Source: a bacterium
GTDB taxonomy: Bacteria; Patescibacteriota; CPR2; UBA1875; JAJYID01
DNA length: 64,000 nucleotides
Direction of reading: 5' to 3'
Assembly (NCBI GenBank): GCA_021790235.1
Contig: JAJYID010000001.1
Coordinates: forward strand, 107,228-171,227
Shown here: one piece after another, positions 1 through 64,000 of the stretch
Numbering within the stretch: position 1 is the stretch's first letter
Layout: the number at the start of each line of letters is the position of its first letter
The notes under the pieces: model-generated
What the model saw: the letters and a program-made list of their open reading frames with translations, nothing else
The model's database searches: none
Told to the model about the DNA's origin: nothing
Program-made: the position numbers and the translations under genes

Positions 1-316
1 CCTTCCGGAAATTAATTCCAATAATTTTGTCGTGCGGGGCCAAGCCGAGAGAATGGCGCTCAATATGCCTATTCAAGGCACAGCCGCCGATCTCATAAAG
101 CTTGCCATGATTGAAATTGCCGAGGTTTTGTCGCAGATTTCATCCGAAACCAAGATGCTGCTTCAAGTGCATGACGAGCTGGTTTTTGAAGTGCCGGAAG
201 CTGATCTTGAGAAGGTTACAGATTTCATTTGCAATAAAATGGATAATGTCATCAAGCTGTCTGTGCCGATTCAGGCAGTTGCCGAAACGGGCGTAAGCTG
301 GGCCGAGTGCAAATAA
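1..316 (+). CDS. polA: DNA polymerase I, C-terminal fragment (5' end lies outside the window)
   Basis: The frame is open from the window edge. Family-A polymerase motifs NMPIQGTAADLIK and QVHDELVFE are present near the C-terminus. Confidence 0.9.
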   Translation, partial: LPEINSNNFVVRGQAERMALNMPIQGTAADLIKLAMIEIAEVLSQISSETKMLLQVHDELVFEVPEADLEKVTDFICNKMDNVIKLSVPIQAVAETGVSWAECK

Positions 317-332
317 TACTTATCAAAAAAGA

Positions 333-972
333 ATGGAAAATCTAAACCAAAAACAAAAAATATTATTGAATGCCATACAGTCTTGGAAAAAACCGGGTGG
401 GAAGATTATTGTTGGCGTTGATGGTTACAGTGGTGCGGGAAAAACTACTTTAGTTCAAGGAATCGAAAGGGAAGATGCAGATATTTTGCCTGTTAACCGC
501 GATGATTTTGCTATTCCTCGCAAAGAATTTTGGGATAAATTTGGTAAAGCAAAAACCGAGCAGGAAAAGATCGATGTGGTTGTTGATGAGACAATTGATA
601 TAAATGAACTGAGTTCTTTCTTAAAAAAATTTCAAGAAGAAGACGGAATAATTGAATGGACTCTTCGTAACGATAAATCAGGGTTTAAAGATAACCTTAG
701 AAAGTTTAGCTTTTCAAAAAGCGTGTTAGTGGTAGAGGGAATCTTTCTGTTTCGGCATAATGGAGTGAAAAGCCTCTTTGACAAAAAAGTGTTTTTAGAG
801 ATTGATCAGGAAATGGCAGACGACAAGACGTAAAAGAGAAATGGATAAATGGGGAGATAATTATTTGCCAGATACACATCCCGATTCTGCGTTTAGACTT
901 ACCAAAATTGGTTTTAATCAATACTTAGAAAAATTTCATCCGGAAAAGCAAGCAGACTTGCTTATAAAATGA
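333..972 (+). pseudogene. P-loop uridine-kinase-like nucleoside/nucleotide kinase, apparently frameshifted (333..833 continues in the +1 frame to 972)
   Basis: Walker A motif GVDGYSGAGKTTL. The ORF stops at TAA 831-833 inside 'acgtaaaagag'. The next frame is open from 799 and reads ...KREMDKWGDNYLPDTHPDSAFRLTKIGFNQYLEKFHPEKQADLLIK* to 972, a plausible kinase C-terminus. Confidence 0.55.
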
Positions 973-1014
973 TTGATATTTGAACTAAAATTCGCTATAA
1001 TCACTTTTGCATTT

Positions 1015-1443
1015 ATGAGTAAAAAGACTTTATATAGAGCAGGCGAAAATAGAATCATTGGAGGGGTTTGCGCCGGAATAGCCGACTATTTTGATATTGA
1101 TCCGGCAGTTGTTAGGGTGATCTGGGTACTTTCCGCTTTTGCAGCGGGAGCGGGCATCTGGGCATATCTTGTCGCTTGGGCGGTAGTGCCGGAAAACCCT
1201 GAGTTAAAAAGAAAGGATCTAAAATTGAGCAGTAAAATCAAAATAAAAAAAGAAACAGAAAAAGTTACTGAGGATTTTAGGATCCATGGTCGGAACCCGA
1301 TTTTTGGTCTTTTACTTTTAATTATTGGTGCTATATTTCTGGCTAATAATTTTTTTCCTGAGCTTCGTCTAGATAAGTATTGGCCTATTATTCCTATTGC
1401 TCTTGGTTTTATTTTAATTTTTTCGAGCTATCAAAAGAAATGA
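1015..1443 (+). CDS. PspC domain-containing membrane protein
   Basis: The N-terminus LYRAGENRIIGGVCAGIADYFDIDPAVVRVIWVL is a classic PspC domain, followed by transmembrane segments. Start chosen at MSKKTLYR. Confidence 0.8.
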   Translation: MSKKTLYRAGENRIIGGVCAGIADYFDIDPAVVRVIWVLSAFAAGAGIWAYLVAWAVVPENPELKRKDLKLSSKIKIKKETEKVTEDFRIHGRNPIFGLLLLIIGAIFLANNFFPELRLDKYWPIIPIALGFILIFSSYQKK

Positions 1444-2375
1444 AAATAAAACCCTTCAAAGCGGCCCTCGGATTTTTAATACTTTTTCTAAGTATAGTTT
1501 TACTCTTTACCACTTCAGGCTTTGTTTCATGGAGCATATGGCTTTTTGTCTGGCAGTTTTGGCCGGTACTTTTTGTGGTGTTCGGTGCTGCTTTCATAAT
1601 GTATCGCTGGAAATTGAATATTTTTTTGGGTTCACTCATTTTTATAATAATTTTTGTGGCTTTAAGTACTAGTCTATGGATTACTTGGCAAGATCAGTAC
1701 TTTAATACTCAGAAGTTTGCCGAGAGAAACGGCAAAGATATAACAACGACTCGGATTTCAAACGAAATACCAAAGAATATGAACTTTACAGATGTAAAAA
1801 TTCGTTTTGGTGAATCGCGTCTAAATATTTTCTCGCTGCCGGACAGTGAAAGCGGATTTTTGTATGATGGGACTCATGTTTCTAACTTTTTCATCTTAGA
1901 CCAACATCTGGAAACCGTCGGAGAAAAAGCAAAACTAGATCTTAAAACGTCTCCTTTTATTAACAAGCTTTTTGGGCCTAAAAATATTAACGAAATGAAT
2001 ATTGGCTTTTCGCCTAAAATCGAGTATTCGTTTGATATCAGTACCGGTTCATCAAATATTAACCTAGACTTTTCTAAACTTAAGGTCAGAAACCTTAATA
2101 TGGATGCTGCCGCTTCTGATGTGGATATTCACTTTGGACCAAATGCAAACTCCAAGGTTGATATAAAGTCGGGTGCAAGTTCTATCAAACTGTTTTTGCC
2201 GCAAGATTTAGGTATAAAAATAGATTCAAAAACAGCCCTAACCTCAAAAAATTTTGCTGATTTTGATATGGTAAAAACCAATTCCGGTTGGCAAAGCCCC
2301 AATTGGAATAAATCGAAGAACAGAGTTGATATAAAGTTTGAATCAGGGATATCGAAAGTCGAGTTAGTAAAGTAA
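1440..2375 (+). CDS. Membrane protein with a beta-rich C-terminal domain (LiaF/DUF2154-like, putative)
   Basis: ATGA start/stop overlap with the PspC gene. There are three N-terminal hydrophobic helices, then a repetitive beta-strand-like region (NINLDFSKLKVRNLNMDAAASDVDIHFG...). Confidence 0.6.
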   Translation: MKIKPFKAALGFLILFLSIVLLFTTSGFVSWSIWLFVWQFWPVLFVVFGAAFIMYRWKLNIFLGSLIFIIIFVALSTSLWITWQDQYFNTQKFAERNGKDITTTRISNEIPKNMNFTDVKIRFGESRLNIFSLPDSESGFLYDGTHVSNFFILDQHLETVGEKAKLDLKTSPFINKLFGPKNINEMNIGFSPKIEYSFDISTGSSNINLDFSKLKVRNLNMDAAASDVDIHFGPNANSKVDIKSGASSIKLFLPQDLGIKIDSKTALTSKNFADFDMVKTNSGWQSPNWNKSKNRVDIKFESGISKVELVK

Positions 2376-2398
2376 GTTGACTCTGGTATAATAAGAAT

Positions 2399-3199
2399 AT
2401 GCGGAAAAATACGAAATCAAAAACGCTTAAATCATCTTTTTTATCTAAAGCAGATCTTCATATTCATTCTTTAAATGACGGTAAAGCTAATCCTGAGGAA
2501 ATTGTAGATTGGGTTCATGAGAATACTGACTTTGCAGTTATTGCCATTACAGATCATGATGATGTGGCGTCTGCTTATGAAGCAAAAAAAATCTCAAAGA
2601 AAAAGGGCTATAAATTTGATGTAGTAATCGGCGAAGAAGTTACAGCGCAAGAAGGTCATATTGTAGCTCTTTTTATCAAAAAAAGAGTCAAGCCCGGCAT
2701 GAGCGCACATGAAACTATCAACGAAATACACCGCCAGAGTGGATTGGCGATCGCTGCCCACCCATTATTTCAGACTAAAATGAGAAATCCCAAATATGGG
2801 CCAATGGATGGTGTTGGTTCTATCACCCTAATTAAAGAAGCTTTTGATGGAGTTGAAATATTAAATGGAACACCAACTTTTAGGAATATTAATTTAAAAG
2901 CCAAATATGTGAATGATACCTTATTGAAAAAAGCTGAAACCGGCTCAAGCGATGCTCATATAAAAGAAGCAATAGGCACTGCTTATACTTTATTTGGAGG
3001 GAAAACAGCTGAAGATTTAAAAAAGGCGATTATTAGAGGTGAGACACAAGCTTATCGCGAACGGTGGGAAATGGGATGGATTATAAGATATATGGTTTAC
3101 TATGTTCCGACAGTCTTTAGAAATATTTTTTGGGGGCTTAAACATGGTTTCTCTGCCAAAGAACCGAATATTGTTAAAGTACCAAAGGATTTTAAATAA
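2399..3199 (+). CDS. PHP domain metal-dependent phosphoesterase
   Basis: PHP motifs DLHIHS, ITDHD, AAHP and SDAH. An extended -10 (tggtataat) lies 6 nt upstream of the ATG. Confidence 0.8.
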   Translation: MRKNTKSKTLKSSFLSKADLHIHSLNDGKANPEEIVDWVHENTDFAVIAITDHDDVASAYEAKKISKKKGYKFDVVIGEEVTAQEGHIVALFIKKRVKPGMSAHETINEIHRQSGLAIAAHPLFQTKMRNPKYGPMDGVGSITLIKEAFDGVEILNGTPTFRNINLKAKYVNDTLLKKAETGSSDAHIKEAIGTAYTLFGGKTAEDLKKAIIRGETQAYRERWEMGWIIRYMVYYVPTVFRNIFWGLKHGFSAKEPNIVKVPKDFK

Positions 3200-3741
3200 T
3201 GAAAGTGCTTTTTATCCTTCCTCATTACGACTTTGATGATGATGAATACTTTGTGATCAAAGGTTTTTTGGAAGGTAAAGGCTTAAAAACCGAAACCGCT
3301 TCTACTCATATTTCAGAAGCGGAAGGGAGGTTTAGAAAGATTGTTAAACCGGATTTTGTGGTAGACGATGTACGGGCCAGGGATTATGACGCTTTTGTCT
3401 TTGTTGGAGGACCCGGCGCCAGTGAACTCTATCACAACGTCACTGTTACTAATCTCGTAAGCGATACTCTGGTCAGCAGAAAAGTTACGGCCTTGATTGG
3501 TGAAGCGGTACCCATACTGTATTATGCGAATGTTTTGAAAGGCCGGCAGGTCACAACTCTTGAGAATCTGAAAGAAGAGATTGAAGACGGCGGCGGATAT
3601 TATACCGGTACAAACATGGAGCAGGACGGAGATCTTATAACCGGCTTTGATGATCGGTCTACTGAAGCCGTGGCTGATGCCATTGTCCGCAGTCTGGCTT
3701 GGCAGAGGGATCGGATAGAACGCGAACATCTGGATAAGTGA
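3199..3741 (+). CDS. DJ-1/PfpI family (class I glutamine amidotransferase-like) protein
   Basis: DYDAFVFVGGPGA motif and matching length. The start overlaps the stop of the PHP gene. Confidence 0.7.
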   Translation: MKVLFILPHYDFDDDEYFVIKGFLEGKGLKTETASTHISEAEGRFRKIVKPDFVVDDVRARDYDAFVFVGGPGASELYHNVTVTNLVSDTLVSRKVTALIGEAVPILYYANVLKGRQVTTLENLKEEIEDGGGYYTGTNMEQDGDLITGFDDRSTEAVADAIVRSLAWQRDRIEREHLDK

Positions 3742-3817
3742 TATTGATTTATATATTCTTCTATACAAGAGTTTTTTAATTTTGCTACAATGGTAAGCCA
3801 ATAAGCAGGAGATATCT

Positions 3818-3946
3818 ATGCCTGAACTTCCCGAAGTTGGTACTCCTCACTGTCATTTCGTGCCCCGACACGGAAACCATAACAATAAGATTCCCGATCG
3901 GGTCGGGAATGACATAAAAGAAAATGCCAGAATTGCCAGAAGTTGA
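3818..3946 (+). other. 42-codon upstream ORF beginning with a second copy of the mutM start (MPELPEV), preceded by a strong SD (aggag)
   Basis: 'atgcctgaacttcccgaagttg' at 3818 versus 'atgccagaattgccagaagttg' at 3924. The uORF reads through the inserted repeat and stops at TGA 3944-3946, out of frame with mutM. Confidence 0.35.
3851..3914. repeat. Full-length miniature hairpin repeat element (64 bp) with TIR tgtcatt/aatgaca and two internal hairpins
   Basis: Sequence is tgtcatttcgtgccccgacacggaaacc...attcccgatcgggtcgggaatgaca. The stems are ttcgtg/cacggaa and attcccga/tcgggaat. Confidence 0.7.
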
Positions 3947-4808
3947 GACTGTCAAAAATGATTTAAAATCAAAAATTACCGGAACGAAAATAGTGTCGGT
4001 TAACGCTCTATGGCCTGGCATTGTCAAAGACACCCCATACAAGGTTTTTGTAAAACAGGTAGAGGGAGCTGAAATTATAAAGGTTAAAAGACGGGCTAAA
4101 AATCTGATTATTTCTCTTTCGAATGGCCTAAATTTGCTGGTTCATCTCAAGATGACCGGACACTTTTTGATTGCTGAATCCTCGGCTGAAATTTCTAAGG
4201 AAGGTAAATGGTTAAAAGCCAAGAATACAGATCTACTAAATGACCGGCAAAACCAATTTATTCGTATTATCTTTTATTTGGACAACGGCATGATTTTAGC
4301 GATGAGCGATATGAGAAAGTTCGCTTACATTAAACTTGTTGGTGATAAGGAGTTACAAACATTCCTTTCTTCTTATGGGCCAGAGCCGTTCAGTCCGGAG
4401 TTTACAGAGGAGAGACTAAAGAAAATTTTACGAGCAAAAAACATCGTTGTAAAAAAAGTTCTGATGGATCAGTCGAAAATTGCCGGTATTGGCAATATTT
4501 ATGCCGATGAAATTCTCTGGGCAGCGCGGGTTCATCCGCTATCAGTCTCTTATAAATTATCTGATCAAGATGTCAAAGCAATTTATCAAAATATCAAGAA
4601 AATATTAAAATTGGCCATAGAAAAACGCGGTACGTCAACCTCAGACTTTCGCGATACGAGCGGACGAAAGGGCACATTTGGTGATCTAAGAAATGTTTAT
4701 AGAAGGACTGATCTTCCTTGCCCTGAATGCGGTGGGTCGGTTAAAAAAATAACGGTAGGCGGTCGAGGCACTCATTTCTGTCCTGTTTGCCAAAAAGAGG
4801 TGAAATGA
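3924..4808 (+). CDS. mutM: Formamidopyrimidine-DNA glycosylase
   Basis: N-terminal MPELPEVETV (catalytic Pro2) and a C-terminal zinc finger CPECGG...HFCPVCQ. Confidence 0.9.
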   Translation: MPELPEVETVKNDLKSKITGTKIVSVNALWPGIVKDTPYKVFVKQVEGAEIIKVKRRAKNLIISLSNGLNLLVHLKMTGHFLIAESSAEISKEGKWLKAKNTDLLNDRQNQFIRIIFYLDNGMILAMSDMRKFAYIKLVGDKELQTFLSSYGPEPFSPEFTEERLKKILRAKNIVVKKVLMDQSKIAGIGNIYADEILWAARVHPLSVSYKLSDQDVKAIYQNIKKILKLAIEKRGTSTSDFRDTSGRKGTFGDLRNVYRRTDLPCPECGGSVKKITVGGRGTHFCPVCQKEVK

Positions 4809-5725
4809 TTTACTTTTTCTTCGGAGAAGACACTTACCGACTCAAGAAAACTATTGAAGCCTTTGCTGGCAAGTTCGGAGATGATTCGCTCATGAATGTT
4901 TCGGTTTTTGAGGATGATTATGATCTCAAAAAAATAAGTTCGGCTATGCTTTCACTGCCATTTCTAAGTAAGAAAAGGCTGGTGATAATGAAAAACATAT
5001 TCTCGGCGAAAAACTTAGATGCGAAGAAATTGGCTGAAATTTTAGATAGTGCACCGGATTCTACAGTTATGCTTTTTATCCAGGAGGGGCAGCCAGACAA
5101 GCGTTCTGTTCTCTTTAAGCGATTGATAAAAGAAAAATCCAAAGAACTCGGGTTTTTAAGCGGTGCTGAACTGGCTAAATGGATCAAGGCGGAAGTGCAA
5201 AAGGCGGGCGGTGAGATTGGGCCTAAAGAAGCGCTTCTTTTGGCCGAGTATTTTGGCGGAAATCTCTGGCAGCTGAAAAATGAGGTTTCCAAGCTAGTCG
5301 CTTATGACAAAAATATCAAGCTTGAAAATATCGAAAAGCTTTCAGTTTCTAATGTAAATGTCAAAATATTTGATCTCACTGATACGATTACGGCTGGTAA
5401 TAAAGAAAAATCGTTTAAAATCTTAAAGGACCTTCTCGACTCCGGAGAAAATGAGCTTTATATTCTTTCAATGATTCAGTGGCAGGTTCGCAATCTGGCT
5501 CTTGTTTATGGTTTTAAAAATGCAAGCGAGACGGAAATTGCAAAAAAAACAAAATTGAACCCGTTTATAGTCAGAAAATCACTGGTTGCAGCCAAAAAAA
5601 TCAGTTCAGATGGTACCATAAAAAATTATTATAGCCAAATCATTGAAGCTGAAAACGACATTAAAACCGGCGCCAAAGAGCCGGATGTGGCTCTGGAGCT
5701 TTTAGTAAATCAGTTAACAGATTAA
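4805..5725 (+). CDS. holA: DNA polymerase III subunit delta
   Basis: ATGA overlap with the mutM stop and an SD (aaagagg). The N-terminus MIYFFFGEDTYRLKK and the length are typical of HolA. Confidence 0.75.
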   Translation: MIYFFFGEDTYRLKKTIEAFAGKFGDDSLMNVSVFEDDYDLKKISSAMLSLPFLSKKRLVIMKNIFSAKNLDAKKLAEILDSAPDSTVMLFIQEGQPDKRSVLFKRLIKEKSKELGFLSGAELAKWIKAEVQKAGGEIGPKEALLLAEYFGGNLWQLKNEVSKLVAYDKNIKLENIEKLSVSNVNVKIFDLTDTITAGNKEKSFKILKDLLDSGENELYILSMIQWQVRNLALVYGFKNASETEIAKKTKLNPFIVRKSLVAAKKISSDGTIKNYYSQIIEAENDIKTGAKEPDVALELLVNQLTD

Positions 5726-5830
5726 ATAGGTTTGTGATATAATTTAATTAGATCGAGGAGGACGATCTTTTTTGTTCCCTAAGTTTTCTTTTAATCCATT
5801 TAACCAGACCCGGAAAGGAAGGGAAGGCAC

Positions 5831-6781
5831 ATGAACAGAGTATGTGAACTGCTTGGCATTGAGCACCCAATTCTTCAAGGCGGGATGACATGGGTAAGCG
5901 ATGCTCCGCTTGTCTCGGCAGTTTCAAATGCAGGAGGGCTTGGTATTATCGGAGCGGGAGCTATGCCGGTGGATCTTTTACGTTATGAAATCCGCAAAAC
6001 CAAGGGGCTGACGGATAAACCTTTCGGGGTTAATCTTGTTATGATCAATCCAGAGTTTGAGCCTCAGCTTGAAGTGATTCTCGAAGAGTTACCTGATGTT
6101 TTGACTCTTGGAGCCGTGACAAAAATAGATATCATTACTAAAATCAAGGCAAAGGGCATTAAGGTGATTCCAGTGTTATCGGCGGTGGCTATGGCAAAGC
6201 GCGCTGAGCAAGCAGGTGCTGCAGCTATTATTGCTGAAGGAAGTGAAGCTGGCGGTCATATCGGTGAGACTACCACTATGGTTTTAACCCCACTAGTTGC
6301 TGATGCTGTTGCAGTTCCGGTTATTGCGGCGGGAGGTATTGCTGATGGCCGTGGTATGGCGGCTGCTTTTATGCTGGGAGCTGAAGGTGTCCAGATGGGT
6401 ACGCGCTTTGTCTGCGCTGAGGAATGTACGGTGCATGAGGATGTCAAGGCGAAATTTGTGAGAGTTGGTGACAGAGCCACTAAAGTAACTTCACGAGCAA
6501 CCGGCTTCCCTGTCAGAGCCATCAAAAACAAGCTTGCTGTAACATACGAAGAACTTGAGAAAAAGTACCATCAAGGAGAGTGTTCTATCGAAGATATTGA
6601 GAATCTCGGTCTTGGCAAACTTCGGGAAGCCATGAGAGAAGGCAATGTTCGTGACGGTTCGCTTATGGCCGGCCAATGTGTTGCCATGGTATGTGAGATT
6701 CAGCCGGTTGAGGAGATTATTCGTGAAATACAAAAAGAATGTGAACAAGTGATCGATAACATGAACGGTTATCGGACTTAA
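5831..6781 (+). CDS. FabK/nitronate monooxygenase family FMN oxidoreductase (enoyl-ACP reductase II-like)
   Basis: IEHPILQGGMTWVSDAPLVSAVSNAGGLGIIGAG and a later GGIADGRG are typical of the NMO/FabK TIM barrel. Confidence 0.8.
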   Translation: MNRVCELLGIEHPILQGGMTWVSDAPLVSAVSNAGGLGIIGAGAMPVDLLRYEIRKTKGLTDKPFGVNLVMINPEFEPQLEVILEELPDVLTLGAVTKIDIITKIKAKGIKVIPVLSAVAMAKRAEQAGAAAIIAEGSEAGGHIGETTTMVLTPLVADAVAVPVIAAGGIADGRGMAAAFMLGAEGVQMGTRFVCAEECTVHEDVKAKFVRVGDRATKVTSRATGFPVRAIKNKLAVTYEELEKKYHQGECSIEDIENLGLGKLREAMREGNVRDGSLMAGQCVAMVCEIQPVEEIIREIQKECEQVIDNMNGYRT

Positions 6782-6804
6782 GCAGTAAATTCAACATAAA
6801 TAAA

Positions 6805-6846
6805 CAGGGCGGGAAGCCAGATGCTTCCCGCCCTGAAAATTTTTTA
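6805..6846. terminator. Bidirectional intrinsic terminator between the fabK-like gene and rpsT
   Basis: 13-bp perfect stem cagggcgggaagc/gcttcccgccctg (6805-6817 and 6823-6835), flanked by an A-run and a T-run. Confidence 0.85.
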
Positions 6847-6853
6847 AAACAAA

Positions 6854-7174
6854 TTATTTTTTCTTTGCTACAGGTTTTTTCTTAGCAGTTACTTTCTTTA
6901 CTGCTTTTACTTTTTTACCCCCTTTAACTAGTTTCACAAGCCGGGACTTTTTTCTGGTGGCGGTATTTTTATGAATAACATTCTTCTTTGCTGCTTTATC
7001 CAGTGACTTATAAACGGCAGAGATTTTTTCCTGCATTTCTTTCTCGCTTAAAACACCGATGCCTTTTTTAACCTCTTTAATCTTAGATTTGTAAGCATCT
7101 TTAATAGCCCGATTTCGGGCTGTTCTGATTCTGGTTTGGCGCATCTGTTTCTGCGCTGATTTAATGACTGGCAT
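6854..7174 (-). CDS. rpsT: 30S ribosomal protein S20
   Basis: MPVIKSAQKQMRQTRIRTARNRAIK is a typical S20 N-terminus. Confidence 0.92.
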   Translation of the reverse strand: MPVIKSAQKQMRQTRIRTARNRAIKDAYKSKIKEVKKGIGVLSEKEMQEKISAVYKSLDKAAKKNVIHKNTATRKKSRLVKLVKGGKKVKAVKKVTAKKKPVAKKK

Positions 7175-7277
7175 AATTCGTTCCGCTTAAATTAAAAATT
7201 GTTCGAACTTGCTTATTTTAGCAAAAATCTAATGGGTTGTAAAGGAAAACTTTAGTACAAACTTTAATACGAAAACA

Positions 7278-7306
7278 TTGACATTTACCTTTATATGAGG
7301 TACAAT
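7278..7306 (+). promoter_or_regulatory. Sigma70-like promoter (TTGACA-17-TACAAT) upstream of the DHH phosphoesterase gene
   Basis: ttgaca at 7278-7283, a 17-nt spacer, then tacaat at 7301-7306. Confidence 0.6.
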
Positions 7307-7350
7307 TTTCTATTACCGTTTAAAACGGAGGGCGGAGAGATTTAGATTAG

Positions 7351-8952
7351 ATGGAGCTTTCACCAAAGCAGCAAATAGTTGAACTAATCAAAAAGTCGCA
7401 GGATATATTGCTTCTTGGGCATGCAGGTCCGAGCGGAGATAGCATAGGTTCGCTTTTGGCATTATGGCGAGTTTTAAAAGATATTGGCAAAAATCCAAGT
7501 GTGGTTGTGAGTGATAAAATTCCAAGTGCTCTTGCATTTTTGCCTGAAATCTCGGAAATTAAGACGGAGCCGGAGGGTGCTAAAGACATTGTTCTTAAAG
7601 TCAAAATTAAAGATGCGGGTATAGAAAAGATTTCAACCCGAAGCGATGAAGAAACTCTAGACATTATTATCACACCGCAAAACGGCAAATTTGAAACGGA
7701 TGATGTGATAGTTGAGGCCGGCAAACCACAATATGACTGCATTATAGTTCTGGATACACCGGATGTAGAGAAAATTGATAAGGTTTATGATAAGCACACC
7801 GAGCTTTTCTTTGAAACTCCAGTTGTAAACATAGACCATCATGCCGGCAATGAGTATTTCGGTACGGTTAACTTGGTGGATCTCACAGCAGCTTCCACTG
7901 CGGAGATCTTGGTGGCTATTTTTGAAGCGCTGGGAAGGCCGAAACCGGATGAAGATACGGCTACTTTGCTTTTGGCCGGTATTACAGCTGATACTTCCAG
8001 TTTTAAAAATAATAATACTACTCCGAAAACCATGACTGTAGCTGCCCAGCTTCTGGCTGCAGGTGCGCGTCAACAGGACATTATTCAGAATTTCTATAAG
8101 ATGAAGAGTTTGAAAGCCCTAAAACTTTGGGGCAAAATTCTTTCAAATGTTGAAAAAGATACGGATTTTCGTATTGTCTGGTCAAAAATCAGTTATCAGG
8201 ATTTTTCCGGTGCGGACTCAACTCTGGACGAAGCGAAGGAAGTAATGGATAAAATGCTTATCAATACCCCAAATGTCGATGTGGTCACATTACTCATTGA
8301 AGCAGATAAAAATACAACAAATGTTTTTCTAAAGGGTGTAAAAGGAACAGATGTCTTGGAGGTTGCAGAGATTTTTCATGGACGGGGTACGGCTCGTGAT
8401 GTATCTTTTGAAATCAAAAACATGAGTTTGGCGCAGGCTGAAGAGAAAATACTAGGTGAAATAAGAAAAATCAGATCAAAAAAATTGGGACGGTCGATTA
8501 AAGAAACTGAAAAACCGGATAACCGAAAAACAAAAGAACAAGACGCTGAAAGGGTTGGAATAGAAAATGAAAGTATTGGAGGGAGAGGAAAAGAGCTGGA
8601 GAATATTTCAGAAATGCAAGGACCAATGCCAAGAACCTCCAAGGATAAACCGATGGTTGAAGAAAAGGCAGCCAAAGAATATCAGGAAGATCAGAGTGAT
8701 GCGATATCAAAGGCGATAGAATCACTTGAAGCGGCCGGCGAAAAAATTAGTGGTGAAGAAGAAAACCCAGAAAATACAGGGAGTTCGGTACCGGCTCAAA
8801 AAAAGCAGATCCAAAAGGATCCGGGTTCTCTCACACATGTATCTGAGGTTCTGAAAAAGTTTAATCTAAATGACAAAAAGAAACTTGAGGAGTTTAAAGC
8901 TAAGAACGAAAGCACCAGAGAGAATCTAAAGAGAGGAAACGGAGAAAGTTAA
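7351..8952 (+). CDS. DHH/DHHA1 phosphoesterase (NrnA-like nanoRNase/pAp phosphatase) with a long K/E-rich C-terminal tail
   Basis: GHAGPSGDSIGS, NIDHHAGN and GITADT motifs. Residues from about 345 to 533 are low-complexity and charged. Confidence 0.8.
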   Translation: MELSPKQQIVELIKKSQDILLLGHAGPSGDSIGSLLALWRVLKDIGKNPSVVVSDKIPSALAFLPEISEIKTEPEGAKDIVLKVKIKDAGIEKISTRSDEETLDIIITPQNGKFETDDVIVEAGKPQYDCIIVLDTPDVEKIDKVYDKHTELFFETPVVNIDHHAGNEYFGTVNLVDLTAASTAEILVAIFEALGRPKPDEDTATLLLAGITADTSSFKNNNTTPKTMTVAAQLLAAGARQQDIIQNFYKMKSLKALKLWGKILSNVEKDTDFRIVWSKISYQDFSGADSTLDEAKEVMDKMLINTPNVDVVTLLIEADKNTTNVFLKGVKGTDVLEVAEIFHGRGTARDVSFEIKNMSLAQAEEKILGEIRKIRSKKLGRSIKETEKPDNRKTKEQDAERVGIENESIGGRGKELENISEMQGPMPRTSKDKPMVEEKAAKEYQEDQSDAISKAIESLEAAGEKISGEEENPENTGSSVPAQKKQIQKDPGSLTHVSEVLKKFNLNDKKKLEEFKAKNESTRENLKRGNGES

Positions 8953-8958
8953 GTAATT

Positions 8959-9003
8959 TGTCATCCTGAGCCCGCCAGAGGTGGATAGACTCCTTGAAGG
9001 ATC
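8959..9003 (+). repeat. Hairpin repeat family unit
   Basis: Sequence tgtcatcctgagcccgccagaggtggatagactccttgaaggatc lies directly after the DHH gene stop. Confidence 0.55.
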
Positions 9004-9166
9004 TTTATCGTTGTGTTGCTCCGAGTTATTATCATTGATTTACTTTTTGAAAAAAGTAAAACAGAAACATCCGACTAGGGCGGCGACAAAGTGTCGAATT
9101 TTAATTCATTCAGGTTTGAAAAACCACAACTCCTTTAAGTCGGATCTAAAGAGGTATAATTAAATC

Positions 9167-9832
9167 ATGCAAAAAGAGGGGATTTATTTAATAGACAAGC
9201 CGGCCGAGTGGACGAGTTTCGATGTGGTGGCAAAAATGCGCAGGATTACAGGTGTAAAATCTGTCGGCCATGCCGGAACTCTTGACCCTTTTGCAACAGG
9301 GCTTCTAATCGTATTGGTTGGCAAAGAGTTTACAAAGCGACAGAATGAGTTCATGAAACTGGATAAAGAGTATAATGCAACCCTTAAGCTAGGTTTTGAG
9401 AGTACGACCGGTGACCCGGAAGGCGAAATTACGACAGTTGCCAAGGGACTGTCCCTTGGCAAGCCAGAAGTGGAGGAAGTGTTAAAGAGTTTTGTTGGTG
9501 GAATTGAACAAATACCCCCAGCGCACAGCGCGATTAAAATTAATGGAGAGCGCGCATACAAAAAAGCGCGGAAAGGCCAGGATTTTGAGATGCCGAAAAG
9601 AAGAATCACGATTTACTCCTTAGATTTAATTAGCTACAAGTATCCATTGGTAAAATTTCTTGTCAAATGCTCGAGTGGTACGTATATCCGAACCCTTGGG
9701 GAAGATATTGCGGGAAGTCTGGGGACGAAAGGCTATCTTACAGAACTTAGACGGGAGAAGATTGGCAAATATGATATTGTAAATTCGCGTAAAATTGATG
9801 AAATAGATAAAGCTAAATTAACTTTGCCTTGA
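9167..9832 (+). CDS. truB: tRNA pseudouridine(55) synthase
   Basis: GHAGTLDPFATGLLIVLVG catalytic motif. A tataat box lies 6 nt upstream of the ATG. Confidence 0.9.
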   Translation: MQKEGIYLIDKPAEWTSFDVVAKMRRITGVKSVGHAGTLDPFATGLLIVLVGKEFTKRQNEFMKLDKEYNATLKLGFESTTGDPEGEITTVAKGLSLGKPEVEEVLKSFVGGIEQIPPAHSAIKINGERAYKKARKGQDFEMPKRRITIYSLDLISYKYPLVKFLVKCSSGTYIRTLGEDIAGSLGTKGYLTELRREKIGKYDIVNSRKIDEIDKAKLTLP

Positions 9833-9886
9833 AATGAAAGCTGCTTTCGTGATAGAATAGGATAAATTAAGCAGCGAAAGGAACAT

Positions 9887-10156
9887 ATGGCTTTAAAGAA
9901 AAAAGAAAAGGAAGAGATTATTAAAGGCAGCGAAACTCATGAAGGCGATACCGGTTCTCCGGAAGTTCAGATTGCTATTTTTACCGAAAAGATTAAAAAA
10001 CTTACCGATCATTTGAAGGATCACAAGAAAGATAACCACTCTAGACGAGGACTTCTAAAGATGGTTTCCAAAAGACGAAAACTGCTTGATTATTTGATGA
10101 ATACGAACAAGAAGCGATATAATGAAGTGGTAAAAAAATTAGGATTAAGGAAATAA
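9887..10156 (+). CDS. rpsO: 30S ribosomal protein S15
   Basis: [51 protein letters not shown]. Confidence 0.95.
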
Positions 10157-10181
10157 TCCTAATTCAGTATTGAGCGTTGAA

Positions 10182-10208
10182 TGTCATTCTGAATTTGACC
10201 GAAGAATC
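10182..10208 (+). repeat. Hairpin repeat family unit in the rpsO-pnp intergenic region
   Basis: tgtcattctgaatttgaccgaagaatc. Confidence 0.6.
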
Positions 10209-10369
10209 TATATTCAATAAATCTGGCTTCCGAATCTAGCCCAAGTGACAAAAGAAGAACATTAATAAATTAAATTTTGAGAAACCGGAAATTTTAGCCG
10301 GGTAAGAAGAGTGGATTAACATCGGCTCCTTGAACTCGTTTGAAATCTCCATTTCTCAGAAAGGAAAAA

Positions 10370-12469
10370 ATGGAGAAAAAATCTCTAGGAAAAGTGTCTC
10401 ATGAGGTAAAATCAGGAGACAAAAGTTTTAAATTTGAAACAGGTAAATTGAACAAGTTTGCATCAGGCTCGTGTGTGGTTTCATCGGGCGATTCTATCGT
10501 AATGGCGACGGTTGTGGTCTCGGAAGGAGTTAAGGAAGGTATCGACTACTTCCCTCTTTCCGTGGACTTCCAGGATAAATGGTACGCTACCGGTAAAATC
10601 TCCGGTTCCAGATTTGTCAAGCGTGAAGGGCGAGGCTCTGAACTTGGTATTTTGCGTTCACGCATGATTGATCGGCCGATACGGCCGATGTTCCCGAAGG
10701 GCTACATGAATGAGGTACAGGTTATCGTTACTCCCCTTTCGCTTGATTTGGAAATAGATCCGGTTGTCTTGGGTATGAATGCAGCCTCAGTTTCTCTAAT
10801 GCTTACAGGCGCGCCTTTTGAAGGTCCAATAAGTGCGGCAAGGGTTGGCCGGATTGACGGAAAACTCAAATTAAACCCAAGCTACGAAGAAATGGAAAAA
10901 TCAGATTTTGATATCTTGGTCGCCGGTACGAAAGAAGCCATCACTATGATAGAGGGCGGTGGAGATCAAGTTTCTGAAGACATTGTGGCCGAAGCACTTG
11001 AGTTTGCCCACAAAGGTATGCAGCCATTGATCGAAGCGCAGGAGAAACTCATCAAAGAAATGAAAGTCGAAGAGCAAAAGTATGAACTGAATAAGCCTCA
11101 GGAAGGCGCCTATTTAGCCATCACTAAATATTTAGAAGACAAGCTTGGAGAAGCTATCCGTCATCAGGATAAAATGGCTCGAAACTTAATTATCAACGAA
11201 CTTGAGGATGTGGTCCATGAGCAGTTTAAGGAAGAGTTTGAAGAAGAGGAAATCTCTCTGGTGTTTGACAAGGTTATCAAGGAAGAAGTGAGAAAAGTTA
11301 TACTCGAAGAAGGCATTCGCCCGGATCATCGCAAAATGGATGAGGTTAGGGCGCTGTTTGCTGAAGTTGGGCTCTTGCCGAGAACTCACGGTTCAGGCCT
11401 TTTCACTCGTGGCGAAACTCAGATTCTTTCCATTACCACTCTCGCCTCTCCGTCTAAAGCGCAAATGATAGATTCGATGGATCAGGATTTCAACAAGCGT
11501 TATATTCACCATTATGTTGATACCGGCGCTTCATACGGTGATATCAAGCGTCTCGGGCCCGGCAGACGGGCCATCGGTCACGGCTTTTTGGCTGAAAAGG
11601 CTCTTGAACCGGTGCTGCCTAAAGAAACAGATTTTCCCTACACTATTCGCGTCGTTTCTGAAATTTTGTCCGAAAACGGTTCCTCATCAATGGGTTCAGT
11701 CTGCGGATCATCACTCGCTTTAATGGATGCCGGTGTGCCGATCAAAGCAGCCGTTGCCGGTGTTGCCATGGGTCTTATGACCGAGGGTGGCGATCTAAGC
11801 AAAAAATACGTTATCTTGACCGACATTCAAGGCGCGGAGGACTTTGCCGGCGATATGGACTTCAAGCTTGCCGGAACAAGAAGCGGTATGACCGCCATTC
11901 AAATGGATATCAAGGTCAAAGGCCTCACCCATGCGTTTTTGGTTGAGGTTATAAAGCGCGCCAAAGACGCCAGGCTTCAGATTTTAGACGCCATGGATAA
12001 AGCCATTTCCGAACCAAGGGGCGAACTCTCTGGTTACGCGCCGAGGCTGACCACATTGCATATCAACCCTGAAAAAATCCGCGATGTTATCGGAAAAGGC
12101 GGTGAAATGATTAATAAGATTATTGCCGAGTGCAATGTCGAGATTGATATCGATGACGACGGAAATGTGGTCATTGCTGCCGTAAACGGTGAAAACGCCC
12201 AGAAAGCGATCGATTGGATCAAGTCTATCACAGCCGAGCCGGAAATCGGCAAGGGTTACAAAGGCAAAGTGGTCAAAATCATGGATTTTGGCGCCTTTGT
12301 TGAGTTCATGCCGGGCAAAGAAGGCCTGGTTCACATTTCGCAGATTTCTGAGGAGAGAGTGAATAAAGTGACGGATGTTTTGAAAGAAGGTCAGGAAGTA
12401 GACGTCAAGCTCGTCGAAATCGATTCACAAGGACGCAACAACCTCTCCATGAAAGCAGTAAAAAAATAA
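10370..12469 (+). CDS. pnp: Polyribonucleotide nucleotidyltransferase (PNPase)
   Basis: Two RNase PH domains plus KH (IGKGGEMINKI) and S1 (GKVVKIMDFGAFVEF). Start chosen at MEKKSLGK after the SD (aaagga). Confidence 0.95.
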   Translation: MEKKSLGKVSHEVKSGDKSFKFETGKLNKFASGSCVVSSGDSIVMATVVVSEGVKEGIDYFPLSVDFQDKWYATGKISGSRFVKREGRGSELGILRSRMIDRPIRPMFPKGYMNEVQVIVTPLSLDLEIDPVVLGMNAASVSLMLTGAPFEGPISAARVGRIDGKLKLNPSYEEMEKSDFDILVAGTKEAITMIEGGGDQVSEDIVAEALEFAHKGMQPLIEAQEKLIKEMKVEEQKYELNKPQEGAYLAITKYLEDKLGEAIRHQDKMARNLIINELEDVVHEQFKEEFEEEEISLVFDKVIKEEVRKVILEEGIRPDHRKMDEVRALFAEVGLLPRTHGSGLFTRGETQILSITTLASPSKAQMIDSMDQDFNKRYIHHYVDTGASYGDIKRLGPGRRAIGHGFLAEKALEPVLPKETDFPYTIRVVSEILSENGSSSMGSVCGSSLALMDAGVPIKAAVAGVAMGLMTEGGDLSKKYVILTDIQGAEDFAGDMDFKLAGTRSGMTAIQMDIKVKGLTHAFLVEVIKRAKDARLQILDAMDKAISEPRGELSGYAPRLTTLHINPEKIRDVIGKGGEMINKIIAECNVEIDIDDDGNVVIAAVNGENAQKAIDWIKSITAEPEIGKGYKGKVVKIMDFGAFVEFMPGKEGLVHISQISEERVNKVTDVLKEGQEVDVKLVEIDSQGRNNLSMKAVKK

Positions 12470-12484
12470 AGTTCTAAATAAAAA

Positions 12485-12507
12485 AGGCCTCGAAAGAGGT
12501 CTTTTTT
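12485..12507 (+). terminator. Intrinsic terminator after pnp
   Basis: aggcctc-gaaa-gaggtct followed by tttttt. Confidence 0.75.
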
Positions 12508-12521
12508 GATATAATAGGTTT

Positions 12522-12989
12522 ATGGAGATAAGAAAAGCCAAACTTGAAGATCTGGATAACCTTAAAAAACTGACTTATGATTTTTTAAACAATGAAAAAG
12601 AAAACTTTGAAGATTCTTATGACCCTAGCTATGCTTTAACAGAGGCCTCGTCGAATTTTATAAAAGGCAGGATTGAGGCAGAAAAGGGCTTGGTTCTTGT
12701 TGCCGAAGATGAGGGCAAGCTCATAGGTTTTTTGATAGGATTTATAGGTAAAATACCTGATGCGCGCAAAACTATGAAACCGGCTGTTTTAGATGAGATT
12801 TTTATTGAAAAAGAATATCGTCGCCAAAAAATAGGGAGGGAAATGCTAGCTGAGTTTCAAAAGTGGGCCAAAAGGCAAGGAGCAAATAAACTGCGAGTTT
12901 CTGCATCCACTAAGAATAATGCAGCGCTCCAAGCCTATAAAAACTTTGGATTTTCTGATTTCACCCTAAAACTAGAGAAGGATATATGA
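12522..12989 (+). CDS. GNAT family N-acetyltransferase
   Basis: RRQKIGREMLAEFQKWAKRQGANKLRV is an acetyl-CoA-binding motif region. A tataat box lies 6 nt upstream of the ATG. Confidence 0.8.
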   Translation: MEIRKAKLEDLDNLKKLTYDFLNNEKENFEDSYDPSYALTEASSNFIKGRIEAEKGLVLVAEDEGKLIGFLIGFIGKIPDARKTMKPAVLDEIFIEKEYRRQKIGREMLAEFQKWAKRQGANKLRVSASTKNNAALQAYKNFGFSDFTLKLEKDI

Positions 12990-13471
12990 AGGTAGCAGTA
13001 TTTAGTGATGTGCATGACAACTTAGCGCGCTGGCGAGAAGCGGCGAAAATTATTGCCGAGGAAAACATCAAAATCGGATTTTGCTGCGGAGATATCGGTG
13101 ATTTAAACACAGTCGAGGAAATTGCCAAATCATTTGAAACACTTTATTTGGCTCTCGGAAACCTGGATTTTAAGATCAAGAACTCAACCGGCCTTTTCCC
13201 AAAAAATGTGGTTTTCGCTCCGGATTTCGGTGAAGTTGTGCTTGATGAGCGTAAAATTGCTTATGTTCACAACAATCGCACGGTGAAGCAACTGGCTGAA
13301 AGCGGCAGATATGACATTGTATTCTACGGCCACACCCATACGCCCTGGGAAGAAAAAACCGGAAATACTCTCATGATTAACCCCGGCGAAGTTGCCGGCC
13401 AGTTCGGCCGCGCCAGTTTCGCACTTTTTGATCTAAAAACAATGAAGCCTGAACTAAAAATCTTAAAATAA
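12986..13471 (+). CDS. YfcE/MJ0936-type metallophosphoesterase
   Basis: MKVAVFSDVHDN, GDIGD and YGHTHTPW motifs. Confidence 0.8.
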   Translation: MKVAVFSDVHDNLARWREAAKIIAEENIKIGFCCGDIGDLNTVEEIAKSFETLYLALGNLDFKIKNSTGLFPKNVVFAPDFGEVVLDERKIAYVHNNRTVKQLAESGRYDIVFYGHTHTPWEEKTGNTLMINPGEVAGQFGRASFALFDLKTMKPELKILK

Positions 13472-13593
13472 TCTCTAAGGATTCGTTGAAAAACTATCTC
13501 AAACTTTTGCTGTCGCACAAGTTTGAGAATTTGTGTGTGCTGATCTCTAACTACCCAGTCATATAATTATCTAACTTATGCTAAAATAAGTTT

Positions 13594-13914
13594 ATGGGAA
13601 ACACAGAACAATCTATGCAAATGAACCAAGAGGATGGATCATTTTTTCAAAGACCTCAACTAAGAGCTGTTGAAGGAAATATGGCTAGTCTGACCGAACA
13701 AGAAGAAAGAATTTCTAACATACTAGATGAACTCAAGGAGATTAATCCGGAGTATGCTGAAATAATGCGTAAATGCTATTTGGGCATCGCTGACTTAGTT
13801 CCAGAGTGTATAAAGGGTTATGCAGATGAGCTAAATCAAGAAGAGCAACAACATCTCAAGGAAGGAATACTGAAAAAAGCAGAAGAGATTTTGGCTGGAT
13901 CGAGGTATATTTAG
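13594..13914 (+). CDS. Hypothetical acidic protein (106 aa)
   Basis: ORF only, supported by an extended -10 (tgctaaaat) 6 nt upstream of the ATG. No recognisable domain. Confidence 0.4.
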   Translation: MGNTEQSMQMNQEDGSFFQRPQLRAVEGNMASLTEQEERISNILDELKEINPEYAEIMRKCYLGIADLVPECIKGYADELNQEEQQHLKEGILKKAEEILAGSRYI

Positions 13915-13958
13915 AATCATCTTGTGAGGGTCCAGTAGCATATCCCGACGCATCTTCA

Positions 13959-14087
13959 TCAATCTTTTATGGCTTTCTTTTTCCGGTGTTTATAAGCACG
14001 AACGGATTTGCTGGCGTGGCCGCTTTCAAACTGAGTTTTGAGTTCATCAACGTATTTAATAATAAACTCTTCACTTTTTGCTGTCAT
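13959..14087 (-). CDS. Hypothetical small basic protein (42 aa, MTAKSEEFIIKYVDELKTQFESGHASKSVRAYKHRKKKAIKD)
   Basis: My own translation of the minus strand. It is convergent with 13594..13914 and lies downstream of the left inverted-repeat unit. Confidence 0.25.
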   Translation of the reverse strand: MTAKSEEFIIKYVDELKTQFESGHASKSVRAYKHRKKKAIKD

Positions 14088-14203
14088 ATTAAGCATATTT
14101 TACTTCTATTTGGTGTTAAAGACAAGGTGGGCAGTTGTTGGTGGTTTTCTTTTTCTAGGGCTTTATAGATTGAATCTGAGACTAAGAGTATGAACGTATT
14201 AAC

Positions 14204-14279
14204 ATATAAATATTAGCGTAGTGATTTTTTAAAAATTAAGCACAAATTTAACAAAAAGTAGTGTCAGTAGGCTGACACT
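14204..14279 (-). repeat. Left copy of an approximately 78-bp inverted repeat (hairpin agtgtcag-tagg-ctgacact plus conserved 27-mer)
   Basis: The reverse complement of 14204-14230 (aaaaaatcactacgctaatatttatat) matches 20355-20381 at 25 of 27 positions. The hairpin at 14260-14279 matches 20302-20329. Confidence 0.65.
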
Positions 14280-14351
14280 CAATAATACCTTTTTATAATC
14301 TTAAGTTTCAGTACTTTGGTGTGTCAAATATATAATCACCAGAAATAATTA

Positions 14352-14380
14352 TTGACATTTGTCCTCTTATTTGCTATACT
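14352..14380 (+). promoter_or_regulatory. Sigma70-like promoter (TTGACA-17-TATACT) upstream of udg
   Basis: ttgaca at 14352-14357, a 17-nt spacer, then tatact at 14375-14380. Confidence 0.65.
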
Positions 14381-14414
14381 TGTGCCAACGTTTAGAAGTT
14401 CTCTAACCTAAAAG

Positions 14415-15104
14415 ATGCAAATAACTGAGGAAAATATTGCAAATGCTGAGGATTTGTCAGCGATCAATGAGCTCGTTTCAAAGTGTGAGTGTTGTGTCCT
14501 GCATGAGACAAAGACCAAGGATGTGCCGGGTGTCGGAAATGAGCATGCCGAGGTGATGTTTATCGGTGAAGCGCCCGGAAAAGATGAGGACTTGCAAGGC
14601 GAACCGTTTGTCGGTCGAGCTGGGCAGCTTCTAACGGGATTAATTCAAGGATTAGGTTGGGAGCGAAAAGATGCTTATATTGCAAATATTTTAAAACATC
14701 GGCCGCCGAACAACCGTGATCCCAAGCCGGAAGAGGCTGAAGCTTGCTGGCCGTATTTAAAGAGACAGATTCAACTAATCGATCCCAAACTAATCGTATT
14801 TTTAGGCCGACATGCCATGAACCGATTTTTTCCGACATTACAGATATCAAAGGTTCACGGAAATGCATTTCGAAAGGAGTTACATTTTGAAGGACTGGAT
14901 TCCCGCCTCCGCGGGAATGGCAAAGGAGGCCGAAAACAAGTATTTTTAGCCTTGTATCATCCGGCAGTAGCGCTGTATAACGGCTCAATGAAAGAAACAT
15001 TGCAAACCGATTTCAATAAAATTCCCAAGATACTCGCGAAAATTGACGAAGAAAATGACCTTCAAAATGACAAGAGGGAAAATAAGCAGACAAAATTATT
15101 TTGA
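14415..15104 (+). CDS. Uracil-DNA glycosylase, family 4, carrying an in-frame repeat-derived insertion
   Basis: [23 protein letters not shown] and YHPAVALYN motifs, with a Cys cluster CECCVLH near the N-terminus. Confidence 0.85.
14864..14922. repeat. Hairpin repeat family element inside the udg coding sequence
   Basis: tgcatttcgaaagg...ggattcccgcctccgcgggaatggca, with the perfect palindrome attcccgc/gcgggaat at 14899-14918. It encodes [19 protein letters not shown]. Confidence 0.55.
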
Positions 15105-15269
15105 TAATCATAGAGACTGGTTGTTGCTTGTCGTGGCTAATAGGTGCTAATTGTTTTAATGCAATTAGCAACCATAAGCTCCAATAAGTCACTTATAATT
15201 TAATACCAAATATTACTAACGAACTCTAATATCCGTATTTACGGAAGAAAAAGGAGGAAAATTAACAAA

Positions 15270-17072
15270 ATGAACGTGCAAACTAAACTTAAAAAACCGA
15301 AAAGAAAGATGCCGACAGCTCATGATATTGCCATAAAACAAAAAAATATCAAGACGACAAACGAGAGTGTCATACAAAGTTCTCACCAGACAACAACAGG
15401 AAAGGGAGTTTTGAAGATTATCCCTCTCGGCGGTGTTGGTGAGATTGGTAAAAACTTGACCGTCTATGAATACGATAATGACATTATCATCATCGATATG
15501 GGTTTTATATTCCCTGATAGCGATATGCTAGGAGTGGATTACCTTATTCCCGATGTTTCCTATTTACAAGATAAAAAGGATAAAATAAGAGGTGTTTTAA
15601 TCACTCATGGTCATGAAGACCATATTGGAGGTATTCCTTATATTATGCCTCAAATCAGCGCTCCGATTTATGCTCCAAAGCTGACTTGCGGACTGATTGA
15701 AGCAAAACTGGAAGAACACCCTCAGGCAAGAGGAGTAAAACTTAATGTAATTGATCCGGACAAGGACAAGATCAAGCTTGGCGCCTTTGAAATCGAATGG
15801 TTTCGCGTAGCGCACTCGATACCGGATGCTGTCGGAATTGTGCTAAAAACTCCGACCACGGGTCGAGTTATCTATACCGGAGATTTTCGTTTCGACCATT
15901 CCCCAGTGGATGGGCGGAAAACTGATATTGCCAAACTCTCCAAACTTGGTGATGAAGGTGTACTTGCCCTTCTTTCGGATAGTACAAATGCTGAGGTGCC
16001 GGGTTTCTCTATAAGTGAGAAAACCATTGCCGGCACATTTGACAGTATTTTTGAAAAAGCTGAAGGGCGTATTATTATCGCCTCATTTGCTTCTCAAATT
16101 AACAGAATCCAAATGGTAATAAATGCCACTCAGAAACATAATCGAAGAATTGCTTTTTCTGGTAGGAGCTTGCTTCGCAATATTGAAGTGGCTGTTCGTC
16201 TCGGATATCTCAAAATTCCGCAAGGCCTTGCTGTCAAAATTCAGGATATTGGCAACCTTCCGGCGAATCGGGTGGTAGTTATGAGTACCGGTTCACAAGG
16301 TGAAGCGATGTCGGCCTTGTCGAGAATGGCTAGAGGTGAACATAAACAGGTGAAGATTGGTAAAGGCGATACAGTGGTGTATTCATCCTCGCCCATTCCG
16401 GGTAATGAATCTGCAATCACTGCTGTCGTCGATGACCTTTTCAGGCGGGGTGCGGAAGTAGTCTTTGATGAGAAAAACGGTTCACGTACTCATGTGTCGG
16501 GTCATCCGGGGCAAGAGGAGTTAAAGCTGATGATGGAGCTGGTGCGTCCGAAATATCTGGTTCCTTGGCATGGTGAAGTTCATCATCTAGTTCATCACGC
16601 TCAGTTGGCGCAAGAGGTTGGTATTCCTAAAGAAAATACACCGATCCTTGATATTGGTGATGTTATGGAAGTGACGAATGACAGAGTGGTGAAAACTGAC
16701 AGGCGAGTCCAGAACGGGGTAGTGCTTGTCGATGGTCTCGGCATCGGCGATGTCGGTGAAATAGTCCTTCGTGATCGTAAAGTGATGGCAACTGAAGGTA
16801 TGTTTGTGGTCATATGTACGGTTGATAAAAAAACGGGCCGACTCTTAACTTCACCGGATATCATTTCCCGCGGATTCATTTACATGCGGGAAAACGAACA
16901 GTTGGTTAATAACGCTCGGAATGAAGTGAAGAAGATGATGGCTAGGCATGATGGCGAATCGCTGCCTGACTGGATGAAAATGAAACTAAAAATCCGCGAT
17001 CATGTCAGCAACTATCTCTATAGCCATACCAAAAGAAGCCCGATGGTTATCTCAGTGATAATAGAGGTGTAA
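15270..17072 (+). CDS. rnj: Ribonuclease J
   Basis: Metallo-beta-lactamase/beta-CASP enzyme with HGHEDHIGG. SD aaaggagg. Confidence 0.9.
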   Translation: MNVQTKLKKPKRKMPTAHDIAIKQKNIKTTNESVIQSSHQTTTGKGVLKIIPLGGVGEIGKNLTVYEYDNDIIIIDMGFIFPDSDMLGVDYLIPDVSYLQDKKDKIRGVLITHGHEDHIGGIPYIMPQISAPIYAPKLTCGLIEAKLEEHPQARGVKLNVIDPDKDKIKLGAFEIEWFRVAHSIPDAVGIVLKTPTTGRVIYTGDFRFDHSPVDGRKTDIAKLSKLGDEGVLALLSDSTNAEVPGFSISEKTIAGTFDSIFEKAEGRIIIASFASQINRIQMVINATQKHNRRIAFSGRSLLRNIEVAVRLGYLKIPQGLAVKIQDIGNLPANRVVVMSTGSQGEAMSALSRMARGEHKQVKIGKGDTVVYSSSPIPGNESAITAVVDDLFRRGAEVVFDEKNGSRTHVSGHPGQEELKLMMELVRPKYLVPWHGEVHHLVHHAQLAQEVGIPKENTPILDIGDVMEVTNDRVVKTDRRVQNGVVLVDGLGIGDVGEIVLRDRKVMATEGMFVVICTVDKKTGRLLTSPDIISRGFIYMRENEQLVNNARNEVKKMMARHDGESLPDWMKMKLKIRDHVSNYLYSHTKRSPMVISVIIEV

Positions 17073-17251
17073 ATTATTTTGTCGTTTTGATTTAATCAGA
17101 ACCCCCGATACAGCTGTTACGGTGATAATATCTTAGTTTTATTCATCTTGTTTTCGCTTTGTCTTCGATAGTCAGTAATATTCAAATGAAGACCAGAAGA
17201 TATAGGATTAAAGGGCTACAAAAGTTAATTTAAATCGGGTATAATGCGTCC

Positions 17252-19345
17252 ATGGCCAGGAAAAGAAAACCGGGTCGGCCCAAAGGATCGACCAGCAAGA
17301 AAAAGAAACAGATCGACACTCCGGAAATAAATCCCAAACTAGTCGGAGAAATAGTTGCTGTAGGACTTTTTATTTTAGCGGTAATCATTCTGGCGGGAGC
17401 TTTTAATTTTGGTGGTGCTTGGGCGATCAAAATTTTTTCTAATTTCAAAGTTGTTTTTGGTTTTGTTACTTATTTGGCACCTTTTATTTTGGTAGGAATA
17501 GGCTACTGCCTTTTCTTTCCGGAGAAGTTTCCGGTAACAAAAATTTCTCTCTCAGGTTTAGCTGCCATGATATTTTCTCTTTCCGGAATGTCTCAAATTC
17601 TTTTTAATACTTGGGGCCAGGCGGAAGGCGGCGGAATGCTCGGATCACTACTTGCTACACAGATTTTAAAAATATTTAACGCCCCTGTATCCTTCCTGAT
17701 TTTCATAGCAATTCTGATTATTGGATTTATGATGGCTACCGGTATAACTATTATGGATATTTTAGGATTGTTTAAAACAAGAAATGATGAAGAAGGTGGT
17801 AAAAAACCGAAGGAAAATATCAAAATTCATGAAGGTGTCGTTGTAAGTAAAGATGTCTTAAGCAAGATCAGAAAGCCAGAACCGCAAAAGGAGCCGGAAA
17901 TGATCATGACGGTAGGAGAAGATGAGGGATGGAAATTACCATCAATAGAACTCCTTGAAGATTCGGTAACTAAGGCCGATAGCGGAAATGTGAAACAAAA
18001 TGCTGCTGTAATCCAGGAAACTCTGAGTAAATTTAATATTGATGTGGTGATGCGCGACGTCAACGTCGGGCCTACAGTAACCCAATATACTTTAAAGCCA
18101 TCTGATGGTATTAAACTTTCAAAAATTACAAATCTTGATCGCGATCTTGCCTTAGCGCTGGCTGCTCATCCTATCAGAATTGAAGCGCCTATTCCCGGTA
18201 AATCTCTCGTCGGAGTAGAAATACCCAATAAAAAAACGGCGACAGTCCGGCTTAAAAATATTTTAACTAGCGAGACATTTAAAAACCGCAGATCAAAACT
18301 TTCTGCGGTACTCGGTCTGGATGTTTCTGGACATCCTCAGATCGCTGATATTACTAAAATGCCTCATTTGCTTATTGCCGGATCAACTGGTTCCGGAAAG
18401 TCGGTTTGTATCAATTCTCTTCTTTTAAGTCTTTTATACCAAAACTCTCCAAATCAGTTGAAGCTTATTTTGGTCGATCCGAAAAGAGTTGAACTCTCTC
18501 TATATAACGATTTACCTCATCTGCTCGCGCCGGTGATTGTGGATCCTGAAAAAACTGTATCTGCCCTTAAGTGGTCGGTAGTCGAAATGGAAAGGCGATA
18601 TCAATTGCTTCAAGCTGCCGGCAAAAGAAATATTTCTGATTACAATGCCATTAAGGGTAAAGAAGGTATGCCATTTATTGTGATTGTGATCGATGAATTA
18701 GCCGATATTATGGCGGTTGCTTCGAAAGAAGTGGAAGGTCTTATCTGTCGTTTAGCTCAAATGGCTAGAGCAGTTGGCATCCATCTGGTTTTGGCAACAC
18801 AAAGGCCGAGTGTCAATGTTATTACCGGACTTATTAAGGCAAATATTACGACTCGAATCGCTTTTTCAGTGGCATCGCTTGTTGACTCTAGAACTATTTT
18901 AGATCAGGCAGGAGCCGAGAAACTGCTCGGAAACGGCGATATGCTTTTTGTCAGCGCAGAGTTTTCAAAGCCTAAGAGAATTCAAGGAACATTTATTTCA
19001 GAGAAAGAAGTAAAAGCAGTTACTGACTTTGTTAAAAGTGAGGCATCTCCGGAATATAATAAGGAAGTGCTTGAACAGAAGGTCGGGGGAACAAAAAGCA
19101 GTGACTTTGACATTCCTGATGATGACCTTTTCCTTGACGCCGTTGACTGTGTAATTCGCTCAAACAAAGCATCGTCGTCGCTGCTTCAACGACGACTTCG
19201 CATTGGTTATGCCAGAGCGGCAAGACTTCTTGATCTGCTTGAAGAAAAAGGTGTAGTCGGACCGCCGGATGGCTCAAGGCCCAGGGATGTGCTAATAAGC
19301 GACATTTCTGAAATTATTGATGAGAAAGAGGAAGTTGAAAACTAA
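17252..19345 (+). CDS. ftsK: DNA translocase FtsK
   Basis: N-terminal transmembrane helices, Walker A LLIAGSTGSGKSV, and a C-terminal gamma domain (LLQRRLRIGYARAARLLDLLEEKGVVG). Confidence 0.92.
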   Translation: MARKRKPGRPKGSTSKKKKQIDTPEINPKLVGEIVAVGLFILAVIILAGAFNFGGAWAIKIFSNFKVVFGFVTYLAPFILVGIGYCLFFPEKFPVTKISLSGLAAMIFSLSGMSQILFNTWGQAEGGGMLGSLLATQILKIFNAPVSFLIFIAILIIGFMMATGITIMDILGLFKTRNDEEGGKKPKENIKIHEGVVVSKDVLSKIRKPEPQKEPEMIMTVGEDEGWKLPSIELLEDSVTKADSGNVKQNAAVIQETLSKFNIDVVMRDVNVGPTVTQYTLKPSDGIKLSKITNLDRDLALALAAHPIRIEAPIPGKSLVGVEIPNKKTATVRLKNILTSETFKNRRSKLSAVLGLDVSGHPQIADITKMPHLLIAGSTGSGKSVCINSLLLSLLYQNSPNQLKLILVDPKRVELSLYNDLPHLLAPVIVDPEKTVSALKWSVVEMERRYQLLQAAGKRNISDYNAIKGKEGMPFIVIVIDELADIMAVASKEVEGLICRLAQMARAVGIHLVLATQRPSVNVITGLIKANITTRIAFSVASLVDSRTILDQAGAEKLLGNGDMLFVSAEFSKPKRIQGTFISEKEVKAVTDFVKSEASPEYNKEVLEQKVGGTKSSDFDIPDDDLFLDAVDCVIRSNKASSSLLQRRLRIGYARAARLLDLLEEKGVVGPPDGSRPRDVLISDISEIIDEKEEVEN

Positions 19346-20307
19346 TGACACCGGCAAAATTTATTAGAACTACAATCTCAGAACGAGAGGTATTAGGAGA
19401 GAAACTAGCCAAAAAGAGAAATTCTCTTCATTTGGATCTCAAAGATGTCGAAAAGGCTACGAAAATTCCAGCCCGCCATGTCAAAAATATCGAGGAAGGC
19501 AACTTTACTAAACTGCCGCCAGACGTTTATACCAGAGGATTCGTAAGGACTTATGCTGCCTTTTTAGGCCTGAACGTCAAAAAAATTATCAACTCTTATG
19601 ATAAGGAAAGGGGACTTGAAAAAAAGCTGAAGATGAAGGATAAACCATCTCCTCAGCCAAAAACAACACTGAAAACTCCGCGAATGGTTCTAACCCCTAA
19701 AAAATTAATTGCTCTAGGGTCGTCTCTGGCGGTTTTGGCAATTCTTTTTTTCATTGGCTGGCAAATTAAAATCTTGTCGGCACCGCCGGTTCTAAATGTG
19801 ACTAGTCCGGCTGACAACTCAAATGTCAGTGAAGACTATATTTATGTGGCGGGTCAAACTGACCGGGATGCTGATCTCTACATTAATGATGTTAAAGTTG
19901 GTACTGACGATACCGGAACCTTCAAAGAAAGAGTGAGTTTACAAGATGGAGTGAATATTATTGAAATTAAGGCAAAGAATAAAATGGACAAGCAAACTGT
20001 TGTGGAACGTAAGATCTCAGCGACGTTGCCGCTTACGACTGCTACGGTTGATAGAACTATTTATCCTTTGGAAGTTAAGGTCGTTATCGGCCCTCATCCA
20101 GCAAATGTCGAAATAGTGCGCGATGGCGAAAAGCTTAATGTGTCCGGAGTGATGTTGGCCGGATCAACTCAAATCTTTTATGCTCAAAACAATATTGTGC
20201 TATCAACGAACAACGCCGGTAGTACGAAGGTGATTTTGAATGGCAAAGATTTAGGGCCGCTCGGTCAAGAAGGACAAACTATAAAGGACAAAAAGTTTTC
20301 GAAATAG
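19345..20307 (+). CDS. RodZ-like HTH/DUF4115 membrane protein
   Basis: An N-terminal HTH (...RGFVRTYAAFLGL), one transmembrane segment and a C-terminal beta domain. Confidence 0.7.
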   Translation: MTPAKFIRTTISEREVLGEKLAKKRNSLHLDLKDVEKATKIPARHVKNIEEGNFTKLPPDVYTRGFVRTYAAFLGLNVKKIINSYDKERGLEKKLKMKDKPSPQPKTTLKTPRMVLTPKKLIALGSSLAVLAILFFIGWQIKILSAPPVLNVTSPADNSNVSEDYIYVAGQTDRDADLYINDVKVGTDDTGTFKERVSLQDGVNIIEIKAKNKMDKQTVVERKISATLPLTTATVDRTIYPLEVKVVIGPHPANVEIVRDGEKLNVSGVMLAGSTQIFYAQNNIVLSTNNAGSTKVILNGKDLGPLGQEGQTIKDKKFSK

Positions 20308-20381
20308 TGTCAGCTTACTGACACTATTTTCGCCAATTTTAAACTTAAACCTTCAAAAAATCACTTCACTAATATTTATAT
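20302..20381 (+). repeat. Right copy of the inverted repeat; its hairpin doubles as the intrinsic terminator of the rodZ-like gene
   Basis: 12-bp stem aaatagtgtcag/ctgacactattt with loop ctta, overlapping stop codon 20305-20307. The conserved 27-mer lies at 20355-20381. Confidence 0.65.
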
Positions 20382-20623
20382 ATGAAAAGTAATTGTTTTT
20401 AACTACCACGATTATTGAATTAAACAAAAAAACTAATTCTTCCCTCTATTCTAATCCCACAAATCAGATATCCACGATATTCCCTAAACCCATCAGACTA
20501 TTTAAAAACAAAACTTTGCAGAACTTACCTCACCTTGAAGGTTCTATGGTATAATTTGATCATTCAAAACCTCTGGTTCTTGGTTCCTATTCAAAATTAA
20601 AATACTAAATTCAAGGAGACAAT

Positions 20624-21127
20624 ATGGCCAAAGATTTTTCATTTGATATTGAAAGCGACTTCGACATGATGGAGATGACAAATGCGCTCGACCAGACAAA
20701 AAGAGAGATTTCACAGCGTTATGATTTCAAAGGTACAGATTCTACCATTGATTTTGACGAAGAGAAAAAAGGATTGGTTCTCACAGGTGACTCGGATTAC
20801 AAGGTCGATGCCATGATGGATATTATCGAGTCCAAAATGGTAAAACGCGCTCTTTCGCTAAAAATTTTAGACAAATCAAGTCCGAAAGAATATGCCTCAG
20901 GCGATAGAATTCGCCAGAAAATTACCTTCAAAAAGGGTATGGATTCTGATAAGGCCAAAAGAATTTCCAAGATTATTAGAGACACTTACCCGCAAGCCAA
21001 AGCCCAGGTTCAGGGAGATACGATTCGCGTTTTCTCAGGTTCCAAGGACGACTTACAGGGGGTCATGCAACTACTGCGAAGCGACGAGTCGATAGACATC
21101 CCGCTTCAGTTTACAAATTACAGATAA
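20624..21127 (+). CDS. yajQ: YajQ family nucleotide-binding protein (UPF0234)
   Basis: SFDIESDFDMMEMTNALDQTKREISQRYDFKGT. SD aaggag, with an extended -10 (tggtataat) upstream. Confidence 0.85.
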   Translation: MAKDFSFDIESDFDMMEMTNALDQTKREISQRYDFKGTDSTIDFDEEKKGLVLTGDSDYKVDAMMDIIESKMVKRALSLKILDKSSPKEYASGDRIRQKITFKKGMDSDKAKRISKIIRDTYPQAKAQVQGDTIRVFSGSKDDLQGVMQLLRSDESIDIPLQFTNYR

Positions 21128-21136
21128 ATAAGAAAG

Positions 21137-21157
21137 CCCCCGAATGCGGGGGTTTTC
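21137..21157. terminator. Intrinsic terminator (cccccg-aatg-cggggg followed by tttt)
   Basis: A GC-rich stem followed by a T-run, lying between convergent genes. Confidence 0.75.
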
Positions 21158-21177
21158 TGTCGTTGGAGAAACGCCAT

Positions 21178-21588
21178 TTATTTAACTTTTAAGTGTACCT
21201 TGATCAGCTGGCCGGTTTGAATGGATCTGTTCAGAGCAAACTCAACCTCTTCTTTGGATACTTGTATATCGATAATGATATCTTTATCTGCAGTCTCGAC
21301 CTTTTTCTCGTAACACTCATCGATGGGCCGATTGAGTTTGGGGGTATATGTTTTTAAAGTTCTTAAAACAACTATTCCCCTCTTTTCCAGGTATCCTGCG
21401 TTAATACTGGAGTAAATCCGAGCTTTTACTTTGTCTTTTTCTACCTCATAGGGAGCAAGAGATAGAATCTCTTCGAGGTAATCAACCTCAGCTTTACCGC
21501 CATTTGTTTCGATTGCATGAATGACTTTGCCGGCGTCCGAAACCAGACATACAGGATTTATCTCCGCAATGTTTATTGCATCGGCCAT
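21178..21588 (-). CDS. Hypothetical protein (136 aa)
   Basis: ORF with SD ggaggg before MADAINIAE. No recognisable motif. Confidence 0.5.
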   Translation of the reverse strand: MADAINIAEINPVCLVSDAGKVIHAIETNGGKAEVDYLEEILSLAPYEVEKDKVKARIYSSINAGYLEKRGIVVLRTLKTYTPKLNRPIDECYEKKVETADKDIIIDIQVSKEEVEFALNRSIQTGQLIKVHLKVK

Positions 21589-21796
21589 TTTTACCCTCCG
21601 TTTTTTGGCTTCTCCAACATTGGTACGTCCTCCTTGGGAATAAAATCTTAGCACAACAATATTAGAGAGTCTTTAGGCAAGCGTACAAATAATGATCGGC
21701 TACTTACACATTGAAAAATTTTCTAACTTAGCATATAATCAAATATTCCGTTTGGAATGTTTTCTAAAATCCATTCAACAAAAAGAAGGGATAAAG

Positions 21797-22771
21797 ATGC
21801 ACCAGATAATAAAAGTAGGAGTTGATGCAGATGGAGGAGATAATGGCCCAAAGGTTGTCATTGAGGGAATAGAAATGACTATGGACCAGCTTCCTAATGT
21901 CAAAATAGTCGTCTTTTCAAAAGACGATCTTTCTGAGCTTACAGAGGAGTATCCAGGACGAGTCAATCAAGTTATGGCGAGAGATATAGTGACAATGTCA
22001 GATTCTCCGGTAACTGTTAGGAGCAAGCCAAGTTCATCGATCGTGATGGCATGTAAGAGCCAAGAAGTTGATGCAGTGCTTTCTATTGGAAACACCGGTG
22101 CGGCAATGTTTGCCGCCAGTACCATTATTAAGCGAATTAGGGGAGTTGATAGAGCAGCTTTGGCTACAGTTGTTCCAGGACTTAAACATTCAGTGCTTTT
22201 AGATGTTGGGGCAAACGTGGAATGTAAACCGTCTTATTTCCCGCAGTTTGCCGCGATGGGTGCCGCTTATGCCGAGATAGTACTCGGACGAAAGAACCCA
22301 ACCATTGGTCTTCTAAATATCGGTGAGGAAGAAGCTAAGGGTAATGAGTTTGTTAAAGAAGTATACAAACTCATGGAAAATATACCCTGTTTTGTTGGCA
22401 ATGTCCAAGGCGGGGATGTTCCAAGAGGGGCTACTGATGTAACAATCGCTGATGGTTTTCTTGGGAACGTAGAGTTGAAGGCGATGGAAGGTTCATCGGA
22501 AGCAGTTATAGAAATGATCCGTCGTGATACCGCATCCTCGCTCTTTGCTAAATTTTGTTATCTGCCGGTTGCTTGGCGGCTGAGAAGGCTTGGAAAAAGT
22601 ATCAGTCGTCAGCTCTATGGTGGGGCTCCGCTCCTTGGAGTTCGAAAGCCGTTCTTGATCGGCCATGGCAGTTCTACTTCTCTTGCCGTAGCGAATGGTA
22701 TCCGCATCGCTGCTGAATGTGTGCGGTATGATCTTCCCCGACAGATCGAAAAGAGGCTGCCTTCTTCCTGA
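21797..22771 (+). CDS. plsX: Phosphate acyltransferase PlsX
   Basis: KVGVDADGGDNGP N-terminus with PlsX-like length and conservation. Confidence 0.9.
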   Translation: MHQIIKVGVDADGGDNGPKVVIEGIEMTMDQLPNVKIVVFSKDDLSELTEEYPGRVNQVMARDIVTMSDSPVTVRSKPSSSIVMACKSQEVDAVLSIGNTGAAMFAASTIIKRIRGVDRAALATVVPGLKHSVLLDVGANVECKPSYFPQFAAMGAAYAEIVLGRKNPTIGLLNIGEEEAKGNEFVKEVYKLMENIPCFVGNVQGGDVPRGATDVTIADGFLGNVELKAMEGSSEAVIEMIRRDTASSLFAKFCYLPVAWRLRRLGKSISRQLYGGAPLLGVRKPFLIGHGSSTSLAVANGIRIAAECVRYDLPRQIEKRLPSS

Positions 22772-22790
22772 AGGCAGCCTCTTCCTTTTA
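22751..22790 (+). terminator. Intrinsic terminator overlapping the plsX stop
   Basis: 13-bp stem aagaggctgcctt/aaggcagcctctt followed by ccttttа-like T-rich sequence. Confidence 0.75.
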
Positions 22791-22842
22791 GCAATTTACT
22801 TTTAAATAAAAAACTCCCTTTTAGGGAAATTTTTTATTTCAG

Positions 22843-22911
22843 TTATCTTGCGATAATGCTGTAGGTAAAACCGAAAGCGAGTACCCACAAAACTATTGTG
22901 ATCATCAACAT
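22843..22911 (-). CDS. Possible 22-aa hydrophobic peptide (MLMITIVLWVLAFGFTYSIIAR)
   Basis: My own translation, with SD-like agagagg upstream. It lies downstream of the CDF transporter gene and before a bidirectional hairpin at 22808-22838. Confidence 0.2.
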   Translation of the reverse strand: MLMITIVLWVLAFGFTYSIIAR

Positions 22912-22961
22912 CCTCTCTTTTATGACGATGTGTTTAAGGGTACTCCTTAAGCTATTCAATG

Positions 22962-23951
22962 TCAAGGACTTTTTACACCCGGAAACTTAGCAATTTTTTC
23001 TTGTTCAACCTCAAGGTAAATTTCTTTCACGCCCGGGCAGATATTTCTAATTTCTGATTCCAGCTGATCAGTGAGCGCGCCTATCTTTTGCACGACTTGT
23101 TCTGTATAACTTTTGCGATCGGTTGACGGATTATTCTCTATATTTTCATAAATAAACTCTTCCTTGAACTCGACATCAGATACAACTACGATATGTTTAG
23201 GACCGAAAATAATAGTCCGAAGATCATGATATTTCTCAACTGCCGGATGATTTTGAAAAATTTCTTCTATTTTTTTATTGGTTGCAAGGTGTGACTGATC
23301 AGTCAAAAGATCTTTGTTTTTATGAGCCAAGAAAATTGCTACAAATCCAAGTAATATACCAATGGCAATAGATGCGAGACCGTCAAAAATCGAGGTATGC
23401 AAAAAATACGATAGCAGTATACCGATGGCAGCTATGGCAAGACCTGTCACTGCGGCAGAATCTTCGAAAAAAACAGTAATAATGGCGGTCTCAGAAGAAT
23501 TATCGAGGAATTTTATAAGTTTTGCTTTTCCTTTAGTTTTATGAAGAAACCGGTATGTTACTAGTAAAGTGTAACCTTCTATTAAAATCGATATCCCTAT
23601 CACAAGCAGCGGCCATTTAATGTCAACTATCGCTTCCGGGTTCAAGATAGCATGCATTCCCTTCTGAACGGATAACACACAGCCGACTATTAAAATACCG
23701 AATGCAGCGATCAGACTCCAAAAAAATCTTTCCTTGCCAAAACCAAACTGATGTTCTTTATCAGCCGGACGACCGGCTCTTTTGATGCCAAAAAGTAAAA
23801 AGAGCTGGTTGGCTGTATCGGCAATAGAGTGTAATCCTTCAGAAAACATCACTGCTGAACCGGATATTCCAGCCACAATAAATTTCAGAAGAGCCACCAA
23901 AAGATTACCCAAGAAAGCAAAGATTATTTGTTTTATGCTATGTTCTTCCAT
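22962..23951 (-). CDS. Cation diffusion facilitator family transporter
   Basis: SGSAVMFSEGLHSIADTANQ motif, six transmembrane helices and a cytoplasmic C-terminal domain. A tataat box lies 6 nt upstream of the ATG. Confidence 0.85.
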   Translation of the reverse strand: MEEHSIKQIIFAFLGNLLVALLKFIVAGISGSAVMFSEGLHSIADTANQLFLLFGIKRAGRPADKEHQFGFGKERFFWSLIAAFGILIVGCVLSVQKGMHAILNPEAIVDIKWPLLVIGISILIEGYTLLVTYRFLHKTKGKAKLIKFLDNSSETAIITVFFEDSAAVTGLAIAAIGILLSYFLHTSIFDGLASIAIGILLGFVAIFLAHKNKDLLTDQSHLATNKKIEEIFQNHPAVEKYHDLRTIIFGPKHIVVVSDVEFKEEFIYENIENNPSTDRKSYTEQVVQKIGALTDQLESEIRNICPGVKEIYLEVEQEKIAKFPGVKSP

Positions 23952-23988
23952 TTGTTTATTATAAATTTCTTTTGTGAGAAAAGGAATT

Positions 23989-24513
23989 TTATTTCAGTGA
24001 AACCGTCGCTTTGCTTCCGGATTTTACTCTACCGCCTTTTACTATTATTATATTTTTCTCAATTTTTATAATATCGCTTTCTGTGATCATAAGATCGCGC
24101 GATAGGATTTTTAAGAAAATATAGGAGGTTAAGTAGAGTCTTTCGAGCCGCATTGTTTTTAAGTTGATACTGTAGTCTCTGACACGTCCTAATCTTCTGC
24201 CGTCTTCATCAATAACATCTGCGCTTATTATATGAATATCTTTATCCAGTATTTCTTTCAACCTGATAATTTCATCTTTCTCTCCCAGGCTATTAATACT
24301 TTCAATCATTAAAAAAATTGTTCCTACACCCGAGACACTTGAAGAATTTACAAACATCTCCTCTTTTTTGCCGGGTATTTTAACAGAAATGCCGGCAACC
24401 TTACCAGTATCAGGGTCTATGATAAAATCATCTGCATGTCCAAGGACGGTTTGTTCTTTTTTAGTGATAACTAAAGATTTTTTTAGTTCTGAAACTAGTT
24501 TTTGCATGACCAA
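23989..24513 (-). CDS. PRC-barrel domain protein (two tandem domains, putative)
   Basis: The pattern GxxxDxxIDxxxGKV / DVIDEDGRRLGRVRD is repeated, resembling YlmC/PRC barrels. Confidence 0.5.
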   Translation of the reverse strand: MVMQKLVSELKKSLVITKKEQTVLGHADDFIIDPDTGKVAGISVKIPGKKEEMFVNSSSVSGVGTIFLMIESINSLGEKDEIIRLKEILDKDIHIISADVIDEDGRRLGRVRDYSINLKTMRLERLYLTSYIFLKILSRDLMITESDIIKIEKNIIIVKGGRVKSGSKATVSLK

Positions 24514-24515
24514 AG

Positions 24516-24544
24516 TTGACTTTTCATCCTTTTTTTAATATAAT
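24516..24544 (+). promoter_or_regulatory. Sigma70-like promoter (TTGACT-17-TATAAT) of the rpsF-ssb-rpsR operon
   Basis: ttgact at 24516-24521, a 17-nt spacer, then tataat at 24539-24544. Confidence 0.65.
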
Positions 24545-24635
24545 ATTTGTATATTAATATTAGTTTAAGTATTCTCTTTTTGCTTCGTTTATAAACGAAG
24601 CCCCTAGAATGGGTCCGAGGAAAGGAATTTTTTTA

Positions 24636-25106
24636 ATGAAAAAATACGAAATTACCTACATTATACACCCTGACTTAGAAGGAAGTACGTCAAAAGTTAT
24701 AGAAAAAATTAAAGGTACTATTGAAAAATCCGGTGGGAAAGTATTAAATGAGGAAAACTGGGGTAAAAAGCGGCTTGCTTACCCGATAAGCAAAAATCAG
24801 TTTGGTATTTATACCTTTTTAGTTATTGAGATAGAACCGGATAAGATTCGAGAGTTGAGCCGGCTTCTTAAACTATCTGAAGAAATCATTAGATCATTAG
24901 TTGTAAAGGTTGAAGAAAAAGAAAGTGTAGCAAAAACTGATATAAAAAAGGCTAAATTAGTAGAAAAATCTCAAAAAGAAACAAAAGAAAAGAAAACAAA
25001 AGAGACGAACAAAACAAAAGCCGAGAATGAAAAAGAAATCAAAGAAAGACAGAAAGAGCTCGACGCAAAATTACAAGAAATAATAGGACCGGATAAAGAG
25101 TCCTAA
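24636..25106 (+). CDS. rpsF: 30S ribosomal protein S6 with a K/E-rich C-terminal extension
   Basis: MKKYEITYIIHPDLEG...ENWGKKRLAYPI. Confidence 0.9.
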   Translation: MKKYEITYIIHPDLEGSTSKVIEKIKGTIEKSGGKVLNEENWGKKRLAYPISKNQFGIYTFLVIEIEPDKIRELSRLLKLSEEIIRSLVVKVEEKESVAKTDIKKAKLVEKSQKETKEKKTKETNKTKAENEKEIKERQKELDAKLQEIIGPDKES

Positions 25107-25120
25107 AAAGGAGAAAAGTC

Positions 25121-25603
25121 ATGCAAAATGTAAACTTGGCAATCATAATGGGTAACTTAACACGAGATCCGGAACTAAGGTATACGCCGAACGGTCAGCC
25201 GGTAACATCCTTTGGTGTAGCTACAAATCGTTCTTGGAAAGATGCCAATGGAGAGAAAAAAGATGAAGTAGAGTTTCATGAAGTAGTTGTCTGGGGAAAG
25301 TTGGCTGAACTTTGCAATCAGTATCTTACAAAAGGACGAAAAGTTCATGTAATGGGGCGATTGCAAACCAGGAGTTGGGAAGGCCAGGATGGCGCTAAAA
25401 GGCAGAAAACTGAAATTGTTGCCCAAGATATAGCATTTGTAGATTCCAGAAAAGATAGTGCTGATTTTACTACGGGAGAGCCGCAAGGAACAGCCGCAAA
25501 AAGTTCGCCAAAGAAATCAAAGCAGGATAAAGATACTGAATCCGTCTCTGATAAAGCTTCGACGGATGAAGAGGAGATAAATATCGATGACATACCATTC
25601 TAG
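25121..25603 (+). CDS. ssb: Single-stranded DNA-binding protein
   Basis: OB fold ([21 protein letters not shown]) and an acidic tail ending DDIPF. Confidence 0.92.
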
Positions 25604-25823
25604 AGACAATCAAATAAACTATGCTGGTAGAAAAGGATGCAGGTTTTGTATAGATAAAGATTTGAAGATTGATTATAAGGATACTAAAGGTCTTCAGAAA
25701 TTTATTTCAAGCTATGGCAAAATAGAATCCAGAAAAAGAACCGGCAATTGTGTGAAGCATCAGAGGAAAATAGCACTGGCAGTCAAACGGGCTAGGATTC
25801 TAGCTTTGCTTCCTTATAAATAA
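25587..25823 (+). CDS. rpsR: 30S ribosomal protein S18
   Basis: CRFC...IDYKD...[34 protein letters not shown]. Confidence 0.9.
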
Positions 25824-25832
25824 ATCTACGAA

Positions 25833-26393
25833 ATGTATGATATCAGCGATCTAAAAGTAGGCAGTGTTTTTGAACTTGAAGGAGAACCGTATATTATTTT
25901 AGAATCCCAGCATTCTAAAATGGGACGCGCCGGAGCGGTTCTCAGAACTAGGATCAAAGGTTTGGTTTCAGGTGTGACCGTAAGCAAGACTTTTCGTTCA
26001 AGCGATAAGTTTACGCCGGTAATCATTGAAAGAAAAAAATTTCAGTTTCTCTATTTTGAAGGCGAGGATTTCTTATTTATGGACCTCTCTACATATGAAC
26101 AGGTTACACTGGGTAAAACATTTGTCGGTTCAGCTAAGAACTATCTTCAGGAAGGTGAGAGTTATCAGTTAGAGATGTTTCAAGGAAAGCCTATTGCGAT
26201 AGACTTGCCTGTCAAAATGAATTTTGAAGTTATACAAGCTGAAAAAGGATTAAAAGGTGACACGGCCTCAAAGACCACCAAACCGGTTACTATTGAAACC
26301 GGGCTCAAGGTCAATGTGCCTCTTTTTATCAGCCAAGGTGACAGAATTGTAGTTGACACTCGAGATGGATCATACGTAGAAAGGGAAAAGTAA
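25833..26393 (+). CDS. efp: Elongation factor P
   Basis: DLKVGSVFELEGEPYIILESQHSKMGRAGAVLRTRIKGL. Confidence 0.92.
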   Translation: MYDISDLKVGSVFELEGEPYIILESQHSKMGRAGAVLRTRIKGLVSGVTVSKTFRSSDKFTPVIIERKKFQFLYFEGEDFLFMDLSTYEQVTLGKTFVGSAKNYLQEGESYQLEMFQGKPIAIDLPVKMNFEVIQAEKGLKGDTASKTTKPVTIETGLKVNVPLFISQGDRIVVDTRDGSYVEREK

Positions 26394-26398
26394 GAATA

Positions 26399-27211
26399 GT
26401 GAAGAAGAGAATCGATGTGCTTTTAACTGAAAAAGGGTTCGCTGAAAGCCGTGCTAAGGCGCAGGCTTTTTTGCTGTTAGGGCAAGTCTATGTTGATGCC
26501 AAAAAAGTTGATAAAGCTGGAACTTTGATTGAGGATAACGCTAGTCTTGAATTGAGGGAAAGATTTCCCTATGTTTCCAGAGGCGCTTTAAAAATTCAGA
26601 AGGCTTACGAGGAATTTGGACTGGATTTTAATGAAAAAGTTATTTGTGACATCGGTGCGTCAACCGGAGGATTTACGGACTTTGTGCTGCAACATGGTGC
26701 AAAGAAAGTGTATGCGATTGATGTTGGTTATGGGCAACTTGAGCAGAAATTACGTGAGAACAGTAGGGTGCATGTTATGGAAAGAACTAATTTCCGTGAG
26801 ATAGATTCATGGGACGATTTTTCTAAACGCGTCATCCTGGCCCGTCCAGGATCAAAAAAGTATAAAAACGAGTCAAATTTTGGTCAAACCAGAATGACAG
26901 TTGAGCGAATTAATTTCTTCGTTTGTGACGTTTCGTTTATTTCCCTCAAAAAAATAATTCCTCAGATTAAAAAAATTGTAGATTACCCGATTGAGTGTGT
27001 TTTGCTCATTAAACCGCAATTCGAAGTTGGCAAGGAAATCGCTGACAAAACCAAAGGCGTGATTAAAAACGAGGAAATTCAGAGGTCAGTGGTCGAAGAT
27101 ATTGCGGAGTTCAGCGAGGAGCAAAGGTTTCATGTTGAAGGCATTACCGATTCGCCGATTACTGGTGCCAAAGGGAATAAAGAATTTTTAATCTACTTAA
27201 GTTATAATTAA
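26399..27211 (+). CDS. tlyA: TlyA family rRNA 2'-O-methyltransferase, carrying an in-frame repeat-derived insertion
   Basis: An S4 domain followed by the SAM motif DIGASTGGFTD and then DVSFISL. Confidence 0.85.
   Translation: MKKRIDVLLTEKGFAESRAKAQAFLLLGQVYVDAKKVDKAGTLIEDNASLELRERFPYVSRGALKIQKAYEEFGLDFNEKVICDIGASTGGFTDFVLQHGAKKVYAIDVGYGQLEQKLRENSRVHVMERTNFREIDSWDDFSKRVILARPGSKKYKNESNFGQTRMTVERINFFVCDVSFISLKKIIPQIKKIVDYPIECVLLIKPQFEVGKEIADKTKGVIKNEEIQRSVVEDIAEFSEEQRFHVEGITDSPITGAKGNKEFLIYLSYN
26830..26900. repeat. Full-length hairpin repeat element inside the tlyA coding sequence
   Basis: cgtcatcctggcccgtccaggatc...ggtcaaaccagaatgacag. The TIR is gtcatcctgg/ccagaatgac (9 of 10). It encodes approximately SKRVILARPGSKKYKNESNFGQTRMTV. 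Confidence 0.6.
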
Positions 27212-27214
27212 TAA

Positions 27215-27564
27215 ATGGACTACGCAAAGAAAAACCAGAGGAACCAATATTTGCTCTAAAAGGAGTAGAAGGCTTTCAATTTGATCTAATAAATAAAGAT
27301 ATTGAGATTTACTACGAGGATTCAACGCTGGGTCACGATGACTTTGTGAAGGCAAAAAACTTCACACATTTCTATTATATATTGGAAGGCAGCGGTTTCT
27401 TTACGATTGATGGTAAAGAAGTTAATGTGGGAAAAGGAATGATTGTAGAAATTCCTGCAGGGATAGGTTTTGCCTTTAATGGGAAGATGAAATTGATTCT
27501 AATAGTTGATAAACCTTTTGATCCAGAGAATCTGGAAGTGACCCGAAAAAACTTAGATGTCTAG
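27215..27564 (+). pseudogene. Cupin domain protein, apparently frameshifted in the A-rich sequence aaagaaaaacc near its 5' end
   Basis: ATG 27215 opens MDYAKKNQRNQYLL*. The adjacent frame, open from 27208 with no start codon, reads ...KPEEPIFALKGVEGFQFDL...ILEGSGFFTIDGKEVNVGKGMIVEIPAG (cupin). Confidence 0.5.
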
Positions 27565-28649
27565 ACATTAAACTTAAAGACCATGACGTCGCCGTCTTGG
27601 ACGGTGTAATCTTTGCCTTCGAGTCTCACTTTACCGGCAGATTTGGCCCCGGTCCAACCCTTAAACTCAACTAGATCTTTCCAATTTATAGTTTCGGCTT
27701 TAATGAATCCCTTTTCAAAATCGGTATGAATGACGCCGGCGGCTTGTGGTGCTTTGTCACCTTTATGAATGGTCCAAGCTTTGATTTCCTTCTCGCCGGC
27801 GGTGAAGTAAGTTTCTAGACCAAGCAAGTCATAACCACTCTTAATTAACCGGTTCAGCCCGGCTTCAGTTTGGCCGAGTTCAGACAAATATTCCTTTTTT
27901 TCACTTAGCGAAAGTTCATTCAATTCAGATTCAATTTTCGCTGAAATGAGAACATAGTCGGAAGTTTTCACGACATATCCTTCAATTGTCTTTTCGAGTT
28001 CTGATTTATTCTGCAAATGTTCCTCGTCGATATTGAAAATATAAATGTGCGGCTTCAAAGTCAGGAGATTTAGGTCTTTAATTTTCTCCAGCTCTTTTTC
28101 GGTTAAGTTCAGCTCGCGCGCGGCTTTTCCTGTTTCTAGATCGGCCTGAATTTTCTGAACTAAGACAAGAGTGTCTTTCAGTTTCGGATCGCCTTTGATA
28201 TCCTTGGTTAGCTTAGCGGTTCTTTTGCCAATGGTTTCAAGATCTGCCAGAACTAGCTCCATTCTAATAGTTTCGATGTCGGAGGCCGGATCAACCTTGC
28301 CGGCAACGTGAGTGACATTTGTGTCGTCAAAAACCCGGACCACTTCAGCTATAGCATCGCACTCACGAATATTTGCCAGAAATTTATTCCCCAGGCCTTC
28401 TCCTTCTGCCGCTCCCTTCACAATGCCGGCAATATCGATAAATTCCATAATTGCGGGGACTATTTTCTGGGTTGGGATAACTTCGGCTAATTTTTGTAAC
28501 CTTTCATCAGGTACTTCCACAATTCCTATATTTGGATCGATAGTGCAAAATGGGTAATTCGAAGCCTCCGCCTGAACGCGAGTTAAGGCGTTAAAAAGAG
28601 TGCTTTTGCCGACATTTGGCAGGCCGACTATGCCGATAGATAAGCTCAT
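27561..28649 (-). CDS. ychF: Redox-regulated ATPase YchF
   Basis: MSLSIGIVGLPNVGKSTLFNALT with a C-terminal TGS-like domain. Confidence 0.95.
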   Translation of the reverse strand: MSLSIGIVGLPNVGKSTLFNALTRVQAEASNYPFCTIDPNIGIVEVPDERLQKLAEVIPTQKIVPAIMEFIDIAGIVKGAAEGEGLGNKFLANIRECDAIAEVVRVFDDTNVTHVAGKVDPASDIETIRMELVLADLETIGKRTAKLTKDIKGDPKLKDTLVLVQKIQADLETGKAARELNLTEKELEKIKDLNLLTLKPHIYIFNIDEEHLQNKSELEKTIEGYVVKTSDYVLISAKIESELNELSLSEKKEYLSELGQTEAGLNRLIKSGYDLLGLETYFTAGEKEIKAWTIHKGDKAPQAAGVIHTDFEKGFIKAETINWKDLVEFKGWTGAKSAGKVRLEGKDYTVQDGDVMVFKFNV

Positions 28650-28934
28650 AGTTTCCTTACATTAACTAATTAATTTTAGCACAAAAGCCGCGTTCTAGTA
28701 AGGCAAAACTAAAAAAAACTAAAAAAACTCTTGCTAAATTAATTCTTATGTGATATGATAACAAATCAACTTAGGGAAAAAGCTTATTGAACATCAAATA
28801 TAAAGAAAGAGGGGCAACTTAAGTTGATTCGTTCCTTATTATAAGAATAATCAAGAAGAGATCGGAGGAGACTTTTCTTGTAGTAGAGATATAGCTTTAT
28901 TCAGAGCCAGAAAACAAATCAAGAGAATGAAAGG

Positions 28935-30617
28935 GTGATAGCAGTGAAGAAACTATTCATAATAGTCATTGTCGCACTTGTTGTGGTGATGACACTGGCT
29001 GTCTTTGTCTCGCCGGCAATGGCGGCTTGTGACCTAAATGTCACAAGCTTCGGAATGTCAAGCAATTCAGGACAGGCGGGTGCGGCCTTCGATGTGTACG
29101 GAACATACACGGGAACGGCTGCCCCAACCGGCGACATCCTGTATGTGTTGCCGTCTGATCAGACGGATGTAATTGGGACGTTCAGTGCGACTGGAGGAAA
29201 TATCTCTGGCACAGCGACGATTCCATTAGATGCGACTGAGGGGGGACACCTAATTGACTATGTTCTACCCTTTAGTGATGCAACGTGTGGTGTGTATGGA
29301 CCAATACCTATTAGTACTTACACAGTTGTTGGCGGACCAGTGGCCAGAGATTATTACTGGACGTGGTATGACCAGCAGTCGCGGAATATGACTGACTGGG
29401 TTCTTATGGGCAATCCATCTACCACTAGTACCCTTAGTTTTAGTCTTAATATCGCTGGTAACGCTCAGATTGTTGGTGACCTTGGATATGGAGAAGGTAA
29501 GGTAGGACCACAAGAGACCTTAACTTCGACATATCCGGGAGTTATGGGCGGTCCGGTGAAAGTATCTTCATTAACTGGTGAGAAAGGTTTCGTAAGCCAA
29601 CGAGTACTGTTTGGTAACTCCTTTGAGGAGATACCAGGTATCGAAGAATCCCAGCTTTCTGGGCATTACTATTGGGCCTGGTACGACCAGCAATCTCCCG
29701 GCATGCTTAATTGGGTCCTAGTAGCCAACCCCAGTACCTCAGACGATGTCTACTATCAGATCAAGATTGCCGGCGACGTCAAGGATACCGGCAAGCTTGT
29801 CCCTGGGGATAAAGTTACACCAACCTTCCCGGGCGTCCTAGGCGGACCTGTCGAGGTTACTAGCTGTTCGGCAGCTTTTGACCAGTACGGGAATTGTTCG
29901 GGGACTAATCCCAAAGTCATCGCTTCCCAGCGGGTGCTGTCTAACTATGGTACTGCCTTCAATGAAGTACCTGGCATTCCGGCGAATGAACTTTCCGGAG
30001 ATTATCTCTGGACATGGTATGACAACCAAAGCCCAGGCGCTACTGATTGGGTCCTAGTAGCCAACCCCAGTACCTCAGACGATGTCTACTATCAGATCAA
30101 GATTGCCGGCGACGTCAAGGATACCGGCAAGCTTGTCCCTGGGGATAAAGTTACACCAACCTTCCCGGGCGTCCTAGGCGGACCTGTCGAGGTTACTAGC
30201 TGTTCGGCAGCTTTTGACCAGTACGGGAATTGTTCGGGGACTAATCCCAAAGTCATCGCTTCCCAGCGTAGTATCTGGGGTCCATCCTTTGAGGAGGTGC
30301 CGGGTATGTCGATCGGAAGCCTGTCTTGGGATTATGGTTGGACTTGGTATGACCAAAAGAGTCCTGGTTCTACTAACTGGATTTTGGTGGCCAATCCTGG
30401 TGATACACCTGTAGATTACCAGATTATAATTGGTGGTCAAGTCATGCCGACCAGTCTGGTGAATCCTGGGACGATCTCTGCTCATGGCAGGGTGACCCCC
30501 ACATTTCCAGGCGTGATGGGTGGCCCAGTTGAGATCGTAGCTGATGGTAAGGTGATTGCATCTCAACGAGTGCTCTGGAATGGATACTTTAATGAGGTAT
30601 TAGGGAGACAGTATTAA
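28935..30617 (+). CDS. Secreted protein with four ~105-112-aa modules of an unassigned repeat (W-x-W-Y-D...NPS...PGVxGGPV...ASQR)
   Basis: The signal peptide ends AMA. There is an N-terminal Ig-like region, then four modules starting YYWTWYDQQS, YYWAWYDQQS, YLWTWYDNQS and YGWTWYDQKS. Confidence 0.7.
   Translation: MIAVKKLFIIVIVALVVVMTLAVFVSPAMAACDLNVTSFGMSSNSGQAGAAFDVYGTYTGTAAPTGDILYVLPSDQTDVIGTFSATGGNISGTATIPLDATEGGHLIDYVLPFSDATCGVYGPIPISTYTVVGGPVARDYYWTWYDQQSRNMTDWVLMGNPSTTSTLSFSLNIAGNAQIVGDLGYGEGKVGPQETLTSTYPGVMGGPVKVSSLTGEKGFVSQRVLFGNSFEEIPGIEESQLSGHYYWAWYDQQSPGMLNWVLVANPSTSDDVYYQIKIAGDVKDTGKLVPGDKVTPTFPGVLGGPVEVTSCSAAFDQYGNCSGTNPKVIASQRVLSNYGTAFNEVPGIPANELSGDYLWTWYDNQSPGATDWVLVANPSTSDDVYYQIKIAGDVKDTGKLVPGDKVTPTFPGVLGGPVEVTSCSAAFDQYGNCSGTNPKVIASQRSIWGPSFEEVPGMSIGSLSWDYGWTWYDQKSPGSTNWILVANPGDTPVDYQIIIGGQVMPTSLVNPGTISAHGRVTPTFPGVMGGPVEIVADGKVIASQRVLWNGYFNEVLGRQY
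29710..30268 (+). repeat. Perfect 223-bp direct repeat (29710-29932 = 30046-30268, 336-bp period) inside the secreted-protein gene
   Basis: Base-by-base comparison of the two segments shows no mismatch. Confidence 0.9.
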
Positions 30618-30643
30618 ACTGACCTTAATACCTCTTCTCCTCC

Positions 30644-30685
30644 AACGGCCGCTTACCCGAAGGTAAGCGGCCGTTCGCTTTTTAT
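30644..30685 (+). terminator. Strong intrinsic terminator
   Basis: 14-bp stem aacggccgcttacc/ggtaagcggccgtt with loop cgaa, followed by cgcttttt. Confidence 0.85.
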
Positions 30686-30756
30686 CGAAAAAAAGCTTGA
30701 CACGATTTATTTAGAGAATGTTATACTTATGTTGATATAAATTTTTCGGAGGGTTT

Positions 30757-33144
30757 GTGTCCGAAACATATAACCAAGAAGATAGTAAAAAAGTACATAA
30801 AGCAAACAAGAAAAAACTTGTCACCATAGTTTTAGGTGTGGTTGTTTTGGCAGTTTTAACTTTTGGAGGAATGTATCTTGCCGGCACTTTTCGGGATCCT
30901 AACGTTTTGGCGACGGTAGGCGGCCAAAAGATTACAAAAGCCGACCTTAATGCGAGAATTTATGCAACCGATTTCGGCGGCACACCTCAAAATCCAACTG
31001 CTAAAATTGATCAAAAAAAGAAGAAGGATCTTTTAAATGAGCTTATCAATGACAAAATCGTTGCAATCGAAGCACCCAAGCTGGGAATAAGTGTTTCTGA
31101 TGCAGAAGTAAACAGCGAGGTTGTAAAAAGGGCGTCAAGTTATAGTAAACAAACCCAAGCTGAGCAAGCAATATCTAGAGAGATGGTCCGCGAGGCATTG
31201 TTTGATGAAAAATTAAAGGAAAAAGTACTTGGTGATAAAGAGGGATCCTATATACTTGTAAATTATAGTAAAAACTTTGAATCGAATATGTCGATCACTC
31301 CAGAACAAAAAGCAAAAGAAGATATCGGACGAGCTCAAAGGATACAAGATGATACTTCTTATGCCAAAAATCTCATAGATTCTATTTACGCAGATGTGAA
31401 ATCCGGCAAGATGACCTTTGAGCAAGGTATGAATAAAGCTAAAAATGATCCTCGTTTTGGAGTAGAAGGATATCAACCGAATACAGTTCTACAGAGTGAT
31501 AATTTTGATAAAAATGATTATTATCAGGGAACAAAAATTTTTTCCTTAGGTCAAAACGATGAGGTTAAATCTTATCTTGACAACATGAAACCTGGAGAAG
31601 TGAGTCAACCGATAGCTGTAAAAGTTGAAGTTATACAAGCTGGTGATACTGGAAAATCAGAAGCAAAAGATGGTATATGGCTTATAGTAAAGCTAAAAAA
31701 GAATGAAAATCAACTCGCTGATTCGTATGATGAGTGGTTGCAGGCTAAAAGAAAAGAATTAGATACTACCATTTTGGATAAAACGTTTGCCTCACTCAAA
31801 ACAGTATTAAGAGGGAAAACGGCAGATGCTCATTCTGGGGTAGGTATTACTCATGGATGTGCTAATACTGACCATTGGGGGATTAACACGGGTTCTTCCG
31901 GTAGTGATGCTGGATTAGTTGTTCATACAGTGTATTATGATGCAAGCGGGGGTGGTCCCTATGATTTTAATAAATCTGTGAATGTTTTCGGCAACAATGG
32001 TGGTGTAGTACATTACAACAGCTCTACATATACCAATGATCAAAATTTATCTGGTAAAGCATTTAATACCGGAGACCCATGGTTTTATACTGGCGGATCA
32101 TGCTCTAATACCGGTTATCTAGTTTTAGGTTGGGGGACTACTAGTGGGACAGGAGAAAATGGTCACTTTGGGAATACATGGGCACTAAATTGCCAATATA
32201 ATAATTTTGTAGTTAACTTTCAGTCCACTGACCAAGGACCGGGAAATTACGGTGGTTATTGGGATTCTACAAGTCAGGGTTTTGCTGCCACTAATGGATC
32301 GACAACAAGGCTGACATTTACTTGGCATGAAAATCCTGCTCCATATCATTCGCCAATTGGTTACCTTGACTCGGCAAGTTGTGACGCTAGTGGTAACCTA
32401 ACTGTTAAGGGCTGGACATGTGATCCAGACGATTATAGTGACCCAAATAGAGTTAGGCTGCATTATGATATTGGCTCTGGCCCTTACCCTGCGGATGATA
32501 ACAATTTGCCAAACACCATTACTTTTTCTCCGAGTGATGATACAACCTACCCTAACCTTATAATGCCAAATGTTTATCGACCAGATGTAGCAGCTTCGTG
32601 CGGTGGAAATGCGAATCATGGTTTTAATAAAACTATCCCTGCGCCAAGTGCTATAAGAGACGGTAATCCTCATTATATAACCGCCTTTGGTCTCGATTGG
32701 TTTCCTTGGTCGATAAACGGAACCGGTTTCATACAGCACACACCTTTACCACTATCAGTAATACAAAACTCAGTTTCATATCAGTATCAGGTAACATGTC
32801 CTTCTCTTGCAAGTACAATTTCTAACTCTTGTCCAACTCTTAAAGTTAATGGTGGGGATAGTGCCACGGTCCAGCAGGGTACACCGGTGACCCTAAGCTG
32901 GGGGGGTGGAAACAATGTTTCTAAGATTAATATTGAACAGCATCCTAATACAGGTACTCTTGCCAATATAAATGGTGTCACAGTTTCAGGCGGCAGTCTT
33001 CAGGTTATACCATCAGTGACCACTACTTATGATCTAGCTGTGACTTATAGCGATAATACTTCGGCTATTTGTCCGGGTAGTGGAATACCAGTAACAGTCA
33101 ATTCAAACCAGACAGGTTCTGAGTCGCCGGCGCCGCCTCATTAG
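30757..33144 (+). CDS. Membrane-anchored SurA/PpiD-like chaperone domain fused to a ~450-aa G/N/T/Y-rich extracellular domain
   Basis: GTG start after the SD ggaggg, then an N-terminal transmembrane segment. SurA_N-like LINDKIVAIEAPKLGISVSDAEVNSEV. The C-terminal region contains GWTCDPDD...RPDVAASCGG..HGF and an Ig-like end. Confidence 0.6.
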   Translation: MSETYNQEDSKKVHKANKKKLVTIVLGVVVLAVLTFGGMYLAGTFRDPNVLATVGGQKITKADLNARIYATDFGGTPQNPTAKIDQKKKKDLLNELINDKIVAIEAPKLGISVSDAEVNSEVVKRASSYSKQTQAEQAISREMVREALFDEKLKEKVLGDKEGSYILVNYSKNFESNMSITPEQKAKEDIGRAQRIQDDTSYAKNLIDSIYADVKSGKMTFEQGMNKAKNDPRFGVEGYQPNTVLQSDNFDKNDYYQGTKIFSLGQNDEVKSYLDNMKPGEVSQPIAVKVEVIQAGDTGKSEAKDGIWLIVKLKKNENQLADSYDEWLQAKRKELDTTILDKTFASLKTVLRGKTADAHSGVGITHGCANTDHWGINTGSSGSDAGLVVHTVYYDASGGGPYDFNKSVNVFGNNGGVVHYNSSTYTNDQNLSGKAFNTGDPWFYTGGSCSNTGYLVLGWGTTSGTGENGHFGNTWALNCQYNNFVVNFQSTDQGPGNYGGYWDSTSQGFAATNGSTTRLTFTWHENPAPYHSPIGYLDSASCDASGNLTVKGWTCDPDDYSDPNRVRLHYDIGSGPYPADDNNLPNTITFSPSDDTTYPNLIMPNVYRPDVAASCGGNANHGFNKTIPAPSAIRDGNPHYITAFGLDWFPWSINGTGFIQHTPLPLSVIQNSVSYQYQVTCPSLASTISNSCPTLKVNGGDSATVQQGTPVTLSWGGGNNVSKINIEQHPNTGTLANINGVTVSGGSLQVIPSVTTTYDLAVTYSDNTSAICPGSGIPVTVNSNQTGSESPAPPH

Positions 33145-33161
33145 AATAACTTCGAAATTCA

Positions 33162-33186
33162 ACAGCCCTTTGTAGGGCTGTTTTTA
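33162..33186 (+). terminator. Intrinsic terminator
   Basis: acagccct-ttgt-agggctgt followed by ttttt. Confidence 0.75.
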
Positions 33187-33214
33187 TTTGAAAGAATTTA
33201 CAAGACAAAAAATG

Positions 33215-33244
33215 TTGACACTTATAGTACTTATCCTGTTTAAT
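33215..33244 (+). promoter_or_regulatory. Candidate promoter of the pilus operon (TTGACA-18-TTTAAT)
   Basis: ttgaca at 33215-33220 and a weak -10 (tttaat) at 33239-33244. Confidence 0.4.
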
Positions 33245-33273
33245 GGGTTTAAGAATTATTACTTGGAGGGTTA

Positions 33274-34314
33274 ATGACATTTAGCCTAGACATTTTAAAA
33301 GAAAATACTGAATACTTTGGTTTGGATATTGGGACAACCGCTGTGAAAGCTGTACAGCTAAAGAAATCTTTTGGCAAAGAAGAACTAATCTCTTTTGGAA
33401 GTGCGCCTATTCCGGCAGGTATGAGCCAAAGCGACAGTGATCTAGATAAAAAGAAAATTGCAGAAATTATTAAAAAACTTGTTCATTCTATGCATTTAGT
33501 AACAAAAAATGTGATAGTGTCATTGCCGGGCAGCACCGTTTTTACAACAGTAATCAATATTCCTAAAATGCCAATTGGAGAACTGAAAAAAGCGATTATG
33601 TATCAAGCAGAACAGAATATTCCGCTTAAAATGGATGAGATAAAGATAGATTGGCAAATTATAGGTGATGTACCATCTAAAAATGAGCTGATGGTTATGA
33701 TTATAGCCGCCCCGAAAGCAAAGACACAGAAATTAGTAGATATTACAGAAGCAGCCGGCCTCGAGCTTTGCGCCGTAGAAACTAATTCTATCGCAGCAGC
33801 CAGATCGCTTCAAACAAATGAAAAAAATTATATGATCGTGGATGTCGGCACCTATATCACTGAAATCACAGTTGTGCAAAATGGAGTAGTAACTTTGACT
33901 CGCACAGTGCCGGTAGGCGGACAAGTCATTACAAGAGCGATAGCTCAAGGTTTGAGTATGGAAGAGGAACAGGCAGAGCAGTTTAAAATGAAGTTTGGTG
34001 TTTTGAAAGACAAAATGGAAGGGCAGATTTACAAAACTTCTAAGTCAATCTTAAATACTTTGCAAGAAGAGATTGGAAGGTCGATAAAATATTTTAACAA
34101 TCAGACTCATGAGAATATTCAGCTACTCAAATTGACTGGAGGCGGTTCTAGGACTTTGGGTATTCAGGACTTTCTAGCCGGAGCATTAGGTTTAAATGTT
34201 GTGTACGGAAATCCTTGGGCTCTCGTGGTTCATAAACCTGATGTCAATAATCAATTAGCCGGTAATGCTTTGGATTTTGCTGTAGCTACCGGACTTGCAA
34301 TGAGGGGGTTATAA
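33274..34314 (+). CDS. pilM: Type IV pilus assembly protein PilM (actin-like ATPase fold)
   Basis: GLDIGTTAVKAVQL N-terminus, later LTGGGS, consistent operon context, and SD ggaggg. Confidence 0.85.
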   Translation: MTFSLDILKENTEYFGLDIGTTAVKAVQLKKSFGKEELISFGSAPIPAGMSQSDSDLDKKKIAEIIKKLVHSMHLVTKNVIVSLPGSTVFTTVINIPKMPIGELKKAIMYQAEQNIPLKMDEIKIDWQIIGDVPSKNELMVMIIAAPKAKTQKLVDITEAAGLELCAVETNSIAAARSLQTNEKNYMIVDVGTYITEITVVQNGVVTLTRTVPVGGQVITRAIAQGLSMEEEQAEQFKMKFGVLKDKMEGQIYKTSKSILNTLQEEIGRSIKYFNNQTHENIQLLKLTGGGSRTLGIQDFLAGALGLNVVYGNPWALVVHKPDVNNQLAGNALDFAVATGLAMRGL

Positions 34315-34316
34315 AA

Positions 34317-34892
34317 ATGTCAAAGATTAACTTAGCACCGGATGTACGGCTCGAAAAACTGAAAACGAAAAGAATGAATTTTTATGTTACTATTGGCGCA
34401 ATTGTTGCAGTAGGTATTTTAGTTTTATTTATTTTGATTATTCAAGGTTATAGGTGGTCGCAAAGCTATAGTCTGAGTCAGACAAAGGAAAAAATAGCTA
34501 ATACCAAAGATGAACTCAAAAATTATAAGGATATTGAAGATATGGTGATAAATATTGAACAAGGTACAGCAGCGATAAATTCAATAGAAAAAAACCAGCC
34601 TAGGTGGTCTCGATTTATGCCTGTTTTAGAACAGGTTACCCCGAATGATGTGCGTTTTAGTGAACTTACTCAGAGCGGGAATAAATTCACGGCAAAGGCA
34701 GAGGGTAAATATGTGTATTCAATTGCCAGGCTGATCAACTCTTTGAATAGTTATCAATATAAAAATGATCAAAATGCTCAGACTGGCGTAAAACTTTTTA
34801 AAAATGTCAACGTTGATGGCTATTCCATAAATGATAAGAACCTGGTAGATTTTGACGTAACATTCGAAATAACAAATGGAGTTTTGTGGTGA
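34317..34892 (+). CDS. pilN: PilN-like pilus assembly protein
   Basis: INLAPD start, a single transmembrane segment and a coiled-coil, positioned after pilM. Confidence 0.7.
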   Translation: MSKINLAPDVRLEKLKTKRMNFYVTIGAIVAVGILVLFILIIQGYRWSQSYSLSQTKEKIANTKDELKNYKDIEDMVINIEQGTAAINSIEKNQPRWSRFMPVLEQVTPNDVRFSELTQSGNKFTAKAEGKYVYSIARLINSLNSYQYKNDQNAQTGVKLFKNVNVDGYSINDKNLVDFDVTFEITNGVLW

Positions 34893-35518
34893 ATAAAAAG
34901 TTCGAAAAATATTATTGGATAGCCGGTACTGTAGGCGTGACTTTGGTGGTATTTATTTTGGTTATTGTTTTCATCATTGTTCCTTCTTTTGAAAATATCA
35001 GTCAGGTTAGCAGTGATCTCAAGAATCAGAAAGCGAATTTAAATGTTTTAGAAAAAAAGCTTGCAACTCTTAAAGATCTTAAAGTCAAAGAAGATGAACT
35101 AAAGAAGCAATCTGGTATTGTATACAGAGCTATACCTACTAAACAAGAGGTTGGTGATAGTTTTATTCAACTTGATGGCTTGATTCATGAAGCAGGCGGC
35201 AGCAATCAAAAAGTTGCAGGTTCTAATGGCACTAATAATGCTTCAACATCATCCTCCACCTCATCGAGTTCTGAACAGATATCCTTGCCTCCCGGGGTTA
35301 AGACTCTCGTATATACTACAGATATTACTTTCCCCGCTTATCAAAATTTTAAAGATCTTCTTGTCAATTCGGAAGATGCGCTTAGATTTGTGCATCTTAG
35401 TGATTTTAAAATTACTGACGATCAGGGCTTTAAGGTTAGTTTATCTTATACTGCATATTATAGAGAGGAGAGTGATAATACTAATCAAGCAGGACAAGGG
35501 GAGGGTTTGCTTAAATGA
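34886..35518 (+). CDS. pilO: PilO-like pilus assembly protein
   Basis: A single transmembrane segment, a coiled-coil and a Ser-rich linker, positioned after pilN. Confidence 0.6.
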   Translation: MVNKKFEKYYWIAGTVGVTLVVFILVIVFIIVPSFENISQVSSDLKNQKANLNVLEKKLATLKDLKVKEDELKKQSGIVYRAIPTKQEVGDSFIQLDGLIHEAGGSNQKVAGSNGTNNASTSSSTSSSSEQISLPPGVKTLVYTTDITFPAYQNFKDLLVNSEDALRFVHLSDFKITDDQGFKVSLSYTAYYREESDNTNQAGQGEGLLK

Positions 35519-35754
35519 AAAAAACAGACATTGTCATTTTAGCAGTTTGCAGTCTTGTGATAGCCGGTGCAGTGTTTTTTATTGTAAAAAACTATTTGCC
35601 GAAATCTGCTACTAAATCTGTCCAAACAAAAGAAACTATGAACTTTAATGGTAATATAGACCAAAACACGATCAACCAAATAGAACAAAGGAAAAACTAT
35701 GGTGCTCCTCCTATGGATAACATAGGCAGAGACAATCCTTTTGGAGGACTTTAA
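35515..35754 (+). CDS. Small single-TM protein ending GRDNPFGGL (PilP-like RDPF-type motif, no beta domain)
   Basis: Translationally coupled to pilO (ATGA overlap). It has an N-terminal transmembrane segment and a C-terminal R-D-N-P-F motif. Confidence 0.45.
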   Translation: MKKTDIVILAVCSLVIAGAVFFIVKNYLPKSATKSVQTKETMNFNGNIDQNTINQIEQRKNYGAPPMDNIGRDNPFGGL

Positions 35755-35866
35755 AAAAAGGTTTGGGATTTGGAATATTGAATAGCTAAATAAGGCAATG
35801 GCAATAAGAATTGTAATCATTTGTCTAAATATCAATCTTAAGGTCCGATAGTATTACTCTAAAATT

Positions 35867-37642
35867 ATGGCAGTTGGTAACGATAATAAATTAGAAGATC
35901 TACTAGTCAAGCTGGGTTTGATTACACAAAAACAGCTTGATCTTGTTAAGGTTGAAAGCGCAGAATCAGGAAAACCGATTACAGAGATTCTAGGTAACAT
36001 GCCTGATATCTCAAAAGAAGCTTTGACAAAGGCGATAGCTGTGACTTTGGAGCTTCCTTATGTTGACCTTTCTGCAAAAAAAATTGATAAAAATATTCTT
36101 GATATCATCAATGGAGATCTAGCCGGAAAGTACAAACTTATTCCCTTTGGTAAGGTTGGCGATTTTCTAAATGTAGCTATGGTTGATCCTAACAATATCA
36201 TGGCCATCGAATATATTGAGAAAAAAACAGGTCTTAAGCTGAAGCCCTACCTTGCATCTCAAGAAAGCATTGAAAAAGCTTTAAAACAATATGACGATGA
36301 TTACTCAGTAGAAGTTCAGAATGTGATTGGAACCCTTGAAAAACCGCCAGAAATTAATCTTAAGGAAGATAAGGGAAAGCAAGGAGAAGCTGCCGTTATT
36401 ACCCAAGATGCTCCGATTACCAGAGCTTTAAACACTATCCTAGAATATGCAGCCAAATCCAGGGCTTCCGATGTTCATATTGAGCCAAGAGAGAAATTGA
36501 TAAAAGTTAGATATCGTATAGATGGTATTTTGTATAATACCATGACTCTGCCGAAACATATCCATCCTGCTCTCGTGTCCAGGATTAAGATACTCTCAAA
36601 CCTTAAAATCGATGAACATCGTATTCCTCAGGATGGGCGTTTTCAGCTAAATCAGGATGGACGAGAAATAGATCTTCGTATTTCTATTACCCCGATAGTT
36701 TATGGTGAAAAAGTGGTAATACGTCTTTTAGATAAATCTACAGGTATTATTACGCTTGATAATCTCGGGATAAAGGGACGAGCTTTTAGAATTATAGAGG
36801 AAGGGACTAAAAAACCTCATGGTATGATTTTGGCAACCGGTCCGACCGGGTCCGGTAAGTCCACCTCGCTGTATGCGATTTTGTCAGAGATTAATAAACC
36901 TAGTGTCAATATTATCACAGTTGAAGATCCAGTAGAATATAACATCGACGGTATTAACCAGATCCAGGTAAATAATGCCGTCGGACTGACTTTTTCTTCA
37001 GGTTTACGTTCAATCTTGCGTCAAGACCCCGATGTAATTATGGTTGGAGAGATACGCGACAAGGAAACAGCTGAACTAGCCGTTCAGTCGGCTCTGACGG
37101 GGCATACCGTCCTTTCTACCCTTCATACGAACTCTGCCGCCGGTGCTTTACCTCGTCTCTTAGAGATGGAAATCGAACCATTTTTAATCGCTTCCACCGT
37201 CAATACTGTTATAGCGCAGCGTCTGGTTCGTAAAATATGTGATCATTGCAAAGAAGAATATCAGGCGAGTCCAGCTTTAACTCAGGCAATTAAAAAGTCA
37301 CTAAAAGATGTCTTGCCGTCGAAGAAAGATCCCTCTTCAAAAACTAGAGAACTTGGTTTCGATAAATTACCGAATACTGAAAATGAGGTATTTACACTTT
37401 ATAAAGGTAAAGGTTGTGATCAGTGTAAAAATACAGGTTACTGGGGTAGGACAGGAGTTTATGAGATTTTTAGCATTAATGAAAAGATGGAGAATCTTAT
37501 CACGACAGAAGCTACTTCGAGCGATATTCAAGATCAGGCGATAAAAGATGGAATGATCACTATGCGTCAAGACGGTTTTTTAAAAGCTCTGGCAGGTATT
37601 ACCACATTGGAGGAGGTGGTAAGAACTACGACTGAAGACTAG
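35867..37642 (+). CDS. pilB: Type IV pilus assembly ATPase PilB (GspE family)
   Basis: T2SSE N-domain, Walker A GPTGSGKST, and a tetracysteine motif CDHC...CDQC. Confidence 0.92.
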   Translation: MAVGNDNKLEDLLVKLGLITQKQLDLVKVESAESGKPITEILGNMPDISKEALTKAIAVTLELPYVDLSAKKIDKNILDIINGDLAGKYKLIPFGKVGDFLNVAMVDPNNIMAIEYIEKKTGLKLKPYLASQESIEKALKQYDDDYSVEVQNVIGTLEKPPEINLKEDKGKQGEAAVITQDAPITRALNTILEYAAKSRASDVHIEPREKLIKVRYRIDGILYNTMTLPKHIHPALVSRIKILSNLKIDEHRIPQDGRFQLNQDGREIDLRISITPIVYGEKVVIRLLDKSTGIITLDNLGIKGRAFRIIEEGTKKPHGMILATGPTGSGKSTSLYAILSEINKPSVNIITVEDPVEYNIDGINQIQVNNAVGLTFSSGLRSILRQDPDVIMVGEIRDKETAELAVQSALTGHTVLSTLHTNSAAGALPRLLEMEIEPFLIASTVNTVIAQRLVRKICDHCKEEYQASPALTQAIKKSLKDVLPSKKDPSSKTRELGFDKLPNTENEVFTLYKGKGCDQCKNTGYWGRTGVYEIFSINEKMENLITTEATSSDIQDQAIKDGMITMRQDGFLKALAGITTLEEVVRTTTED

Positions 37643-37723
37643 AAATATTACTTTTTAATTATAAGTCTTTAAATTTTAAACTGATAGTATTAGAATAAGA
37701 ATTATAGAAGGAGGGCTGGGAAG

Positions 37724-38797
37724 ATGCCGGAAACAACTAAACTAAAAATTGAAAATTTTCTAGAAGAGGTTATAAAACGTGATGCCAGTGATCTTCATTT
37801 AACGGTTGGTGTACCTCCTATGCTCCGAGTAGATGGTTCGCTGCAACCTATTGAAGATGCCAAAGGGCTTACTGACAAAGATGTTAAAGAATTGACTTAT
37901 TCCATTTTAGATGATGTTCAAAAAGATATTTTAGAAAGGGATAAAGAAGTAGACTTTTCGTTCACATATGGGGATCTCGCCAGATTTAGGGCAAATGCTT
38001 ATCACCAAAAAGGTAACGTCGGTTTAGCACTTCGTCTCATTCCGGTTAATATCAGAAGTCTATCACAGCTAGGTATGCCTCAGATAGTTGAAAAATTTAC
38101 AGATTTTTCTCGCGGCTTGGTACTTGTAACCGGTCCGACCGGGTCCGGTAAATCCACTACCTTAGCAGCCATGATTGATAAAATCAACTCAGAACGCGCA
38201 TGCCATATCATTACAGTTGAGGATCCGATCGAATATACTCATTCGCATAAAAAATCTCTAGTTGAACAGCGAGAAGTGCATTATGATACTCGTTCATTTG
38301 CGGCTGCACTCCGCAGTGTTCTCCGTGAAGATCCGGATGTTGTTTTAATCGGTGAAATGAGAGATTTGGAGACTATTGCCGCGGCTATTACTATTGCCGA
38401 AACAGGTCATCTGGTCTTGGCTACTTTGCATACAAACAGCGCTGCCCAGTCAGTTGACAGGATTATTGACGTCTTTCCACCCCATCAGCAACAACAGATC
38501 AGAGTGCAGCTTTCTAATATTTTACAAAGTATAGTTTCTCAAAGATTAATTCCTGCTATCGGAGGTGGAAGATTGGCGGCTGCGGAGATTTTGGTAGTGA
38601 ATGCTGCGGTTAGAAATATCATTAGAGAACAGAAGACACATCAGATAGAAGCAGTGATTCAGACCGGTTCTTCAGAAGGTATGCAATCTATGGATAGAAC
38701 TCTGGCAAACTTGATTAAAACTGGACGTATTACTCTGGAAGAGGCAAAGGGCTATGCAATCGATATCAAAGAGCTTGAACGTCTCTTACATGGATAA
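37724..38797 (+). CDS. pilT: Type IV pilus retraction ATPase PilT
   Basis: ASDLHLTVG, GPTGSGKSTT, and HLVLATLHTNSA. Confidence 0.92.
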   Translation: MPETTKLKIENFLEEVIKRDASDLHLTVGVPPMLRVDGSLQPIEDAKGLTDKDVKELTYSILDDVQKDILERDKEVDFSFTYGDLARFRANAYHQKGNVGLALRLIPVNIRSLSQLGMPQIVEKFTDFSRGLVLVTGPTGSGKSTTLAAMIDKINSERACHIITVEDPIEYTHSHKKSLVEQREVHYDTRSFAAALRSVLREDPDVVLIGEMRDLETIAAAITIAETGHLVLATLHTNSAAQSVDRIIDVFPPHQQQQIRVQLSNILQSIVSQRLIPAIGGGRLAAAEILVVNAAVRNIIREQKTHQIEAVIQTGSSEGMQSMDRTLANLIKTGRITLEEAKGYAIDIKELERLLHG

Positions 38798-38842
38798 AAA
38801 TTAGCCGTAAAAACAATCCCTACAAACACTTAACGGAGTAAA

Positions 38843-40051
38843 ATGAAAGAATTTACATATAAAGCGAGAAATAAAGACGGGACGGCCACTCAAGGCATAG
38901 TAGAAGCGGAAACCGAGGTGGCAGCTTCAAATCTTCTGATTTCCAAAAACATTTTTCCGGTTGATATAAAAGAAGGTACCAAAACCTCCTTTGAAATACC
39001 TTTTTTAAAAAAGGTATCCAGAAAAGATAAAGTCTTCTTTCTGAGACAGTTGGCAACCATGACGGGTGCCGGTCTGCCTATAGCTCAAGCCCTTTCAACA
39101 CTATTGGCTCAAACCTCAAAGAAAAATGTTAAGAAAATGATTGAGCAAATGAGCCGTGACATTGAAGCCGGCGGTACGCTTTCTGCTGCTTTCGCCGCTT
39201 TTCCTGATGTGTTTAATAAAACCGATACCAATATGATAGCTTCGGGTGAAGCTAGTGGTAAAGTAGATGAGGTACTCTTGCACATGGCAAATCAGACAGA
39301 AAAGAGCTATCAAACTTTGAAAAAAATTAGAACCGTTTTTATTTACCCGGCCTTCCTAGCAGTCGTTGTGTCGGGTGTGGTGGGAATCTTAATAACATTT
39401 GTTTTGCCGCAAATGAAAAATCTCTACTCAGGGTTTGGAGCCAATCTGCCTTTGCCGACTAGAATTTTAATCGGGACTAGCGACTTTCTTGCCAAATATT
39501 TCATATTAGTGGTTATACTTGTCATTGCTATTTATATCTCACTTAGGATATATATTAAGACAAATGAAACAGGCAAGTATTTCTGGCACAGACTAAAGAC
39601 AAGTATACCGATAATCTCTAGCTTTATCCGTCTTTCTTATCTTTCTATTATTACGAGAACCTTGGCCAGCTTGGTGGCTTCAGGCGTACCTATTCTTGAT
39701 TCGCTGGATATAGTGTCAGAGGCTATGCAAAATGTCATATATCGCGATAGCTTAAAAACGGTTCGAGACAAGGTCAAACAAGGTAAGTCTTTATCTGCAG
39801 CTTTTAAGGAAGATGAGGTATTCCCAATATTGGTTTCCCAAATGATGGGAGTTGGTGAGCAAACGGGAGAGCTTGATAATATGCTTTCAAATATGGCAGA
39901 GTATTATGACAACGAGCTAGATAGCATGACCAAAAATCTGCAGTCTCTTCTGGAACCGGTTATGATAGTGATAATGGGAGGGATAGTCGGGACTATTATT
40001 ATTTGTATCTTGCTTCCGGTATATAGTCTTCAGAATTTTGTAGTCCACTAA
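38843..40051 (+). CDS. pilC: Type IV pilus platform protein PilC (GspF family)
   Basis: Two T2SSF repeats and three transmembrane regions. Confidence 0.9.
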   Translation: MKEFTYKARNKDGTATQGIVEAETEVAASNLLISKNIFPVDIKEGTKTSFEIPFLKKVSRKDKVFFLRQLATMTGAGLPIAQALSTLLAQTSKKNVKKMIEQMSRDIEAGGTLSAAFAAFPDVFNKTDTNMIASGEASGKVDEVLLHMANQTEKSYQTLKKIRTVFIYPAFLAVVVSGVVGILITFVLPQMKNLYSGFGANLPLPTRILIGTSDFLAKYFILVVILVIAIYISLRIYIKTNETGKYFWHRLKTSIPIISSFIRLSYLSIITRTLASLVASGVPILDSLDIVSEAMQNVIYRDSLKTVRDKVKQGKSLSAAFKEDEVFPILVSQMMGVGEQTGELDNMLSNMAEYYDNELDSMTKNLQSLLEPVMIVIMGGIVGTIIICILLPVYSLQNFVVH

Positions 40052-40150
40052 TTTGTTCATGCGATAGGCATAAATGAAATAATATAGTTGACACATCATA
40101 AGGACATTGGTTCAATATCAACATAAAAGAAAAAAGAAAGGAGGTGGAAT

Positions 40151-40591
40151 ATGAGAAATCTAAGAAAAAAGTTTACTCTGGGAGAAGCGAAGGGTTTTAC
40201 ACTTATTGAGTTAGTCGTAGTTATGGCTATTATCGCTGTTTTAGCGGTGCTGGTTATAGGTGCTATCACCATAGCCCGTCAAACTGCAATGGAGACTGCA
40301 GACAGATCAAACGTCAGAACATTGCAAACCTGTCTCGAAGCAGATTACACGAAATTTAAGGCTTATTGTGGTGCGACGGGTCAAACTGCATGTCCTACTT
40401 TGCCTACTACTGGTAGTGTAATGTTTACTGCTATGGCTGCTGATATAGGAAGTTGTAAACCAGCTACTGGGACTTCAGGTGATGGTGCCTCTGATGGAGT
40501 AACAGTGACTGCCTGGTCTAAGAATAGTTATACTATTCAAGCACTATCTCATGATAACTCAACTACTATAGATAGTCCTGTTTCTCCTTAG
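40151..40591 (+). CDS. Type IV pilin (paralog 1)
   Basis: Class III signal KG/FTLIELVVVMAIIAVLA. SD aaaggagg. Confidence 0.85.
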   Translation: MRNLRKKFTLGEAKGFTLIELVVVMAIIAVLAVLVIGAITIARQTAMETADRSNVRTLQTCLEADYTKFKAYCGATGQTACPTLPTTGSVMFTAMAADIGSCKPATGTSGDGASDGVTVTAWSKNSYTIQALSHDNSTTIDSPVSP

Positions 40592-40669
40592 ATAATTTGA
40601 TCGGGATATCTTTCATAACTAGCCATGGCGAGACGGCTCCTCATGGCTGTTATGGGAAATATTAAACAA

Positions 40670-41113
40670 ATGGAAGAGGGAGTGAAAAAGCTAAAAAAAA
40701 ATCAAGGTTTTACACTCATTGAGTTAGTCGTAGTTATGGCTATTATCGCTGTTTTAGCGGTGCTGGTTATAGGTGCTATCACGGTTGCTAGAAACACTGC
40801 TGCAGAAACTACAAATCGATCGAATGCTCGGACATTTCAAGCAGGTTTGGAAAAATATTTTTCTAATAATAAAAGTTATCCTGCCTACGTTGTTACCGGT
40901 GGTTTAGCCTCATTTGATACTTTGTACAACGATAATCTTAGAGATTTAGGCATTACGCATGCGGATTATCCCAGTGGCTGTGACACTACTGGTCAAGCAC
41001 ACGGTGGAGGCCAATATAGTTATAATTCTTCTACTGGTCAGTATACTCTTACGGTTTGGAACTATGATTGTACAAAAGTTTTATCCGGATCAAGCAATCA
41101 GTTTACCAACTAA
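40670..41113 (+). CDS. Type IV pilin (paralog 2)
   Basis: QG/FTLIELVVVMAIIAVLA. The ORF is open from 40625, but the start is chosen nearer the signal (MEEGVKKLKKNQG). Confidence 0.8.
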   Translation: MEEGVKKLKKNQGFTLIELVVVMAIIAVLAVLVIGAITVARNTAAETTNRSNARTFQAGLEKYFSNNKSYPAYVVTGGLASFDTLYNDNLRDLGITHADYPSGCDTTGQAHGGGQYSYNSSTGQYTLTVWNYDCTKVLSGSSNQFTN

Positions 41114-41127
41114 GATGATTAACAGTA

Positions 41128-41706
41128 ATGTTTTTGTATAAGAGAAAAAATATTTTCGGAAAATTAGAAGGTTTTACACTTATTGAGTTAGTCGTAGTTA
41201 TGGCTATTATTGCTCTTCTTGCCGCTTTAATCATAGGAGCCATCGCTATAACGCGCCAACAAGCCGATGTTACGAGGCTACGATCTGATGCTCATAATAT
41301 TCAGACAGCTTTAGAGGGATACTTTGCAAAGAACAGACATTTCCCTCCTGATTATCGAGTAGATGCCTACTCGCTTTATGCAGATACTTCTGCTTATTAT
41401 ACTGATGGCAAAACTTATGCAAACCAAGATGGAGCGCATCCTTTAAGTACTATGGGGGCATCATCTTGGCCCACTCCCCCGGCAAACAACGGCAGCAAGG
41501 GGCTGATATGTTACTCAGCCGGTCTCAACGCACAGGATTATTGGTTTTGGATCTTGACTCCGGGCGAGGTGCAAGCCGGTAAAGTGTGTATTGCCCCGAG
41601 TTGCACGAACTCTACTTGTGGATTTATAGCTGCAGATCCTGGCAGTAAGATTCATTGTCCGAATGGCACGACCTCGAGCGGTTGTTCATCTCAGTATTGG
41701 TATTAG
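41128..41706 (+). CDS. Type IV pilin (paralog 3, larger C-terminal domain with several Cys)
   Basis: EG/FTLIELVVVMAIIALLA. Confidence 0.8.
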   Translation: MFLYKRKNIFGKLEGFTLIELVVVMAIIALLAALIIGAIAITRQQADVTRLRSDAHNIQTALEGYFAKNRHFPPDYRVDAYSLYADTSAYYTDGKTYANQDGAHPLSTMGASSWPTPPANNGSKGLICYSAGLNAQDYWFWILTPGEVQAGKVCIAPSCTNSTCGFIAADPGSKIHCPNGTTSSGCSSQYWY

Positions 41707-41770
41707 AAAATTTGTTCTCTGTGTAAGACTGGAGGATAAGGCTGGGGACGGTTCTCTTTTTAAAGCAGAT

Positions 41771-41799
41771 TTGACGGAAACTTTCAAATTTTCTATAAT
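41771..41799 (+). promoter_or_regulatory. Sigma70-like promoter (TTGACG-17-TATAAT) of the transposase gene, 6 nt before the ATG (leaderless)
   Basis: ttgacg at 41771-41776, a 17-nt spacer, tataat at 41794-41799, and the ATG at 41806. Confidence 0.7.
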
Positions 41800-41805
41800 T
41801 TGTTT

Positions 41806-42489
41806 ATGCCCAGACAAGCTAGAATATTGCCACCGAACGGTTTTTATCATATCGTCTGCCGCGGAAACAACAAACAGAATATATTTCGGGATGATTCAGA
41901 TAAGGACAAATATCTTGAGTTGGCTTTAAGATACAAGGGAGAGCATCCCATGTCTCTATTCCATTATTGTTTAATGACTAATCATGTTCATTTGCTTCTT
42001 GAAACGAATGAACAAACTGATCTTTCAAACTTTATGAAAAGGCTTAATCTTGCCTATTTTCATCATTTTAAAAATAAATATGGTTATGTTGGCCATTTCT
42101 GGCAGGACAGATTCAAAAGCTTCTTAATCGAGCGGGATAACTATCTTTTGGTTTGTGGAAAGTATATCGAGCTGAACCCGGTAAGGGCTAAAATGGTGGC
42201 GAGACCTGAAGACTTTGAATACTCGAGTTATGGGTTTTATACTGATAACAAGAAGAGTGATATTTTAGAACACAACCCTCTGTTTTTTGAACTGAGCTCC
42301 AAGTCCAAGGATTGTTCTAGTCTGTACCGTGACTTTGTTGTGCCTCAAGAAGAGATAGAACAGAGGTTTAAGGGTCCCTTCTGGGGTAGTGAGAAATTTG
42401 TTACTAGAATGAGAAAGAGGCTTGACTATAAAAAGGCCGCTGTTCAAGCAGGTAGAAAGGTTAATTTTCGGAAAATCAAAGCGCAATAG
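41806..42489 (+). CDS. REP-associated tyrosine transposase-like / IS200-family Y1 (HUH) transposase
   Basis: FYHIVCRGNN, HUH motif TNHVHLLL, and the catalytic Tyr region YIELNPVRAKM. Confidence 0.8.
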   Translation: MPRQARILPPNGFYHIVCRGNNKQNIFRDDSDKDKYLELALRYKGEHPMSLFHYCLMTNHVHLLLETNEQTDLSNFMKRLNLAYFHHFKNKYGYVGHFWQDRFKSFLIERDNYLLVCGKYIELNPVRAKMVARPEDFEYSSYGFYTDNKKSDILEHNPLFFELSSKSKDCSSLYRDFVVPQEEIEQRFKGPFWGSEKFVTRMRKRLDYKKAAVQAGRKVNFRKIKAQ

Positions 42490-42555
42490 AGAACCGTCCC
42501 CTAAGTGGGGGATAATGTTCTTTTGTATTACTAGGTTGCTGAGTATAATATATTT

Positions 42556-43362
42556 ATGTTTATTTTCTTGATTTTGTTTTTTGTTTTTGGTCTGATCATT
42601 GGCAGTTTTTTGAATGTTCTGATATATAGATTAGAAAACAAAAAACGTAAAACTCTGTGGGGCAGGTCTTTTTGTCCTCATTGTGAGAAGCGAATTGAAT
42701 GGTATGATAATATTCCGGTTGTGTCCTTTCTGTTTTTGGGCGGCAAGTGCCGGCATTGCAAAAAGAAAATTTCCATTCAATACCCGCTGGTGGAGCTGAC
42801 AACAGGATTTTTGTTCGCACTGCTTTTTGTAATCCCGAACGGGGCAATGGCGGAGTTGGGGAATCCCTTTGCTTACATTAATTTAATCTTCTGGTTTTTC
42901 TTTGCCTCGTGTTTGATGGTTGTTTTTGTTTACGACTTAAAACATCAAATCATTCCGGACCAGGTAATTTATACTGCACTTATTACCGGCTTCCTCTATG
43001 TGTCAATGCAATTTGCTTTACTAGGAGACTTTAAATATTTAGCTGATCATCTGTCATCTGCATTGATTGCCGGAGGTTTTTTCTATATTTTAGCAGCCAT
43101 ATCAAACGGCAAATGGATGGGAGGAGGTGATATTAAACTGGTATCCTTCATGGGCTTAGTACTTGGATGGCAGGGTACTGTTATTTCTCTATATGTTGCT
43201 TTTGTTTTAGGTGCTATCATGGGCGTGATTTTGCTGATATCAAAGAAAAAAAAATTTGGTTCAAAGATCCCCTTTGGCCCTTTTCTAATCATAGGAAATT
43301 TTATAGGCCTTTTTTTTGGGGAGCAACTCATTAACTTTTATGTTAAAATGTTTTTAAGTTAA
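42556..43362 (+). CDS. pilD: Prepilin peptidase (A24 family) PilD
   Basis: Zinc-binding CPHC...CRHC, multiple transmembrane segments, and the catalytic region GGGDIKL. Confidence 0.9.
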   Translation: MFIFLILFFVFGLIIGSFLNVLIYRLENKKRKTLWGRSFCPHCEKRIEWYDNIPVVSFLFLGGKCRHCKKKISIQYPLVELTTGFLFALLFVIPNGAMAELGNPFAYINLIFWFFFASCLMVVFVYDLKHQIIPDQVIYTALITGFLYVSMQFALLGDFKYLADHLSSALIAGGFFYILAAISNGKWMGGGDIKLVSFMGLVLGWQGTVISLYVAFVLGAIMGVILLISKKKKFGSKIPFGPFLIIGNFIGLFFGEQLINFYVKMFLS

Positions 43363-43374
43363 CTGGATATTCTT

Positions 43375-44058
43375 ATGATGTGGAGGGTTAAAAATAATAA
43401 AGGATTTACACTGGTTGAGCTCATAGTGGTTATGTCAATAACCGGTATTTTGCTTGCGCTTATTTATGGCGGATATTCCAGTACCAGAAAAGGCCAGTAT
43501 GTTCAGTATATGGCGAATCTTACCCAGACTAATATCCGAAGCTCCTTTATAGATATTATCTCTACAAAAGTGGAAACAGCAGGTAACTGTAATGGTTTAT
43601 CGCCTGTGATAAAAGTTGTGGCAATAAAGTTAGGTTCATCTTCCACACCTATCACTGAGGTTCCTATTTGTAATGATAATAGTGGCGTACTGCAGGATCC
43701 GACTACGAATATTGAAACTATTGATCCGTCAGAGAGCTTAAATTTTCAGGAGAATTTAAGTATGGACTTTTGTACTCCTTATGCGACCAACTACTCTTGC
43801 ACTAATCCGACTAAAACAGGTTATCTTTATCTAATTTTTACAAGTCCATACGGAAAATATTACAGTTACTATAGTGGTTCAGATCAAATAACAGATTTAT
43901 GGACCTATCAAATTAGTAACTGGCAGCATAACGCAGATATGATTTATACGCCATCTAGTGACCCAAGTATAGGTTATATAACTCTTCATTTAACTGATGA
44001 TACCGGTAATACGTCAGAACTTAATATTACAGGTGTTGGTAATGTCGAAAAGCCATGA
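43375..44058 (+). CDS. Minor pilin / pseudopilin
   Basis: KG/FTLVELIVVMSITGILLA prepilin signal. Confidence 0.75.
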   Translation: MMWRVKNNKGFTLVELIVVMSITGILLALIYGGYSSTRKGQYVQYMANLTQTNIRSSFIDIISTKVETAGNCNGLSPVIKVVAIKLGSSSTPITEVPICNDNSGVLQDPTTNIETIDPSESLNFQENLSMDFCTPYATNYSCTNPTKTGYLYLIFTSPYGKYYSYYSGSDQITDLWTYQISNWQHNADMIYTPSSDPSIGYITLHLTDDTGNTSELNITGVGNVEKP

Positions 44059-44630
44059 GGATTTTAGATATGAGTTTCAAAATGATTAATAAAAAAGGAC
44101 AGAGTCTCGTTGAGGTCGTGGTAGCATGCGCTATTTTAGGTATTACTATGGCAGCGATTATGAGTATGGTAATCTCTTCAAAAAATCTTTTATATCAGTC
44201 CGAAGCACAGACTGAGGCTACAACTCTGGCTCAGGAAGGCATAGGTATAGTCCAGCATCAGCGTGATATCGGGTGCAGTTTTTCTAATATCACTACAAAT
44301 GGTGTGTTAAATGGTGCTAACGGTGGTTCAGACTTTGTGGTAAAAGGAGATCTGCTAAACGAGACCGGTGAGGATTTGGTTGCGGGTTCTATAACTTCTG
44401 CCACAAATATTGATGGTAATGGCAAAACCACTCAATTTGTCGGTTTTGAAAGGGGAATTGAAATCCAAGAATTAAGTGCCCTTGCGAGTAATCAAGTTGT
44501 GACAGGCTCGGGTTTTCAAGCGTCGGGTATCAATTATGACATCATAGATGATTATTACTACATTACTGTTACTGTGAATGGGCCGAATAATGCGAAATCG
44601 GAAATATCAACTATTATTTCAAAAAAGTAA
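44055..44630 (+). CDS. Minor pilin (PilV-like)
   Basis: KG/QSLVEVVVACAILGI prepilin-like signal. Confidence 0.6.
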   Translation: MRILDMSFKMINKKGQSLVEVVVACAILGITMAAIMSMVISSKNLLYQSEAQTEATTLAQEGIGIVQHQRDIGCSFSNITTNGVLNGANGGSDFVVKGDLLNETGEDLVAGSITSATNIDGNGKTTQFVGFERGIEIQELSALASNQVVTGSGFQASGINYDIIDDYYYITVTVNGPNNAKSEISTIISKK

Positions 44631-44633
44631 GAA

Positions 44634-45260
44634 ATGAAAAAGATTTTAAAAAATAAAAAAGGATTTACTTTGGTTGAACTTTTGGTAAGCATGGGGATTT
44701 TCGCTGTTGTTATAACAATGTGCGTCAGTTTCTTTATAGCAATGCAAAAGATGCAATCTGTCTATCGCGATCAAGCAAATTTGCAGCAGGAAGGAAGAAT
44801 TACTTCAAATATTTTTTCTATGCAGGTGAGTGATGCCGCAGTAGTTTATATTAATGATAAAAACAGTGATGGTAGTATTTGCAGTGATGCTGATGTGAAT
44901 AATAGGACTCAAAATAATGATTTTGAAGATTATATAGCGATAAAGAAAAATGTCAGTGACACAGAAGCGCTTGTCTTTGCCTGCCACGAGGACAATAGTA
45001 GTAATACACGATATTTAATGATGGGAACGCTCTCAGTTCCCGTCGGAACAGATCTCTCCCCGTTCACTATTAGTTCAGGTAATTTCGGGCAGCTTTCTTG
45101 GCTGTCTTCCAACCAAGTTACTATAGATGATTTTCAAGTGGCCAATAGTTCGACGACATATCCAAGAACTTTAAAATTCAATCTCAAAGTTAAAGGGTCT
45201 AGCGGGATTGCGCCGGAAATGCAGTTTCCCGGTTATCTGGTAATGAATAATGAACAATAA
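44634..45260 (+). CDS. Minor pilin (PilW-like)
   Basis: KG/FTLVELLVSMGIFAVV prepilin signal. Confidence 0.7.
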   Translation: MKKILKNKKGFTLVELLVSMGIFAVVITMCVSFFIAMQKMQSVYRDQANLQQEGRITSNIFSMQVSDAAVVYINDKNSDGSICSDADVNNRTQNNDFEDYIAIKKNVSDTEALVFACHEDNSSNTRYLMMGTLSVPVGTDLSPFTISSGNFGQLSWLSSNQVTIDDFQVANSSTTYPRTLKFNLKVKGSSGIAPEMQFPGYLVMNNEQ

Positions 45261-46206
45261 AAGGATCATAATGGAAAAGATACAAAACAAAAAAGGTAAT
45301 GCTCTCATCTGGACTGTGATGTTTATGGCGCTTTTTTTTCTCATAGCTAGCACAGTGGCAGTGATTACACTTGCAGACATCAGACAGGCTACTAATATAG
45401 ACAGCTCTACTGAGGCTTATTTAGTGGCTGAGGCAGGGATTGAGAGAGCTCGAAATTATGTATTAGCAGATCAATCCACAATCGGTTCCGGTTATATAGA
45501 TAGCAATACATATAAATTTGAGGTTGTGAAAGCAGTTGTGGGCAGCCAGTCTCCTTTTCTTACAGATCAAAATCGCATATGTGACAATACTACAGGTTCA
45601 ACAGATAAATATTGCTATTACAGTCAAGCCGTTGTAGGTAATGTTAAAAGAAAAATTATTGGTGAGCATAATAATATACCTCTAAGTCAAGGACAGTCCA
45701 CTAATTTTGATAGTAGCCTTATTCTCAATAATGATATAGGTATCCCAAGCATCGATTTTCAAAACTTAGGTTCGAGTTATCAAACATTTACTTATGTAAC
45801 AAATCTTGCAGATAATGATAGCGGTAATTCATATAATTTTGGTTTAGCTTCATCATCTACAAATGGGGTGGACATAGTTGTAGGTCCTGATCCGAACAAT
45901 ACTGGTAAACTGGAATTTTATTTAGCTGATATGCACTACAGTCATCTCGGCTCTAATATGATTAATAATATCACAGCCGGCAGTCTCCAAGTTACACTGG
46001 TTTACAGGAAAAGCGGTATAGCAACTCTTAAATTACAAAGTGATACTTCGTGTTTGGGTATCATCTCAGCGAGTGTGGCGCCAAACCTGAATCCGTACGA
46101 CGCCTTCTTTGTTCAGGGAACATATAATGCATCTTTTCCTTATGCTATATGGTTAAATGGAAAACAAGATATGCAGTTTAATACTGCTTTTTTGAGAGTA
46201 GAGTAA
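45250..46206 (+). CDS. PilX-like pilus tip/assembly protein
   Basis: KGNALIWTVMFMALFFLIASTVAVITLADIRQA is a PilX_N-type hydrophobic N-terminus. It is the last gene of the minor pilin set. Confidence 0.55.
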   Translation: MNNKRIIMEKIQNKKGNALIWTVMFMALFFLIASTVAVITLADIRQATNIDSSTEAYLVAEAGIERARNYVLADQSTIGSGYIDSNTYKFEVVKAVVGSQSPFLTDQNRICDNTTGSTDKYCYYSQAVVGNVKRKIIGEHNNIPLSQGQSTNFDSSLILNNDIGIPSIDFQNLGSSYQTFTYVTNLADNDSGNSYNFGLASSSTNGVDIVVGPDPNNTGKLEFYLADMHYSHLGSNMINNITAGSLQVTLVYRKSGIATLKLQSDTSCLGIISASVAPNLNPYDAFFVQGTYNASFPYAIWLNGKQDMQFNTAFLRVE

Positions 46207-46224
46207 ACTTAGGTCTTAACTAGT

Positions 46225-47169
46225 TCAGTTTTTCTTTCCGTGGAATTTTTTATGGATATCTTTTAGATGCTGGTTTGTAATATGGGTATAGATCTGGGTA
46301 GTTGTTATAGAAGAATGGCCGAGCATGGCCTGAACGCTGCGGATATCGGCACCGTTTATCAAAAGGTCGGTAGCAAAAGAATGCCTTAAAGAGTGAGGCG
46401 TCACTTCCTTTGTGATACCGGCTAGCCGAGCATATTTTGAAACAATCCTTTGAATACTTCTTGGAGTTAAGCGCATATATTCACCATCATCCAGGCCGTC
46501 TTTTGCGCCTGAAAAATGAATAAAAAGTGGTTTGGCATTATCGGTTCTTTTGGCAAGGTAGTTTTTTATTTTTCTTATGGCCGGATCCGAAAGAAAAACT
46601 ATCCTATCCTTGTCACCTTTACCGCGAACATTAAACTCTCCCCTTTCCAGGTTAATTTGTTCGCGGTTTAAGCCGGTGAGTTCACTTACTCTGAGCCCCG
46701 TAGAAAAAAGCGTTTCTAAAATCGCCGCATCCCTCAGAGTGGCTGCTTCTTTTTTTGAAGGGAATTTTTCTGGTGCCTTAAGGAGAGACTCGACCTCTTC
46801 AATACCTAAAAAATTTATTTGTTTTCGCTTCATTTCTCCGAGTTCTACTTTTTCTGCGGCCAAAGATTTGATGTCTCTTTTAGCCAGATATTTTAGGAAG
46901 GCACGAAGAGCAATAATATGATAAGTTTGGGTGATTTTAGCCAGATTGTCTCCGAGACCGGTAGTGAATCGGTTGAGATAGAGCCGATATTTTCTGACCA
47001 GATCACTTGTAATTTGTTCAGGTTTAAGTTCGCGGCTGCGCCCTTTTTCGGCAAAGTCAAGAAAACGTCCCAGATAGTGTTCGTAGTTTCTGATAGTCAG
47101 TTCTGAATGATTTTTTTCTATTTCTGAATACTCGAGGAAATCGCGGATAAGATCATTTACGCTAGCCAT
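46225..47169 (-). CDS. xerC: Tyrosine recombinase XerC/XerD family
   Basis: Catalytic motifs HSLRHSFAT and LGHSSITTTQIYTH. ATG 47169 is preferred over GTG 47187 because tacaat lies 6 nt upstream of it. Confidence 0.85.
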   Translation of the reverse strand: MASVNDLIRDFLEYSEIEKNHSELTIRNYEHYLGRFLDFAEKGRSRELKPEQITSDLVRKYRLYLNRFTTGLGDNLAKITQTYHIIALRAFLKYLAKRDIKSLAAEKVELGEMKRKQINFLGIEEVESLLKAPEKFPSKKEAATLRDAAILETLFSTGLRVSELTGLNREQINLERGEFNVRGKGDKDRIVFLSDPAIRKIKNYLAKRTDNAKPLFIHFSGAKDGLDDGEYMRLTPRSIQRIVSKYARLAGITKEVTPHSLRHSFATDLLINGADIRSVQAMLGHSSITTTQIYTHITNQHLKDIHKKFHGKKN

Positions 47170-47298
47170 ATTGGTATTGTACGACACAAAATTTTAAATT
47201 CAAAATGCAAACATTTTTTATTTCTGAGACCGGATTTTTTGTTAAGTATGTATTGCTAACATCTTGAACATTTTCAAAGATTCAAACATAATTTAATA

Positions 47299-48738
47299 AT
47301 GAAAGCTGTTTTTGCGGCGATAATCCTACTGTCTGTCGTACTTGGTATTTTGGTAGCTCCATATTTTAGCCTCTCGATGCTGAGTCTTTTTGCCCTTTTT
47401 AGTATTTTCTTTATACTAAGTTTGTCAGTTATCCCCAAAAGATGGCTTTGGCTCGCTATGATAGCGACCAGTTTTCTTTTCTTAGGTATATTTCGTTATA
47501 TCCAAGTGCAAAATGATATATATAACATTTCTTATCCCACAGGGCAGGATTTAGTAGTCAAGGGACAAGTGATGGAACCGCCGGAAGAAACTGATAAAGC
47601 GGTGAAAGCTGTACTCCAAGACGAGGCTAAGGGTGGGAAAATTCTACTGATCTTGAAACCTTTTACTAAAGTCAAATATGGAGAACGTTTATCAGTGAAC
47701 GGAAAAATTAGTGTGCCGGTTAAACAATATCAAAACTCTCTTTTAGTCAAAGGTATTGCATATGAGATGGCTTTTCCTCAGGTAAAACACATCGGTTCTG
47801 ACAGAATGAACATAACAATGAGGATCCAAAATAGCTTATATGCTTTAAGAGATAGTTTTGAAGACAGTATCAATAGGATTTTCCCGGAACCGGAAGCTTC
47901 ATTTTTAGCCGGACTGCTTTTGGGAGTTAAGAGGAACCTTCCTAGCTGGCTTATGCAAGACTTACAGGCGAGCGGCACTACCCACTTGATTGCTCTTTCG
48001 GGGTTTAATATTACTGTGATTATTGAGGCATTGAGGTTAATCTTCAGGCGCCGCAGCGCCAAGTTCGGTTTCTATATCCCCCTTCTTGCTATTTTTGCTT
48101 TTGTGGTTATGACCGGTTCATCGTCATCAGTAGTCAGGGCCGGGATTATGGGGTCAATGATGCTTCTCGCTTATCGGGTAGGGCGGCAATCTTCGGCTAC
48201 TATGGCAATAATTATTACAGCGGCCCTTATGGTTTTCGCTAATCCTTTTATCCTGCGTTACGATGCCGGTTTTCAGCTCTCATTTGTCGCATTTATCGGG
48301 ATTATCTACATTGCGCCTTTGGTAAGGGGAATTTTGCCGCTGAAACATCAGTTCATTAAAGAAATGCTGGCTATGACTTTGGGCGCGCAGATTATGGCCT
48401 ATCCTCTTATACTGCATTATTTTGGCACTTTATCGATAGTATCTTTTGCTGCAAATCTAGTAGTGCTGCCTTTTATACCTTTCGTTATGCTACTGGGTTT
48501 TTTAGCTGCACTTTTTGGCATGGTTTGGCAGAATTTAGGTTTTATCTTTTCCTTTACCGCCCTTTTTGCTTTAAAAGCAGTGATCAGCGTCATTCATTGC
48601 TTTGCAGTACTGCCTTATGCATCCTTTAGTGGCGTCGGATTTTCGGTTCTAAGTGTATTTATTTATTACATAATAGTTTTGGAACTGATTTTTATCTGCA
48701 AAAGATTGAAAACGAGGTGTCTTCATGCCGGATCGTAA
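47299..48738 (+). CDS. comEC: ComEC/Rec2 DNA internalisation channel (DUF4131 plus competence domain, no MBL domain)
   Basis: A polytopic membrane protein with an OB-like region (VVKGQVMEPPEE...) and the competence domain SGTTHLIALSGFNITV. Confidence 0.85.
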   Translation: MKAVFAAIILLSVVLGILVAPYFSLSMLSLFALFSIFFILSLSVIPKRWLWLAMIATSFLFLGIFRYIQVQNDIYNISYPTGQDLVVKGQVMEPPEETDKAVKAVLQDEAKGGKILLILKPFTKVKYGERLSVNGKISVPVKQYQNSLLVKGIAYEMAFPQVKHIGSDRMNITMRIQNSLYALRDSFEDSINRIFPEPEASFLAGLLLGVKRNLPSWLMQDLQASGTTHLIALSGFNITVIIEALRLIFRRRSAKFGFYIPLLAIFAFVVMTGSSSSVVRAGIMGSMMLLAYRVGRQSSATMAIIITAALMVFANPFILRYDAGFQLSFVAFIGIIYIAPLVRGILPLKHQFIKEMLAMTLGAQIMAYPLILHYFGTLSIVSFAANLVVLPFIPFVMLLGFLAALFGMVWQNLGFIFSFTALFALKAVISVIHCFAVLPYASFSGVGFSVLSVFIYYIIVLELIFICKRLKTRCLHAGS

Positions 48739-49591
48739 AGTAAAAAAAATTTTTCCGTTTATATCACTCCCGGTGCTTTTAATTTCCTTTTTGGCAATAT
48801 GGTATTTTGTATTTCTTCCTCCTGTTAGAGATTTAAAAATTGTTTTTTGTGATGTCGGTCAAGGAGACGGGACACTTTTAGAGTTTCCAGATGGAAAAAC
48901 CGCTCTTGTTGACAGTGGGCCAGATATAAAAATTCTAGAATGCTTAGGCAAGAATCTGCCCTTTTACAGAAGAAAGATTGATCTGGTTTTCTTGTCTCAT
49001 CCTGATGCCGATCACGTTGGAGGTTTGAATTACGTTCTAAACCATTACAAAGTGGGACGTATAATCGAAAGCGGGATTGGTAAGAATACTAAGGCATATC
49101 AATCTTTTGCAGATACGGTTAAGGCTCAGCAAATTCCCGAGATTATAGCTCTCCAAGGGACAGAGTTTGATATTACTTCTAAAACAAAGGCAAAGGTGCT
49201 GTTACCTGCCAGCGTCTCGGGAAGCACAAGTTTAAACAATATGTCTGAGATCTTACTTTTGACTTATATAAAAGAAGAGATACTTTTTACCGGTGATATG
49301 GAGAAGGAGGAAGCTACTCAGATGGCCAGTTTTTATCCCAAACTGCAAGCCAATCTAATCAAAATTCCTCATCATGGGTCAAAGTATTCTTTGGATGAGC
49401 GTTTTTATTATCAGTTAGCGCCCAAGTATGCCATTATTTCAGTCGGTGTAAAAAACAGATACGGCCACCCGCACAAAGAAGTACTGGACTTTCTAGGGAA
49501 AAGAGGCATAGAGATTTTCAGAACAGATCAGCTAGGCGATATCACTTTTGAAACAAATGGTGCAACGATGAAGTGGATAAAATCAAATTAA
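48725..49591 (+). CDS. ComEC C-terminal-type metallo-beta-lactamase domain protein (separate ORF with its own TM and SD)
   Basis: FCDVGQGDGTLLEFPDGKTALVDSGPD, LSHPDADHVGG and IPHHGS motifs. SD gaggtg lies 7 nt upstream. The ORF overlaps comEC by 14 nt. Confidence 0.8.
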   Translation: MPDRKVKKIFPFISLPVLLISFLAIWYFVFLPPVRDLKIVFCDVGQGDGTLLEFPDGKTALVDSGPDIKILECLGKNLPFYRRKIDLVFLSHPDADHVGGLNYVLNHYKVGRIIESGIGKNTKAYQSFADTVKAQQIPEIIALQGTEFDITSKTKAKVLLPASVSGSTSLNNMSEILLLTYIKEEILFTGDMEKEEATQMASFYPKLQANLIKIPHHGSKYSLDERFYYQLAPKYAIISVGVKNRYGHPHKEVLDFLGKRGIEIFRTDQLGDITFETNGATMKWIKSN

Positions 49592-49634
49592 GCAACTTGA
49601 GTAATATAAAACCGTGAATCTGAAAACCCTGCTT

Positions 49635-49687
49635 TGTCATCCTAAATCCGCTTTGTAAGGCTACTGAACGAGTAAACTCCGCGGATA
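49635..49687 (+). repeat. Hairpin repeat family unit (divergent)
   Basis: Sequence tgtcatcctaaatccgc...gcggata, with arms atccgc/gcggat. Confidence 0.45.
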
Positions 49688-49899
49688 GTGAAGTTATATT
49701 TCTTAAAAAGTTTAATTTAAGTATAAGGGAAAAGGACCTTTCTGTTTGCTTAGTACCGAAAGTCTTAGTCTTAAACACTGGATGTCAGTTGGAATGAAAA
49801 CACGAATAAATTGATGATTGTTTTCGGATTTACTGAAATAAAAGATTTTACTTTATTGAATACCTTGATTATAATTATAATGTTTAAAGGAGTTGTAAA

Positions 49900-50268
49900 A
49901 TGTCAAAAATTCTTATAGTTGATGATGACCCGGCAATAAGAGAACTCTATGAGGCTGGATTTAAACAAATAGGTTATGATGTACAGACTGCAATAAATGG
50001 TGAAGACGCTCTAACTAAGACTTTATCTTTCAAACCGGATCTTTTACTGCTCGATATTATGATGCCGGAAATTCATGGACTTCATGTTCTTGACATCATT
50101 AAAGCTACACCGGAAGCGAAAGATCTGAAAGTAATAGTATTTACGGCTTTATCAGATGATGAAGCTCAGAAAAAAGCTGAGGAATTTGGGGCAGATGGAT
50201 ACATCGTTAAATCACAAAAGACGATGGCAGAGGTAATCAACTACGTTCAGGAAGTGCTGAAGCGGTAA
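49900..50268 (+). CDS. Single-domain response regulator (CheY-like receiver)
   Basis: ILIVDDD, LLLLDIMMP, and a T/K pocket residue pattern. SD aaaggag. Confidence 0.85.
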   Translation: MSKILIVDDDPAIRELYEAGFKQIGYDVQTAINGEDALTKTLSFKPDLLLLDIMMPEIHGLHVLDIIKATPEAKDLKVIVFTALSDDEAQKKAEEFGADGYIVKSQKTMAEVINYVQEVLKR

Positions 50269-50411
50269 GACTTGTATTTTTAGAAAATTTAAGGTAAAAT
50301 AAACTTAATATGGTAACTGAAAGAACAGTATTCTTTGTTGGGCTAGGACTTCGGCCGAAAACGGTGAGAAGAGGTTGATTTTATTATAAAAGCAGTTTGA
50401 AAATGAGTCAG

Positions 50412-50439
50412 CCTTTCTGAAATCTCGGAAAGGTTTTTT
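50412..50439 (+). terminator. Candidate intrinsic terminator
   Basis: cctttc-(10 nt)-gaaagg followed by tttttt. Confidence 0.5.
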
Positions 50440-50446
50440 AGTCTAA

Positions 50447-50523
50447 CGGCCTATAGCGTAGTCTGGAATCGCACTTAGTCTCTGACTAAGAGATCGGAGG
50501 TTCAAATCCTTCTAGGCCGACCA
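50447..50523 (+). tRNA. tRNA-Arg (anticodon TCT), CCA encoded
   Basis: Manual cloverleaf fold: acceptor cggccta/taggccg, anticodon stem cttag/ctaag with loop tctctga, and T arm ggagg-ttcaaat-ccttc. Position 33 reads C rather than the usual U. Confidence 0.75.
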
Positions 50524-50662
50524 TGATATCATGGCGAAAAGCCTGGTATATAAAAGTCCCAGATTCTCCCTTTGATTGGTGTTACCGTGCTAACTCATCG
50601 AGATACTTATGGTGATCCTAAAGTATATCATGAAGTGTTAAGTTCAAAGGGAAAATCCAGGC

Positions 50663-50860
50663 ATGAACCTTGAAAACCAGACGGTGAAAAGAAACAGAAA
50701 GGAGCAATATCGTATGTCCGATGCGAATGAGCAGGTGCAGAGGATGAAAGCATCCGAGGAAGAAACGGGAATAGTTAAGAATCAACCCACAAAAAAGAAG
50801 CGGCATCCGATCAAGAGGAACCGCAAAAAATGTCCTTCCAGAAACTGTATCTGTTACTAG
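50663..50860 (+). CDS. Hypothetical highly basic small protein (65 aa)
   Basis: ORF only, with no clear SD. Confidence 0.25.
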   Translation: MNLENQTVKRNRKEQYRMSDANEQVQRMKASEEETGIVKNQPTKKKRHPIKRNRKKCPSRNCICY

Positions 50861-50875
50861 GTACGGAGGGTTGGT

Positions 50876-51058
50876 ATGGTAGAATGTTATGTGTATGACA
50901 TTGATCCGGAAGACGCAGAGCCTATTCTTTTTGAACTAGCTGACAAGATGGGAATATCGCCTGATGAGATATCGATTAATCGGGCCAAAAATACTCTACA
51001 CCTTCCTGACGTACTTTTGAGTCACGCACAAGAACATATGAATATCGTTCCTATGTAA
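50876..51058 (+). CDS. Hypothetical acidic small protein (60 aa)
   Basis: ORF with SD ggaggg 7 nt upstream. Confidence 0.4.
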   Translation: MVECYVYDIDPEDAEPILFELADKMGISPDEISINRAKNTLHLPDVLLSHAQEHMNIVPM

Positions 51059-51076
51059 GTTCTTTTCTATAAATCC

Positions 51077-51111
51077 GCCGGAGTACAGCCAAAGCACGGC
51101 TGTACTCCGGC
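51077..51111. terminator. Strong 14-bp hairpin (gccggagtacagcc/ggctgtactccggc)
   Basis: Perfect stem with a 7-nt loop. An A-run follows on the + strand, which is a T-run on the - strand. Confidence 0.5.
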
Positions 51112-51537
51112 AAAACTTTATAATAGTAGTGATTAATGAATCCGATTAAAAAAGTAAAAAAGACTATCGTTGTTCTTTTGGGTGTTAGTCTAGCTCTTTT
51201 AATAGCTATGGCTCTTGACCAAGATTTAGGGGAAAAGGTGTTTCTTCACCCGAGGTGACTATTACCGATAAAGGCGACGGATGTTTTGATTTTGAATATA
51301 TGAATGAAAATCTCTAAATATTTTGGCCGCAAGGGCTAAAAGGTACCAAACACTAAATAAGGCGCTAGATAATCGTTAGAGTTATGAGTCAAGAGCGCTT
51401 TTCCCTTTTCACTTTAAAAAACAGGCACCTTGTGCTAAAATTGAGAATAATTAATAAATTATTAGTTAATAGATTTGCTAAGTTCCATAGATTTTTCTGT
51501 TTTTTATTTCTGCGCTTCTTAGTACCGAAGGTGAATT

Positions 51538-52278
51538 ATGTCAGGTCATTCCAAGTGGGCTTCCATAAAACATAAAAAAGCGGCCACAGACGCCAAACGC
51601 GGTAAAGCTTTTACTGTGGCAGCGAACATGGTTACCATCGCCGCCAAAGAAGGTGGTGGCGATCCGACCATGAACTTTAAGCTTAGGCTTGCCATCGATA
51701 AGGCAAAGGCCGTAAATATGCCGTCAACTAATATTAATAGGGCCATAAAAAGAGGTACGGGCGAGGGTGGAGCCGGGCAGGTCGAGGAGCTAAAATACGA
51801 AGGTTACGGGCCGGAAGGGGTTGCTATTTTAGTTAGTACTGTAACTGATAATAAAAACAGAACTTCCTCCGACGTCCGTAGTACTTTGACTAAAAACGGC
51901 GGGAGAATGGCCGACGCCGGAAGCGTATCATGGGTTTTTGATCAGCAAGGACAGATAGTTGTTACAACTGATTCTGAGGAGGCGCAGCTTGTTGCTATAG
52001 ATGCAGGTGCAACTGATGTTGAGGTAGAGGATGGTAAACTGTTTATCTATAGTGATACTAGTACTATCAGCAATATTAAATCTGCTTTGGAAAGCGAGGG
52101 GATAAAGATTGAATCAACGGAAATTATTTATAAACCAAAAAATTATATCAAAGTTGAAGATGAGGGAAAAGCCACAAAGATTTTGAAATTAATTGATGCG
52201 CTTGAGAGTTTGGATGATGTGACGGAGGTTAATGCCAACTTTGATATATCGGAAGAAATTTTAGAAAAAATTAGTTAA
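51538..52278 (+). CDS. yebC: YebC/PmpR family transcriptional regulator
   Basis: MSGHSKWASIKHKKAATDAKRGKAF. Confidence 0.92.
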   Translation: MSGHSKWASIKHKKAATDAKRGKAFTVAANMVTIAAKEGGGDPTMNFKLRLAIDKAKAVNMPSTNINRAIKRGTGEGGAGQVEELKYEGYGPEGVAILVSTVTDNKNRTSSDVRSTLTKNGGRMADAGSVSWVFDQQGQIVVTTDSEEAQLVAIDAGATDVEVEDGKLFIYSDTSTISNIKSALESEGIKIESTEIIYKPKNYIKVEDEGKATKILKLIDALESLDDVTEVNANFDISEEILEKIS

Positions 52279-52316
52279 AGCTGATGTTATAATATTTCTT
52301 GTAACAGAAACCAGAA

Positions 52317-52730
52317 ATGTTAACTTCAACCCATAGTTTAGTCGGTGCTAGTGCCGGCAAGTATATCCCAAATCCGTTCTTAGCTTTTTTAGCCGGCGTG
52401 TTTTTGCACTTTGTTTTTGATAAAATACCTCATTTTTGGTCTCTCAATAAAAAGTTTGAGGGCTTAATGCTTGCACTTGATACAGTTGGCACAATTCTAA
52501 TTATTATTGTCCTGTTTTTTTCACATTTACCGAACAAATCCGGAATTGTTGGAGGAGCTTTGGGTGGGGCGGGTGTAGATTTATTTTTAGTTCTTGTTCC
52601 GGTTACCAACAAAAACAAGACTGCCAGGTGGCACTCTGCCAGGCAGACACACTTAAGGCAAGCTAGGTTCATCCTGAATGATTTGGTTATAGCTGTGGCA
52701 GCGATAATAATATTAATATTTTTTCCATGA
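52317..52730 (+). CDS. Hypothetical polytopic membrane protein (possibly YdjM/DUF457-like)
   Basis: Four hydrophobic segments and N-terminal THSLVG...H..FDKIPH. The family assignment is tentative. Confidence 0.45.
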   Translation: MLTSTHSLVGASAGKYIPNPFLAFLAGVFLHFVFDKIPHFWSLNKKFEGLMLALDTVGTILIIIVLFFSHLPNKSGIVGGALGGAGVDLFLVLVPVTNKNKTARWHSARQTHLRQARFILNDLVIAVAAIIILIFFP

Positions 52731-53206
52731 TTATTTTAGGTATAGATCCGGGTACGGCTACGACAGGCTATGGTGTCATAGAGAACAAAAATGGCAAAAT
52801 TACAGCTATTGGTTATGGCTGTATTTTAACCAAAGCCGGCCGAGGTTTGGGAGACAGGCTGGATGTTATCTTTAATGAATTAACTGAAATTATTAAGAAA
52901 TTTAAGCCGGAAATGGCGGCTGTCGAGGAGCTTTTCTTTGCTTCAAACGCTAAAACGGCTATTTCGGTCGGCCACGCCCGCGGTGTTATTTTACTCGCCT
53001 GTAAAAAGGCAAAAGTGCCGGTTTATGAGTACACGCCCCTGCAAGTCAAGCAGGCGGTTTGCGGTTATGGTCGAGGCGAAAAGCAACAGATTCAGAAAAT
53101 GGTTAAGACTCTCTTGAATTTAAAGGAAATCCCCAAACCGGATGATGCGGCAGACGGTCTGGCTATAGCTATTTGTCATGCAAACTCTCACAGAAACTTT
53201 GTTTAA
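52727..53206 (+). CDS. ruvC: Holliday junction resolvase RuvC
   Basis: ILGIDPGTATTGYGVIE and DAADGLAIAICH. Confidence 0.92.
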   Translation: MIILGIDPGTATTGYGVIENKNGKITAIGYGCILTKAGRGLGDRLDVIFNELTEIIKKFKPEMAAVEELFFASNAKTAISVGHARGVILLACKKAKVPVYEYTPLQVKQAVCGYGRGEKQQIQKMVKTLLNLKEIPKPDDAADGLAIAICHANSHRNFV

Positions 53207-53264
53207 AAAGAATTTCATTTAGCTTAAAAAAGCTCTAAAATTATATTAAATAATAGGAGGGTCT

Positions 53265-54245
53265 TTGAGCGAATATTCTCTAAAATCTGATATTAAATTT
53301 GACTCTGTTTGCAAAAAGGCAGGAGAGATGCTTTCATCTGCTTATCATAACGGTAAGATCTTTGCTTCACTGCCGAAGCCAGACGGATCTCTTTCAGAGT
53401 TTGAAATCTTAAGTGTTCTTGCTCTCGCTAAATCCTGCAGAAAAAAAATAATCAATCAATATATTGAGAGCGGTAAAATTTTCAATGTTACAACCTCCGG
53501 TATCTTGGCGTGGGTGATTATTAATATTTTTAACGATTTAAGTGATAATGAGAAAGGGAGGATTGAGAGGTATTTTACTAATGTGGAAGAATATTTTGAT
53601 AAGCGAACCGGTACTGATGGACTTTTGTCAGCAGGGCAGGCTGACAATTGGATAAAAAGTGTTAAAAGAAAGGGTTTTTTAATAGAGTTTCAAGCGTACT
53701 ATGCAAAAATCATTGATCTTCTGTTTTTGCTTACTGAGGATGATATGTACGAATTTAAGAAGAAGAGGCTGCTTAGAGCAGTTCGAAAAAACCTTGATGT
53801 AGCATTTGTGCTAGACAGAGAAGATTCACTTGAGGTTCGTTCTAATATCTTTATTGCAGCTTTCTTTGCTCCGGAACTTTTTAAGCGCGATGTATGGCAA
53901 GTAACCTTTGATACTTCGTTAAAAAAAGAGGAGCTGTGGCTTAGCTGGGGAGGACTTCGTATTTTAGGGCGATCGGACATTAACTACAATGATGCAAAAG
54001 ACGGTGAAAGTTGGTTCTTTGTAAATAATATGTCCGCGCTGGCTCTAGCCAGATCAGACAGAGTGAAATATCAAAAGTATATTGATATGGTTTTAAAGTC
54101 TTCCACTTGTAATATTATGTGGCAGGAACACTCTGGACGTCCATGTGAAGTTACACTTACTTCAAGCGGTCAAATCAAGGTTCAAGGTCTGTACGGTTTG
54201 TCGCTTGCGACATTTATTTACCTTTATATGTTTTTAAATAACTGA
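53265..54245 (+). CDS. Six-hairpin glycosidase-like protein (amylo-alpha-1,6-glucosidase/GDE C-terminal-like, tentative)
   Basis: TTG start after the SD aggaggg. The pattern NWIKSVKRKGFLIEFQAYYAKIIDLL ... RSNIFIAAFF ... GGLRILGRSD ... SWFFVNNM resembles the GDE_C signature order. Confidence 0.45.
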   Translation: MSEYSLKSDIKFDSVCKKAGEMLSSAYHNGKIFASLPKPDGSLSEFEILSVLALAKSCRKKIINQYIESGKIFNVTTSGILAWVIINIFNDLSDNEKGRIERYFTNVEEYFDKRTGTDGLLSAGQADNWIKSVKRKGFLIEFQAYYAKIIDLLFLLTEDDMYEFKKKRLLRAVRKNLDVAFVLDREDSLEVRSNIFIAAFFAPELFKRDVWQVTFDTSLKKEELWLSWGGLRILGRSDINYNDAKDGESWFFVNNMSALALARSDRVKYQKYIDMVLKSSTCNIMWQEHSGRPCEVTLTSSGQIKVQGLYGLSLATFIYLYMFLNN

Positions 54246-54320
54246 CTTGTATACTGGAATTTAACTTTGTCCATGTTGTATACTTTATACTGATTACACA
54301 ATACTAATGCGAAGAATTTT

Positions 54321-54887
54321 ATGATTGCGAGTTTGCGTGGAAAGGTAGTTCAAAAAAGAGCGGACAGCTTGGTGGTCGAAATGAACGGTATTGGCTATAA
54401 GGTTATTTGTCCTGTCTTGGTTTTAGACTCTGCCAGGGTTGGTGAGGAAATTTTTTTAAATACCTATACCCATGTACGGGAAGATATTCTGGCTTTATAC
54501 GGGTTTTTGACGGTCGATGACTTGGCTCTTTTCGAACTTTTAATAAGTGTGTCCGGAGTGGGGCCGAAAGCAGCCGTGAATATTTTATCGGCCGCGGATA
54601 GTGAAAAAATCAAAAGTGCTATTCGCAAACAAGATCCGGGTATTTTGTATTCAGTATCGGGAATCGGCAAAAAAACTGCCGAGAAAATCGTGGTTGAACT
54701 GAAAAATAAGCTTGGAGCCACGAATGATTTGTATGCGCCCTCATCTGAAACGGAGGATCTATACCAGGCACTCAGCGAGCTTGGTTTTAAACCGAGTGAA
54801 ATCAATGCGGCTATTTCCAGTTTGTCGGACGATCTTGATACCACGGAGGAAAAGCTCAAGTTTGCTTTGAAAGAAATACGAAAATGA
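54321..54887 (+). CDS. ruvA: Holliday junction DNA helicase RuvA
   Basis: MIASLRGKV..., and the HhH motifs [16 protein letters not shown] and [12 protein letters not shown]. Confidence 0.92.
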
Positions 54888-55957
54888 AGCTCCAGAATGA
54901 TAAAATACTAAATTCTAACAATATGAAAGAAGATAAAAATCACATTTTAGACTCCGAGGAGTTCGAAGGCGAGGAAACTTTTGAGGAAACGCTCAGACCG
55001 AATAAATTTAGCGAATATGTCGGCCAAAATCAGGTTAAAAGTAATCTGAAAATTACCATTGAAGCGGCCAAAAAGAGGAAAGAACCGATTGATCATGTCC
55101 TTCTTTATGGTCCGCCGGGGCTCGGCAAGACTACTCTTTCGGCTGTCATTGCAAATGAGATGGGTGTTTCAGTAAAAGCGACCAGTGGGCCGGCCATCGA
55201 ACGAGCCGGCGATCTGGCCTCCATTCTTACCAATTTGCAAGAAAATGATATCTTATTTATCGACGAGATTCACCGATTAAATACGGTAGTAGAGGAAATT
55301 CTTTATCCTGCCATGGAGGACTTTGTACTTGACATTATCATCGGCAAAGGCCCTTCGGCAAGATCTGTGCGCCTTGATTTACCGAGATTCACCATAATCG
55401 GTGCCACTACCAAGATGGGATCGCTTTCTTCGCCGCTCCGCGACCGCTTTGGCCTAGTTCACAGATTAGAATTTTATGAGCCGGCGGATATCGAGAAAAT
55501 CTTGAACCGATCTGCCAAAATATTAAAAATCAAAATTGACAAAAAGGGTGCCGAGGAAATTGCCAAAAGGTCGCGCAAAACGCCGCGCATTGCCAATCGA
55601 CTGCTAAAAAGAGTGAGAGATTTTGCCGAAGTGAAAGGAAAAGGTGAAATTACCAATGACATCGCCAAGCAGTCCTTGGAAATGCTGGAAGTTGACGAGT
55701 TGGGACTTGATAATACCGACCGGCATCTGCTCGAAACCATTATTCACAAGTTTGGGGGCGGTCCGGTGGGCTTAAATACTTTGGCAGCGGCTACGAATGA
55801 AGAAGTTGATACGATTGAGGAGGTTTACGAGCCATACTTGATCCAGCTCGGCTTTCTCGAACGCACTCCCCGAGGACGAAAAGCCACTTCACATGCCTAT
55901 AATCATCTTGGCGTGGTAAAGAAAGATAAGAAAAAAAACCAACAGAAGCTATTATAG
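54884..55957 (+). CDS. ruvB: Holliday junction DNA helicase RuvB
   Basis: [21 protein letters not shown], and FIDEIHRL. Confidence 0.95.
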
Positions 55958-56047
55958 TTGTGTTTGAAACCCAAGAATATTTACGTTAATTAAATTTAAA
56001 GCCTATTAGTTCACTAAACCAGTTTAGTGAACTGAAGAATAAAACCC

Positions 56048-56075
56048 TTTACAATGGGTAAATTTTTCTTATAAT
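56048..56075 (+). promoter_or_regulatory. Sigma70-like promoter (TTTACA-16-TATAAT)
   Basis: tttaca at 56048-56053 and tataat at 56070-56075, 11 nt before the ATG at 56087. Confidence 0.55.
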
Positions 56076-56086
56076 TTAAAGTACTT

Positions 56087-57355
56087 ATGCTTAGGAGGGT
56101 TGGGACAGTTTTGTTGTTATTTTGGGTATTTTTGATGCCGGTTTTTGCCGTTGCCCAAAATGGTCCGGACATCAAAACGACGGCTGTGACCGATTGCAGC
56201 GGTGTAGTAATTTCCGAATTTATTCCTAATCCTGTCGGGGTGGATTCTGATGGCGAATGGATTGAGCTTTACAATCAAACAAATAGCGAGGTAAATCTCA
56301 ATGGTTATTCTATTACCGACACAGAAGGCACAACTCATAAATATTCGATTTCAAATGCGACGATTGCTGCCGGTGGTTTTGCCGTCTTTGATCGTGAAAC
56401 TACCGGTATCACCCTAAATAATGACAAAGAGAGCCTGATTTTAACTAAACCGGAAGGCGCCAGCTGCCAGACGGATTTTGCCAAGGATACGGTCAATCCA
56501 AAAGAAGGCAACAGCTTTGCCTACGACTTTAATTCAAAATCTTGGAAATGGACCACCACGCCGACACCCGGTAGCACCAATGTCTTTACGGTGGACAATA
56601 TTGCTGTAAACCCAACAAATAGTGGCAATGATTCTGCTATGCCGTTACCGCAGAACAGCTGCGCCGGAATCATGATAACCGAGTTGATGCCGGCGCCGGC
56701 AGGTTCAGATAGCGAAAACGAATGGATAGAAATCTACAATTCAAACAGCGATACGATCGATCTAGGCGGGTGCGCGCTAACCGATAAGCTTAAGGTTGGC
56801 AGCACTACAAAATACACTTTTCCGGTCGGCACAATCATCAATTCAGGAGAATACAAGGTGCTGACAAGACCTGTAACCAAGATTTCCTTAAATAATGACA
56901 GCGATGGGGTGATGCTGCTTGCTTCTGACGGCACGGTGGTTTTTGATACCGGACTTTATAAAAATGCCAAGGAAAATATAGCTTACGCGTATAGCGATGG
57001 TCAATGGTTCTGGACTTCAACTCCGACGCCGGGTGTGCCAAACATTATCACTGAGCCAACACCGAAGGCAGCAAAGAAGCCAAAGAGTACAAAGGCTGCA
57101 TCAAAAAAGGCTGCTAAGTCAACGAGCAAAACTCAAGGTAATAGCGGTCAGGTTTTGGGCGATAGTACAGGTCCAAGTGGCAGCGATTCAAAGAAAATCA
57201 GCGACAAGGTGTTGGGCTATATTCTGGTTATTCTCGCCTGTCTCGCACCGCTTGGCTATCTTGTCTACCTAAAGAAAGATTGGATCCTCAAACAGTCAAT
57301 TGTCCAAAAAATTCTAAAAAAGCTTGAAAATATAAAGGAACTTTTTGTCCGCTAA
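56087..57355 (+). CDS. Surface-anchored protein with two lamin-tail (LTD) domains, a K-rich linker and a C-terminal TM anchor
   Basis: Signal peptide. The LTD signature occurs twice: VVISEFIPNPVGVDSDGEWIELYN and IMITELMPAPAGSDSENEWIEIYN. C-terminal hydrophobic helix ILVILACLAPLGYLVYL. Confidence 0.8.
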   Translation: MLRRVGTVLLLFWVFLMPVFAVAQNGPDIKTTAVTDCSGVVISEFIPNPVGVDSDGEWIELYNQTNSEVNLNGYSITDTEGTTHKYSISNATIAAGGFAVFDRETTGITLNNDKESLILTKPEGASCQTDFAKDTVNPKEGNSFAYDFNSKSWKWTTTPTPGSTNVFTVDNIAVNPTNSGNDSAMPLPQNSCAGIMITELMPAPAGSDSENEWIEIYNSNSDTIDLGGCALTDKLKVGSTTKYTFPVGTIINSGEYKVLTRPVTKISLNNDSDGVMLLASDGTVVFDTGLYKNAKENIAYAYSDGQWFWTSTPTPGVPNIITEPTPKAAKKPKSTKAASKKAAKSTSKTQGNSGQVLGDSTGPSGSDSKKISDKVLGYILVILACLAPLGYLVYLKKDWILKQSIVQKILKKLENIKELFVR

Positions 57356-57393
57356 ATACTCAATTGGAACGGAATTGTGATAAAATATTGAGT

Positions 57394-58500
57394 ATGAATG
57401 AACTAACGGAGTTTGATTTTTCTAAAGAAATCGACCAGAAAGCATTTCTTGGGATAAAAGAGGAATTTCCAGTAAAGGCAGGCGATATGGTTAAGAGTGC
57501 TGAGGCGCAAGCTTGGAAAGAACATCTTCTTAAATATGCCTTGGAAAATTATCAGGAGTATCTTTACCCAGATCCTAAAATTTCACCTAAGACTCAAGAA
57601 TCTCGTGATAATTTTGTTTTTGCAATGAAAAATTTTACAGAAAAGCAAAATCAGTTAATTTCTGACCATTATGAGCATGGTGTTAGCTCAGAAATGATAG
57701 ACGAAATTATGGAAAAACTAAATGTTAGAGACGATCAAGTACCTACAGATGAAGAAGAGCTTAATAAATTTATTACACGAATTGTGCTTAAAGATCTAAG
57801 CTATCAGGTTGCGTTTAATGAGAGAGAACACAAGAAAACAGCCTTTGAAGGTTTTGAGGATGATAAGGACTTCCGAGATGTAGAAGGAATTATAAAAAAA
57901 GCATTTTCCGGAAAACTTTTGTCTCGTTGTCTCACGTCGAGGGTTTCCTATAATCCCAATGAAGTGAATGTGGAGATTTCTGGAAATGACTTTTATCTTC
58001 CATTGGAAAAATACAAAGATTGGAAAGCTAAAATGCCTTCAGTCGCAGATTATAAATATAGGGGCGAATCCTTTAGTTCTTGGAACGCGGATCTTGATCA
58101 TAGAGTTTCTGATATTTATGCGTCTTATCCGATTTATATTTATAGTTTTGAAGGAGAAGATTTAGCTCACTATGAATATTTGAAGGGTTTGCCAGGAAAA
58201 GAGAAGATGAGGATTTATAAAATTGGCACGGTGTGCCATGAATTGGGGCATTCAATTTATGATTATTTAATGGGCAGAGAAAAAAGGAGTAAATGGGAAG
58301 AGTTAATAAATATGGTAGGATATTTAACTCATTACTCCAAAAATTATGCTTCTGGCGTGTGCAGTGAGAAACTGAACTATAAGGAGGAATTTGCTGAGGC
58401 GGTAAGATTAAAAACAACCAGACCTGATTATTTGAAGAAAAGCTTTCCAGATATCTTTGAATATTTGGACTCAGAATTTCCGGAGCTTAAAGCTATTTAA
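57394..58500 (+). CDS. Hypothetical HExxH zinc-metallopeptidase-like protein
   Basis: VCHELGHSIYD with a downstream EEFAEAVR (possible third ligand). taaaat lies 7 nt upstream of the ATG. Confidence 0.55.
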   Translation: MNELTEFDFSKEIDQKAFLGIKEEFPVKAGDMVKSAEAQAWKEHLLKYALENYQEYLYPDPKISPKTQESRDNFVFAMKNFTEKQNQLISDHYEHGVSSEMIDEIMEKLNVRDDQVPTDEEELNKFITRIVLKDLSYQVAFNEREHKKTAFEGFEDDKDFRDVEGIIKKAFSGKLLSRCLTSRVSYNPNEVNVEISGNDFYLPLEKYKDWKAKMPSVADYKYRGESFSSWNADLDHRVSDIYASYPIYIYSFEGEDLAHYEYLKGLPGKEKMRIYKIGTVCHELGHSIYDYLMGREKRSKWEELINMVGYLTHYSKNYASGVCSEKLNYKEEFAEAVRLKTTRPDYLKKSFPDIFEYLDSEFPELKAI

Positions 58501-58501
58501 C

Positions 58502-58954
58502 ATGAAAATATTATCTAAAAGCTCTAATGAAACGATTAAACTAGGTGAAGAAGTTGGCAAAAAGCTCTCCGGTGGAGAGATCTTTGCGCTTTACGGCGAT
58601 CTTGGCGGCGGGAAAACCCAGTTTACCAAAGGCATTGCTCTAGGCCTTGGCATCTCCGATCATATTCTTTCCCCGACATTCACCATTCGCCGCGAATATG
58701 AAGGTAAGAGACTGCATTTGCTGCATTACGATTTCTACCGATTTGAAGCTCCAGATCGGGAGCTAATTGAAAGTATGAAAGAAGGTATTGATCTTGATAA
58801 TGTGACGGCGATAGAATGGGCGGAGCGAGTGGAGAAACATTTGCCGAAAGACACGATTCAAGTCAGTTTTAAATACATTTCGGAAAACGAACGGGAAATA
58901 GAGATAGAAAATTATAATCCAGAACGTCATTCTGAGGAACGACGAATCTTATGA
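58502..58954 (+). CDS. tsaE: tRNA t6A biosynthesis ATPase TsaE
   Basis: GDLGGGKTQFTKG P-loop. The last approximately 10 codons (ERHSEERRIL) are encoded by a repeat unit. Confidence 0.85.
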   Translation: MKILSKSSNETIKLGEEVGKKLSGGEIFALYGDLGGGKTQFTKGIALGLGISDHILSPTFTIRREYEGKRLHLLHYDFYRFEAPDRELIESMKEGIDLDNVTAIEWAERVEKHLPKDTIQVSFKYISENEREIEIENYNPERHSEERRIL

Positions 58955-58993
58955 GATCTTTCCTTGTCCTTTCGGGAAGTCGTTCAAGATGAT
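58925..58993. repeat. Two inverted hairpin repeat units (58925-58948 on +, 58955-58993 on -)
   Basis: cgtcattctgaggaacgacgaatc on the + strand, and the reverse complement atcatcttgaacgacttcccgaaaggacaaggaaagatc. Confidence 0.65.
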
Positions 58994-59007
58994 AGAAAGA
59001 AAAGATT

Positions 59008-59289
59008 GTGTCATATTACGTCTACATTTTAGCAAATAGAAATAACAAAGTGCTTTATACGGGTATGACTAATAATCTCGAAAGAAGAATTTTCGAACAC
59101 AAAAATAAATTGATTAGGGGTTTTACCGAAAAATATAATTTGAATAAATTAGTATATTTTGAGGAATTTCCTACACCAAAAGAGGCCATAGAAAGTGAAA
59201 AAATGATTAAGGGATGGATTAGAAAAAAGAAAATTAAACTGATAGAATCAAAAAATATAAACTGGGATGATTTATCATTGTCATTCTGA
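59008..59289 (+). CDS. GIY-YIG nuclease family protein (UPF0213/YhbQ-like)
   Basis: YYVYILANRNNKVLYTGMTNNLERRIFEHK (GIY...YTG...R..EH), with a GTG start. Confidence 0.85.
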   Translation: MSYYVYILANRNNKVLYTGMTNNLERRIFEHKNKLIRGFTEKYNLNKLVYFEEFPTPKEAIESEKMIKGWIRKKKIKLIESKNINWDDLSLSF

Positions 59290-59411
59290 CGAAGGAAGAA
59301 TCTTTTTTGAGATCCTTCGTCGTTCCTCCTCAGGATGACAACTAAAGTATTAAGGATGACAATAATCAAAGACAATGTAACTAAGCCGGTCATTCTGAGG
59401 AACGAATAATC
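59279..59411. repeat. Cluster of hairpin repeat units (59279-59302 on +, 59311-59340 on -, 59388-59411 on +)
   Basis: tgtcattctgacgaaggaagaatc; the reverse complement tgtcatcctgaggaggaacgacgaaggatc; and ggtcattctgaggaacgaataatc. Confidence 0.7.
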
Positions 59412-59425
59412 TCATAAGAAAAATT

Positions 59426-59842
59426 ATGCAAAATACATTAGTCATAGACACATCGGATAAAGTTGCCAGATTTGGTTTGTTTTGTGATAACGAATTGGCA
59501 GACAGGCTGAGGTGGGAAGCGCATCGGGAGCTTTCCAAGACATTCTATACAAAACTCGATGAACTATTGGGCCACAACGGATTAAATTACCAGGATTTAA
59601 ATTCGATTATCGTTGTTTGCGGTCCCGGATCTTTCACTGGTCTGCGAATTAGCATCGTCATTGTAAATGCCTTTTCTTATGCTCTAAATATTGAAACAGC
59701 TGGTGTGGTTCAGGAAGAAAAAATGACTCTAAAAGAAATTTTTAACGCCGGTCAAAAAAAACTAAAAAAGAACCAAATTCTCGAACCTTTTTACGGCCGA
59801 AAACCAAATATTACCCAGAGAAAGAAGAAATTTCCGTCTTGA
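59426..59842 (+). CDS. tsaB: tRNA t6A biosynthesis protein TsaB (short form)
   Basis: LVIDTS... and VVCGPGSFTGLRISIVIVNAFSYAL. Confidence 0.8.
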   Translation: MQNTLVIDTSDKVARFGLFCDNELADRLRWEAHRELSKTFYTKLDELLGHNGLNYQDLNSIIVVCGPGSFTGLRISIVIVNAFSYALNIETAGVVQEEKMTLKEIFNAGQKKLKKNQILEPFYGRKPNITQRKKKFPS

Positions 59843-59954
59843 AAAATGGCTAAAATAGGAGTATAGTTGTGGCAGTAAATTAAAAAATTAAATTTACCGA
59901 TATAACTAAAAACTTTTATTTTCACCTAATTTGAAGAGAATGTTTAAGTAAAAA

Positions 59955-60202
59955 GATTCTCGTGGGATGTTTATCCGACCCTTGGCGGGCAGGAATGACA
60001 GGCTGGGTGGATATAAGCAAAAAACAAGGATTTCTAAATAAAGTATGACAGAAAATTGCTAGAAAATTTGGCTTTGGACAGGTATTTTTAGTTATTTCTC
60101 GGTACTCACATTGAGTCATCTTGAACGAAGTCGAGGGATCCCTTAAAATCAGGGAAAGGGGTTTCTCCGTTTGCCACTAGCATGGTGTTGGTCGAAATGA
60201 CA
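59955..60202. repeat. Nest of hairpin repeat units upstream of rny (59955-60000 on -, 60114-60140 on +, 60160-60202 on -)
   Basis: Reverse complement tgtcattcctgcccgccaagggtcggataaacatcccacgagaatc; agtcatcttgaacgaagtcgagggatc; and reverse complement tgtcatttcgaccaacaccatgctagtggcaaacggagaaacc. Confidence 0.65.
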
Positions 60203-60228
60203 AAGTGGGAAGAAAAAAGAGGTAGAAG

Positions 60229-61755
60229 ATGGAACCTATCACATTGGTTCTGATTTTAGCTGGGCTGGCAGCCGGCGGAGCCGGAGGATATTATGGCCGG
60301 AAAATGAAGTCTCAAGATGCGCTTGAGAAATCCCAGAAAGAAGCAGACAAAATAAAAAGTGAGGCGGCAAAAGAGGCCAAGGAAGAAGTTTTAAAGGCCA
60401 AAGAAGAAGCGCTGAAAATCAAAGAAGAGGCTAAAAAAGAAGAGAAGGAAAGGCGCGACCAGATCGTCGTAAGCGAAAAGAGAAACATTGATAAGGAAAA
60501 AGTTCTTGATGAACGTACGAAGAAGCTTGATGAGACTCGTGACAAAGTAGAAAAAGACAAAGAAGAAGTTGAAGGCATAAAAAATAATCTCCGCGACATC
60601 AGAAAGAAGCAAATGGCGGCGCTTGAAAAGATTTCCAAGCTTTCAACAGATAAGGCAAAAGAAAAACTGCTTGAAATTGTAGAGAGGGATTATAAACGGG
60701 ATGTGCTTGATCTTATTAAAAAAGTTGAGGCGGAGACAAAGGAAGAAGCAGACAAAAAAGCCCGGGAAATTCTCTCAACTGCCATTCAGCGTCTAGCAGG
60801 TGATATGACATCTGAGACGACTGTGACGGCAGTTCAACTGCCAAACGATGAAATGAAAGGCCGCATTATTGGTCGTGAAGGCCGAAACATTCAGGCTATC
60901 GAACGTGCTACCGGATGCGATATCATCGTTGATGACACGCCTGAGACGATCGTTATTTCCGGCTTTGATCCGGTGCGGCGCCACGTGGCCAAAAGAGCGC
61001 TTGAATCAATAATGAAGGATGGCAGAATTCATCCGACAAAAATTGAGGAAGCGGTGGCAAAGGCTCAAAAAGAAATTGATAAAGAAATCAAGGAAGCCGG
61101 CGAGCAAGCGGTGTACAAAACCGGTGTTGCAGGGCTACCATCTGATTTAGTGAAAGTCTTGGGACGGCTAAAATTTCGAACCTCTTATGGCCAGAATGTC
61201 TTGCAGCATTCCATGGAATGCTCATACTTGGCTGGTGCTCTTGCCAGTGAGCTTGGCGCAGATGTGAACTTAGCTAAAAAAGCTGCTTTGCTTCATGATA
61301 TTGGTAAAGCGGTTGATCAGGAGATAGAGGGTTCGCATGCAGCTATCGGTCGGGATATTGCCAAGAAGTTTGGGCTCGATGAGAAGATTATCAATGCTAT
61401 CGAAGCTCACCACGAGGAAACGGAATTTAAATCAGTCGAAGCGATTGTGGTTCAAGTTGCCGATATGATTTCCGGCGGAAGGCCGGGTGCACGGCGTGAC
61501 ACTATGGAAGCCTATATCAAAAGGCTTACCGAGCTTGAAAATATCGCCAATTCCTTTGATGGTGTTGAGAAATCATTTGCTATTCAGGCCGGACGCGAGG
61601 TTAGAGTATTGGTTTCGCCGGAGCAACTCGATGATCTAAAAAGCGAGAAATTAGCCAAAGAAATTGCCACAAAAATAGAAAAAGATCTAAAGTATCCCGG
61701 ACAGATAAAGGTTAATGTTATACGGGAAAAGAGAATTACGGAATATGCGAAATAA
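60229..61755 (+). CDS. rny: Ribonuclease Y
   Basis: N-terminal transmembrane segment, K/E coiled-coil, KH domain ([15 protein letters not shown]) and HD domain (LLHDIGKA). Confidence 0.95.
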
Positions 61756-61922
61756 CGTTGGAATCTGGAATTTTGAAACTAGAACAGGAATTGTGAATAT
61801 TAAATATGTGTACTGTCACGGATTGAAACAGCAATTATAACTCCTCCATTCTATATTCTTACTCTAAATACAAAATACTCAATTATTCTGCCTAGAATAT
61901 ATGAAATTAAGTTAAACTTTTT

Positions 61923-62729
61923 ATGGCAACTAAAGCAAAAAAAACAATTAGGATCCTTTTTATTGCTGATATTGTTGGGTGTGCTGGCCGTAAGACCGTT
62001 AATGAAATCCTTCCAAATCTCAAAAAAGGAGAAGGAATAGATTTCGTTGTGGCAAACGGCGAGAATATGACGACTGGTAATGGGATGACAAAAGGTACGA
62101 TGGAAGCAATACTTGAATCAGGGGTGAATTTTTTCACCGCTGGTAATCATATTTGGAAAAAACCTGAGTTTTTGGATGAACTTGAAAAAAAAGAAACGCC
62201 TGTTGTACGTCCGGCAAACTATCCCGAGGATTCACCCGGCAAAGGGTATAAAATATTGAAAACTGATTTTGGCCGGCTTTTGATAGTTAGTTTGCTAGGA
62301 CGAGAAGGTATAAACGCGCAAGTTGAGTCACCCTTTAAATCTATTGATGATATTTTAGAAGCGACAAAAGGGAAATATGATATTTCATTAGTTGATTTTC
62401 ATGCCGAGGTGACCAGTGAAAAAGTGGCTATGGGGTACTACCTTGATGGTAGGGTTAATGTTGTTGTGGGTACTCATACTCACGTTCCTACTGCAGATGC
62501 CAGAATTCTGCCAAAGGGTACCGCTTATATTAGCGATGCCGGAATGACGGGTATACAGGAGTCAGTTTTGGGTGTAAAAACTGACATAATTATTCGACTT
62601 TTTACAACCGGTATGCCTCAAAAGTTTGAGCAGGAGACAGAAGGGCCGAAAGTTTTCAATTCAGTTATGGTTGACATAAGTACTGATAGAAAAGTAAAAT
62701 CCATTGTTAGACTTGATAGATATATTTGA
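61923..62729 (+). CDS. ymdB: YmdB-type (TIGR00282) metallophosphoesterase
   Basis: ILFIADIVGCAGR, ANGENMTTGNG, and VDFHAEVTSEK. The rny-ymdB gene order is conserved. Confidence 0.85.
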   Translation: MATKAKKTIRILFIADIVGCAGRKTVNEILPNLKKGEGIDFVVANGENMTTGNGMTKGTMEAILESGVNFFTAGNHIWKKPEFLDELEKKETPVVRPANYPEDSPGKGYKILKTDFGRLLIVSLLGREGINAQVESPFKSIDDILEATKGKYDISLVDFHAEVTSEKVAMGYYLDGRVNVVVGTHTHVPTADARILPKGTAYISDAGMTGIQESVLGVKTDIIIRLFTTGMPQKFEQETEGPKVFNSVMVDISTDRKVKSIVRLDRYI

Positions 62730-62846
62730 AAGCTGTTGTAAGAACAAAGAATCTGTGCTATAAATCGTATTACTTTGATTAAAGATTATTAAAATAAATA
62801 ATTTAAATTTCCGGCGGAAACACCGCGGATAAAAATAGGAGAAAAA

Positions 62847-63119
62847 ATGACAAAACATGATTTAGTAGAAACTCTATCAAAGGAAACGGGATATTCTAAA
62901 AAGGAAGTTGAATCTTTTTTAAAAATTCTAACTACAACAATCACAAATAAGGTAAAAAACGGCGAGAAAGTGGCAGTTACAGGATTTGGGACATTTGATC
63001 TGGGTAAACGCGCTTCAAGAAGAGGCAGAAATCCTCAAACGGGTGATTACATCACCATCCCTGAGATGAAAATGCCAAGGTTTAGAGCCGGCAAAAACTT
63101 GAAAGAATCTGTTCGATAA
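62847..63119 (+). CDS. hup: HU family DNA-binding protein
   Basis: MTKHDLVETLSKETG...FGTFDLGKRASRRGRNPQTGDYITIPEMKMPRFRAGK. Confidence 0.92.
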   Translation: MTKHDLVETLSKETGYSKKEVESFLKILTTTITNKVKNGEKVAVTGFGTFDLGKRASRRGRNPQTGDYITIPEMKMPRFRAGKNLKESVR

Positions 63120-63137
63120 CATATTTATTTCAATGTA

Positions 63138-63161
63138 AGAGGCACTTTCAAAGTGTCTTTT
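63138..63161 (+). terminator. Intrinsic terminator after hup
   Basis: 10-bp stem agaggcactt/aagtgtcttt (two G-U pairs) running into a T-run. Confidence 0.6.
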
Positions 63162-63284
63162 ATATTGGGAGAAAAAGGTTTTTAGGGTATAATATCTGAG
63201 TAAATGACCAATGTCCAATTTTCAATGCTAATCAATGACTAATTTATTAATTTTCAAATTTAGAAATTGGGATTTGACTAGTCA

Positions 63285-64000
63285 TTAGATATTGTAAATT
63301 ATAAATTTCCGCGGGGTGTGGCGCAGTTGGCTAGCGCGCCTGCTTTGGGAGCAGGAGGCCGGAGGTTCGAGTCCTCTCACCCCGACCAGGTTTGACTTAT
63401 TCAAACCATCGCCTGAAAAGATTTCGTGGAAGAGATCGGTGTATTCCGGCTCTTTCATTTTCCTGCCCTTTTCACCAATGAATATTTTCTTGAAGAAAGA
63501 CTGGTTCATTAATCGCCGGTTGTCGCCTTCAGCCTTTAGATAAGCCTTGTGGCAATTTCCGGCAAGCTTGATTGCCATTTCCAGTAGCTCCTGGACGTTC
63601 TCGTGTTTTCCGTCGATCACTTTGAGCTGATCCTCGGCTAGTCCGATTTCATTGACAAGTCTTTCCTGTTCGCCTTTTAAGATATCGATTAGGATAGCTC
63701 CTGCCATATATGCTTCAACCAGTTTGTATCGCTTGTCATTCAGCTCCTCGATTTTTTTGATAAGCCGCTTTCTTTGGAGGATTGACGATGCCTGCTGATT
63801 GACGATTTCCTTTTCCATGATCTTCTTGAGTTTCGCAACGGTCTCAGGCGGCAGTTGAATATCCTTGTAGAGGTCCTCGATTTTCTTTTCCACCCAGTCG
63901 GCGTCCACATATTTCTGAGAGCAGCCGTTATGCTTTTTCTGCCCCAGGCAGTAGAAGTAGGGATATTTGCCCTTGGCCAGCAGGAAGGAGAGGCGGGAGC
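63285..64000 (-). CDS. Large serine recombinase, C-terminal part (5' end beyond the window); the ORF tail runs antisense through tRNA-Pro
   Basis: The frame is open to the window edge: ...GKYPYFYCLGQKKHNGCSQKYVDADWVEKKIEDLY (zinc-ribbon region) followed by a long coiled-coil. The last approximately 35 codons (VGVRGLEPP...) are the antisense of the tRNA. Confidence 0.75.
   Translation of the reverse strand, partial: SRLSFLLAKGKYPYFYCLGQKKHNGCSQKYVDADWVEKKIEDLYKDIQLPPETVAKLKKIMEKEIVNQQASSILQRKRLIKKIEELNDKRYKLVEAYMAGAILIDILKGEQERLVNEIGLAEDQLKVIDGKHENVQELLEMAIKLAGNCHKAYLKAEGDNRRLMNQSFFKKIFIGEKGRKMKEPEYTDLFHEIFSGDGLNKSNLVGVRGLEPPASCSQSRRASQLRHTPRKFIIYNI
63312..63388 (+). tRNA. tRNA-Pro (anticodon TGG), CCA encoded
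   Basis: Manual fold: acceptor cggggtg/caccccg, anticodon stem cctgc/gcagg with loop tttggga, and T arm ggagg-ttcgagt-cctct. Confidence 0.9.

What the first reader, a model, noticed from the sequence alone, without database searches (positions are those of the whole stretch)
26830..26900. Full-length repeat element inserted in-frame inside tlyA
The tlyA CDS contains cgtcatcctggcccgtccaggatc (hairpin atcctgg/ccaggat), a 36-nt A-rich spacer, then ggtcaaaccagaatgacag. The terminal inverted repeats are gtcatcctgg/ccagaatgac (9 of 10). This segment encodes approximately SKRVILARPGSKKYKNESNFGQTRMTV. It sits between the ERTNFREI segment and the conserved DVSFISL motif, where TlyA proteins normally have only a short linker. 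The frame stays open. It is the second example of the same element family embedded in an intact housekeeping gene in this window.
Basis: partly seen in the sequence, partly recalled or inferred. Interest (0 to 1): 0.6.

Follow-up and report, generated by a model that had tools for sequence, protein, structure and literature searches.

The report
Hairpin repeat pair inside tlyA gene
A 68-base pair of inverted hairpin repeats, from a known repeat family cut by small GIY-YIG (Ssn) nucleases, sits in frame in a surface loop of the rRNA methyltransferase gene tlyA of an uncultured ultrasmall (CPR-like) bacterium; this is the same kind of event as the palindromic elements inside Rickettsia genes.

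Summary
tlyA (26399-27211, +) carries at 26830-26898 two inverted hairpins. The frame stays open.

Solved TlyA structures and 80 distant genomic TlyA loci lack the segment. The closest orthologues split into a group that carries it and a group that has a 5-residue linker (D-E-L-P-E) instead.

The repeat is a known kind: the "CGTC-tagged REP" family (Di Nocera 2013), also called NTS/SRM (Chenal 2025). That family includes Neisseria dRS3 and Rickettsia RPE-4/6. Single-domain GIY-YIG Ssn nucleases bind and cut it as single-stranded DNA. The window encodes a 93-aa, Ssn-like GIY-YIG gene (59008-59289) bracketed by such hairpins.

A covariance model built without any tlyA copy scores both tlyA hairpins. 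Seven orthologues keep the insert in the same codon phase, with length differences of 6 and 24 nt, so it is most likely translated.

The same element, read in the same frame as the 3' arm here (DSGQARMT), also sits in YchF, MutS, DNA ligase, LysRS, RecJ and other genes in related and metagenomic contigs.

It is a new member of a known kind. Mobilisation by the GIY-YIG nuclease is inferred, not shown.

The parts
26399..27211 (+). tlyA, the host gene: rRNA 2'-O-methyltransferase, 270 aa, GTG start
   Evidence: Pfam S4 (1.8e-8) and FtsJ (7.2e-42). NCBIfam TIGR00478 tly, 241.7 bits against a cut-off of 185.8. Catalytic K65/D177/K205/E262 are present. AlphaFold model pLDDT 90.5; its C-terminal domain superposes on M. 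tuberculosis TlyA 5kyg at 1.9 A.
26807..26902 (+). Lineage-specific segment of TlyA (residues 137-168, SWDDFSKRVILARPGSKKYKNESNFGQTRMTV). It replaces the E-L-P part of the D-E-L-P-E linker of insert-free orthologues, a net gain of 27 aa.
   Evidence: Alignments. PDB homologues skip residues 139-169/171. It lies between strands 124-127 and 173-176. In the model 138-148 is helical and 154-164 has pLDDT below 50.
26830..26853 (+). 5' hairpin module, head first: head CGTC, stem ATCCTGG/CCAGGAT, loop CCCGT, then C
   Evidence: Model R1, built without tlyA copies, scores it 26.4 bits, E about 1e-4.
26854..26876 (.). A-rich spacer between the two hairpins. It is not conserved between independent copies and is poorly conserved between orthologues.
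   Evidence: Spacer nucleotide identity among 7 orthologues is 0.53, against 0.69 for the gene core. Spacers of independent dimers do not align.
26877..26898 (-). 3' hairpin module in inverted orientation. On the minus strand: GTC-ATTCTGGT-TTG-ACCAAAAT. On the plus strand it encodes FGQTRMT.
   Evidence: Model R1 scores 26873-26900 (-) at 17.4 bits, E about 0.03. In orthologues it is the best conserved part: 0.89 nucleotide identity.
59008..59289 (+). Small single-domain GIY-YIG nuclease gene (93 aa), Ssn-like: the candidate partner protein of the repeat family
   Evidence: Pfam GIY-YIG 3.9e-18, covering residues 3-76 of 93. Hairpins of the family lie on both sides. Same size, domain content and flanking architecture as SsnA of Chenal et al. 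2025 (PMC11893778).
58924..58951 (+). Degenerate hairpin upstream of the GIY-YIG gene. It overlaps the last codons and the stop of tsaE (58457-58954).
   Evidence: GTCATTCTGAGGAACGACGAATC. Weak model score, 10.7 bits, E 1.7. TsaE by Pfam.
59278..59341 (.). Inverted hairpin pair immediately after the GIY-YIG gene (GTCATTCTGA...TCAGGATGAC, 60 nt). It supplies the gene's stop codon.
   Evidence: Model R1: 59278-59305 (+) 23.9 bits, E 5e-4; 59308-59341 (-) 12.6 bits.
14895..14923 (-). Single hairpin of the same family (TTGCCATTCCCGCGGAGGCGGGAATCCAG) embedded in frame in a uracil-DNA glycosylase gene (14415-15104, +), read as [10 protein letters not shown]
   Evidence: Model R1 31.7 bits, E 4e-6. 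Sequence. Pfam UDG 8.6e-35.
3850..3915 (-). Intergenic inverted hairpin pair (GTCATTCCCGACCCGATCGGGAATC ... CGAAATGAC) between a DJ-1/PfpI gene and fpg
   Evidence: Model R1: 3886-3915 (-) 31.7 bits; 3850-3880 (+) 8.5 bits. Neighbouring genes by Pfam.
10181..10211 (+). Intergenic single hairpin after rpsO
   Evidence: Model R1 26.7 bits, E 8e-5. Sequence.

Best explanation
**What it is.** The segment is a non-autonomous "dimer": two inverted hairpin modules with their heads facing outward, 68 nt from head to head. It belongs to the CGTC-tagged REP / NTS-SRM repeat family. This family is recognised and cut, as single-stranded DNA, by small single-domain GIY-YIG nucleases of the Ssn type, and the window encodes one such gene bracketed by the same hairpins.

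**What happened.** A dimer entered tlyA in an ancestor of a sub-clade of this CPR/Patescibacteria-like lineage. It landed in the exposed loop between strands beta4 and beta5 of the methyltransferase domain, in a reading frame without stop codons.

**What it does now.** It is transcribed and translated with the gene as about 27 extra residues, a short helix followed by a disordered loop, without destroying the enzyme. The hairpin arms have stayed recognisable at the DNA level while the spacer drifted.

**Shown:**
- family membership of both hairpins;
- the insertion relative to orthologues;
- an intact frame and intact catalytic residues;
- conservation of codon phase across orthologues;
- recurrence of the same element, read in the same frame as the 3' arm here, in many other housekeeping genes.

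**Inferred:**
- that it moved through a single-stranded DNA intermediate with the help of the GIY-YIG nuclease;
- that the protein is made and active;
- that the insert is tolerated rather than useful.
For: **Family membership**
- In the window plus 8 syntenic relatives (196 kb) there are 75 model hits.
- All share head (C/T)GTC, a 7-9 bp stem that starts with AT, a 3-7 nt loop and a C(C/T)A tail. This is the published definition of CGTC REPs (PMC3733652).
- The stems covary: 97.3% of cells are paired, 63 cells carry changes on both sides, and 0 of 500 shuffles reach that.
- Two copies in relative L087 match the Neisseria NTS consensus CGTCATTCCCGCGMAVGCGGGAATCYRG exactly. By eye they bracket a GIY-YIG-like reading frame that the gene caller missed.
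- Both tlyA hairpins score with a model that never saw them.
- The tlyA dimer aligns end to end with dimers of the same CTGG-stem subfamily elsewhere in the relatives: two intergenic (L003 15418-15494, L087 19894-19971) and one inside a GIY-YIG gene (L085 4839-4905).

**Partner nuclease**
- The window has a 93-aa GIY-YIG gene with hairpins on both sides.
- The relatives carry such cassettes at different places in otherwise syntenic neighbourhoods.
- Chenal et al. 2025 showed SsnA binds and cuts NTS as ssDNA only, and described the NTS-ssnA-NTS layout as IS-like.

**Insertion in an intact, functional-looking gene**

**Translated rather than removed**
- Head-to-head lengths in 7 orthologues are 68, 68, 68, 74, 92, 74 and 68 nt. 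All start in phase 0 and none has a stop codon.
- In this frame the common loop CTTGA would give a TGA stop. The tlyA 5' hairpins have CCCGT, CTTGT or CTTAT instead.

**Constraint on the DNA**
- Among codon pairs that encode the same residue, 69% are identical in the insert against 43% in the gene core.
- Nucleotide identity of the arms is 0.74-0.89, of the spacer 0.53.

**Recurrence**
- The same subfamily is read as DSGQARMT in YchF of relatives.
- In metagenome contigs it is in frame in MutS, ATP-dependent DNA ligase, LysRS, a P-type ATPase, a family-2 glycosyltransferase and further reading frames; RecJ and a FolC-like ligase carry the element in a different frame.

**Insertion mode**
- No target-site duplication is seen at three independent dimers. 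This fits a single-strand, REP/IS200-like mode and not a DDE transposase.
Against: - No Ssn nuclease has been shown to transpose anything. Chenal et al. only point out the IS-like architecture, and Di Nocera et al. concluded that CGTC REPs lack a dedicated transposase.
- The tlyA hairpins do not match the published degenerate SRM search pattern. Their link to that family rests on the covariance model and on sharing genomes with canonical copies.
- The window's GIY-YIG protein could not be assigned to CDD family cd10448 with the tools at hand.
- The net gain of 81 nt is more than the 68-nt dimer. The conserved SWEDFSK stretch upstream of the head is unexplained, so this was not a clean insertion into the modern empty allele.
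- A neighbour-joining tree of TlyA does not place the insert-bearing proteins in one clade, though support is low. A single ancestral insertion is therefore not proven.
- There are no transcript or protein data.
Confidence: 0.8

Rival explanations
1. The segment is an ordinary lineage-specific loop extension of TlyA that only happens to resemble the repeat. It grew in place and was never a mobile element.
For: - A clade of orthologues shares it at the same position.
- Its first part (SWDDFSKRVIL) is modelled as a confident helix.
- It is at least as conserved as the gene core.
Against: - The same 68-77 nt two-hairpin unit, with the same arms and unrelated spacers, occurs between genes and inside other genes in the relatives and in metagenomes.
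- A model that excludes all tlyA copies finds both arms.
- Synonymous sites in the arms are conserved beyond the level of the gene core, which a purely protein-level feature would not need.
Confidence: 0.03
2. The dimer did not enter once. The beta4-beta5 loop of tlyA is a preferred target, or the insert-bearing allele spreads by recombination, so the pattern reflects several gains or transfers between lineages.
For: - Insert-bearing proteins are not monophyletic in the NJ tree, and P0003 (with insert) pairs with P0013 (without).
- The window's insert is closer to that of L085 (0.88) than to that of its syntenic sister L003 (0.79), while core identities are 0.69 and 0.70.
- By my reading of the peptides, other CPR TlyA proteins carry hairpin inserts of a different subfamily in the same loop (P0046, P0053, P0083, P0090).
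- Insert-free relatives keep the outgroup-like L-P-E linker, which argues against loss by deletion.
Against: - All seven sequenced insert-bearing orthologues share the same junctions, the same phase and the same upstream SWEDFSK stretch. This is most simply one event.
- Tree support is low for a 236-column protein alignment.
- Spacers of close pairs are alignable (codon table).
Confidence: 0.25
3. tlyA is a decaying pseudogene hit by a repeat, and the open frame is a coincidence.
For: Repeat insertions often inactivate genes. The window's own hairpin copies are more degenerate than those of its relatives.
Against: - The frame is open over 270 codons, and the same holds in 7 further orthologues that share only about 70% nucleotide identity.
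- All invariant motifs and the catalytic tetrad are kept.
- The model is confident outside the insert.
- Indels inside the insert are multiples of three.
Confidence: 0.02
4. The embedded hairpins are kept because they do something at the nucleic-acid level. For example, they could mark the gene for cleavage of incoming single-stranded DNA by the Ssn nuclease and so limit allelic replacement by transformation, as proposed for NTS in Neisseria. Or they could act as an mRNA structure that tunes translation.
For: - The arms are conserved at synonymous sites (0.63-0.74 identical codons against 0.43) while the spacer drifts.
- One stem position differs by a compensated change between orthologues: C-G in the window against T-A in L086.
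- The window appears to encode type IV pilus / DNA-uptake-like genes. This rests on the prepilin-like repeats and on Pfam hits of the syntenic genes in relatives (PilM, T2SSE), not on a scan of the window's own genes.
- Chenal et al. showed that NTS lowers transformation in an SsnA-dependent way.
Against: - Conservation of the arms could equally come from gene conversion by other genomic copies, or from selection on the encoded residues.
- Several orthologous hairpins have decayed (L003, L088).
- No experiment exists in this lineage.
Confidence: 0.2

Closest known systems
CGTC-tagged repetitive extragenic palindromes (Di Nocera, De Gregorio and Rocco 2013, PMC3733652); the family includes Neisseria dRS3 and Rickettsia conorii RPE-4 and RPE-6
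   Same: - Unpaired head CGTC/TGTC.
- Stem that starts with A-T, T-A.
- Loop of 4-5 nt and a short C-rich tail.
- Mostly arranged as inverted dimers with variable spacers.
- Some copies lie inside genes, encode 20-30 residues, and often sit in DNA replication and repair genes.
   Different: - The stems here are 7-8 bp, against the 8-9 bp described.
- The tail of the tlyA copy is CAA, not CCA.
- The host is a CPR/Patescibacteria-like bacterium, a group outside the 5 phyla listed in that paper.
- That paper found no dedicated enzyme for the family.
NTS / Ssn-related motifs and the SsnA single-stranded-DNA nuclease family (Chenal et al. 2025, Nat Commun, PMC11893778)
   Same: - Hairpin with the conserved upstream GTCAT and a C after the palindrome.
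- Hundreds of copies per genome.
- A GIY-YIG gene of about 94 aa bracketed by the motif on both sides. The window has this layout at 58924-59341.
- Relatives carry copies identical to the Neisseria consensus.
   Different: - The tlyA hairpins have a CTGG stem and fail the paper's degenerate search pattern.
- In N. meningitidis only 2% of NTS lie inside genes. Here the share is 15% of a metagenome sample and 34% of a tlyA-centred, biased sample.
- The paper does not mention CPR bacteria or in-frame insertions.
- CDD family membership of the window's protein was not testable.
Rickettsia palindromic elements (RPE; Ogata et al. 2000, cited from my own knowledge, and as summarised in PMC10969869)
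   Same: - A palindromic repeat inserted in frame into many unrelated housekeeping genes.
- It adds a conserved peptide at places compatible with the fold.
- Hosts are small-genome, host-dependent bacteria.
   Different: - Classical RPE-1 is about 100-150 bp. This unit is 68 nt.
- The sequence family differs, except RPE-4/6, which Di Nocera et al. place in the CGTC family.
- The phylum is different.
REPINs and their RAYT tyrosine transposases (Bertels and Rainey 2011, PMC3116915)
   Same: - Two inverted REP hairpins plus a spacer form the replicating unit.
- The partner gene is flanked by the hairpins.
- There is no target-site duplication.
- Recognition is of single-stranded hairpins.
   Different: - The head is CGTC, not GTAG.
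- The partner is a GIY-YIG nuclease, not a Y1 (HUH) transposase.
- REPINs are almost entirely extragenic.

Membership tests
CGTC-tagged REP family (Di Nocera 2013) | Unpaired head CGTC (often TGTC) at one end | tested here: met
   The 5' hairpin has CGTC at 26830-26833. The 3' hairpin has TGTC on the minus strand. Across 61 strict hits the base before GTC is T in 42 and C in 14.
CGTC-tagged REP family (Di Nocera 2013) | Stem of 8-9 bp whose first two pairs are A-T and T-A; loop of 4-5 nt | tested here: inconclusive
   The AT start is met in both hairpins. The 5' hairpin has a 7-bp stem and a 5-nt loop. The 3' hairpin reads as 8 bp with one mismatch and a 3-nt loop, or as 7 bp with a 5-nt loop. 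The stem is one pair shorter than described.
CGTC-tagged REP family (Di Nocera 2013) | Short unpaired tail, mostly CCA | tested here: inconclusive
   The tlyA 5' hairpin has CAA. Family copies in the relatives have CCA (23), CTA (17) or CAA (6).
CGTC-tagged REP family (Di Nocera 2013) | Dispersed multi-copy family, mostly as inverted dimers | tested here: met
   75 model hits in 196 kb. Dimers align end to end. At least 120 metagenome stretches hold the exact subfamily hairpin.
NTS / Ssn-related motif (Chenal 2025) | Match to the published degenerate pattern HGTCWYN(0-2)YYVSBRHN(0-5)WNVSBRGN(0-2)RNCYNB | tested here: not met
   Neither tlyA hairpin matches, and the window has 0 matches. Relative L087 has 4 matches, including 2 exact matches to the Neisseria NTS consensus. 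The pattern is a search heuristic tuned to CCCGC-type stems.
NTS / Ssn-related motif (Chenal 2025) | Hairpin with conserved bases just upstream (GTCAT) and a C right after the palindrome, which give it an orientation | tested here: met
   GTCAT and the trailing C are invariant or nearly so in alignment A2, and both are present in the tlyA 5' hairpin.
NTS / Ssn-related motif (Chenal 2025) | Genome also encodes a single-domain GIY-YIG protein of about 94 aa flanked by the motif | tested here: met
   Window ORF 59008-59289: 93 aa, GIY-YIG as the only Pfam domain, hairpins at 58924-58951 and 59278-59341.
NTS / Ssn-related motif (Chenal 2025) | Partner protein belongs to CDD family cd10448 and cuts the motif as ssDNA | not testable with these tools
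   No CDD library and no wet assay were available. The nearest solved chains are UPF0213 proteins 1zg2 (1.7e-6) and 1ywl (4e-4).
Rickettsia palindromic elements (works-like comparison) | In-frame insertion into conserved proteins at positions compatible with the fold, with the same element in many unrelated genes | tested here: met
   tlyA loop between beta4 and beta5. The same element is in UDG, YchF, MutS, DNA ligase, LysRS, RecJ and other genes.
Rickettsia palindromic elements (membership) | Sequence similarity to one of the RPE families of Rickettsia | not tested
   No Rickettsia sequence was compared here. The link is indirect, through Di Nocera's assignment of RPE-4/6 to the CGTC family.
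REPIN / RAYT | GTAG head and a REP-associated tyrosine (Y1) transposase | tested here: not met
   The head is CGTC/TGTC, not GTAG. The gene flanked by the hairpins is a GIY-YIG gene. The window was not scanned exhaustively for a Y1 transposase.
Classical MITE of a DDE transposon | Target-site duplication flanking the terminal inverted repeats | tested here: not met
   No direct repeat flanks the dimers at L003 15418-15494, L087 19894-19971, L085 4839-4905 or in tlyA.
TlyA rRNA 2'-O-methyltransferase (host gene) | S4 domain plus FtsJ-type methyltransferase domain with the K-D-K-E tetrad and a SAM-binding glycine motif | tested here: met
   K65, D177, K205, E262 and DIGASTGGF are present. Structural match to TlyA chains.

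The most novel reading that the evidence does not exclude
The hairpin dimers are REPIN-like replicators whose missing enzyme is the Ssn-type GIY-YIG nuclease. That would make this a single-strand DNA mobile system built on a GIY-YIG fold. In CPR/Patescibacteria it would have inserted in frame into a large share of housekeeping proteins. The inserted arms would then be kept by selection at the DNA level, through nuclease recognition or control of transformation, rather than being neutral passengers.
Probability: 0.25. Interest if true: 0.7.

Novelty: new member of a known kind. Interest (0 to 1): 0.42.

Why it matters
In-frame palindromic insertions in essential genes are best known from Rickettsia. 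This case places the same phenomenon in the ultrasmall, host-dependent CPR bacteria, and in a repeat family whose partner nuclease was characterised only in 2025.

- **One dated event.** The same insertion is preserved across species that are saturated at synonymous sites. That allows a test of whether such inserts are neutral, useful to the protein, or kept for a role of the DNA hairpin.
- **An open question from two papers.** The GIY-YIG cassette sits at varying positions in syntenic genomes, and the dimers have no target-site duplication. Both observations bear on whether CGTC-type REPs have a dedicated mobilising enzyme.
- **Practical use.** Peptides such as VIL..PES..DSGQARMT, CHSREGGN and DSRLRGND in CPR proteins are repeat-derived. 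They should be masked in alignments, phylogenies and structure prediction.

Tried and rejected
- **Genome scan wasted.** It served as a control that the insert is absent in unrelated taxa. I treated it as a heuristic too narrow for these stems, not as evidence against kinship.\n- **Origin of SWDDFSK.** I considered that the stretch upstream of the head is a remnant of the 3' end of a GIY-YIG gene. The window's gene ends ...NWDDLS followed directly by a dimer. The motif lies next to a head at 3 independent places against about 0.8 expected (my estimate from the counts), and MAFFT did not align the two regions. This is too weak to claim.\n- **Single ancestral insertion.** The NJ tree is unresolved, so the question stays open.\n- **Taxonomy.** Cluster look-up returned no organism names. 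The CPR placement rests on named hits: candidate division WS5, Howlettbacteria, CPR2 and Patescibacteria group.\n- **SsnA comparison.** No supplementary files of Chenal et al. are held, so the N. meningitidis SsnA sequence could not be compared.\n- **Intein or intron.** Not supported. The insert is 27 aa, Pfam finds only S4 and FtsJ, and the frame is conserved.
Full report
**Observation**

The window has a G+C content of about 0.40. Its TlyA and the closest hits come from candidate division WS5, Howlettbacteria, CPR2 and "Patescibacteria group" genomes, so it is most likely a CPR/Patescibacteria bacterium.

ORF 26399-27211 (+, GTG start, 270 aa) is a TlyA-type rRNA 2'-O-methyltransferase:
- Pfam S4 and FtsJ;
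- TIGR00478 at 241.7 bits;
- structural match to TlyA chains, with the C-terminal domain at 1.9 A from 5kyg.

The terminal repeats match 9 of 10, the peptide is as stated and the frame is open. The spacer is 28 nt, not 36. The 3' end is itself a hairpin, so the segment is two inverted hairpins with their heads outward. The single strand folds that way, with z about -3 as DNA or RNA.

**It is an insertion**

Solved TlyA homologues align to residues 2-138 and 170/172-268 and skip the stretch between. Eighty TlyA loci from unrelated phyla span only 236-249 codons.

Among the closest homologues there are two groups:
- P0002-P0008 and P0010 (62-73% identity) carry DSW(E/D)DFSKRVIL...DSGQARMT at this place.
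- P0009, P0011-P0015, P0017, P0018 and P0020 (62-67% identity) have the 5-residue linker D-E-L-P-E. More distant CPR proteins have the same kind of L-P-E linker.

The AlphaFold model (pLDDT 90.5) puts the segment between strands 124-127 and 173-176. It shows a helix at 138-148 and a disordered stretch at 154-164. The catalytic K65, D177, K205 and E262 and the SAM motif are intact.

**What the repeat is**

The window and eight syntenic relatives were fetched through the exact proteins. They are full of modules of the form (C/T)GTC - ATYC.... - loop - ....GRAT - C(C/T)A. The inner stems differ between copies, with both sides changed: CTGG/CCAG, CCGCG/CGCGG, TGAA/TTCA.

I built a covariance model from 33 such hairpins, leaving out every tlyA copy.
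- It finds 75 copies in 196 kb.
- On their alignment 97.3% of cells pair and 63 cells have changes on both sides. No shuffle out of 500 reaches this, and sliding the partner column drops pairing to 15-61%.
- In the window it scores the tlyA 5' hairpin at 26.4 bits (E about 1e-4) and the 3' hairpin at 17.4 bits (E about 0.03).
- It also scores copies at 3886-3915, 14895-14923, 10181-10211 and 59278-59305.

The anatomy is that of the "CGTC-tagged REPs" of Di Nocera et al. 2013:
- head CGTC or TGTC;
- stem that starts with AT;
- loop of 4-5 nt and tail CCA;
- mostly inverted dimers, some of them intragenic.

That family includes Neisseria dRS3 and Rickettsia RPE-4/6 (PMC3733652).

It is also the NTS / Ssn-related motif of Chenal et al. 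2025, CGTCATTCCCGCGMAVGCGGGAATCYRG. The 94-aa single-domain GIY-YIG nuclease SsnA binds this motif and cuts next to it, but only in single-stranded DNA, and its gene is typically bracketed by the motif (PMC11893778).

Two copies in relative L087 match the Neisseria consensus exactly. By eye they bracket a GIY-YIG-like reading frame. The window has the same layout:
- a 93-aa GIY-YIG gene at 59008-59289;
- a degenerate hairpin at 58924-58951, which overlaps the end of tsaE;
- a complete 60-nt dimer at 59280-59339, which supplies the GIY-YIG gene's stop codon.

**The tlyA element as a member of that family**

Its arms belong to a CTGG-stem subfamily: GTCATYCTGGCTTGWCCAGRATC ... GATTCTGGWCAAGCCAGAATGAC. 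Dimers of this subfamily at other places in the relatives align with it end to end. Their spacers are unrelated and they have no target-site duplication.

The literal degenerate search pattern of Chenal et al. does not match this subfamily. I record that as a failed test of a heuristic, not of kinship.

**Translated, old and constrained**

In seven orthologues with DNA in hand, the unit starts in the same codon phase. It measures 68, 68, 68, 74, 92, 74 and 68 nt, so all differences are multiples of three, and no copy has a stop codon. In this frame the common loop CTTGA would read TGA; the tlyA 5' hairpins have CCCGT, CTTGT or CTTAT. Both facts are expected if the segment is translated, and neither would be needed if it were removed from the RNA.

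| Measure (7 orthologues) | Gene core | Insert |
|---|---|---|
| Pairwise nucleotide identity | 0.65-0.745 | 0.645-0.88 |
| Identity by part | 0.69 | arms 0.74-0.89; upstream SWDDFS 0.83; spacer 0.53 |
| Identical codons among same-residue pairs | 43% | 69% |

So the arms are held at the DNA level, or by gene conversion, or by selection on the residues, while the spacer drifts.

Whether there was one insertion is not settled. The shared junctions and the shared SWEDFSK stretch point to one event. Against that, a low-support NJ tree does not group the insert-bearing proteins, and the insert similarities are discordant with synteny.

**Recurrence in other genes**

- In the window a single hairpin lies in frame in a uracil-DNA glycosylase gene, read as [10 protein letters not shown].
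- In the relatives YchF carries in-frame inserts ending in GQARMT, and by my reading of the peptides TlyA has repeat-derived inserts at a second loop and as C-terminal tails.
- Of 74 tabulated model hits in the tlyA-centred loci, 25 lie inside ORFs of at least 150 aa.
- In an independent sample of 80 metagenome loci, 13 of 86 hairpins do. Nine of these are read as DSGQARMT, the same frame as the 3' arm of the tlyA copy.
- By Pfam the metagenome hosts include MutS, ATP-dependent DNA ligase, LysRS, a P-type ATPase and a family-2 glycosyltransferase with the DSGQARMT reading, and RecJ and a FolC-like ligase with the element in another frame.
- The element is still depleted in genes relative to the roughly 80% ORF coverage. 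It is nevertheless far more often intragenic than the 2% reported for N. meningitidis.

**Mechanism**

Shown:
- a family member lies in frame in an intact gene;
- a candidate partner nuclease gene is present in the characteristic layout.

Inferred:
- the dimer moved through single-stranded DNA with the help of the GIY-YIG nuclease;
- the supporting arguments are the analogy with REPIN/RAYT and IS200/IS605, the absence of target-site duplications and the variable positions of the GIY-YIG cassettes in syntenic genomes;
- survivors inside genes are those that landed in loops in a stop-free frame.

No Ssn protein has been shown to transpose DNA.

**Novelty**

Searches of the held literature found nothing that links these repeats or Ssn nucleases with CPR bacteria, or with in-frame insertions in them. 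Both the repeat family and the phenomenon of in-frame palindromic insertions are known. I therefore file this as a new member of a known kind, of moderate interest.

Noticed in passing
window 14895-14923 (-), inside ORF 14415-15104 (+): A single hairpin of the same family (CCCGCGGAGGCGGG stem, 31.7 bits) lies in frame in a uracil-DNA glycosylase gene and is read as [10 protein letters not shown].
   Followed up: partly
window 58457-59420: tsaE ends inside a degenerate hairpin. A 93-aa GIY-YIG gene follows and takes its stop codon from a complete 60-nt hairpin dimer. One more degenerate hairpin at 59389 precedes tsaB. This is the NTS-ssnA-NTS layout of Chenal et al. 2025.
   Followed up: partly
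L003 12058-13359, L086 7468-8649, L087 14016-15182, L091 11173-12354 (YchF genes of relatives; window YchF 27561-28649 is insert-free): YchF length varies from 362 to 433 aa among syntenic relatives. The cause is in-frame repeat inserts at one hotspot, several ending in the same GQARMT peptide as the tlyA insert.
   Followed up: partly
L085 1604-1712 and L086 6986-7112 (tlyA of relatives); proteins P0021, P0022, P0035, P0095 and others: A second loop of TlyA, after IKxI, carries independent inserts such as CHSRPP..IPAEAGI..NLDPRVKPEDD. Some TlyA proteins end in SCHSELDSES(R/I). By my reading these are translations of other stem variants of the same hairpin family.
   Followed up: partly
L085 4711-5052: A GIY-YIG gene of 113 aa itself contains a CTGG-type hairpin dimer (4839-4905) within its reading frame.
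   Followed up: no
window 26807-26829; window 59263-59279; L087 about 15385-15408 (-): The stretch just upstream of the tlyA dimer (TGGGACGATTTTTCT, W-D-D-F-S) resembles the end of the window's GIY-YIG gene (TGGGATGATTTATCA, W-D-D-L-S), which also directly precedes a dimer. This may be a remnant of a cassette end or may be chance: 3 independent cases against about 0.8 expected.
   Followed up: partly
L087 13627-13986: Two hairpins identical to the Neisseria meningitidis NTS consensus bracket a GIY-YIG-like reading frame that the gene caller missed, in a CPR-like genome.
   Followed up: partly
window 29349-30355: Four copies of a motif spaced 315-336 nt, with two 278-nt copies at 92% identity, lie inside the 560-aa ORF 28935-30617. 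This points to an internally repeated protein.
   Followed up: no
window 40151-45260: A run of small ORFs shares the prepilin-like N-terminal motif KGFTLVEL. Together with PilM- and T2SSE-type genes called at the syntenic positions in relatives, this suggests a type IV pilus / DNA-uptake-like cluster. It is relevant because Ssn nucleases act on incoming single-stranded DNA in Neisseria.
   Followed up: no
window 14199-14279 and 20306-20386: Two inverted repeats (35 nt at 86% and 25 nt at 92% complementarity) lie about 6 kb apart and bracket the region 14.3-20.3 kb, which holds the UDG, RNase J and FtsK genes.
   Followed up: no

What the first reader, a model, noticed from the sequence alone, without database searches (positions are those of the whole stretch)
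33274..46206. Complete secretin-less type IV pilus machine in one 13-kb locus (pilMNO + mini-PilP, pilB, pilT, pilC, 3 pilins, pilD, 4 minor pilins)
All inner-membrane and cytoplasmic components, both extension (PilB) and retraction (PilT) ATPases, the peptidase, and seven prepilin-signal proteins are contiguous and co-oriented. No PilQ-type secretin, TsaP or PilF-like gene is present in the window. That fits a monoderm or CPR-type envelope. Retractile type IV pili in small-genome episymbionts have been implicated in host attachment, motility and DNA uptake (established knowledge at the level of the group). The two large secreted proteins just upstream, and xerC-comEC just downstream, make this the most likely interaction or DNA-uptake island in the window. 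Whether the upstream proteins are pilus-associated adhesins is inference only.
Basis: partly seen in the sequence, partly recalled or inferred. Interest (0 to 1): 0.6.

Follow-up and report, generated by a model that had tools for sequence, protein, structure and literature searches.

The report
Secretin-less type IV pilus locus, CPR bacterium
This 13-kb stretch encodes a complete retractable type IV pilus machine without an outer-membrane pore, an arrangement already described in the ultra-small Patescibacteria (CPR), so it is ordinary for that group; the one new point is an unnamed ~80-residue membrane protein that always sits between pilO and pilB.

Summary
Window 33274-46206 (+) encodes PilM, PilN, PilO, an 79-aa membrane protein, PilB, PilT, PilC, three paralogous pilins, PilD and four minor pilins. 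All are supported by family models, motifs, a profile match (PilN) or a predicted fold (PilO). No secretin, TsaP or PilF was found among 61 window ORFs scanned.

Closest relatives (PilB 74-88% identical) are Patescibacteria MAGs with the same gene order. The same single-locus, pilQ-less architecture is already published for CPR genomes and for the Saccharibacteria T4P-1 loci, so this is a new member of a known kind.

- A RAYT-like Y1 transposase gene with 17-nt inverted repeats (41744-42501) sits between pilin 3 and pilD. Relatives lack it.
- "Mini-PilP" has no detectable homology to PilP. It belongs to an unannotated family of ~80-aa proteins. PilO lies directly upstream in 28 of 28 loci and PilB directly downstream in 29 of 30.
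- The 560-aa upstream repeat protein is strain-specific. The 795-aa one is a SurA-like membrane-anchored protein conserved upstream of pilM.
- comEC is split into two collinear ORFs.
- The locus is syntenic core chromosome, not an island.

The parts
33274..34314 (+). pilM: actin-like cytoplasmic alignment protein
   Evidence: PF11104 at 1.5e-50. TIGR01175 at 195.9 bits, above the cutoff of 133.
34317..34892 (+). pilN: bitopic alignment protein with an N-terminal INLAP motif that would bind PilM
   Evidence: No Pfam hit. The orthologue profile matches M. xanthus PilN 3jc8_Na, residues 1-144, E=0.004. INLAP is at residue 4. It is 58-73% identical in L001-L004.
34886..35518 (+). pilO: bitopic alignment protein
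   Evidence: No Pfam hit. The AF2 model shows a TM helix, a coiled coil and two alpha-beta-beta motifs. Foldseek ranks 1-4 are PilO: 3jc8_Oa at 2.9e-4, 2rjz (chains A and B) and 5uvr.
35515..35754 (+). 79-aa single-pass membrane protein (p79), the fourth gene of the pilMNO unit. It belongs to an unannotated family with the C-terminal motif DYG..(M/L)DNIG(R/K)xNPF.
   Evidence: 66 representative clusters match, almost all 79-90 aa. No Pfam or PDB relative was found. PilO is directly upstream in 28/28 loci and PilB directly downstream in 29/30.
35867..37642 (+). pilB: extension ATPase with an MshEN-type N-terminal domain
   Evidence: T2SSE at 3.6e-134 plus MshEN at 1.5e-14. TIGR02538 is the best NCBIfam hit at 586.6 bits, below its equivalog cutoff of 675. 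Walker A/B, Asp box, His box and two CxxC are present.
37724..38797 (+). pilT: retraction ATPase
   Evidence: TIGR01420 at 478.3 bits, above the cutoff of 319. The AVRNIIRE motif is at residue 295.
38843..40051 (+). pilC: polytopic platform protein
   Evidence: PF00482 T2SSF at 2.2e-62, two stretches. GspF and PilC NCBIfam models hit at 1e-107 and 2.9e-91.
40151..40591 (+). Pilin paralogue 1. It is the smallest (131 aa mature) and has the highest Gly/Ala/Ser/Thr fraction, so it is the best major-pilin candidate.
   Evidence: N_methyl at 4.1e-6. Cleavage site KG|FTLIE with Glu5, 4 Cys, GAST 0.44.
40625..41113 (+). Pilin paralogue 2
   Evidence: N_methyl at 6.4e-9. QG|FTLIE; the N-terminal 63 aa are 68% identical to pilin 1 and the C-terminal domain is unrelated.
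41128..41706 (+). Pilin paralogue 3
   Evidence: N_methyl at 7e-5. EG|FTLIE, 6 Cys.
41744..42501 (+). Inserted RAYT-like Y1 (HUH) transposase element. The gene is at 41800-42489 and is bounded by 17-nt inverted repeats (GGGGACGGTTCTCTTTT). It is not a pilus part.
   Evidence: PF01797 at 2.9e-18. NCBIfam REP_Tyr_transpos at 75 bits, cutoff 80. Inverted repeats at 41744-41760 and 42485-42501. A promoter-like site matching 11 of 12 positions lies at 41771-41799, and a hairpin at 42496-42513. Absent from L001, L003 and L005.
42556..43362 (+). pilD: prepilin peptidase / N-methylase
   Evidence: A24_N_bact at 3.9e-34 plus Peptidase_A24 at 1.8e-17. Two CxxC, IPD and GGGDIK motifs.
43375..44058 (+). 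Minor pilin 1 (GspH/FimU position)
   Evidence: N_methyl at 2e-9. KG|FTLVE. Weak GspH hit at 8.2e-5.
44055..44630 (+). Minor pilin 2 (GspI/PilV position)
   Evidence: N_methyl at 4.8e-6. KG|QSLVE. Weak XpsI and PilV hits.
44634..45260 (+). Minor pilin 3 (GspJ/PilW position)
   Evidence: N_methyl at 5e-9. KG|FTLVE. Weak HpsC, ComGF and GspJ hits.
45250..46206 (+). Minor pilin 4. It is PilX/GspK-like, lacks Glu5 and has a variable C-terminal half, so it is the likely tip or adhesive subunit.
   Evidence: PilX_N at 2e-4 and GspK at 0.008, both below cutoff. G|NALIW. Only the N-terminal ~140 aa are conserved in L001 and L003. The L001 orthologue carries a lectin module.
30757..33144 (+). Membrane-anchored SurA_N-like protein with a Cys-rich C-terminal half. 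It is conserved upstream of pilM but is a separate transcription unit. A link to the pilus is inference only.
   Evidence: SurA_N_3 at 2e-15. Full-length orthologue in L004, split in L001. Hits upstream of pilM in L087-L089, L091 and L107. Terminator-like hairpin at 33161-33182.
46225..47187 (-). Xer-type tyrosine recombinase, convergent with the pilus genes
   Evidence: Phage_integrase at 1.7e-42. XerC and XerD models at ~242 bits, below cutoff; XerA model at 225.8, above its cutoff of 220. Same position in L001 and L005.
47299..49591 (+). comEC as two collinear ORFs: 47299-48738 (DUF4131 + Competence channel) and 48725-49591 (MBL nuclease domain)
   Evidence: Pfam results. TIGR00361 positions 85-420 and 430-663 respectively. 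The 14-nt overlap lies next to an A8T5 run.

Best explanation
This is the core chromosomal type IVa-like pilus locus of a Patescibacteria (CPR) bacterium.

Proposed mechanism:
- PilD cleaves and methylates seven prepilins.
- Four minor pilins in GspH-I-J-K order prime the fibre on the PilC platform and end up at its tip. The last is a Glu5-less PilX/GspK-like subunit with a variable C-terminal module.
- PilB polymerises one or more of three paralogous major-type pilins.
- PilT depolymerises them, so the fibre retracts.
- PilM (cytoplasm), PilN and PilO (bitopic) form the alignment ring. A conserved ~80-aa bitopic protein encoded as the fourth gene most likely joins that ring on the outer face of the membrane.
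- No secretin is used, because the envelope has no outer membrane.

By analogy with the experimentally studied Saccharibacteria T4P-1 loci, the pilus probably serves twitching and host or surface attachment. Together with the adjacent ComEC it may also serve DNA uptake.

Shown here: gene content, motifs, folds and conserved synteny. Inferred: assembly order, retraction, the role of the 79-aa protein and the biological function.
For: - Family models, cutoffs and catalytic motifs support PilM, PilB, PilT, PilC, PilD and six canonical prepilins.
- PilN is supported by a profile-to-PDB match plus the INLAP motif.
- PilO is supported by its predicted fold.
- None of 61 window ORFs hits a secretin, LysM/TsaP or PilF family.
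- The closest PilB relatives (74-88% identical) are Patescibacteria/Saccharibacteria MAGs with the same order: YchF(-), SurA-like, pilMNO-p79-pilBTC-pilins-pilD-four minor pilins, xerC(-), comEC.
- The order pilM-N-O-p79-B-T-C-pilin-D recurs in 21 metagenome contigs with PilB down to ~60% identity.
- Literature: a complete Microgenomates genome has a single-locus T4P with PilA, minor pilins, PilD, PilB, PilT, PilC and PilM and no pilQ (PMC7143001).
- Literature: TM7x locus one has PilC1, PilB1, PilT, PilM1N1O1, PilD and 5 pilins. Its pilins are essential and it is linked to twitching (PMC11623550).
- Literature: the S. epibionticum T4P genes are essential and comEC is required for transformation (PMC10633639).
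Against: - Expression and piliation are untested.
- The genome outside the 64-kb window was not searched for a secretin.
- PilB and PilC score almost equally well against T2SS GspE/GspF models, and PilB is below the PilB equivalog cutoff.
- A RAYT element with its own promoter-like site and a hairpin lies between the pilins and pilD plus the minor pilins. It could be polar on them.
- comEC is in two ORFs, which may be a frameshift. This weakens the DNA-uptake link for this strain.
Confidence: 0.85

Rival explanations
1. The locus is a dedicated competence (Com-type) pseudopilus. Its only role is to bring DNA to the adjacent ComEC channel. It is not a motility or adhesion pilus.
For: comEC lies 1 kb downstream, and the minor-pilins, xerC, comEC order is conserved in L001 and L005. 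Pilins give weak hits to the ComGC, ComGE and ComGF models. ComEC-dependent natural transformation exists in Saccharibacteria (PMC10633639).
Against: ComG systems lack PilT and PilMNO, and both are present here with strong scores. PilB scores 260.9 against the ComGA cutoff of 300, and far better against PilB and GspE. In S. epibionticum the T4P genes are essential while comEC is dispensable, so the pilus has roles beyond competence (PMC10633639). comEC here is split. In L004 the pilD/minor-pilin/comEC part is not adjacent.
Confidence: 0.07
2. The locus is a type II secretion system-like pseudopilus that exports proteins, such as the large upstream secreted proteins, rather than building an external fibre.
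For: PilB and PilC score about as well against GspE (578.7 bits) and GspF (360.9 bits) as against the PilB and PilC models. The four minor pilins follow the GspH-I-J-K order. Two secreted or membrane proteins lie directly upstream.
Against: There is no GspD secretin, GspC, GspL or GspM. PilM, PilN and PilO are present instead. A PilT retraction ATPase passes its family cutoff. Both upstream proteins carry Sec-type N-termini, and one is absent from all relatives. A terminator-like hairpin separates them from pilM. Cryo-ET and genetics in Saccharibacteria show real external pili from equivalent loci (PMC11623550).
Confidence: 0.04
3. The locus is decaying in this strain. The RAYT insertion and the split comEC mark a machine that is no longer fully functional.
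For: The RAYT-like element lies between pilin 3 and pilD, has a hairpin after its stop, and is absent from relatives. comEC is in two ORFs beside a homopolymer run.
Against: All 15 pilus ORFs are intact and full length compared with their orthologues. All catalytic motifs are intact. The element is intergenic and disrupts no ORF. The two comEC halves are complete and collinear and lose only about 10 model positions, which fits a native split or a sequencing error.
Confidence: 0.04

Closest known systems
Saccharibacteria T4P-1 locus (Nanosynbacter lyticus TM7x locus one, TM7x_00415-00475; Southlakia epibionticum T4P1, SEML1_0104-0116)
   Same: A single locus with PilM, PilN, PilO, PilB, PilT, PilC, PilD and about five pilins. 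These include a large PilX-type pilin with a non-canonical signal peptide and an extra C-terminal domain. No secretin is present. The genes are essential and linked to twitching (PMC11623550, PMC10633639).
   Different: The window has seven pilin-like genes, three of them tandem major-type paralogues, plus a RAYT insertion and an adjacent xerC-comEC. A Saccharibacteria MAG in my set (L017) shares only 43% PilB identity and has a 145-aa protein, not ~80 aa, before pilB. Direct orthology to TM7x was not tested.
Single-locus, pilQ-less T4P of other CPR genomes (e.g. Microgenomates Ch65, PMC7143001)
   Same: PilA, minor pilins, PilD, PilB, PilT, PilC and PilM are in one locus. pilQ was not found, which that paper read as evidence for a non-Gram-negative envelope.
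   Different: That description lists no PilN, PilO or fourth small protein. Here all three are identified.
Diderm T4aP machine (P. aeruginosa / M. xanthus PilMNOPQ + PilBTCD)
   Same: The same cytoplasmic and inner-membrane parts and the same pilM-N-O-X gene order. The PilN and PilO matches are to the M. xanthus and P. aeruginosa structures.
   Different: There is no PilQ secretin, TsaP or PilF. The fourth gene is a 79-aa TM-anchored protein with no PilP beta-domain, no lipobox and no detectable PilP homology.
Monoderm T4P (Streptococcus sanguinis, Clostridium spp.)
   Same: A secretin-less T4aP-type machine with PilB, PilT, PilC, PilD, PilMNO and several pilins, some of them modular (my own knowledge, not tested here).
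   Different: No sequence comparison was made. The ~80-aa family was not detected in the Clostridia loci of my set, but those loci showed no pilM near pilB, so they are uninformative.

Membership tests
Type IVa pilus machinery (TFF superfamily) | Prepilins with a class III signal peptide (Gly-1, hydrophobic +1, Glu+5) and an N_methyl motif | tested here: met
   Six proteins have G|(F/Q)(T/S)L(I/V)E and PF07963/TIGR02532 hits. A seventh (45250-46206) has Gly-1 but Trp at +5.
Type IVa pilus machinery (TFF superfamily) | Prepilin peptidase PilD with two catalytic Asp and an N-terminal Cys-rich domain | tested here: met
   PF06750 at 3.9e-34 plus PF01478 at 1.8e-17. CPHC, CRHC, IPD and GGGDIK motifs.
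Type IVa pilus machinery (TFF superfamily) | Extension ATPase PilB and platform protein PilC | tested here: met
   T2SSE at 3.6e-134; TIGR02538 is the best hit but is below its equivalog cutoff (586.6 against 675). T2SSF occurs twice. GspE and GspF score similarly.
Type IVa pilus machinery (TFF superfamily) | Retraction ATPase PilT with an AIRNLIRE-type motif | tested here: met
   TIGR01420 at 478.3 bits, above the cutoff of 319. AVRNIIRE.
Type IVa pilus machinery (TFF superfamily) | Alignment subcomplex PilM-PilN-PilO | tested here: met
   PilM is above the TIGR01175 cutoff. PilN is supported by a profile-to-PDB match at E=0.004 plus INLAP. PilO is supported by its fold.
Type IVa pilus machinery (TFF superfamily) | Outer-membrane secretin PilQ (diderm form) | tested here: not met
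   No Secretin family hit in 61 window ORFs. The rest of the genome could not be searched. Absence is expected for the monoderm/CPR form.
   No PilP hit was found for the protein, for 62 family members, or for family profiles searched against PDB chains, which include the 3jc8 pilus-machine model that supplied the PilN and PilO matches.
   Cys12 lies inside the hydrophobic helix (LAVC, with Val at -1). It is not conserved across the family.
   Only about 55 residues follow the TM helix. Family members are 79-90 aa.
   The position is met in 28/28 loci. The segment length resembles PilP residues 18-76, which bind PilNO (PMC5805733). Binding itself was not tested.
ComG competence pilus | ComGA-GG plus ComC, with no PilT and no PilMNO | tested here: not met
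   PilT and PilMNO are present. The ComGA model scores 260.9, below its cutoff of 300 and far below the PilB model.
Type II secretion system | GspD secretin, GspC and GspL/GspM | tested here: not met
   None was found. PilO gives only a faint GspM hit (0.0057), and the fold search ranks PilO first.
REP-associated tyrosine transposase (RAYT), for ORF 41800-42489 | Y1/HUH transposase domain flanked by inverted REP-like repeats | tested here: inconclusive
   PF01797 at 2.9e-18. NF047646 at 75 bits, just below its cutoff of 80. 17-nt inverted repeats flank the gene, but there are no further copies in the 64-kb window.

The most novel reading that the evidence does not exclude
The ~80-aa protein family encoded between pilO and pilB is an undescribed fourth subunit of the alignment complex of secretin-less CPR pili. 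It has a TM anchor and a conserved extracytoplasmic DYG..DNIG(R/K)xNPF tail. Functionally it would be what remains of PilP once the secretin-binding domain is not needed: a membrane-tethered peptide that clamps the PilN-PilO heterodimer. Alternatively it could link the heterodimer to the cell wall or S-layer.
Probability: 0.35. Interest if true: 0.5.

Novelty: new member of a known kind. Interest (0 to 1): 0.3.

Why it matters
Type IV pili are the best-supported host-contact and DNA-uptake organelles of CPR episymbionts. This locus adds one more well-resolved example but does not change that picture. Two by-products may be useful.

First, it gives a clean definition of a conserved ~80-aa gene that current family libraries do not name and that CPR pilus papers in the searched library do not mention. 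It is a concrete candidate for how the alignment complex is completed without PilP and PilQ.

Second, the tip-type minor pilin swaps its C-terminal module between close relatives. One relative carries a lectin domain. This points to where host or substrate specificity may reside.

Tried and rejected
- An AF2 model of minor pilin 4 from a 5-sequence alignment gave pLDDT 48. That is too poor for a fold search, so its C-terminal module stays uncharacterised.
- A profile of the C-terminal half of the 795-aa upstream protein found nothing in the PDB.
- The 560-aa repeat protein has no Pfam or NCBIfam hit. TRF found no tandem array, although repeat finder shows a 278-nt duplication at 92% identity.
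- The word-indexed homologue search found only 3 relatives of the 79-aa protein. The exhaustive representative search was needed.
It worked with 13 closer sequences.
- I tried to obtain a verified PilP from a diderm locus, to compare N-terminal motifs. L031 turned out to have another small TM protein after pilO and no pilQ. From memory, PilP N-termini carry an R-x-P-F motif. This was not verified and is not used as evidence.
- The "island" idea is rejected: there is no compositional break and synteny with housekeeping flanks is conserved.

Full report
**Observation.** ORF listing and translation show 16 co-oriented ORFs between 33274 and 46206.

Pfam and NCBIfam give strong assignments:
- PilM: PF11104 at 1.5e-50; TIGR01175 at 195.9 bits, cutoff 133.
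- PilB: T2SSE at 3.6e-134 plus MshEN; the best NCBIfam hit is TIGR02538.
- PilT: TIGR01420 at 478 bits, cutoff 319.
- PilC: T2SSF in two stretches.
- PilD: A24_N_bact plus Peptidase_A24.
- Six prepilins carry N_methyl.

Motif checks are all positive. Both ATPases have Walker A/B and Asp and His boxes. PilB has two CxxC pairs, PilT has AVRNIIRE, PilD has GGGDIK, IPD and two CxxC, and PilN has INLAP at residue 4. All six canonical prepilins in the 64-kb window lie in this locus.

**The three genes without family hits.**
- PilN: a profile of the window protein and four orthologues matches M. xanthus PilN (3jc8_Na) from residue 1 to 144, E=0.004, as the top PDB hit.
- PilO: a 15-sequence alignment gave an AF2 model (pLDDT 68) with a TM helix, a long coiled coil and two alpha-beta-beta motifs. 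Foldseek ranks four PilO chains first: 3jc8_Oa at 2.9e-4, 2rjz chains A and B, and 5uvr. GspL and GspM periplasmic domains rank lower.
- The 79-aa ORF is conserved in L001-L004 at 46-57% identity, with an invariant C-terminal YG.PPMD.IGR.NPF.

**The 79-aa protein is not PilP by any test I could run.** There is no Pfam, NCBIfam or PDB match for the protein, for 62 relatives, or for family profiles. Its Cys is inside the TM helix and is not conserved family-wide. Only about 55 residues follow the helix.

It does define a family. An exhaustive profile search found 66 representative clusters at E<=1e-3, nearly all 79-90 aa and matched end to end.

Genomic context was examined for five distant members and 21 metagenome contigs found through the motif. 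Together with the window and L001-L004 this makes 31 loci. PilO is directly upstream in 28 of the 28 that have upstream sequence. PilB is directly downstream in 29 of 30. Some contigs are near-duplicates, so the independent count is a little lower.

A Saccharibacteria MAG with only 43% PilB identity (L017) has a 145-aa TM protein ending in EIGRDNPFEDY at the same position. PilP is known to bind PilN-PilO through its unstructured residues ~18-76 and PilQ through its beta-domain (PMC5805733). A TM-tethered ~55-residue tail is therefore a reasonable functional analogue of the first half of PilP. That is inference, not homology.

**Pilins.** The three tandem pilins share 52-68% identity over the N-terminal ~65 residues and diverge completely afterwards. 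Pilin 1 is the smallest and has the highest Gly/Ala/Ser/Thr fraction (0.44), so it is the best major-pilin candidate.

The four downstream pilins give weak hits, mostly driven by the N-terminal helix, in the order GspH, GspI/PilV, GspJ, GspK/PilX. The last lacks Glu5 (G|NALIW). Relatives conserve only its N-terminal ~140 residues. The L001 orthologue is 484 aa and carries a C-terminal lectin module (putidacin-L1 family, 3.2e-20). This parallels PilX1 and PilX2 of TM7x, which are large, have non-canonical signal peptides and carry accessory domains (PMC11623550). My structure prediction for this protein failed (pLDDT 48).

**No secretin in the window.** Sixty-one ORFs, essentially every ORF of at least 120 aa, were scanned. 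The rest of the window is housekeeping, including PNPase, RNase J, FtsK, RodZ, PlsX, YchF, EF-P, SSB, S6, RuvABC, RNase Y and TsaE. There is no Secretin, LysM/TsaP or TPR/PilF protein. The rest of the genome could not be searched.

**Origin and conservation.** The PilB scan of species-representative genomes returned five close relatives at 74-88% identity. They are labelled Patescibacteria group, Candidatus Saccharibacteria or unclassified MAGs. The next hits are at about 45% or less.

Their gene order matches the window: YchF(-), SurA-like, pilM-N-O-p79-B-T-C, one to three pilins, pilD, four minor pilins, xerC(-), comEC. In L004 the part from pilD onward is elsewhere. The window's own proteins are on record on a 172.6-kb contig. 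Composition across the locus is unremarkable. The locus is therefore core chromosome and not an island.

1. ORF 41800-42489 is a Y1/HUH transposase of the RAYT type (PF01797 at 2.9e-18; NF047646 at 75 bits, cutoff 80). It is bracketed by 17-nt inverted repeats at 41744-41760 and 42485-42501. A promoter-like site matching 11 of 12 positions lies just upstream, and a hairpin overlaps the right repeat. Relatives lack it. It disrupts no ORF but separates the pilins from pilD and the minor pilins.
2. comEC is two collinear ORFs that cover TIGR00361 positions 85-420 and 430-663. They overlap by 14 nt beside an A8T5 run. I could not decide between a frameshift and a native split.

**Upstream proteins.**
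- The 560-aa protein has a Sec-type signal and four ~112-aa repeats, two of them 92% identical at the DNA level. Its GC is higher (0.45) and it has no family hit. It has no counterpart in any related locus. It is strain-specific and not a conserved pilus partner.
- The 795-aa protein has a TM anchor and a SurA_N-like chaperone domain (2e-15), followed by a Cys-rich half with no known relatives. It has a full-length orthologue in L004, a split one in L001, and hits upstream of pilM in five further contigs. A terminator-like hairpin at 33161-33182 separates it from pilM. A role as a pilin or envelope-protein chaperone is conceivable but untested.

**Comparison with what is known.** A single-locus T4P with PilA, minor pilins, PilD, PilB, PilT, PilC and PilM and no pilQ has been reported for a complete Microgenomates genome. 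That paper used it to argue for a non-Gram-negative envelope (PMC7143001).

TM7x locus one has the same parts list. Its pilins are essential and it is linked to twitching (PMC11623550). In S. epibionticum the T4P genes are essential, and comEC is needed for transformation but dispensable for growth (PMC10633639).

The window's locus is thus a new member of a known kind. ComG-type and T2SS readings fail on PilT, PilMNO and the missing GspC/D/L/M. No paper in the searchable library mentions PilP together with CPR or Patescibacteria, and the TM7x paper does not discuss a small fourth protein. The ~80-aa family is therefore the only element that may be undescribed.

**Verdict.** Interest is 0.3. 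The modest upside lies in the conserved pilO-pilB small protein and in the modular tip pilin.

Noticed in passing
window 41744-42501: RAYT-like Y1 transposase gene bounded by 17-nt inverted repeats, with its own promoter-like site and a hairpin after its stop. It is inserted between pilin 3 and pilD and is absent from relatives L001, L003 and L005.
   Followed up: partly
window 47299-49591: comEC is split into a channel ORF and an MBL-domain ORF. They are collinear on the ComEC/Rec2 model, overlap by 14 nt and sit next to an A8T5 run. Frameshift, sequencing error or native split is unresolved.
   Followed up: partly
window 28935-30617: 560-aa secreted protein made of four ~112-aa repeats with the motif YYWTWYDQQS...NWVLVANPS. 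Two repeats are 92% identical at the DNA level (29655-29932 and 29991-30268). It has the highest GC in the window (0.45), no family hit, and is absent from all related loci.
   Followed up: partly
window 30757-33144; L004 5195-7465; L001 4136-6771: Membrane-anchored SurA_N-like chaperone domain fused to a Cys-rich C-terminal half (motifs GW.CDP and CGG..NHGF) with no PDB or Pfam relative. It is conserved immediately upstream of pilM in this clade and is split into two ORFs in L001.
   Followed up: partly
L001 18356-19810: The orthologue of minor pilin 4 is 484 aa and ends in a lectin domain (putidacin L1 family, 3.2e-20). The tip-type pilin exchanges its C-terminal module between close relatives.
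   Followed up: partly
window 46225-47187 (-): The Xer-type recombinase scores below the bacterial XerC and XerD equivalog cutoffs but above the archaeal XerA/integron-integrase cutoff (225.8 against 220).
   Followed up: no
L031 16761-19443: A MAG labelled Bdellovibrionales has pilM, pilN and a pilO-like gene, then a 106-aa TM protein ending in VDPIKDIFAQ. No pilQ lies in the next 2 kb. Either the bin label is doubtful, or this is another secretin-less locus with a small fourth gene.
   Followed up: no
L001 11815-12204: A 129-aa ORF that by eye resembles a four-helix-bundle protein (no family scan was run) is inserted between pilB and pilT in the closest relative. It is absent from the window.
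   Followed up: no
window 5831-6781 and 21692-22771: FabK-like nitronate monooxygenase (NMO) and PlsX are present. These are lipid-synthesis functions that many CPR genomes are reported to lack (my own knowledge). They may help place the lineage.
   Followed up: no
window 56087-57355: 422-aa protein with two lamin-tail domains (LTD, 8.8e-35), followed by a 378-aa ORF with no family hit. They may be further surface proteins and are unrelated to the pilus locus.
   Followed up: no

What the first reader, a model, noticed from the sequence alone, without database searches (positions are those of the whole stretch)
41744..42501. RAYT/IS200-like Y1 transposase with perfect 14-bp inverted repeats, inserted in the middle of the type IV pilus locus
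A 227-aa HUH/Y1 protein sits between the third pilin gene and pilD. Its motifs are HVH in TNHVHLLL and the catalytic Tyr context YIELNPVRAKM. It is flanked by ggggacggttctct (41744-41757) and the exact reverse complement (42488-42501, overlapping the stop codon), plus a cccc-taagt-gggg hairpin on the right. It has its own near-consensus promoter (TTGACG-17-TATAAT) ending 6 nt before the ATG. A single-gene unit with flanking inverted hairpin-type sequences is the arrangement described for REP-associated tyrosine transposases, not for classical IS200/IS605. The flanking repeat is not the same sequence as the dispersed GTCATYC family, so its cognate REPs, if any, must lie elsewhere. The insertion splits the pilin genes from pilD and the minor pilins and may affect operon polarity.
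Basis: partly seen in the sequence, partly recalled or inferred. Interest (0 to 1): 0.55.

Follow-up and report, generated by a model that had tools for sequence, protein, structure and literature searches.

The report
TIR-flanked tyrosine transposase gene unit
A compact gene for a single-strand-DNA-cutting tyrosine (HUH/Y1) transposase, bracketed by a 14-base inverted repeat, sits between the pilin genes and pilD of a probable Patescibacteria genome; it is a new member of a known but barely studied class (TIRYT/TIRtron), and the same repeat core flanks its relatives in many bacterial phyla.

Summary
ORF 41806-42489 encodes an intact 227-aa HUH/Y1 protein. It is flanked by a perfect 14-bp inverted repeat (41744-41757 / 42488-42501) and preceded by an 11/12 sigma-70-like promoter ending 6 nt before the ATG.

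The protein fits the TIRYT class of Di Nocera 2013 better than a classical IS200 TnpA or a canonical REP-flanked RAYT. TIRYT corresponds to TnpAY1 subclass 2.1 and Bertels' RAYT group 1. It aligns full-length with published TIRYTs (E about 1e-40) and carries NHVH / FWQ / YIELNP / SS. Its closest solved fold is E. coli TnpA-REP.

The repeat is not chance. In 70 of 77 homologous loci from at least six phyla, the longest inverted repeat flanking the gene contains the same core, GGACG[G/T/C]TTCT. In some Omnitrophota and other genomes that core also forms dispersed intergenic hairpin doublets.

The pilus site is occupied in three related lineages, carries a remnant in one, and is empty in two. So this is an insertion, but an old or exchanged one. 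No other copy lies in the 64-kb window.

pilD keeps a -10 box of its own, so a polar effect looks unlikely.

Verdict: a new member of a known kind, of moderate interest.

The parts
41744..41760 (+). Left terminal inverted repeat (TIR-L). The perfect core GGGGACGGTTCTCT is 41744-41757; it extends to 41760 with one mismatch.
   Evidence: The same core flanks 70 of 77 homologous genes.
41771..41799 (+). Sigma-70-like promoter TTGACG-17-TATAAT (11/12). The -10 box ends 6 nt before the ATG, which implies a leaderless mRNA.
   Evidence: Of 80 homologous loci, 34 score 9/12 or better in this position, and in 29 of those the -10 box ends exactly 6 nt before the ATG; control positions give 1.4%.
41806..42489 (+). 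TIRYT-type HUH/Y1 tyrosine transposase gene, 227 aa. H60/H62 lie at 41983-41991, Y120 at 42163-42165, and the SS motif is residues 140-141.
42485..42501 (-). Right terminal inverted repeat (TIR-R), the reverse complement of TIR-L. It overlaps the TAG stop codon at 42487-42489.
   Evidence: In most homologues the outer end of TIR-R lies 10-14 nt past the stop codon, and the TIR often supplies the stop.
42507..42525 (+). Degenerate second copy of the TIR (GGGGGAtaatGTTCTT). It pairs with TIR-R to give a weak hairpin spanning 42484-42525 that looks like a terminator; it is probably a decayed hairpin doublet.
   Evidence: The DNA fold gives -6.4 kcal/mol, z = -2.0. The terminator scan flags 42496-42513. 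Intact doublets flank the gene in L059, L070 and L073.
42544..42549 (+). TATAAT box 6 nt upstream of the pilD ATG (42556). It lies outside the element and would give pilD its own start signal.
   Evidence: Read directly from the sequence. The same geometry is seen upstream of pilD in L088 (empty site), L005 and L118.

Best explanation
The region 41744-42501 is a TIRtron: a one-gene unit that encodes a TIRYT-type HUH/Y1 tyrosine transposase and is bounded by terminal inverted repeats. TIRYT corresponds to TnpAY1 subclass 2.1 and to group 1 RAYTs.

By homology with TnpA-REP and IS608/ISDra2 TnpA, the protein should nick and rejoin single-stranded DNA through a 5'-phosphotyrosine made by Y120, with H60/H62 holding the metal ion. 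Its recognition sequence is the conserved core GGGGACGGTTCT. That core appears once at each end in inverted orientation, so the two ends, or two close copies, can pair into a hairpin on single-stranded DNA.

The unit is very compact: left TIR, promoter, leaderless ORF, and a right TIR that overlaps the stop codon. Protein bound at the left TIR, about 13 nt from the -35 box, would probably also repress its own promoter.

The unit can move as a whole, and in some phyla its ends spread as short hairpin doublets. In this lineage it is a long-standing single resident between the last pilin gene and pilD.

What is shown here is the anatomy, the family membership, the conservation of the ends, the presence/absence at the site, and duplicate copies elsewhere. 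The chemistry, single-strand hairpin recognition, autoregulation and leaderless translation are all inferred.
For: **Family membership**
- Pfam Y1_Tnp scores 66.6 bits.
- The A1 profile hits TnpA-REP 4ER8 at E = 2e-7 and ISDra2 TnpA at 9e-3.
- The AlphaFold2 model has pLDDT 83.9. Its best Foldseek match is 4ER8 (E = 3e-8, target TM 0.74), followed by ISDra2 and IS608 TnpA.
- BLASTP against the published TIRYTs gives full-length hits at 1e-39 to 1e-41, against 1e-4 to 2e-8 for canonical RAYTs.
- The motifs NHVH, FWQ, YIELNP and SS match subclass 2.1 in Table 1 of PMC6006769.

**Ends**
- The same core flanks 70 of 77 homologous loci from Omnitrophota, Elusimicrobiota, Nitrospirota, deltaproteobacterial lineages, Planctomycetes and Patescibacteria.
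- The consensus is AAA-GGGGACGGTTCT[A/C]-TTT.
- Distant plasmid relatives carry TIRs of 32 and 26 nt that begin GGGGACAG and GGGGTCAG, matching the published GGGGWSAS motif.

**Mobility**
- Two copies in one Nitrospirota genome are 98% identical over 760 nt, and the homology stops 4 nt beyond the right TIR.
- L003 and L004 carry the same gene but diverge exactly at the outer edge of the left TIR.
- The pilus site is empty in L088/L089 and L091. It is occupied in L005, L006/L118 and the window, and carries a remnant in L090.
- Dispersed intergenic hairpin doublets of the core occur in L072, L071 and other loci.

**Promoter**
- The promoter and leaderless geometry are conserved.
Against: - No biochemical data exist for any TIRYT, so the mechanism rests on homology at 15-20% identity to solved enzymes.
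- The TIR fits only 7 of 8 positions of the published GGGGWSAS motif (GGGGACGG).
- The helix-turn-helix domains reported in the C-terminus of subclass 2.1 were not detected by Pfam in this tail.
- Each TIR is not self-complementary. Hairpin recognition would therefore need the two ends, 724 nt apart, to pair, or the weak degenerate doublet at the right end to do the job.
- No second copy and no solo TIR was found in the 64-kb window, so activity in this genome is undemonstrated.
- The closest empty site, L088, shows no recognisable target or footprint sequence.
Confidence: 0.8

Rival explanations
1. It is a canonical REPtron: a domesticated single-copy RAYT that maintains a population of REP/REPIN hairpins elsewhere in this same genome. 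On this view the two flanking repeats are half-REPINs.
For: - The NCBIfam REP-associated tyrosine transposase model is the best hit, at 75 bits.
- The right end looks like a decayed hairpin doublet.
- In other phyla the same core forms REPIN-like doublets in most intergenic gaps near the gene, and intact doublets flank the gene in L059, L070 and L073.
Against: - The score is below the equivalog cut-off of 80.
- There is no GTAG-tagged palindrome.
- No additional copy lies in the 64-kb window.
- None of the roughly 20 Patescibacteria loci shows a dispersed doublet within about 4 kb.
- The protein is far closer to TIRYTs than to canonical RAYTs.
Confidence: 0.1
2. It is an ordinary autonomous IS200/IS605-family insertion sequence that encodes only TnpA.
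For: - Pfam Y1_Tnp is named 'Transposase IS200 like'.
- The unit is compact, with the ORF ending inside the right end.
- Near-identical duplicates occur in one Nitrospirota genome.
Against: - NF033573 scores 21 bits against a cut-off of 55.
- The Tyr motif is YIELNP (class 2), not Y---Q (class 1).
- The ends are inverted repeats rather than subterminal hairpins in direct orientation.
- There is no tnpB gene.
- The element is single-copy in the window.
Confidence: 0.03
3. It is a host-domesticated enzyme that processes single-stranded DNA and is functionally tied to the DNA-uptake locus (type IV pilus plus ComEC). On this view the repeats act mainly as operator and terminator signals, not as transposon ends.
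For: - The gene sits at the same position in three related lineages, and its catalytic residues are intact.
- The left TIR lies close upstream of the -35 box, and the right TIR with its partner looks like a terminator.
- ComEC and the pilus genes lie in the same locus.
- A Gottesmanbacteria homologue lies next to pilB.
Against: - Most family members sit in unrelated contexts in many phyla.
- Relatives with the site empty have the same pilus genes.
- The Y1 tree is not congruent with pilC: L118 and L005 are 84% identical in Y1 but 67% in pilC.
- Duplicates and doublets elsewhere mark the repeats as mobile ends.
Confidence: 0.05
4. The inverted repeat is a chance match around an unrelated gene.
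For: None beyond the small size of the repeat (14 nt).
Against: Only 1 of 500 shuffles reaches 14 nt, and the same core is present at 70 of 77 homologous loci.
Confidence: 0.01

Closest known systems
TIRYT / TIRtron (Di Nocera et al. 2013, PMC3733652)
   Same: - It is a single tyrosine-transposase gene flanked by non-palindromic terminal inverted repeats that start with GGGG[A/T][C/G].
- It aligns full-length with published TIRYTs at E about 1e-40 and 32-38% identity, including the C-terminal ...G..F...GR(P)K tail.
- In some genomes the TIRs form moderately abundant families arranged as dimers, as that paper reports.
   Different: - The TIR core is GGGGACGG-TTCT, which fits 7 of 8 positions of GGGGWSAS.
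- The core is almost invariant across phyla in this sub-family.
- The host is a probable Patescibacteria genome, a group not sampled in that paper.
- The leaderless promoter geometry was not described there.
TnpAY1 subclass 2.1 (Quentin et al. 2018, PMC6006769) = RAYT group 1 (Bertels et al. 2017, PMC5581495)
   Same: - The motifs are NHVH, W[EQ], YIELNP and an SS tail motif.
- The length of 227 aa is close to the subclass median of 238.
- Copy number is low and the taxonomic spread is wide and patchy.
- Plasmid copies are rare: 32 of 72,556 plasmid records hold a relative.
   Different: - Quentin et al. report C-terminal Bac_DnaA_C, HTH_23 or HTH_28 similarity and found no REP-like sequences for 2.1.
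- Here no HTH domain is detected by Pfam.
- REPIN-like doublets of the TIR core are evident in several phyla.
E. coli TnpA-REP (YafM, PDB 4ER8) and REPtrons / REPINs
   Same: - It is the best structural and profile match.
- Both carry the Y---NP tyrosine motif.
- Both genes are bracketed by inverted copies of their cognate sequence.
- The doublets resemble REPINs.
   Different: - Sequence identity is only about 17-20%.
- The flanks are not GTAG-tagged palindromes.
- An extra C-terminal region of about 85 aa is present.
- The NCBIfam equivalog cut-off is not reached.
IS200/IS605 TnpA (IS608, ISDra2)
   Same: Both share the HUH/Y1 fold and, presumably, single-strand DNA chemistry.
   Different: - The tyrosine motif is different.
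- There are no subterminal hairpins.
- There is no tnpB gene.
- The IS200 model scores far below its cut-off.

Membership tests
TIRYT / TIRtron | HUH motif and catalytic Tyr of the Y1 superfamily | tested here: met
   H60-V61-H62 and Y120 are present, and both are invariant columns in A1. Pfam Y1_Tnp matches and the fold matches 4ER8.
TIRYT / TIRtron | Sequence similarity to the published TIRYTs rather than to RAYTs | tested here: met
   BLASTP gives E = 9e-41 to 6e-39 over the full length to tkm1558, pca3049, sml4509, pfs148A and gbm2474. Against the RAYTs eco b228, sml2816 and ppf5083 it gives 1e-4 to 2e-8.
TIRYT / TIRtron | Gene flanked by terminal inverted repeats that are not themselves REP hairpins | tested here: met
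   The TIR is 14 nt perfect, or 17 nt with one mismatch. The left arm region does not fold (dG -0.7 kcal/mol, z = +1). The feature is conserved in 70 of 77 loci.
TIRYT / TIRtron | TIR contains the GGGGWSAS motif seen in the majority of published TIRs | tested here: inconclusive
   GGGGACGG fits 7 of 8 positions, with G instead of A at position 7. Two plasmid relatives fit fully, with GGGGACAG and GGGGTCAG.
TnpAY1 subclass 2.1 | Key motifs NHVH / W[EQ] / YIELNP / SS, with length around 238 aa | tested here: met
   The protein has TNHVHLL, HFWQDRF, YIELNPV and EYSSYG and is 227 aa long.
TnpAY1 subclass 2.1 | C-terminal HTH-type domain (Bac_DnaA_C, HTH_23 or HTH_28) | tested here: not met
   Pfam finds nothing in residues 124-227 at E up to 1. 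The AlphaFold2 model does show four short helices there. Quentin et al. describe subgroup 2.1.2 as heterogeneous in this region.
Canonical RAYT / REPtron | Passes the NCBIfam NF047646 equivalog cut-off | tested here: not met
   The score is 75 bits against a cut-off of 80.
Canonical RAYT / REPtron | Flanked by GTAG-tagged REP palindromes | tested here: not met
   The flanks are GGGGACGGTTCTCT and its complement. No GTAG hairpin is present.
Canonical RAYT / REPtron | Dispersed REP/REPIN population of the cognate sequence in the same genome | tested here: inconclusive
   There is none in the 64-kb window, and the rest of the genome was not available. Such a population is present near homologues in Omnitrophota and other phyla.
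IS200/IS605 TnpA | Passes NF033573; has the Y---Q tyrosine motif, subterminal hairpins and multiple copies | tested here: not met
   The score is 21.4 bits against a cut-off of 55. The motif is YIELNP. No second copy lies in the window.

The most novel reading that the evidence does not exclude
The GGGGACGGTTCT sub-family may be an undescribed bridge between TIRtrons and REPtrons.

- One almost invariant 12-nt core would be recognised by proteins only 41-52% identical across at least six phyla.
- The core would be used either as single terminal repeats or as dispersed hairpin doublets that look like bidirectional terminators.
- The nick site would lie inside the repeat, as suggested by the recurrent 'stutter' duplications of flank plus GGGGAC(GG).
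- The copy in this pilus and DNA-uptake locus would be a long-retained, possibly domesticated, resident.
Probability: 0.25. Interest if true: 0.6.

Novelty: new member of a known kind. Interest (0 to 1): 0.4.

Why it matters
TIRYTs (subclass 2.1, group 1 RAYTs) are the second largest branch of the Y1 HUH superfamily. Even so, no member has been studied biochemically and no substrate has been defined for the class.

This sub-family offers a short substrate that is almost invariant across phyla, GGGGACGGTTCT. It also offers a very compact architecture: TIR, promoter, leaderless ORF, TIR. Together these make a binding and cleavage assay easy to design.

The sub-family also shows that at least part of subclass 2.1 does have REPIN-like dispersed copies, which were reported as absent.

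For this genome the practical message is modest. The pilus operon carries an old, single-copy mobile or domesticated gene that probably does not cut pilD off from its own start signal.

Tried and rejected
- **Rfam:** a scan of 41500-42800 at E up to 10 returned only noise.
- **Literature:** a full-text search for the TIR sequence found only unrelated primer matches. No work on TIRYTs later than 2018 was found, and nothing on Patescibacteria Y1 genes in pilus loci.
- **Phage and defence links:** a scan of viral contigs with the family alignment found no relatives. PADLOC and PHROGs gave no hits.
- **Other copies in the window:** a search for the TIR found none beyond chance. No second Y1 gene is present.
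- **A neighbouring hairpin:** GCCAAGGTTCNGAACCTTGGC, seen next to a second Y1 gene in L118 and in L090, is absent from the window.
- **C-terminal HTH domain:** Pfam did not detect one.
- **Excision footprints:** the idea that GGGGAC..GTCCCC palindromes mark excision sites or preferred targets rests on a single instance in 844 kb (L003). The empty site in L088 has no such sequence. The idea was dropped as a general explanation.
- **Strict vertical co-divergence with the pilus locus:** rejected, because Y1 of L118 and L005 is 84% identical while their pilC is 67%.
- **Organism name:** a cluster look-up returned no names.

Full report
**1. Observation**

- GGGGACGGTTCTCT lies at 41744-41757.
- Its exact reverse complement lies at 42488-42501 and overlaps the TAG stop codon at 42487-42489. 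The repeat finder extends the pair to 17 nt with one mismatch.
- The ORF runs from 41806 to 42489 and encodes 227 aa. The family alignment supports the ATG, giving the start MPR....
- HVH is H60-V61-H62, and the Tyr of YIELNP is Y120.
- TTGACG-17-TATAAT (41771-41799) is an 11/12 sigma-70 match ending 6 nt before the ATG. It is the best promoter match in the 2 kb scanned.
- The CCCC-TAAGT-GGGG hairpin is flagged as terminator-like.

The repeat is not a chance match. A perfect inverted repeat of 14 nt or more appeared in only 1 of 500 shuffles of the 1.7-kb region. The 14-mer has no other copy with two or fewer mismatches in the 64-kb window.

**2. The protein**

- Pfam gives Y1_Tnp at 66.6 bits.
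- NCBIfam gives 'REP-associated tyrosine transposase' at 75 bits, just under its cut-off of 80. It gives IS200/IS605 transposase at 21 bits against a cut-off of 55.
- A profile of 32 family members hits E. coli TnpA-REP (4ER8) at E = 2e-7 and ISDra2 TnpA at 9e-3.
- The AlphaFold2 model has a mean pLDDT of 83.9. It is closest to 4ER8 (E = 3e-8, target TM 0.74), followed by ISDra2, IS608 and IS200 TnpA.
- PADLOC and PHROGs give nothing.
- The family is very large: 7,921 of 8,000 scored candidates had E of 1e-3 or better.

**3. Classification from the literature, then tested**

Quentin et al. 2018 (PMC6006769) divide Y1 proteins into 12 subclasses. Subclass 2.1 corresponds to Bertels' RAYT group 1. 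It has a median length of 238 aa and the motifs NHVH / W[EQ] / YIELNP plus an SS tail motif, and no REP was found for it. They equate it with the TIRYTs of Di Nocera et al. 2013 (PMC3733652). Those are tyrosine-transposase genes flanked by terminal inverted repeats that share GGGGWSAS, an arrangement called a TIRtron.

The window protein has TNHVHLL, HFWQDRF, YIELNPV and EYSSYG. I rebuilt twelve sequences from Di Nocera's Additional file 5 and ran BLASTP against them.
- TIRYTs match over the full length at E = 9e-41 to 6e-39 (32-38% identity).
- Canonical RAYTs match at only 1e-4 to 2e-8.

Two distant plasmid relatives (37% and 33% identity) are flanked by TIRs of 32 and 26 nt that begin AAAGGGGACAG and GGGGTCAG. 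This reproduces the published motif. The window TIR, GGGGACGG, fits 7 of 8 positions. The HTH-type C-terminal domain reported for subclass 2.1 was not detected by Pfam in residues 124-227.

**4. The repeats belong to the family**

The closest homologues (58-75% identity) all carry GGGGACGGTTCTC upstream and its complement at the stop codon. This holds even in unrelated contexts.

A scan of 185,579 species genomes confirmed 377 relatives, and the best 80 loci were kept. They come from Omnitrophota, Elusimicrobiota, Nitrospirota, deltaproteobacterial lineages such as Smithella, Planctomycetes, Aminicenantes and Patescibacteria, at 41-54% identity.

An unbiased search asked for the longest perfect inverted repeat between the 160 nt upstream and the 150 nt around and after the stop codon.
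- It contained GGACG[G/T/C]TTCT in 70 of 77 loci.
- Lengths were 11-28 nt, against 5-10 nt in nearly all control regions, with one outlier of 16.
- The consensus is AAA-GGGGACGGTTCT[A/C]-TTT (that consensus was built from motif-anchored hits, so it describes the motif and is not a test of it).

The right TIR typically ends 10-14 nt past the stop codon and often supplies the stop. Of 80 loci, 34 have a promoter match of 9/12 or better. In 29 of those the -10 box ends exactly 6 nt before the ATG, against 1.4% at control positions. This implies leaderless mRNAs. Another 17 loci have a Shine-Dalgarno-like sequence instead.

**5. Dispersed copies**

In ten loci the same core also occurs as short hairpin doublets. 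Their form is aaaaGGGGACGGTTCTAT - loop of 10 to about 70 nt (mostly 10-36) - ATAGAACCGTCCCCtttt.
- They fold at -20 to -25 kcal/mol, with z about -8.
- In L072 (Omnitrophota) they occupy 6 of 7 intergenic gaps. In L071 they are also intergenic.
- In L059, L070 and L073 intact doublets flank the gene on both sides.
- None was seen in the Patescibacteria loci.

The window's right end, GAGAACCGTCCCC-taagt-GGGGGAtaatGTTCTT, reads as a decayed doublet (-6.4 kcal/mol, z = -2).

**6. Mobility**

- Two copies in one Nitrospirota genome (L042 and L060) are 98% identical over 760 nt. The homology ends 4 nt beyond the right TIR, and L060 starts at a contig end.
- L003 and L004 encode the identical protein and share the right flank, but they diverge exactly at the outer edge of the left TIR.
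- Paralogues within other genomes are only 51-70% identical.
- No relative was found on viral contigs.
- Only 32 of 72,556 plasmid records hold one.

**7. The pilus site**

The window locus reads pilM..pilB-pilT-pilC, three pilin genes, Y1, pilD, minor pilins, a xerC-like gene and ComEC.

| Locus | State of the site between the last pilin gene and pilD |
|---|---|
| L118/L006 | Occupied; Y1 is 74-75% identical to the window's |
| L005 | Occupied; Y1 is 71-72% identical |
| L090 | Two solo left ends, no Y1 gene |
| L088/L089 | Empty; 93 nt between the pilin gene and pilD (pilD 68%, pilC 69% identical) |
| L091 | Empty |

The element's GC content (38.3%) matches the window's (39.9%).

The identity matrices are not congruent. 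For pilC, window-L118 is 76% and all pairs involving L005 are 67-68%. For Y1, L118-L005 is 84% and window-L118 is 74%. So the element is an old resident of this site that has also been exchanged or re-acquired among lineages. L118 carries two different versions of the region upstream of pilD, which shows that recombination occurs in this locus.

pilD has TATAAT at 42544-42549, 6 nt before its ATG. The same geometry is seen in the empty-site relative. A polar effect on pilD is therefore unlikely; this is inferred.

**8. Mechanism (inferred)**

By homology with TnpA-REP and IS608/ISDra2 TnpA, Y120 would form a 5'-phosphotyrosine on single-stranded DNA, with H60/H62 coordinating the metal ion. 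The conserved core would be the recognition sequence. Inverted copies can pair into a hairpin on single-stranded DNA, either as doublets or as the two ends of the unit. The left TIR lies about 13 nt from the -35 box here, and 3-4 nt from it in most relatives. Bound protein would therefore probably repress its own promoter.

Recurrent 'stutter' duplications hint that nicking occurs inside the TIR. In these, flank plus GGGGAC(GG) is repeated in tandem just outside the full left TIR. They occur in 10 of 75 loci, against a background of 3.4%, and are mirrored at some right ends. This remains unexplained.

**9. Verdict**

This is a real TIRtron encoding a TIRYT-type Y1 transposase: a new member of a known, little-studied kind.
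- The flanks are terminal inverted repeats, not REP hairpins.
- The insertion is old and shared with related lineages.
- pilD keeps its own start signal.

The most interesting by-product is the near-invariant TIR core across phyla, together with its REPIN-like doublets.

Noticed in passing
L090 1748-1880 and 3338-3470: Two direct solo 'left ends' bracket an AbiEi/AbiEii toxin-antitoxin pair directly upstream of pilD. Each consists of the TIR, a promoter-like stretch and the hairpin CTGCCAAGGTTCCGAACCTTGGCAG. No Y1 gene is present.
   Followed up: partly
L003 2134-2229 and 2414-3562: A solo left end with its promoter and a truncated start codon is followed by the palindrome GGGGACtGTCCCC. It lies upstream of a Fic gene, and the complete TIRtron follows. 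The palindrome looks like joined TIR tips, but it is the only such case in 844 kb of loci.
   Followed up: partly
L118 10600-12130 and 16399-17200: A Fic gene on the minus strand sits between the TIRtron and pilD, with about 100 nt of the pilD 5' end duplicated on either side, each copy behind its own version of the upstream hairpin and promoter. A second, divergent Y1 gene (252 aa; NHLH, YIHLNP) lies next to xerC and is followed by the hairpin GCCAAGGTTCGGAACCTTGGC.
   Followed up: partly
L017, L027, L042, L049, L050, L061, L072, L079, L081 (left ends); L003, L043, L049, L051, L005, L118 (right ends): The adjacent flank plus the outermost 4-8 nt of the TIR (GGGGAC or GGGGACGG) is reiterated in tandem 2-4 times just outside the full TIR. 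This occurs at 10 of 75 left ends, against a background of 3.4%. No mechanism has been established.
   Followed up: partly
window 42544-42558: pilD has TATAAT exactly 6 nt before its ATG, the same leaderless geometry as the Y1 gene. The geometry is conserved in relatives with and without the element.
   Followed up: partly
L072 192-6276; L071 2908-7279: Hairpin doublets of the TIR core fill most intergenic gaps near the Y1 gene in Omnitrophota. They are flanked by an A-run on one side and a T-run on the other, so they look like bidirectional intrinsic terminators.
   Followed up: partly
L079 4001-8586: In a Gottesmanbacteria genome a family member lies about 0.9 kb upstream of pilB-pilT-pilC. 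This is a second, independent Patescibacteria case of a Y1 gene next to pilus genes.
   Followed up: no
window 35867-48738: The surrounding locus combines type IV pilus genes (pilB, pilT, pilC, three pilins, pilD, minor pilins) with a xerC-like recombinase (46225-47187, minus strand) and ComEC (47299-48738). It therefore looks like a DNA-uptake locus.
   Followed up: no
It was not examined here. GTCATCC does occur in the promoter spacer of the L006/L118 copies, but not in the window copy.
   Followed up: no
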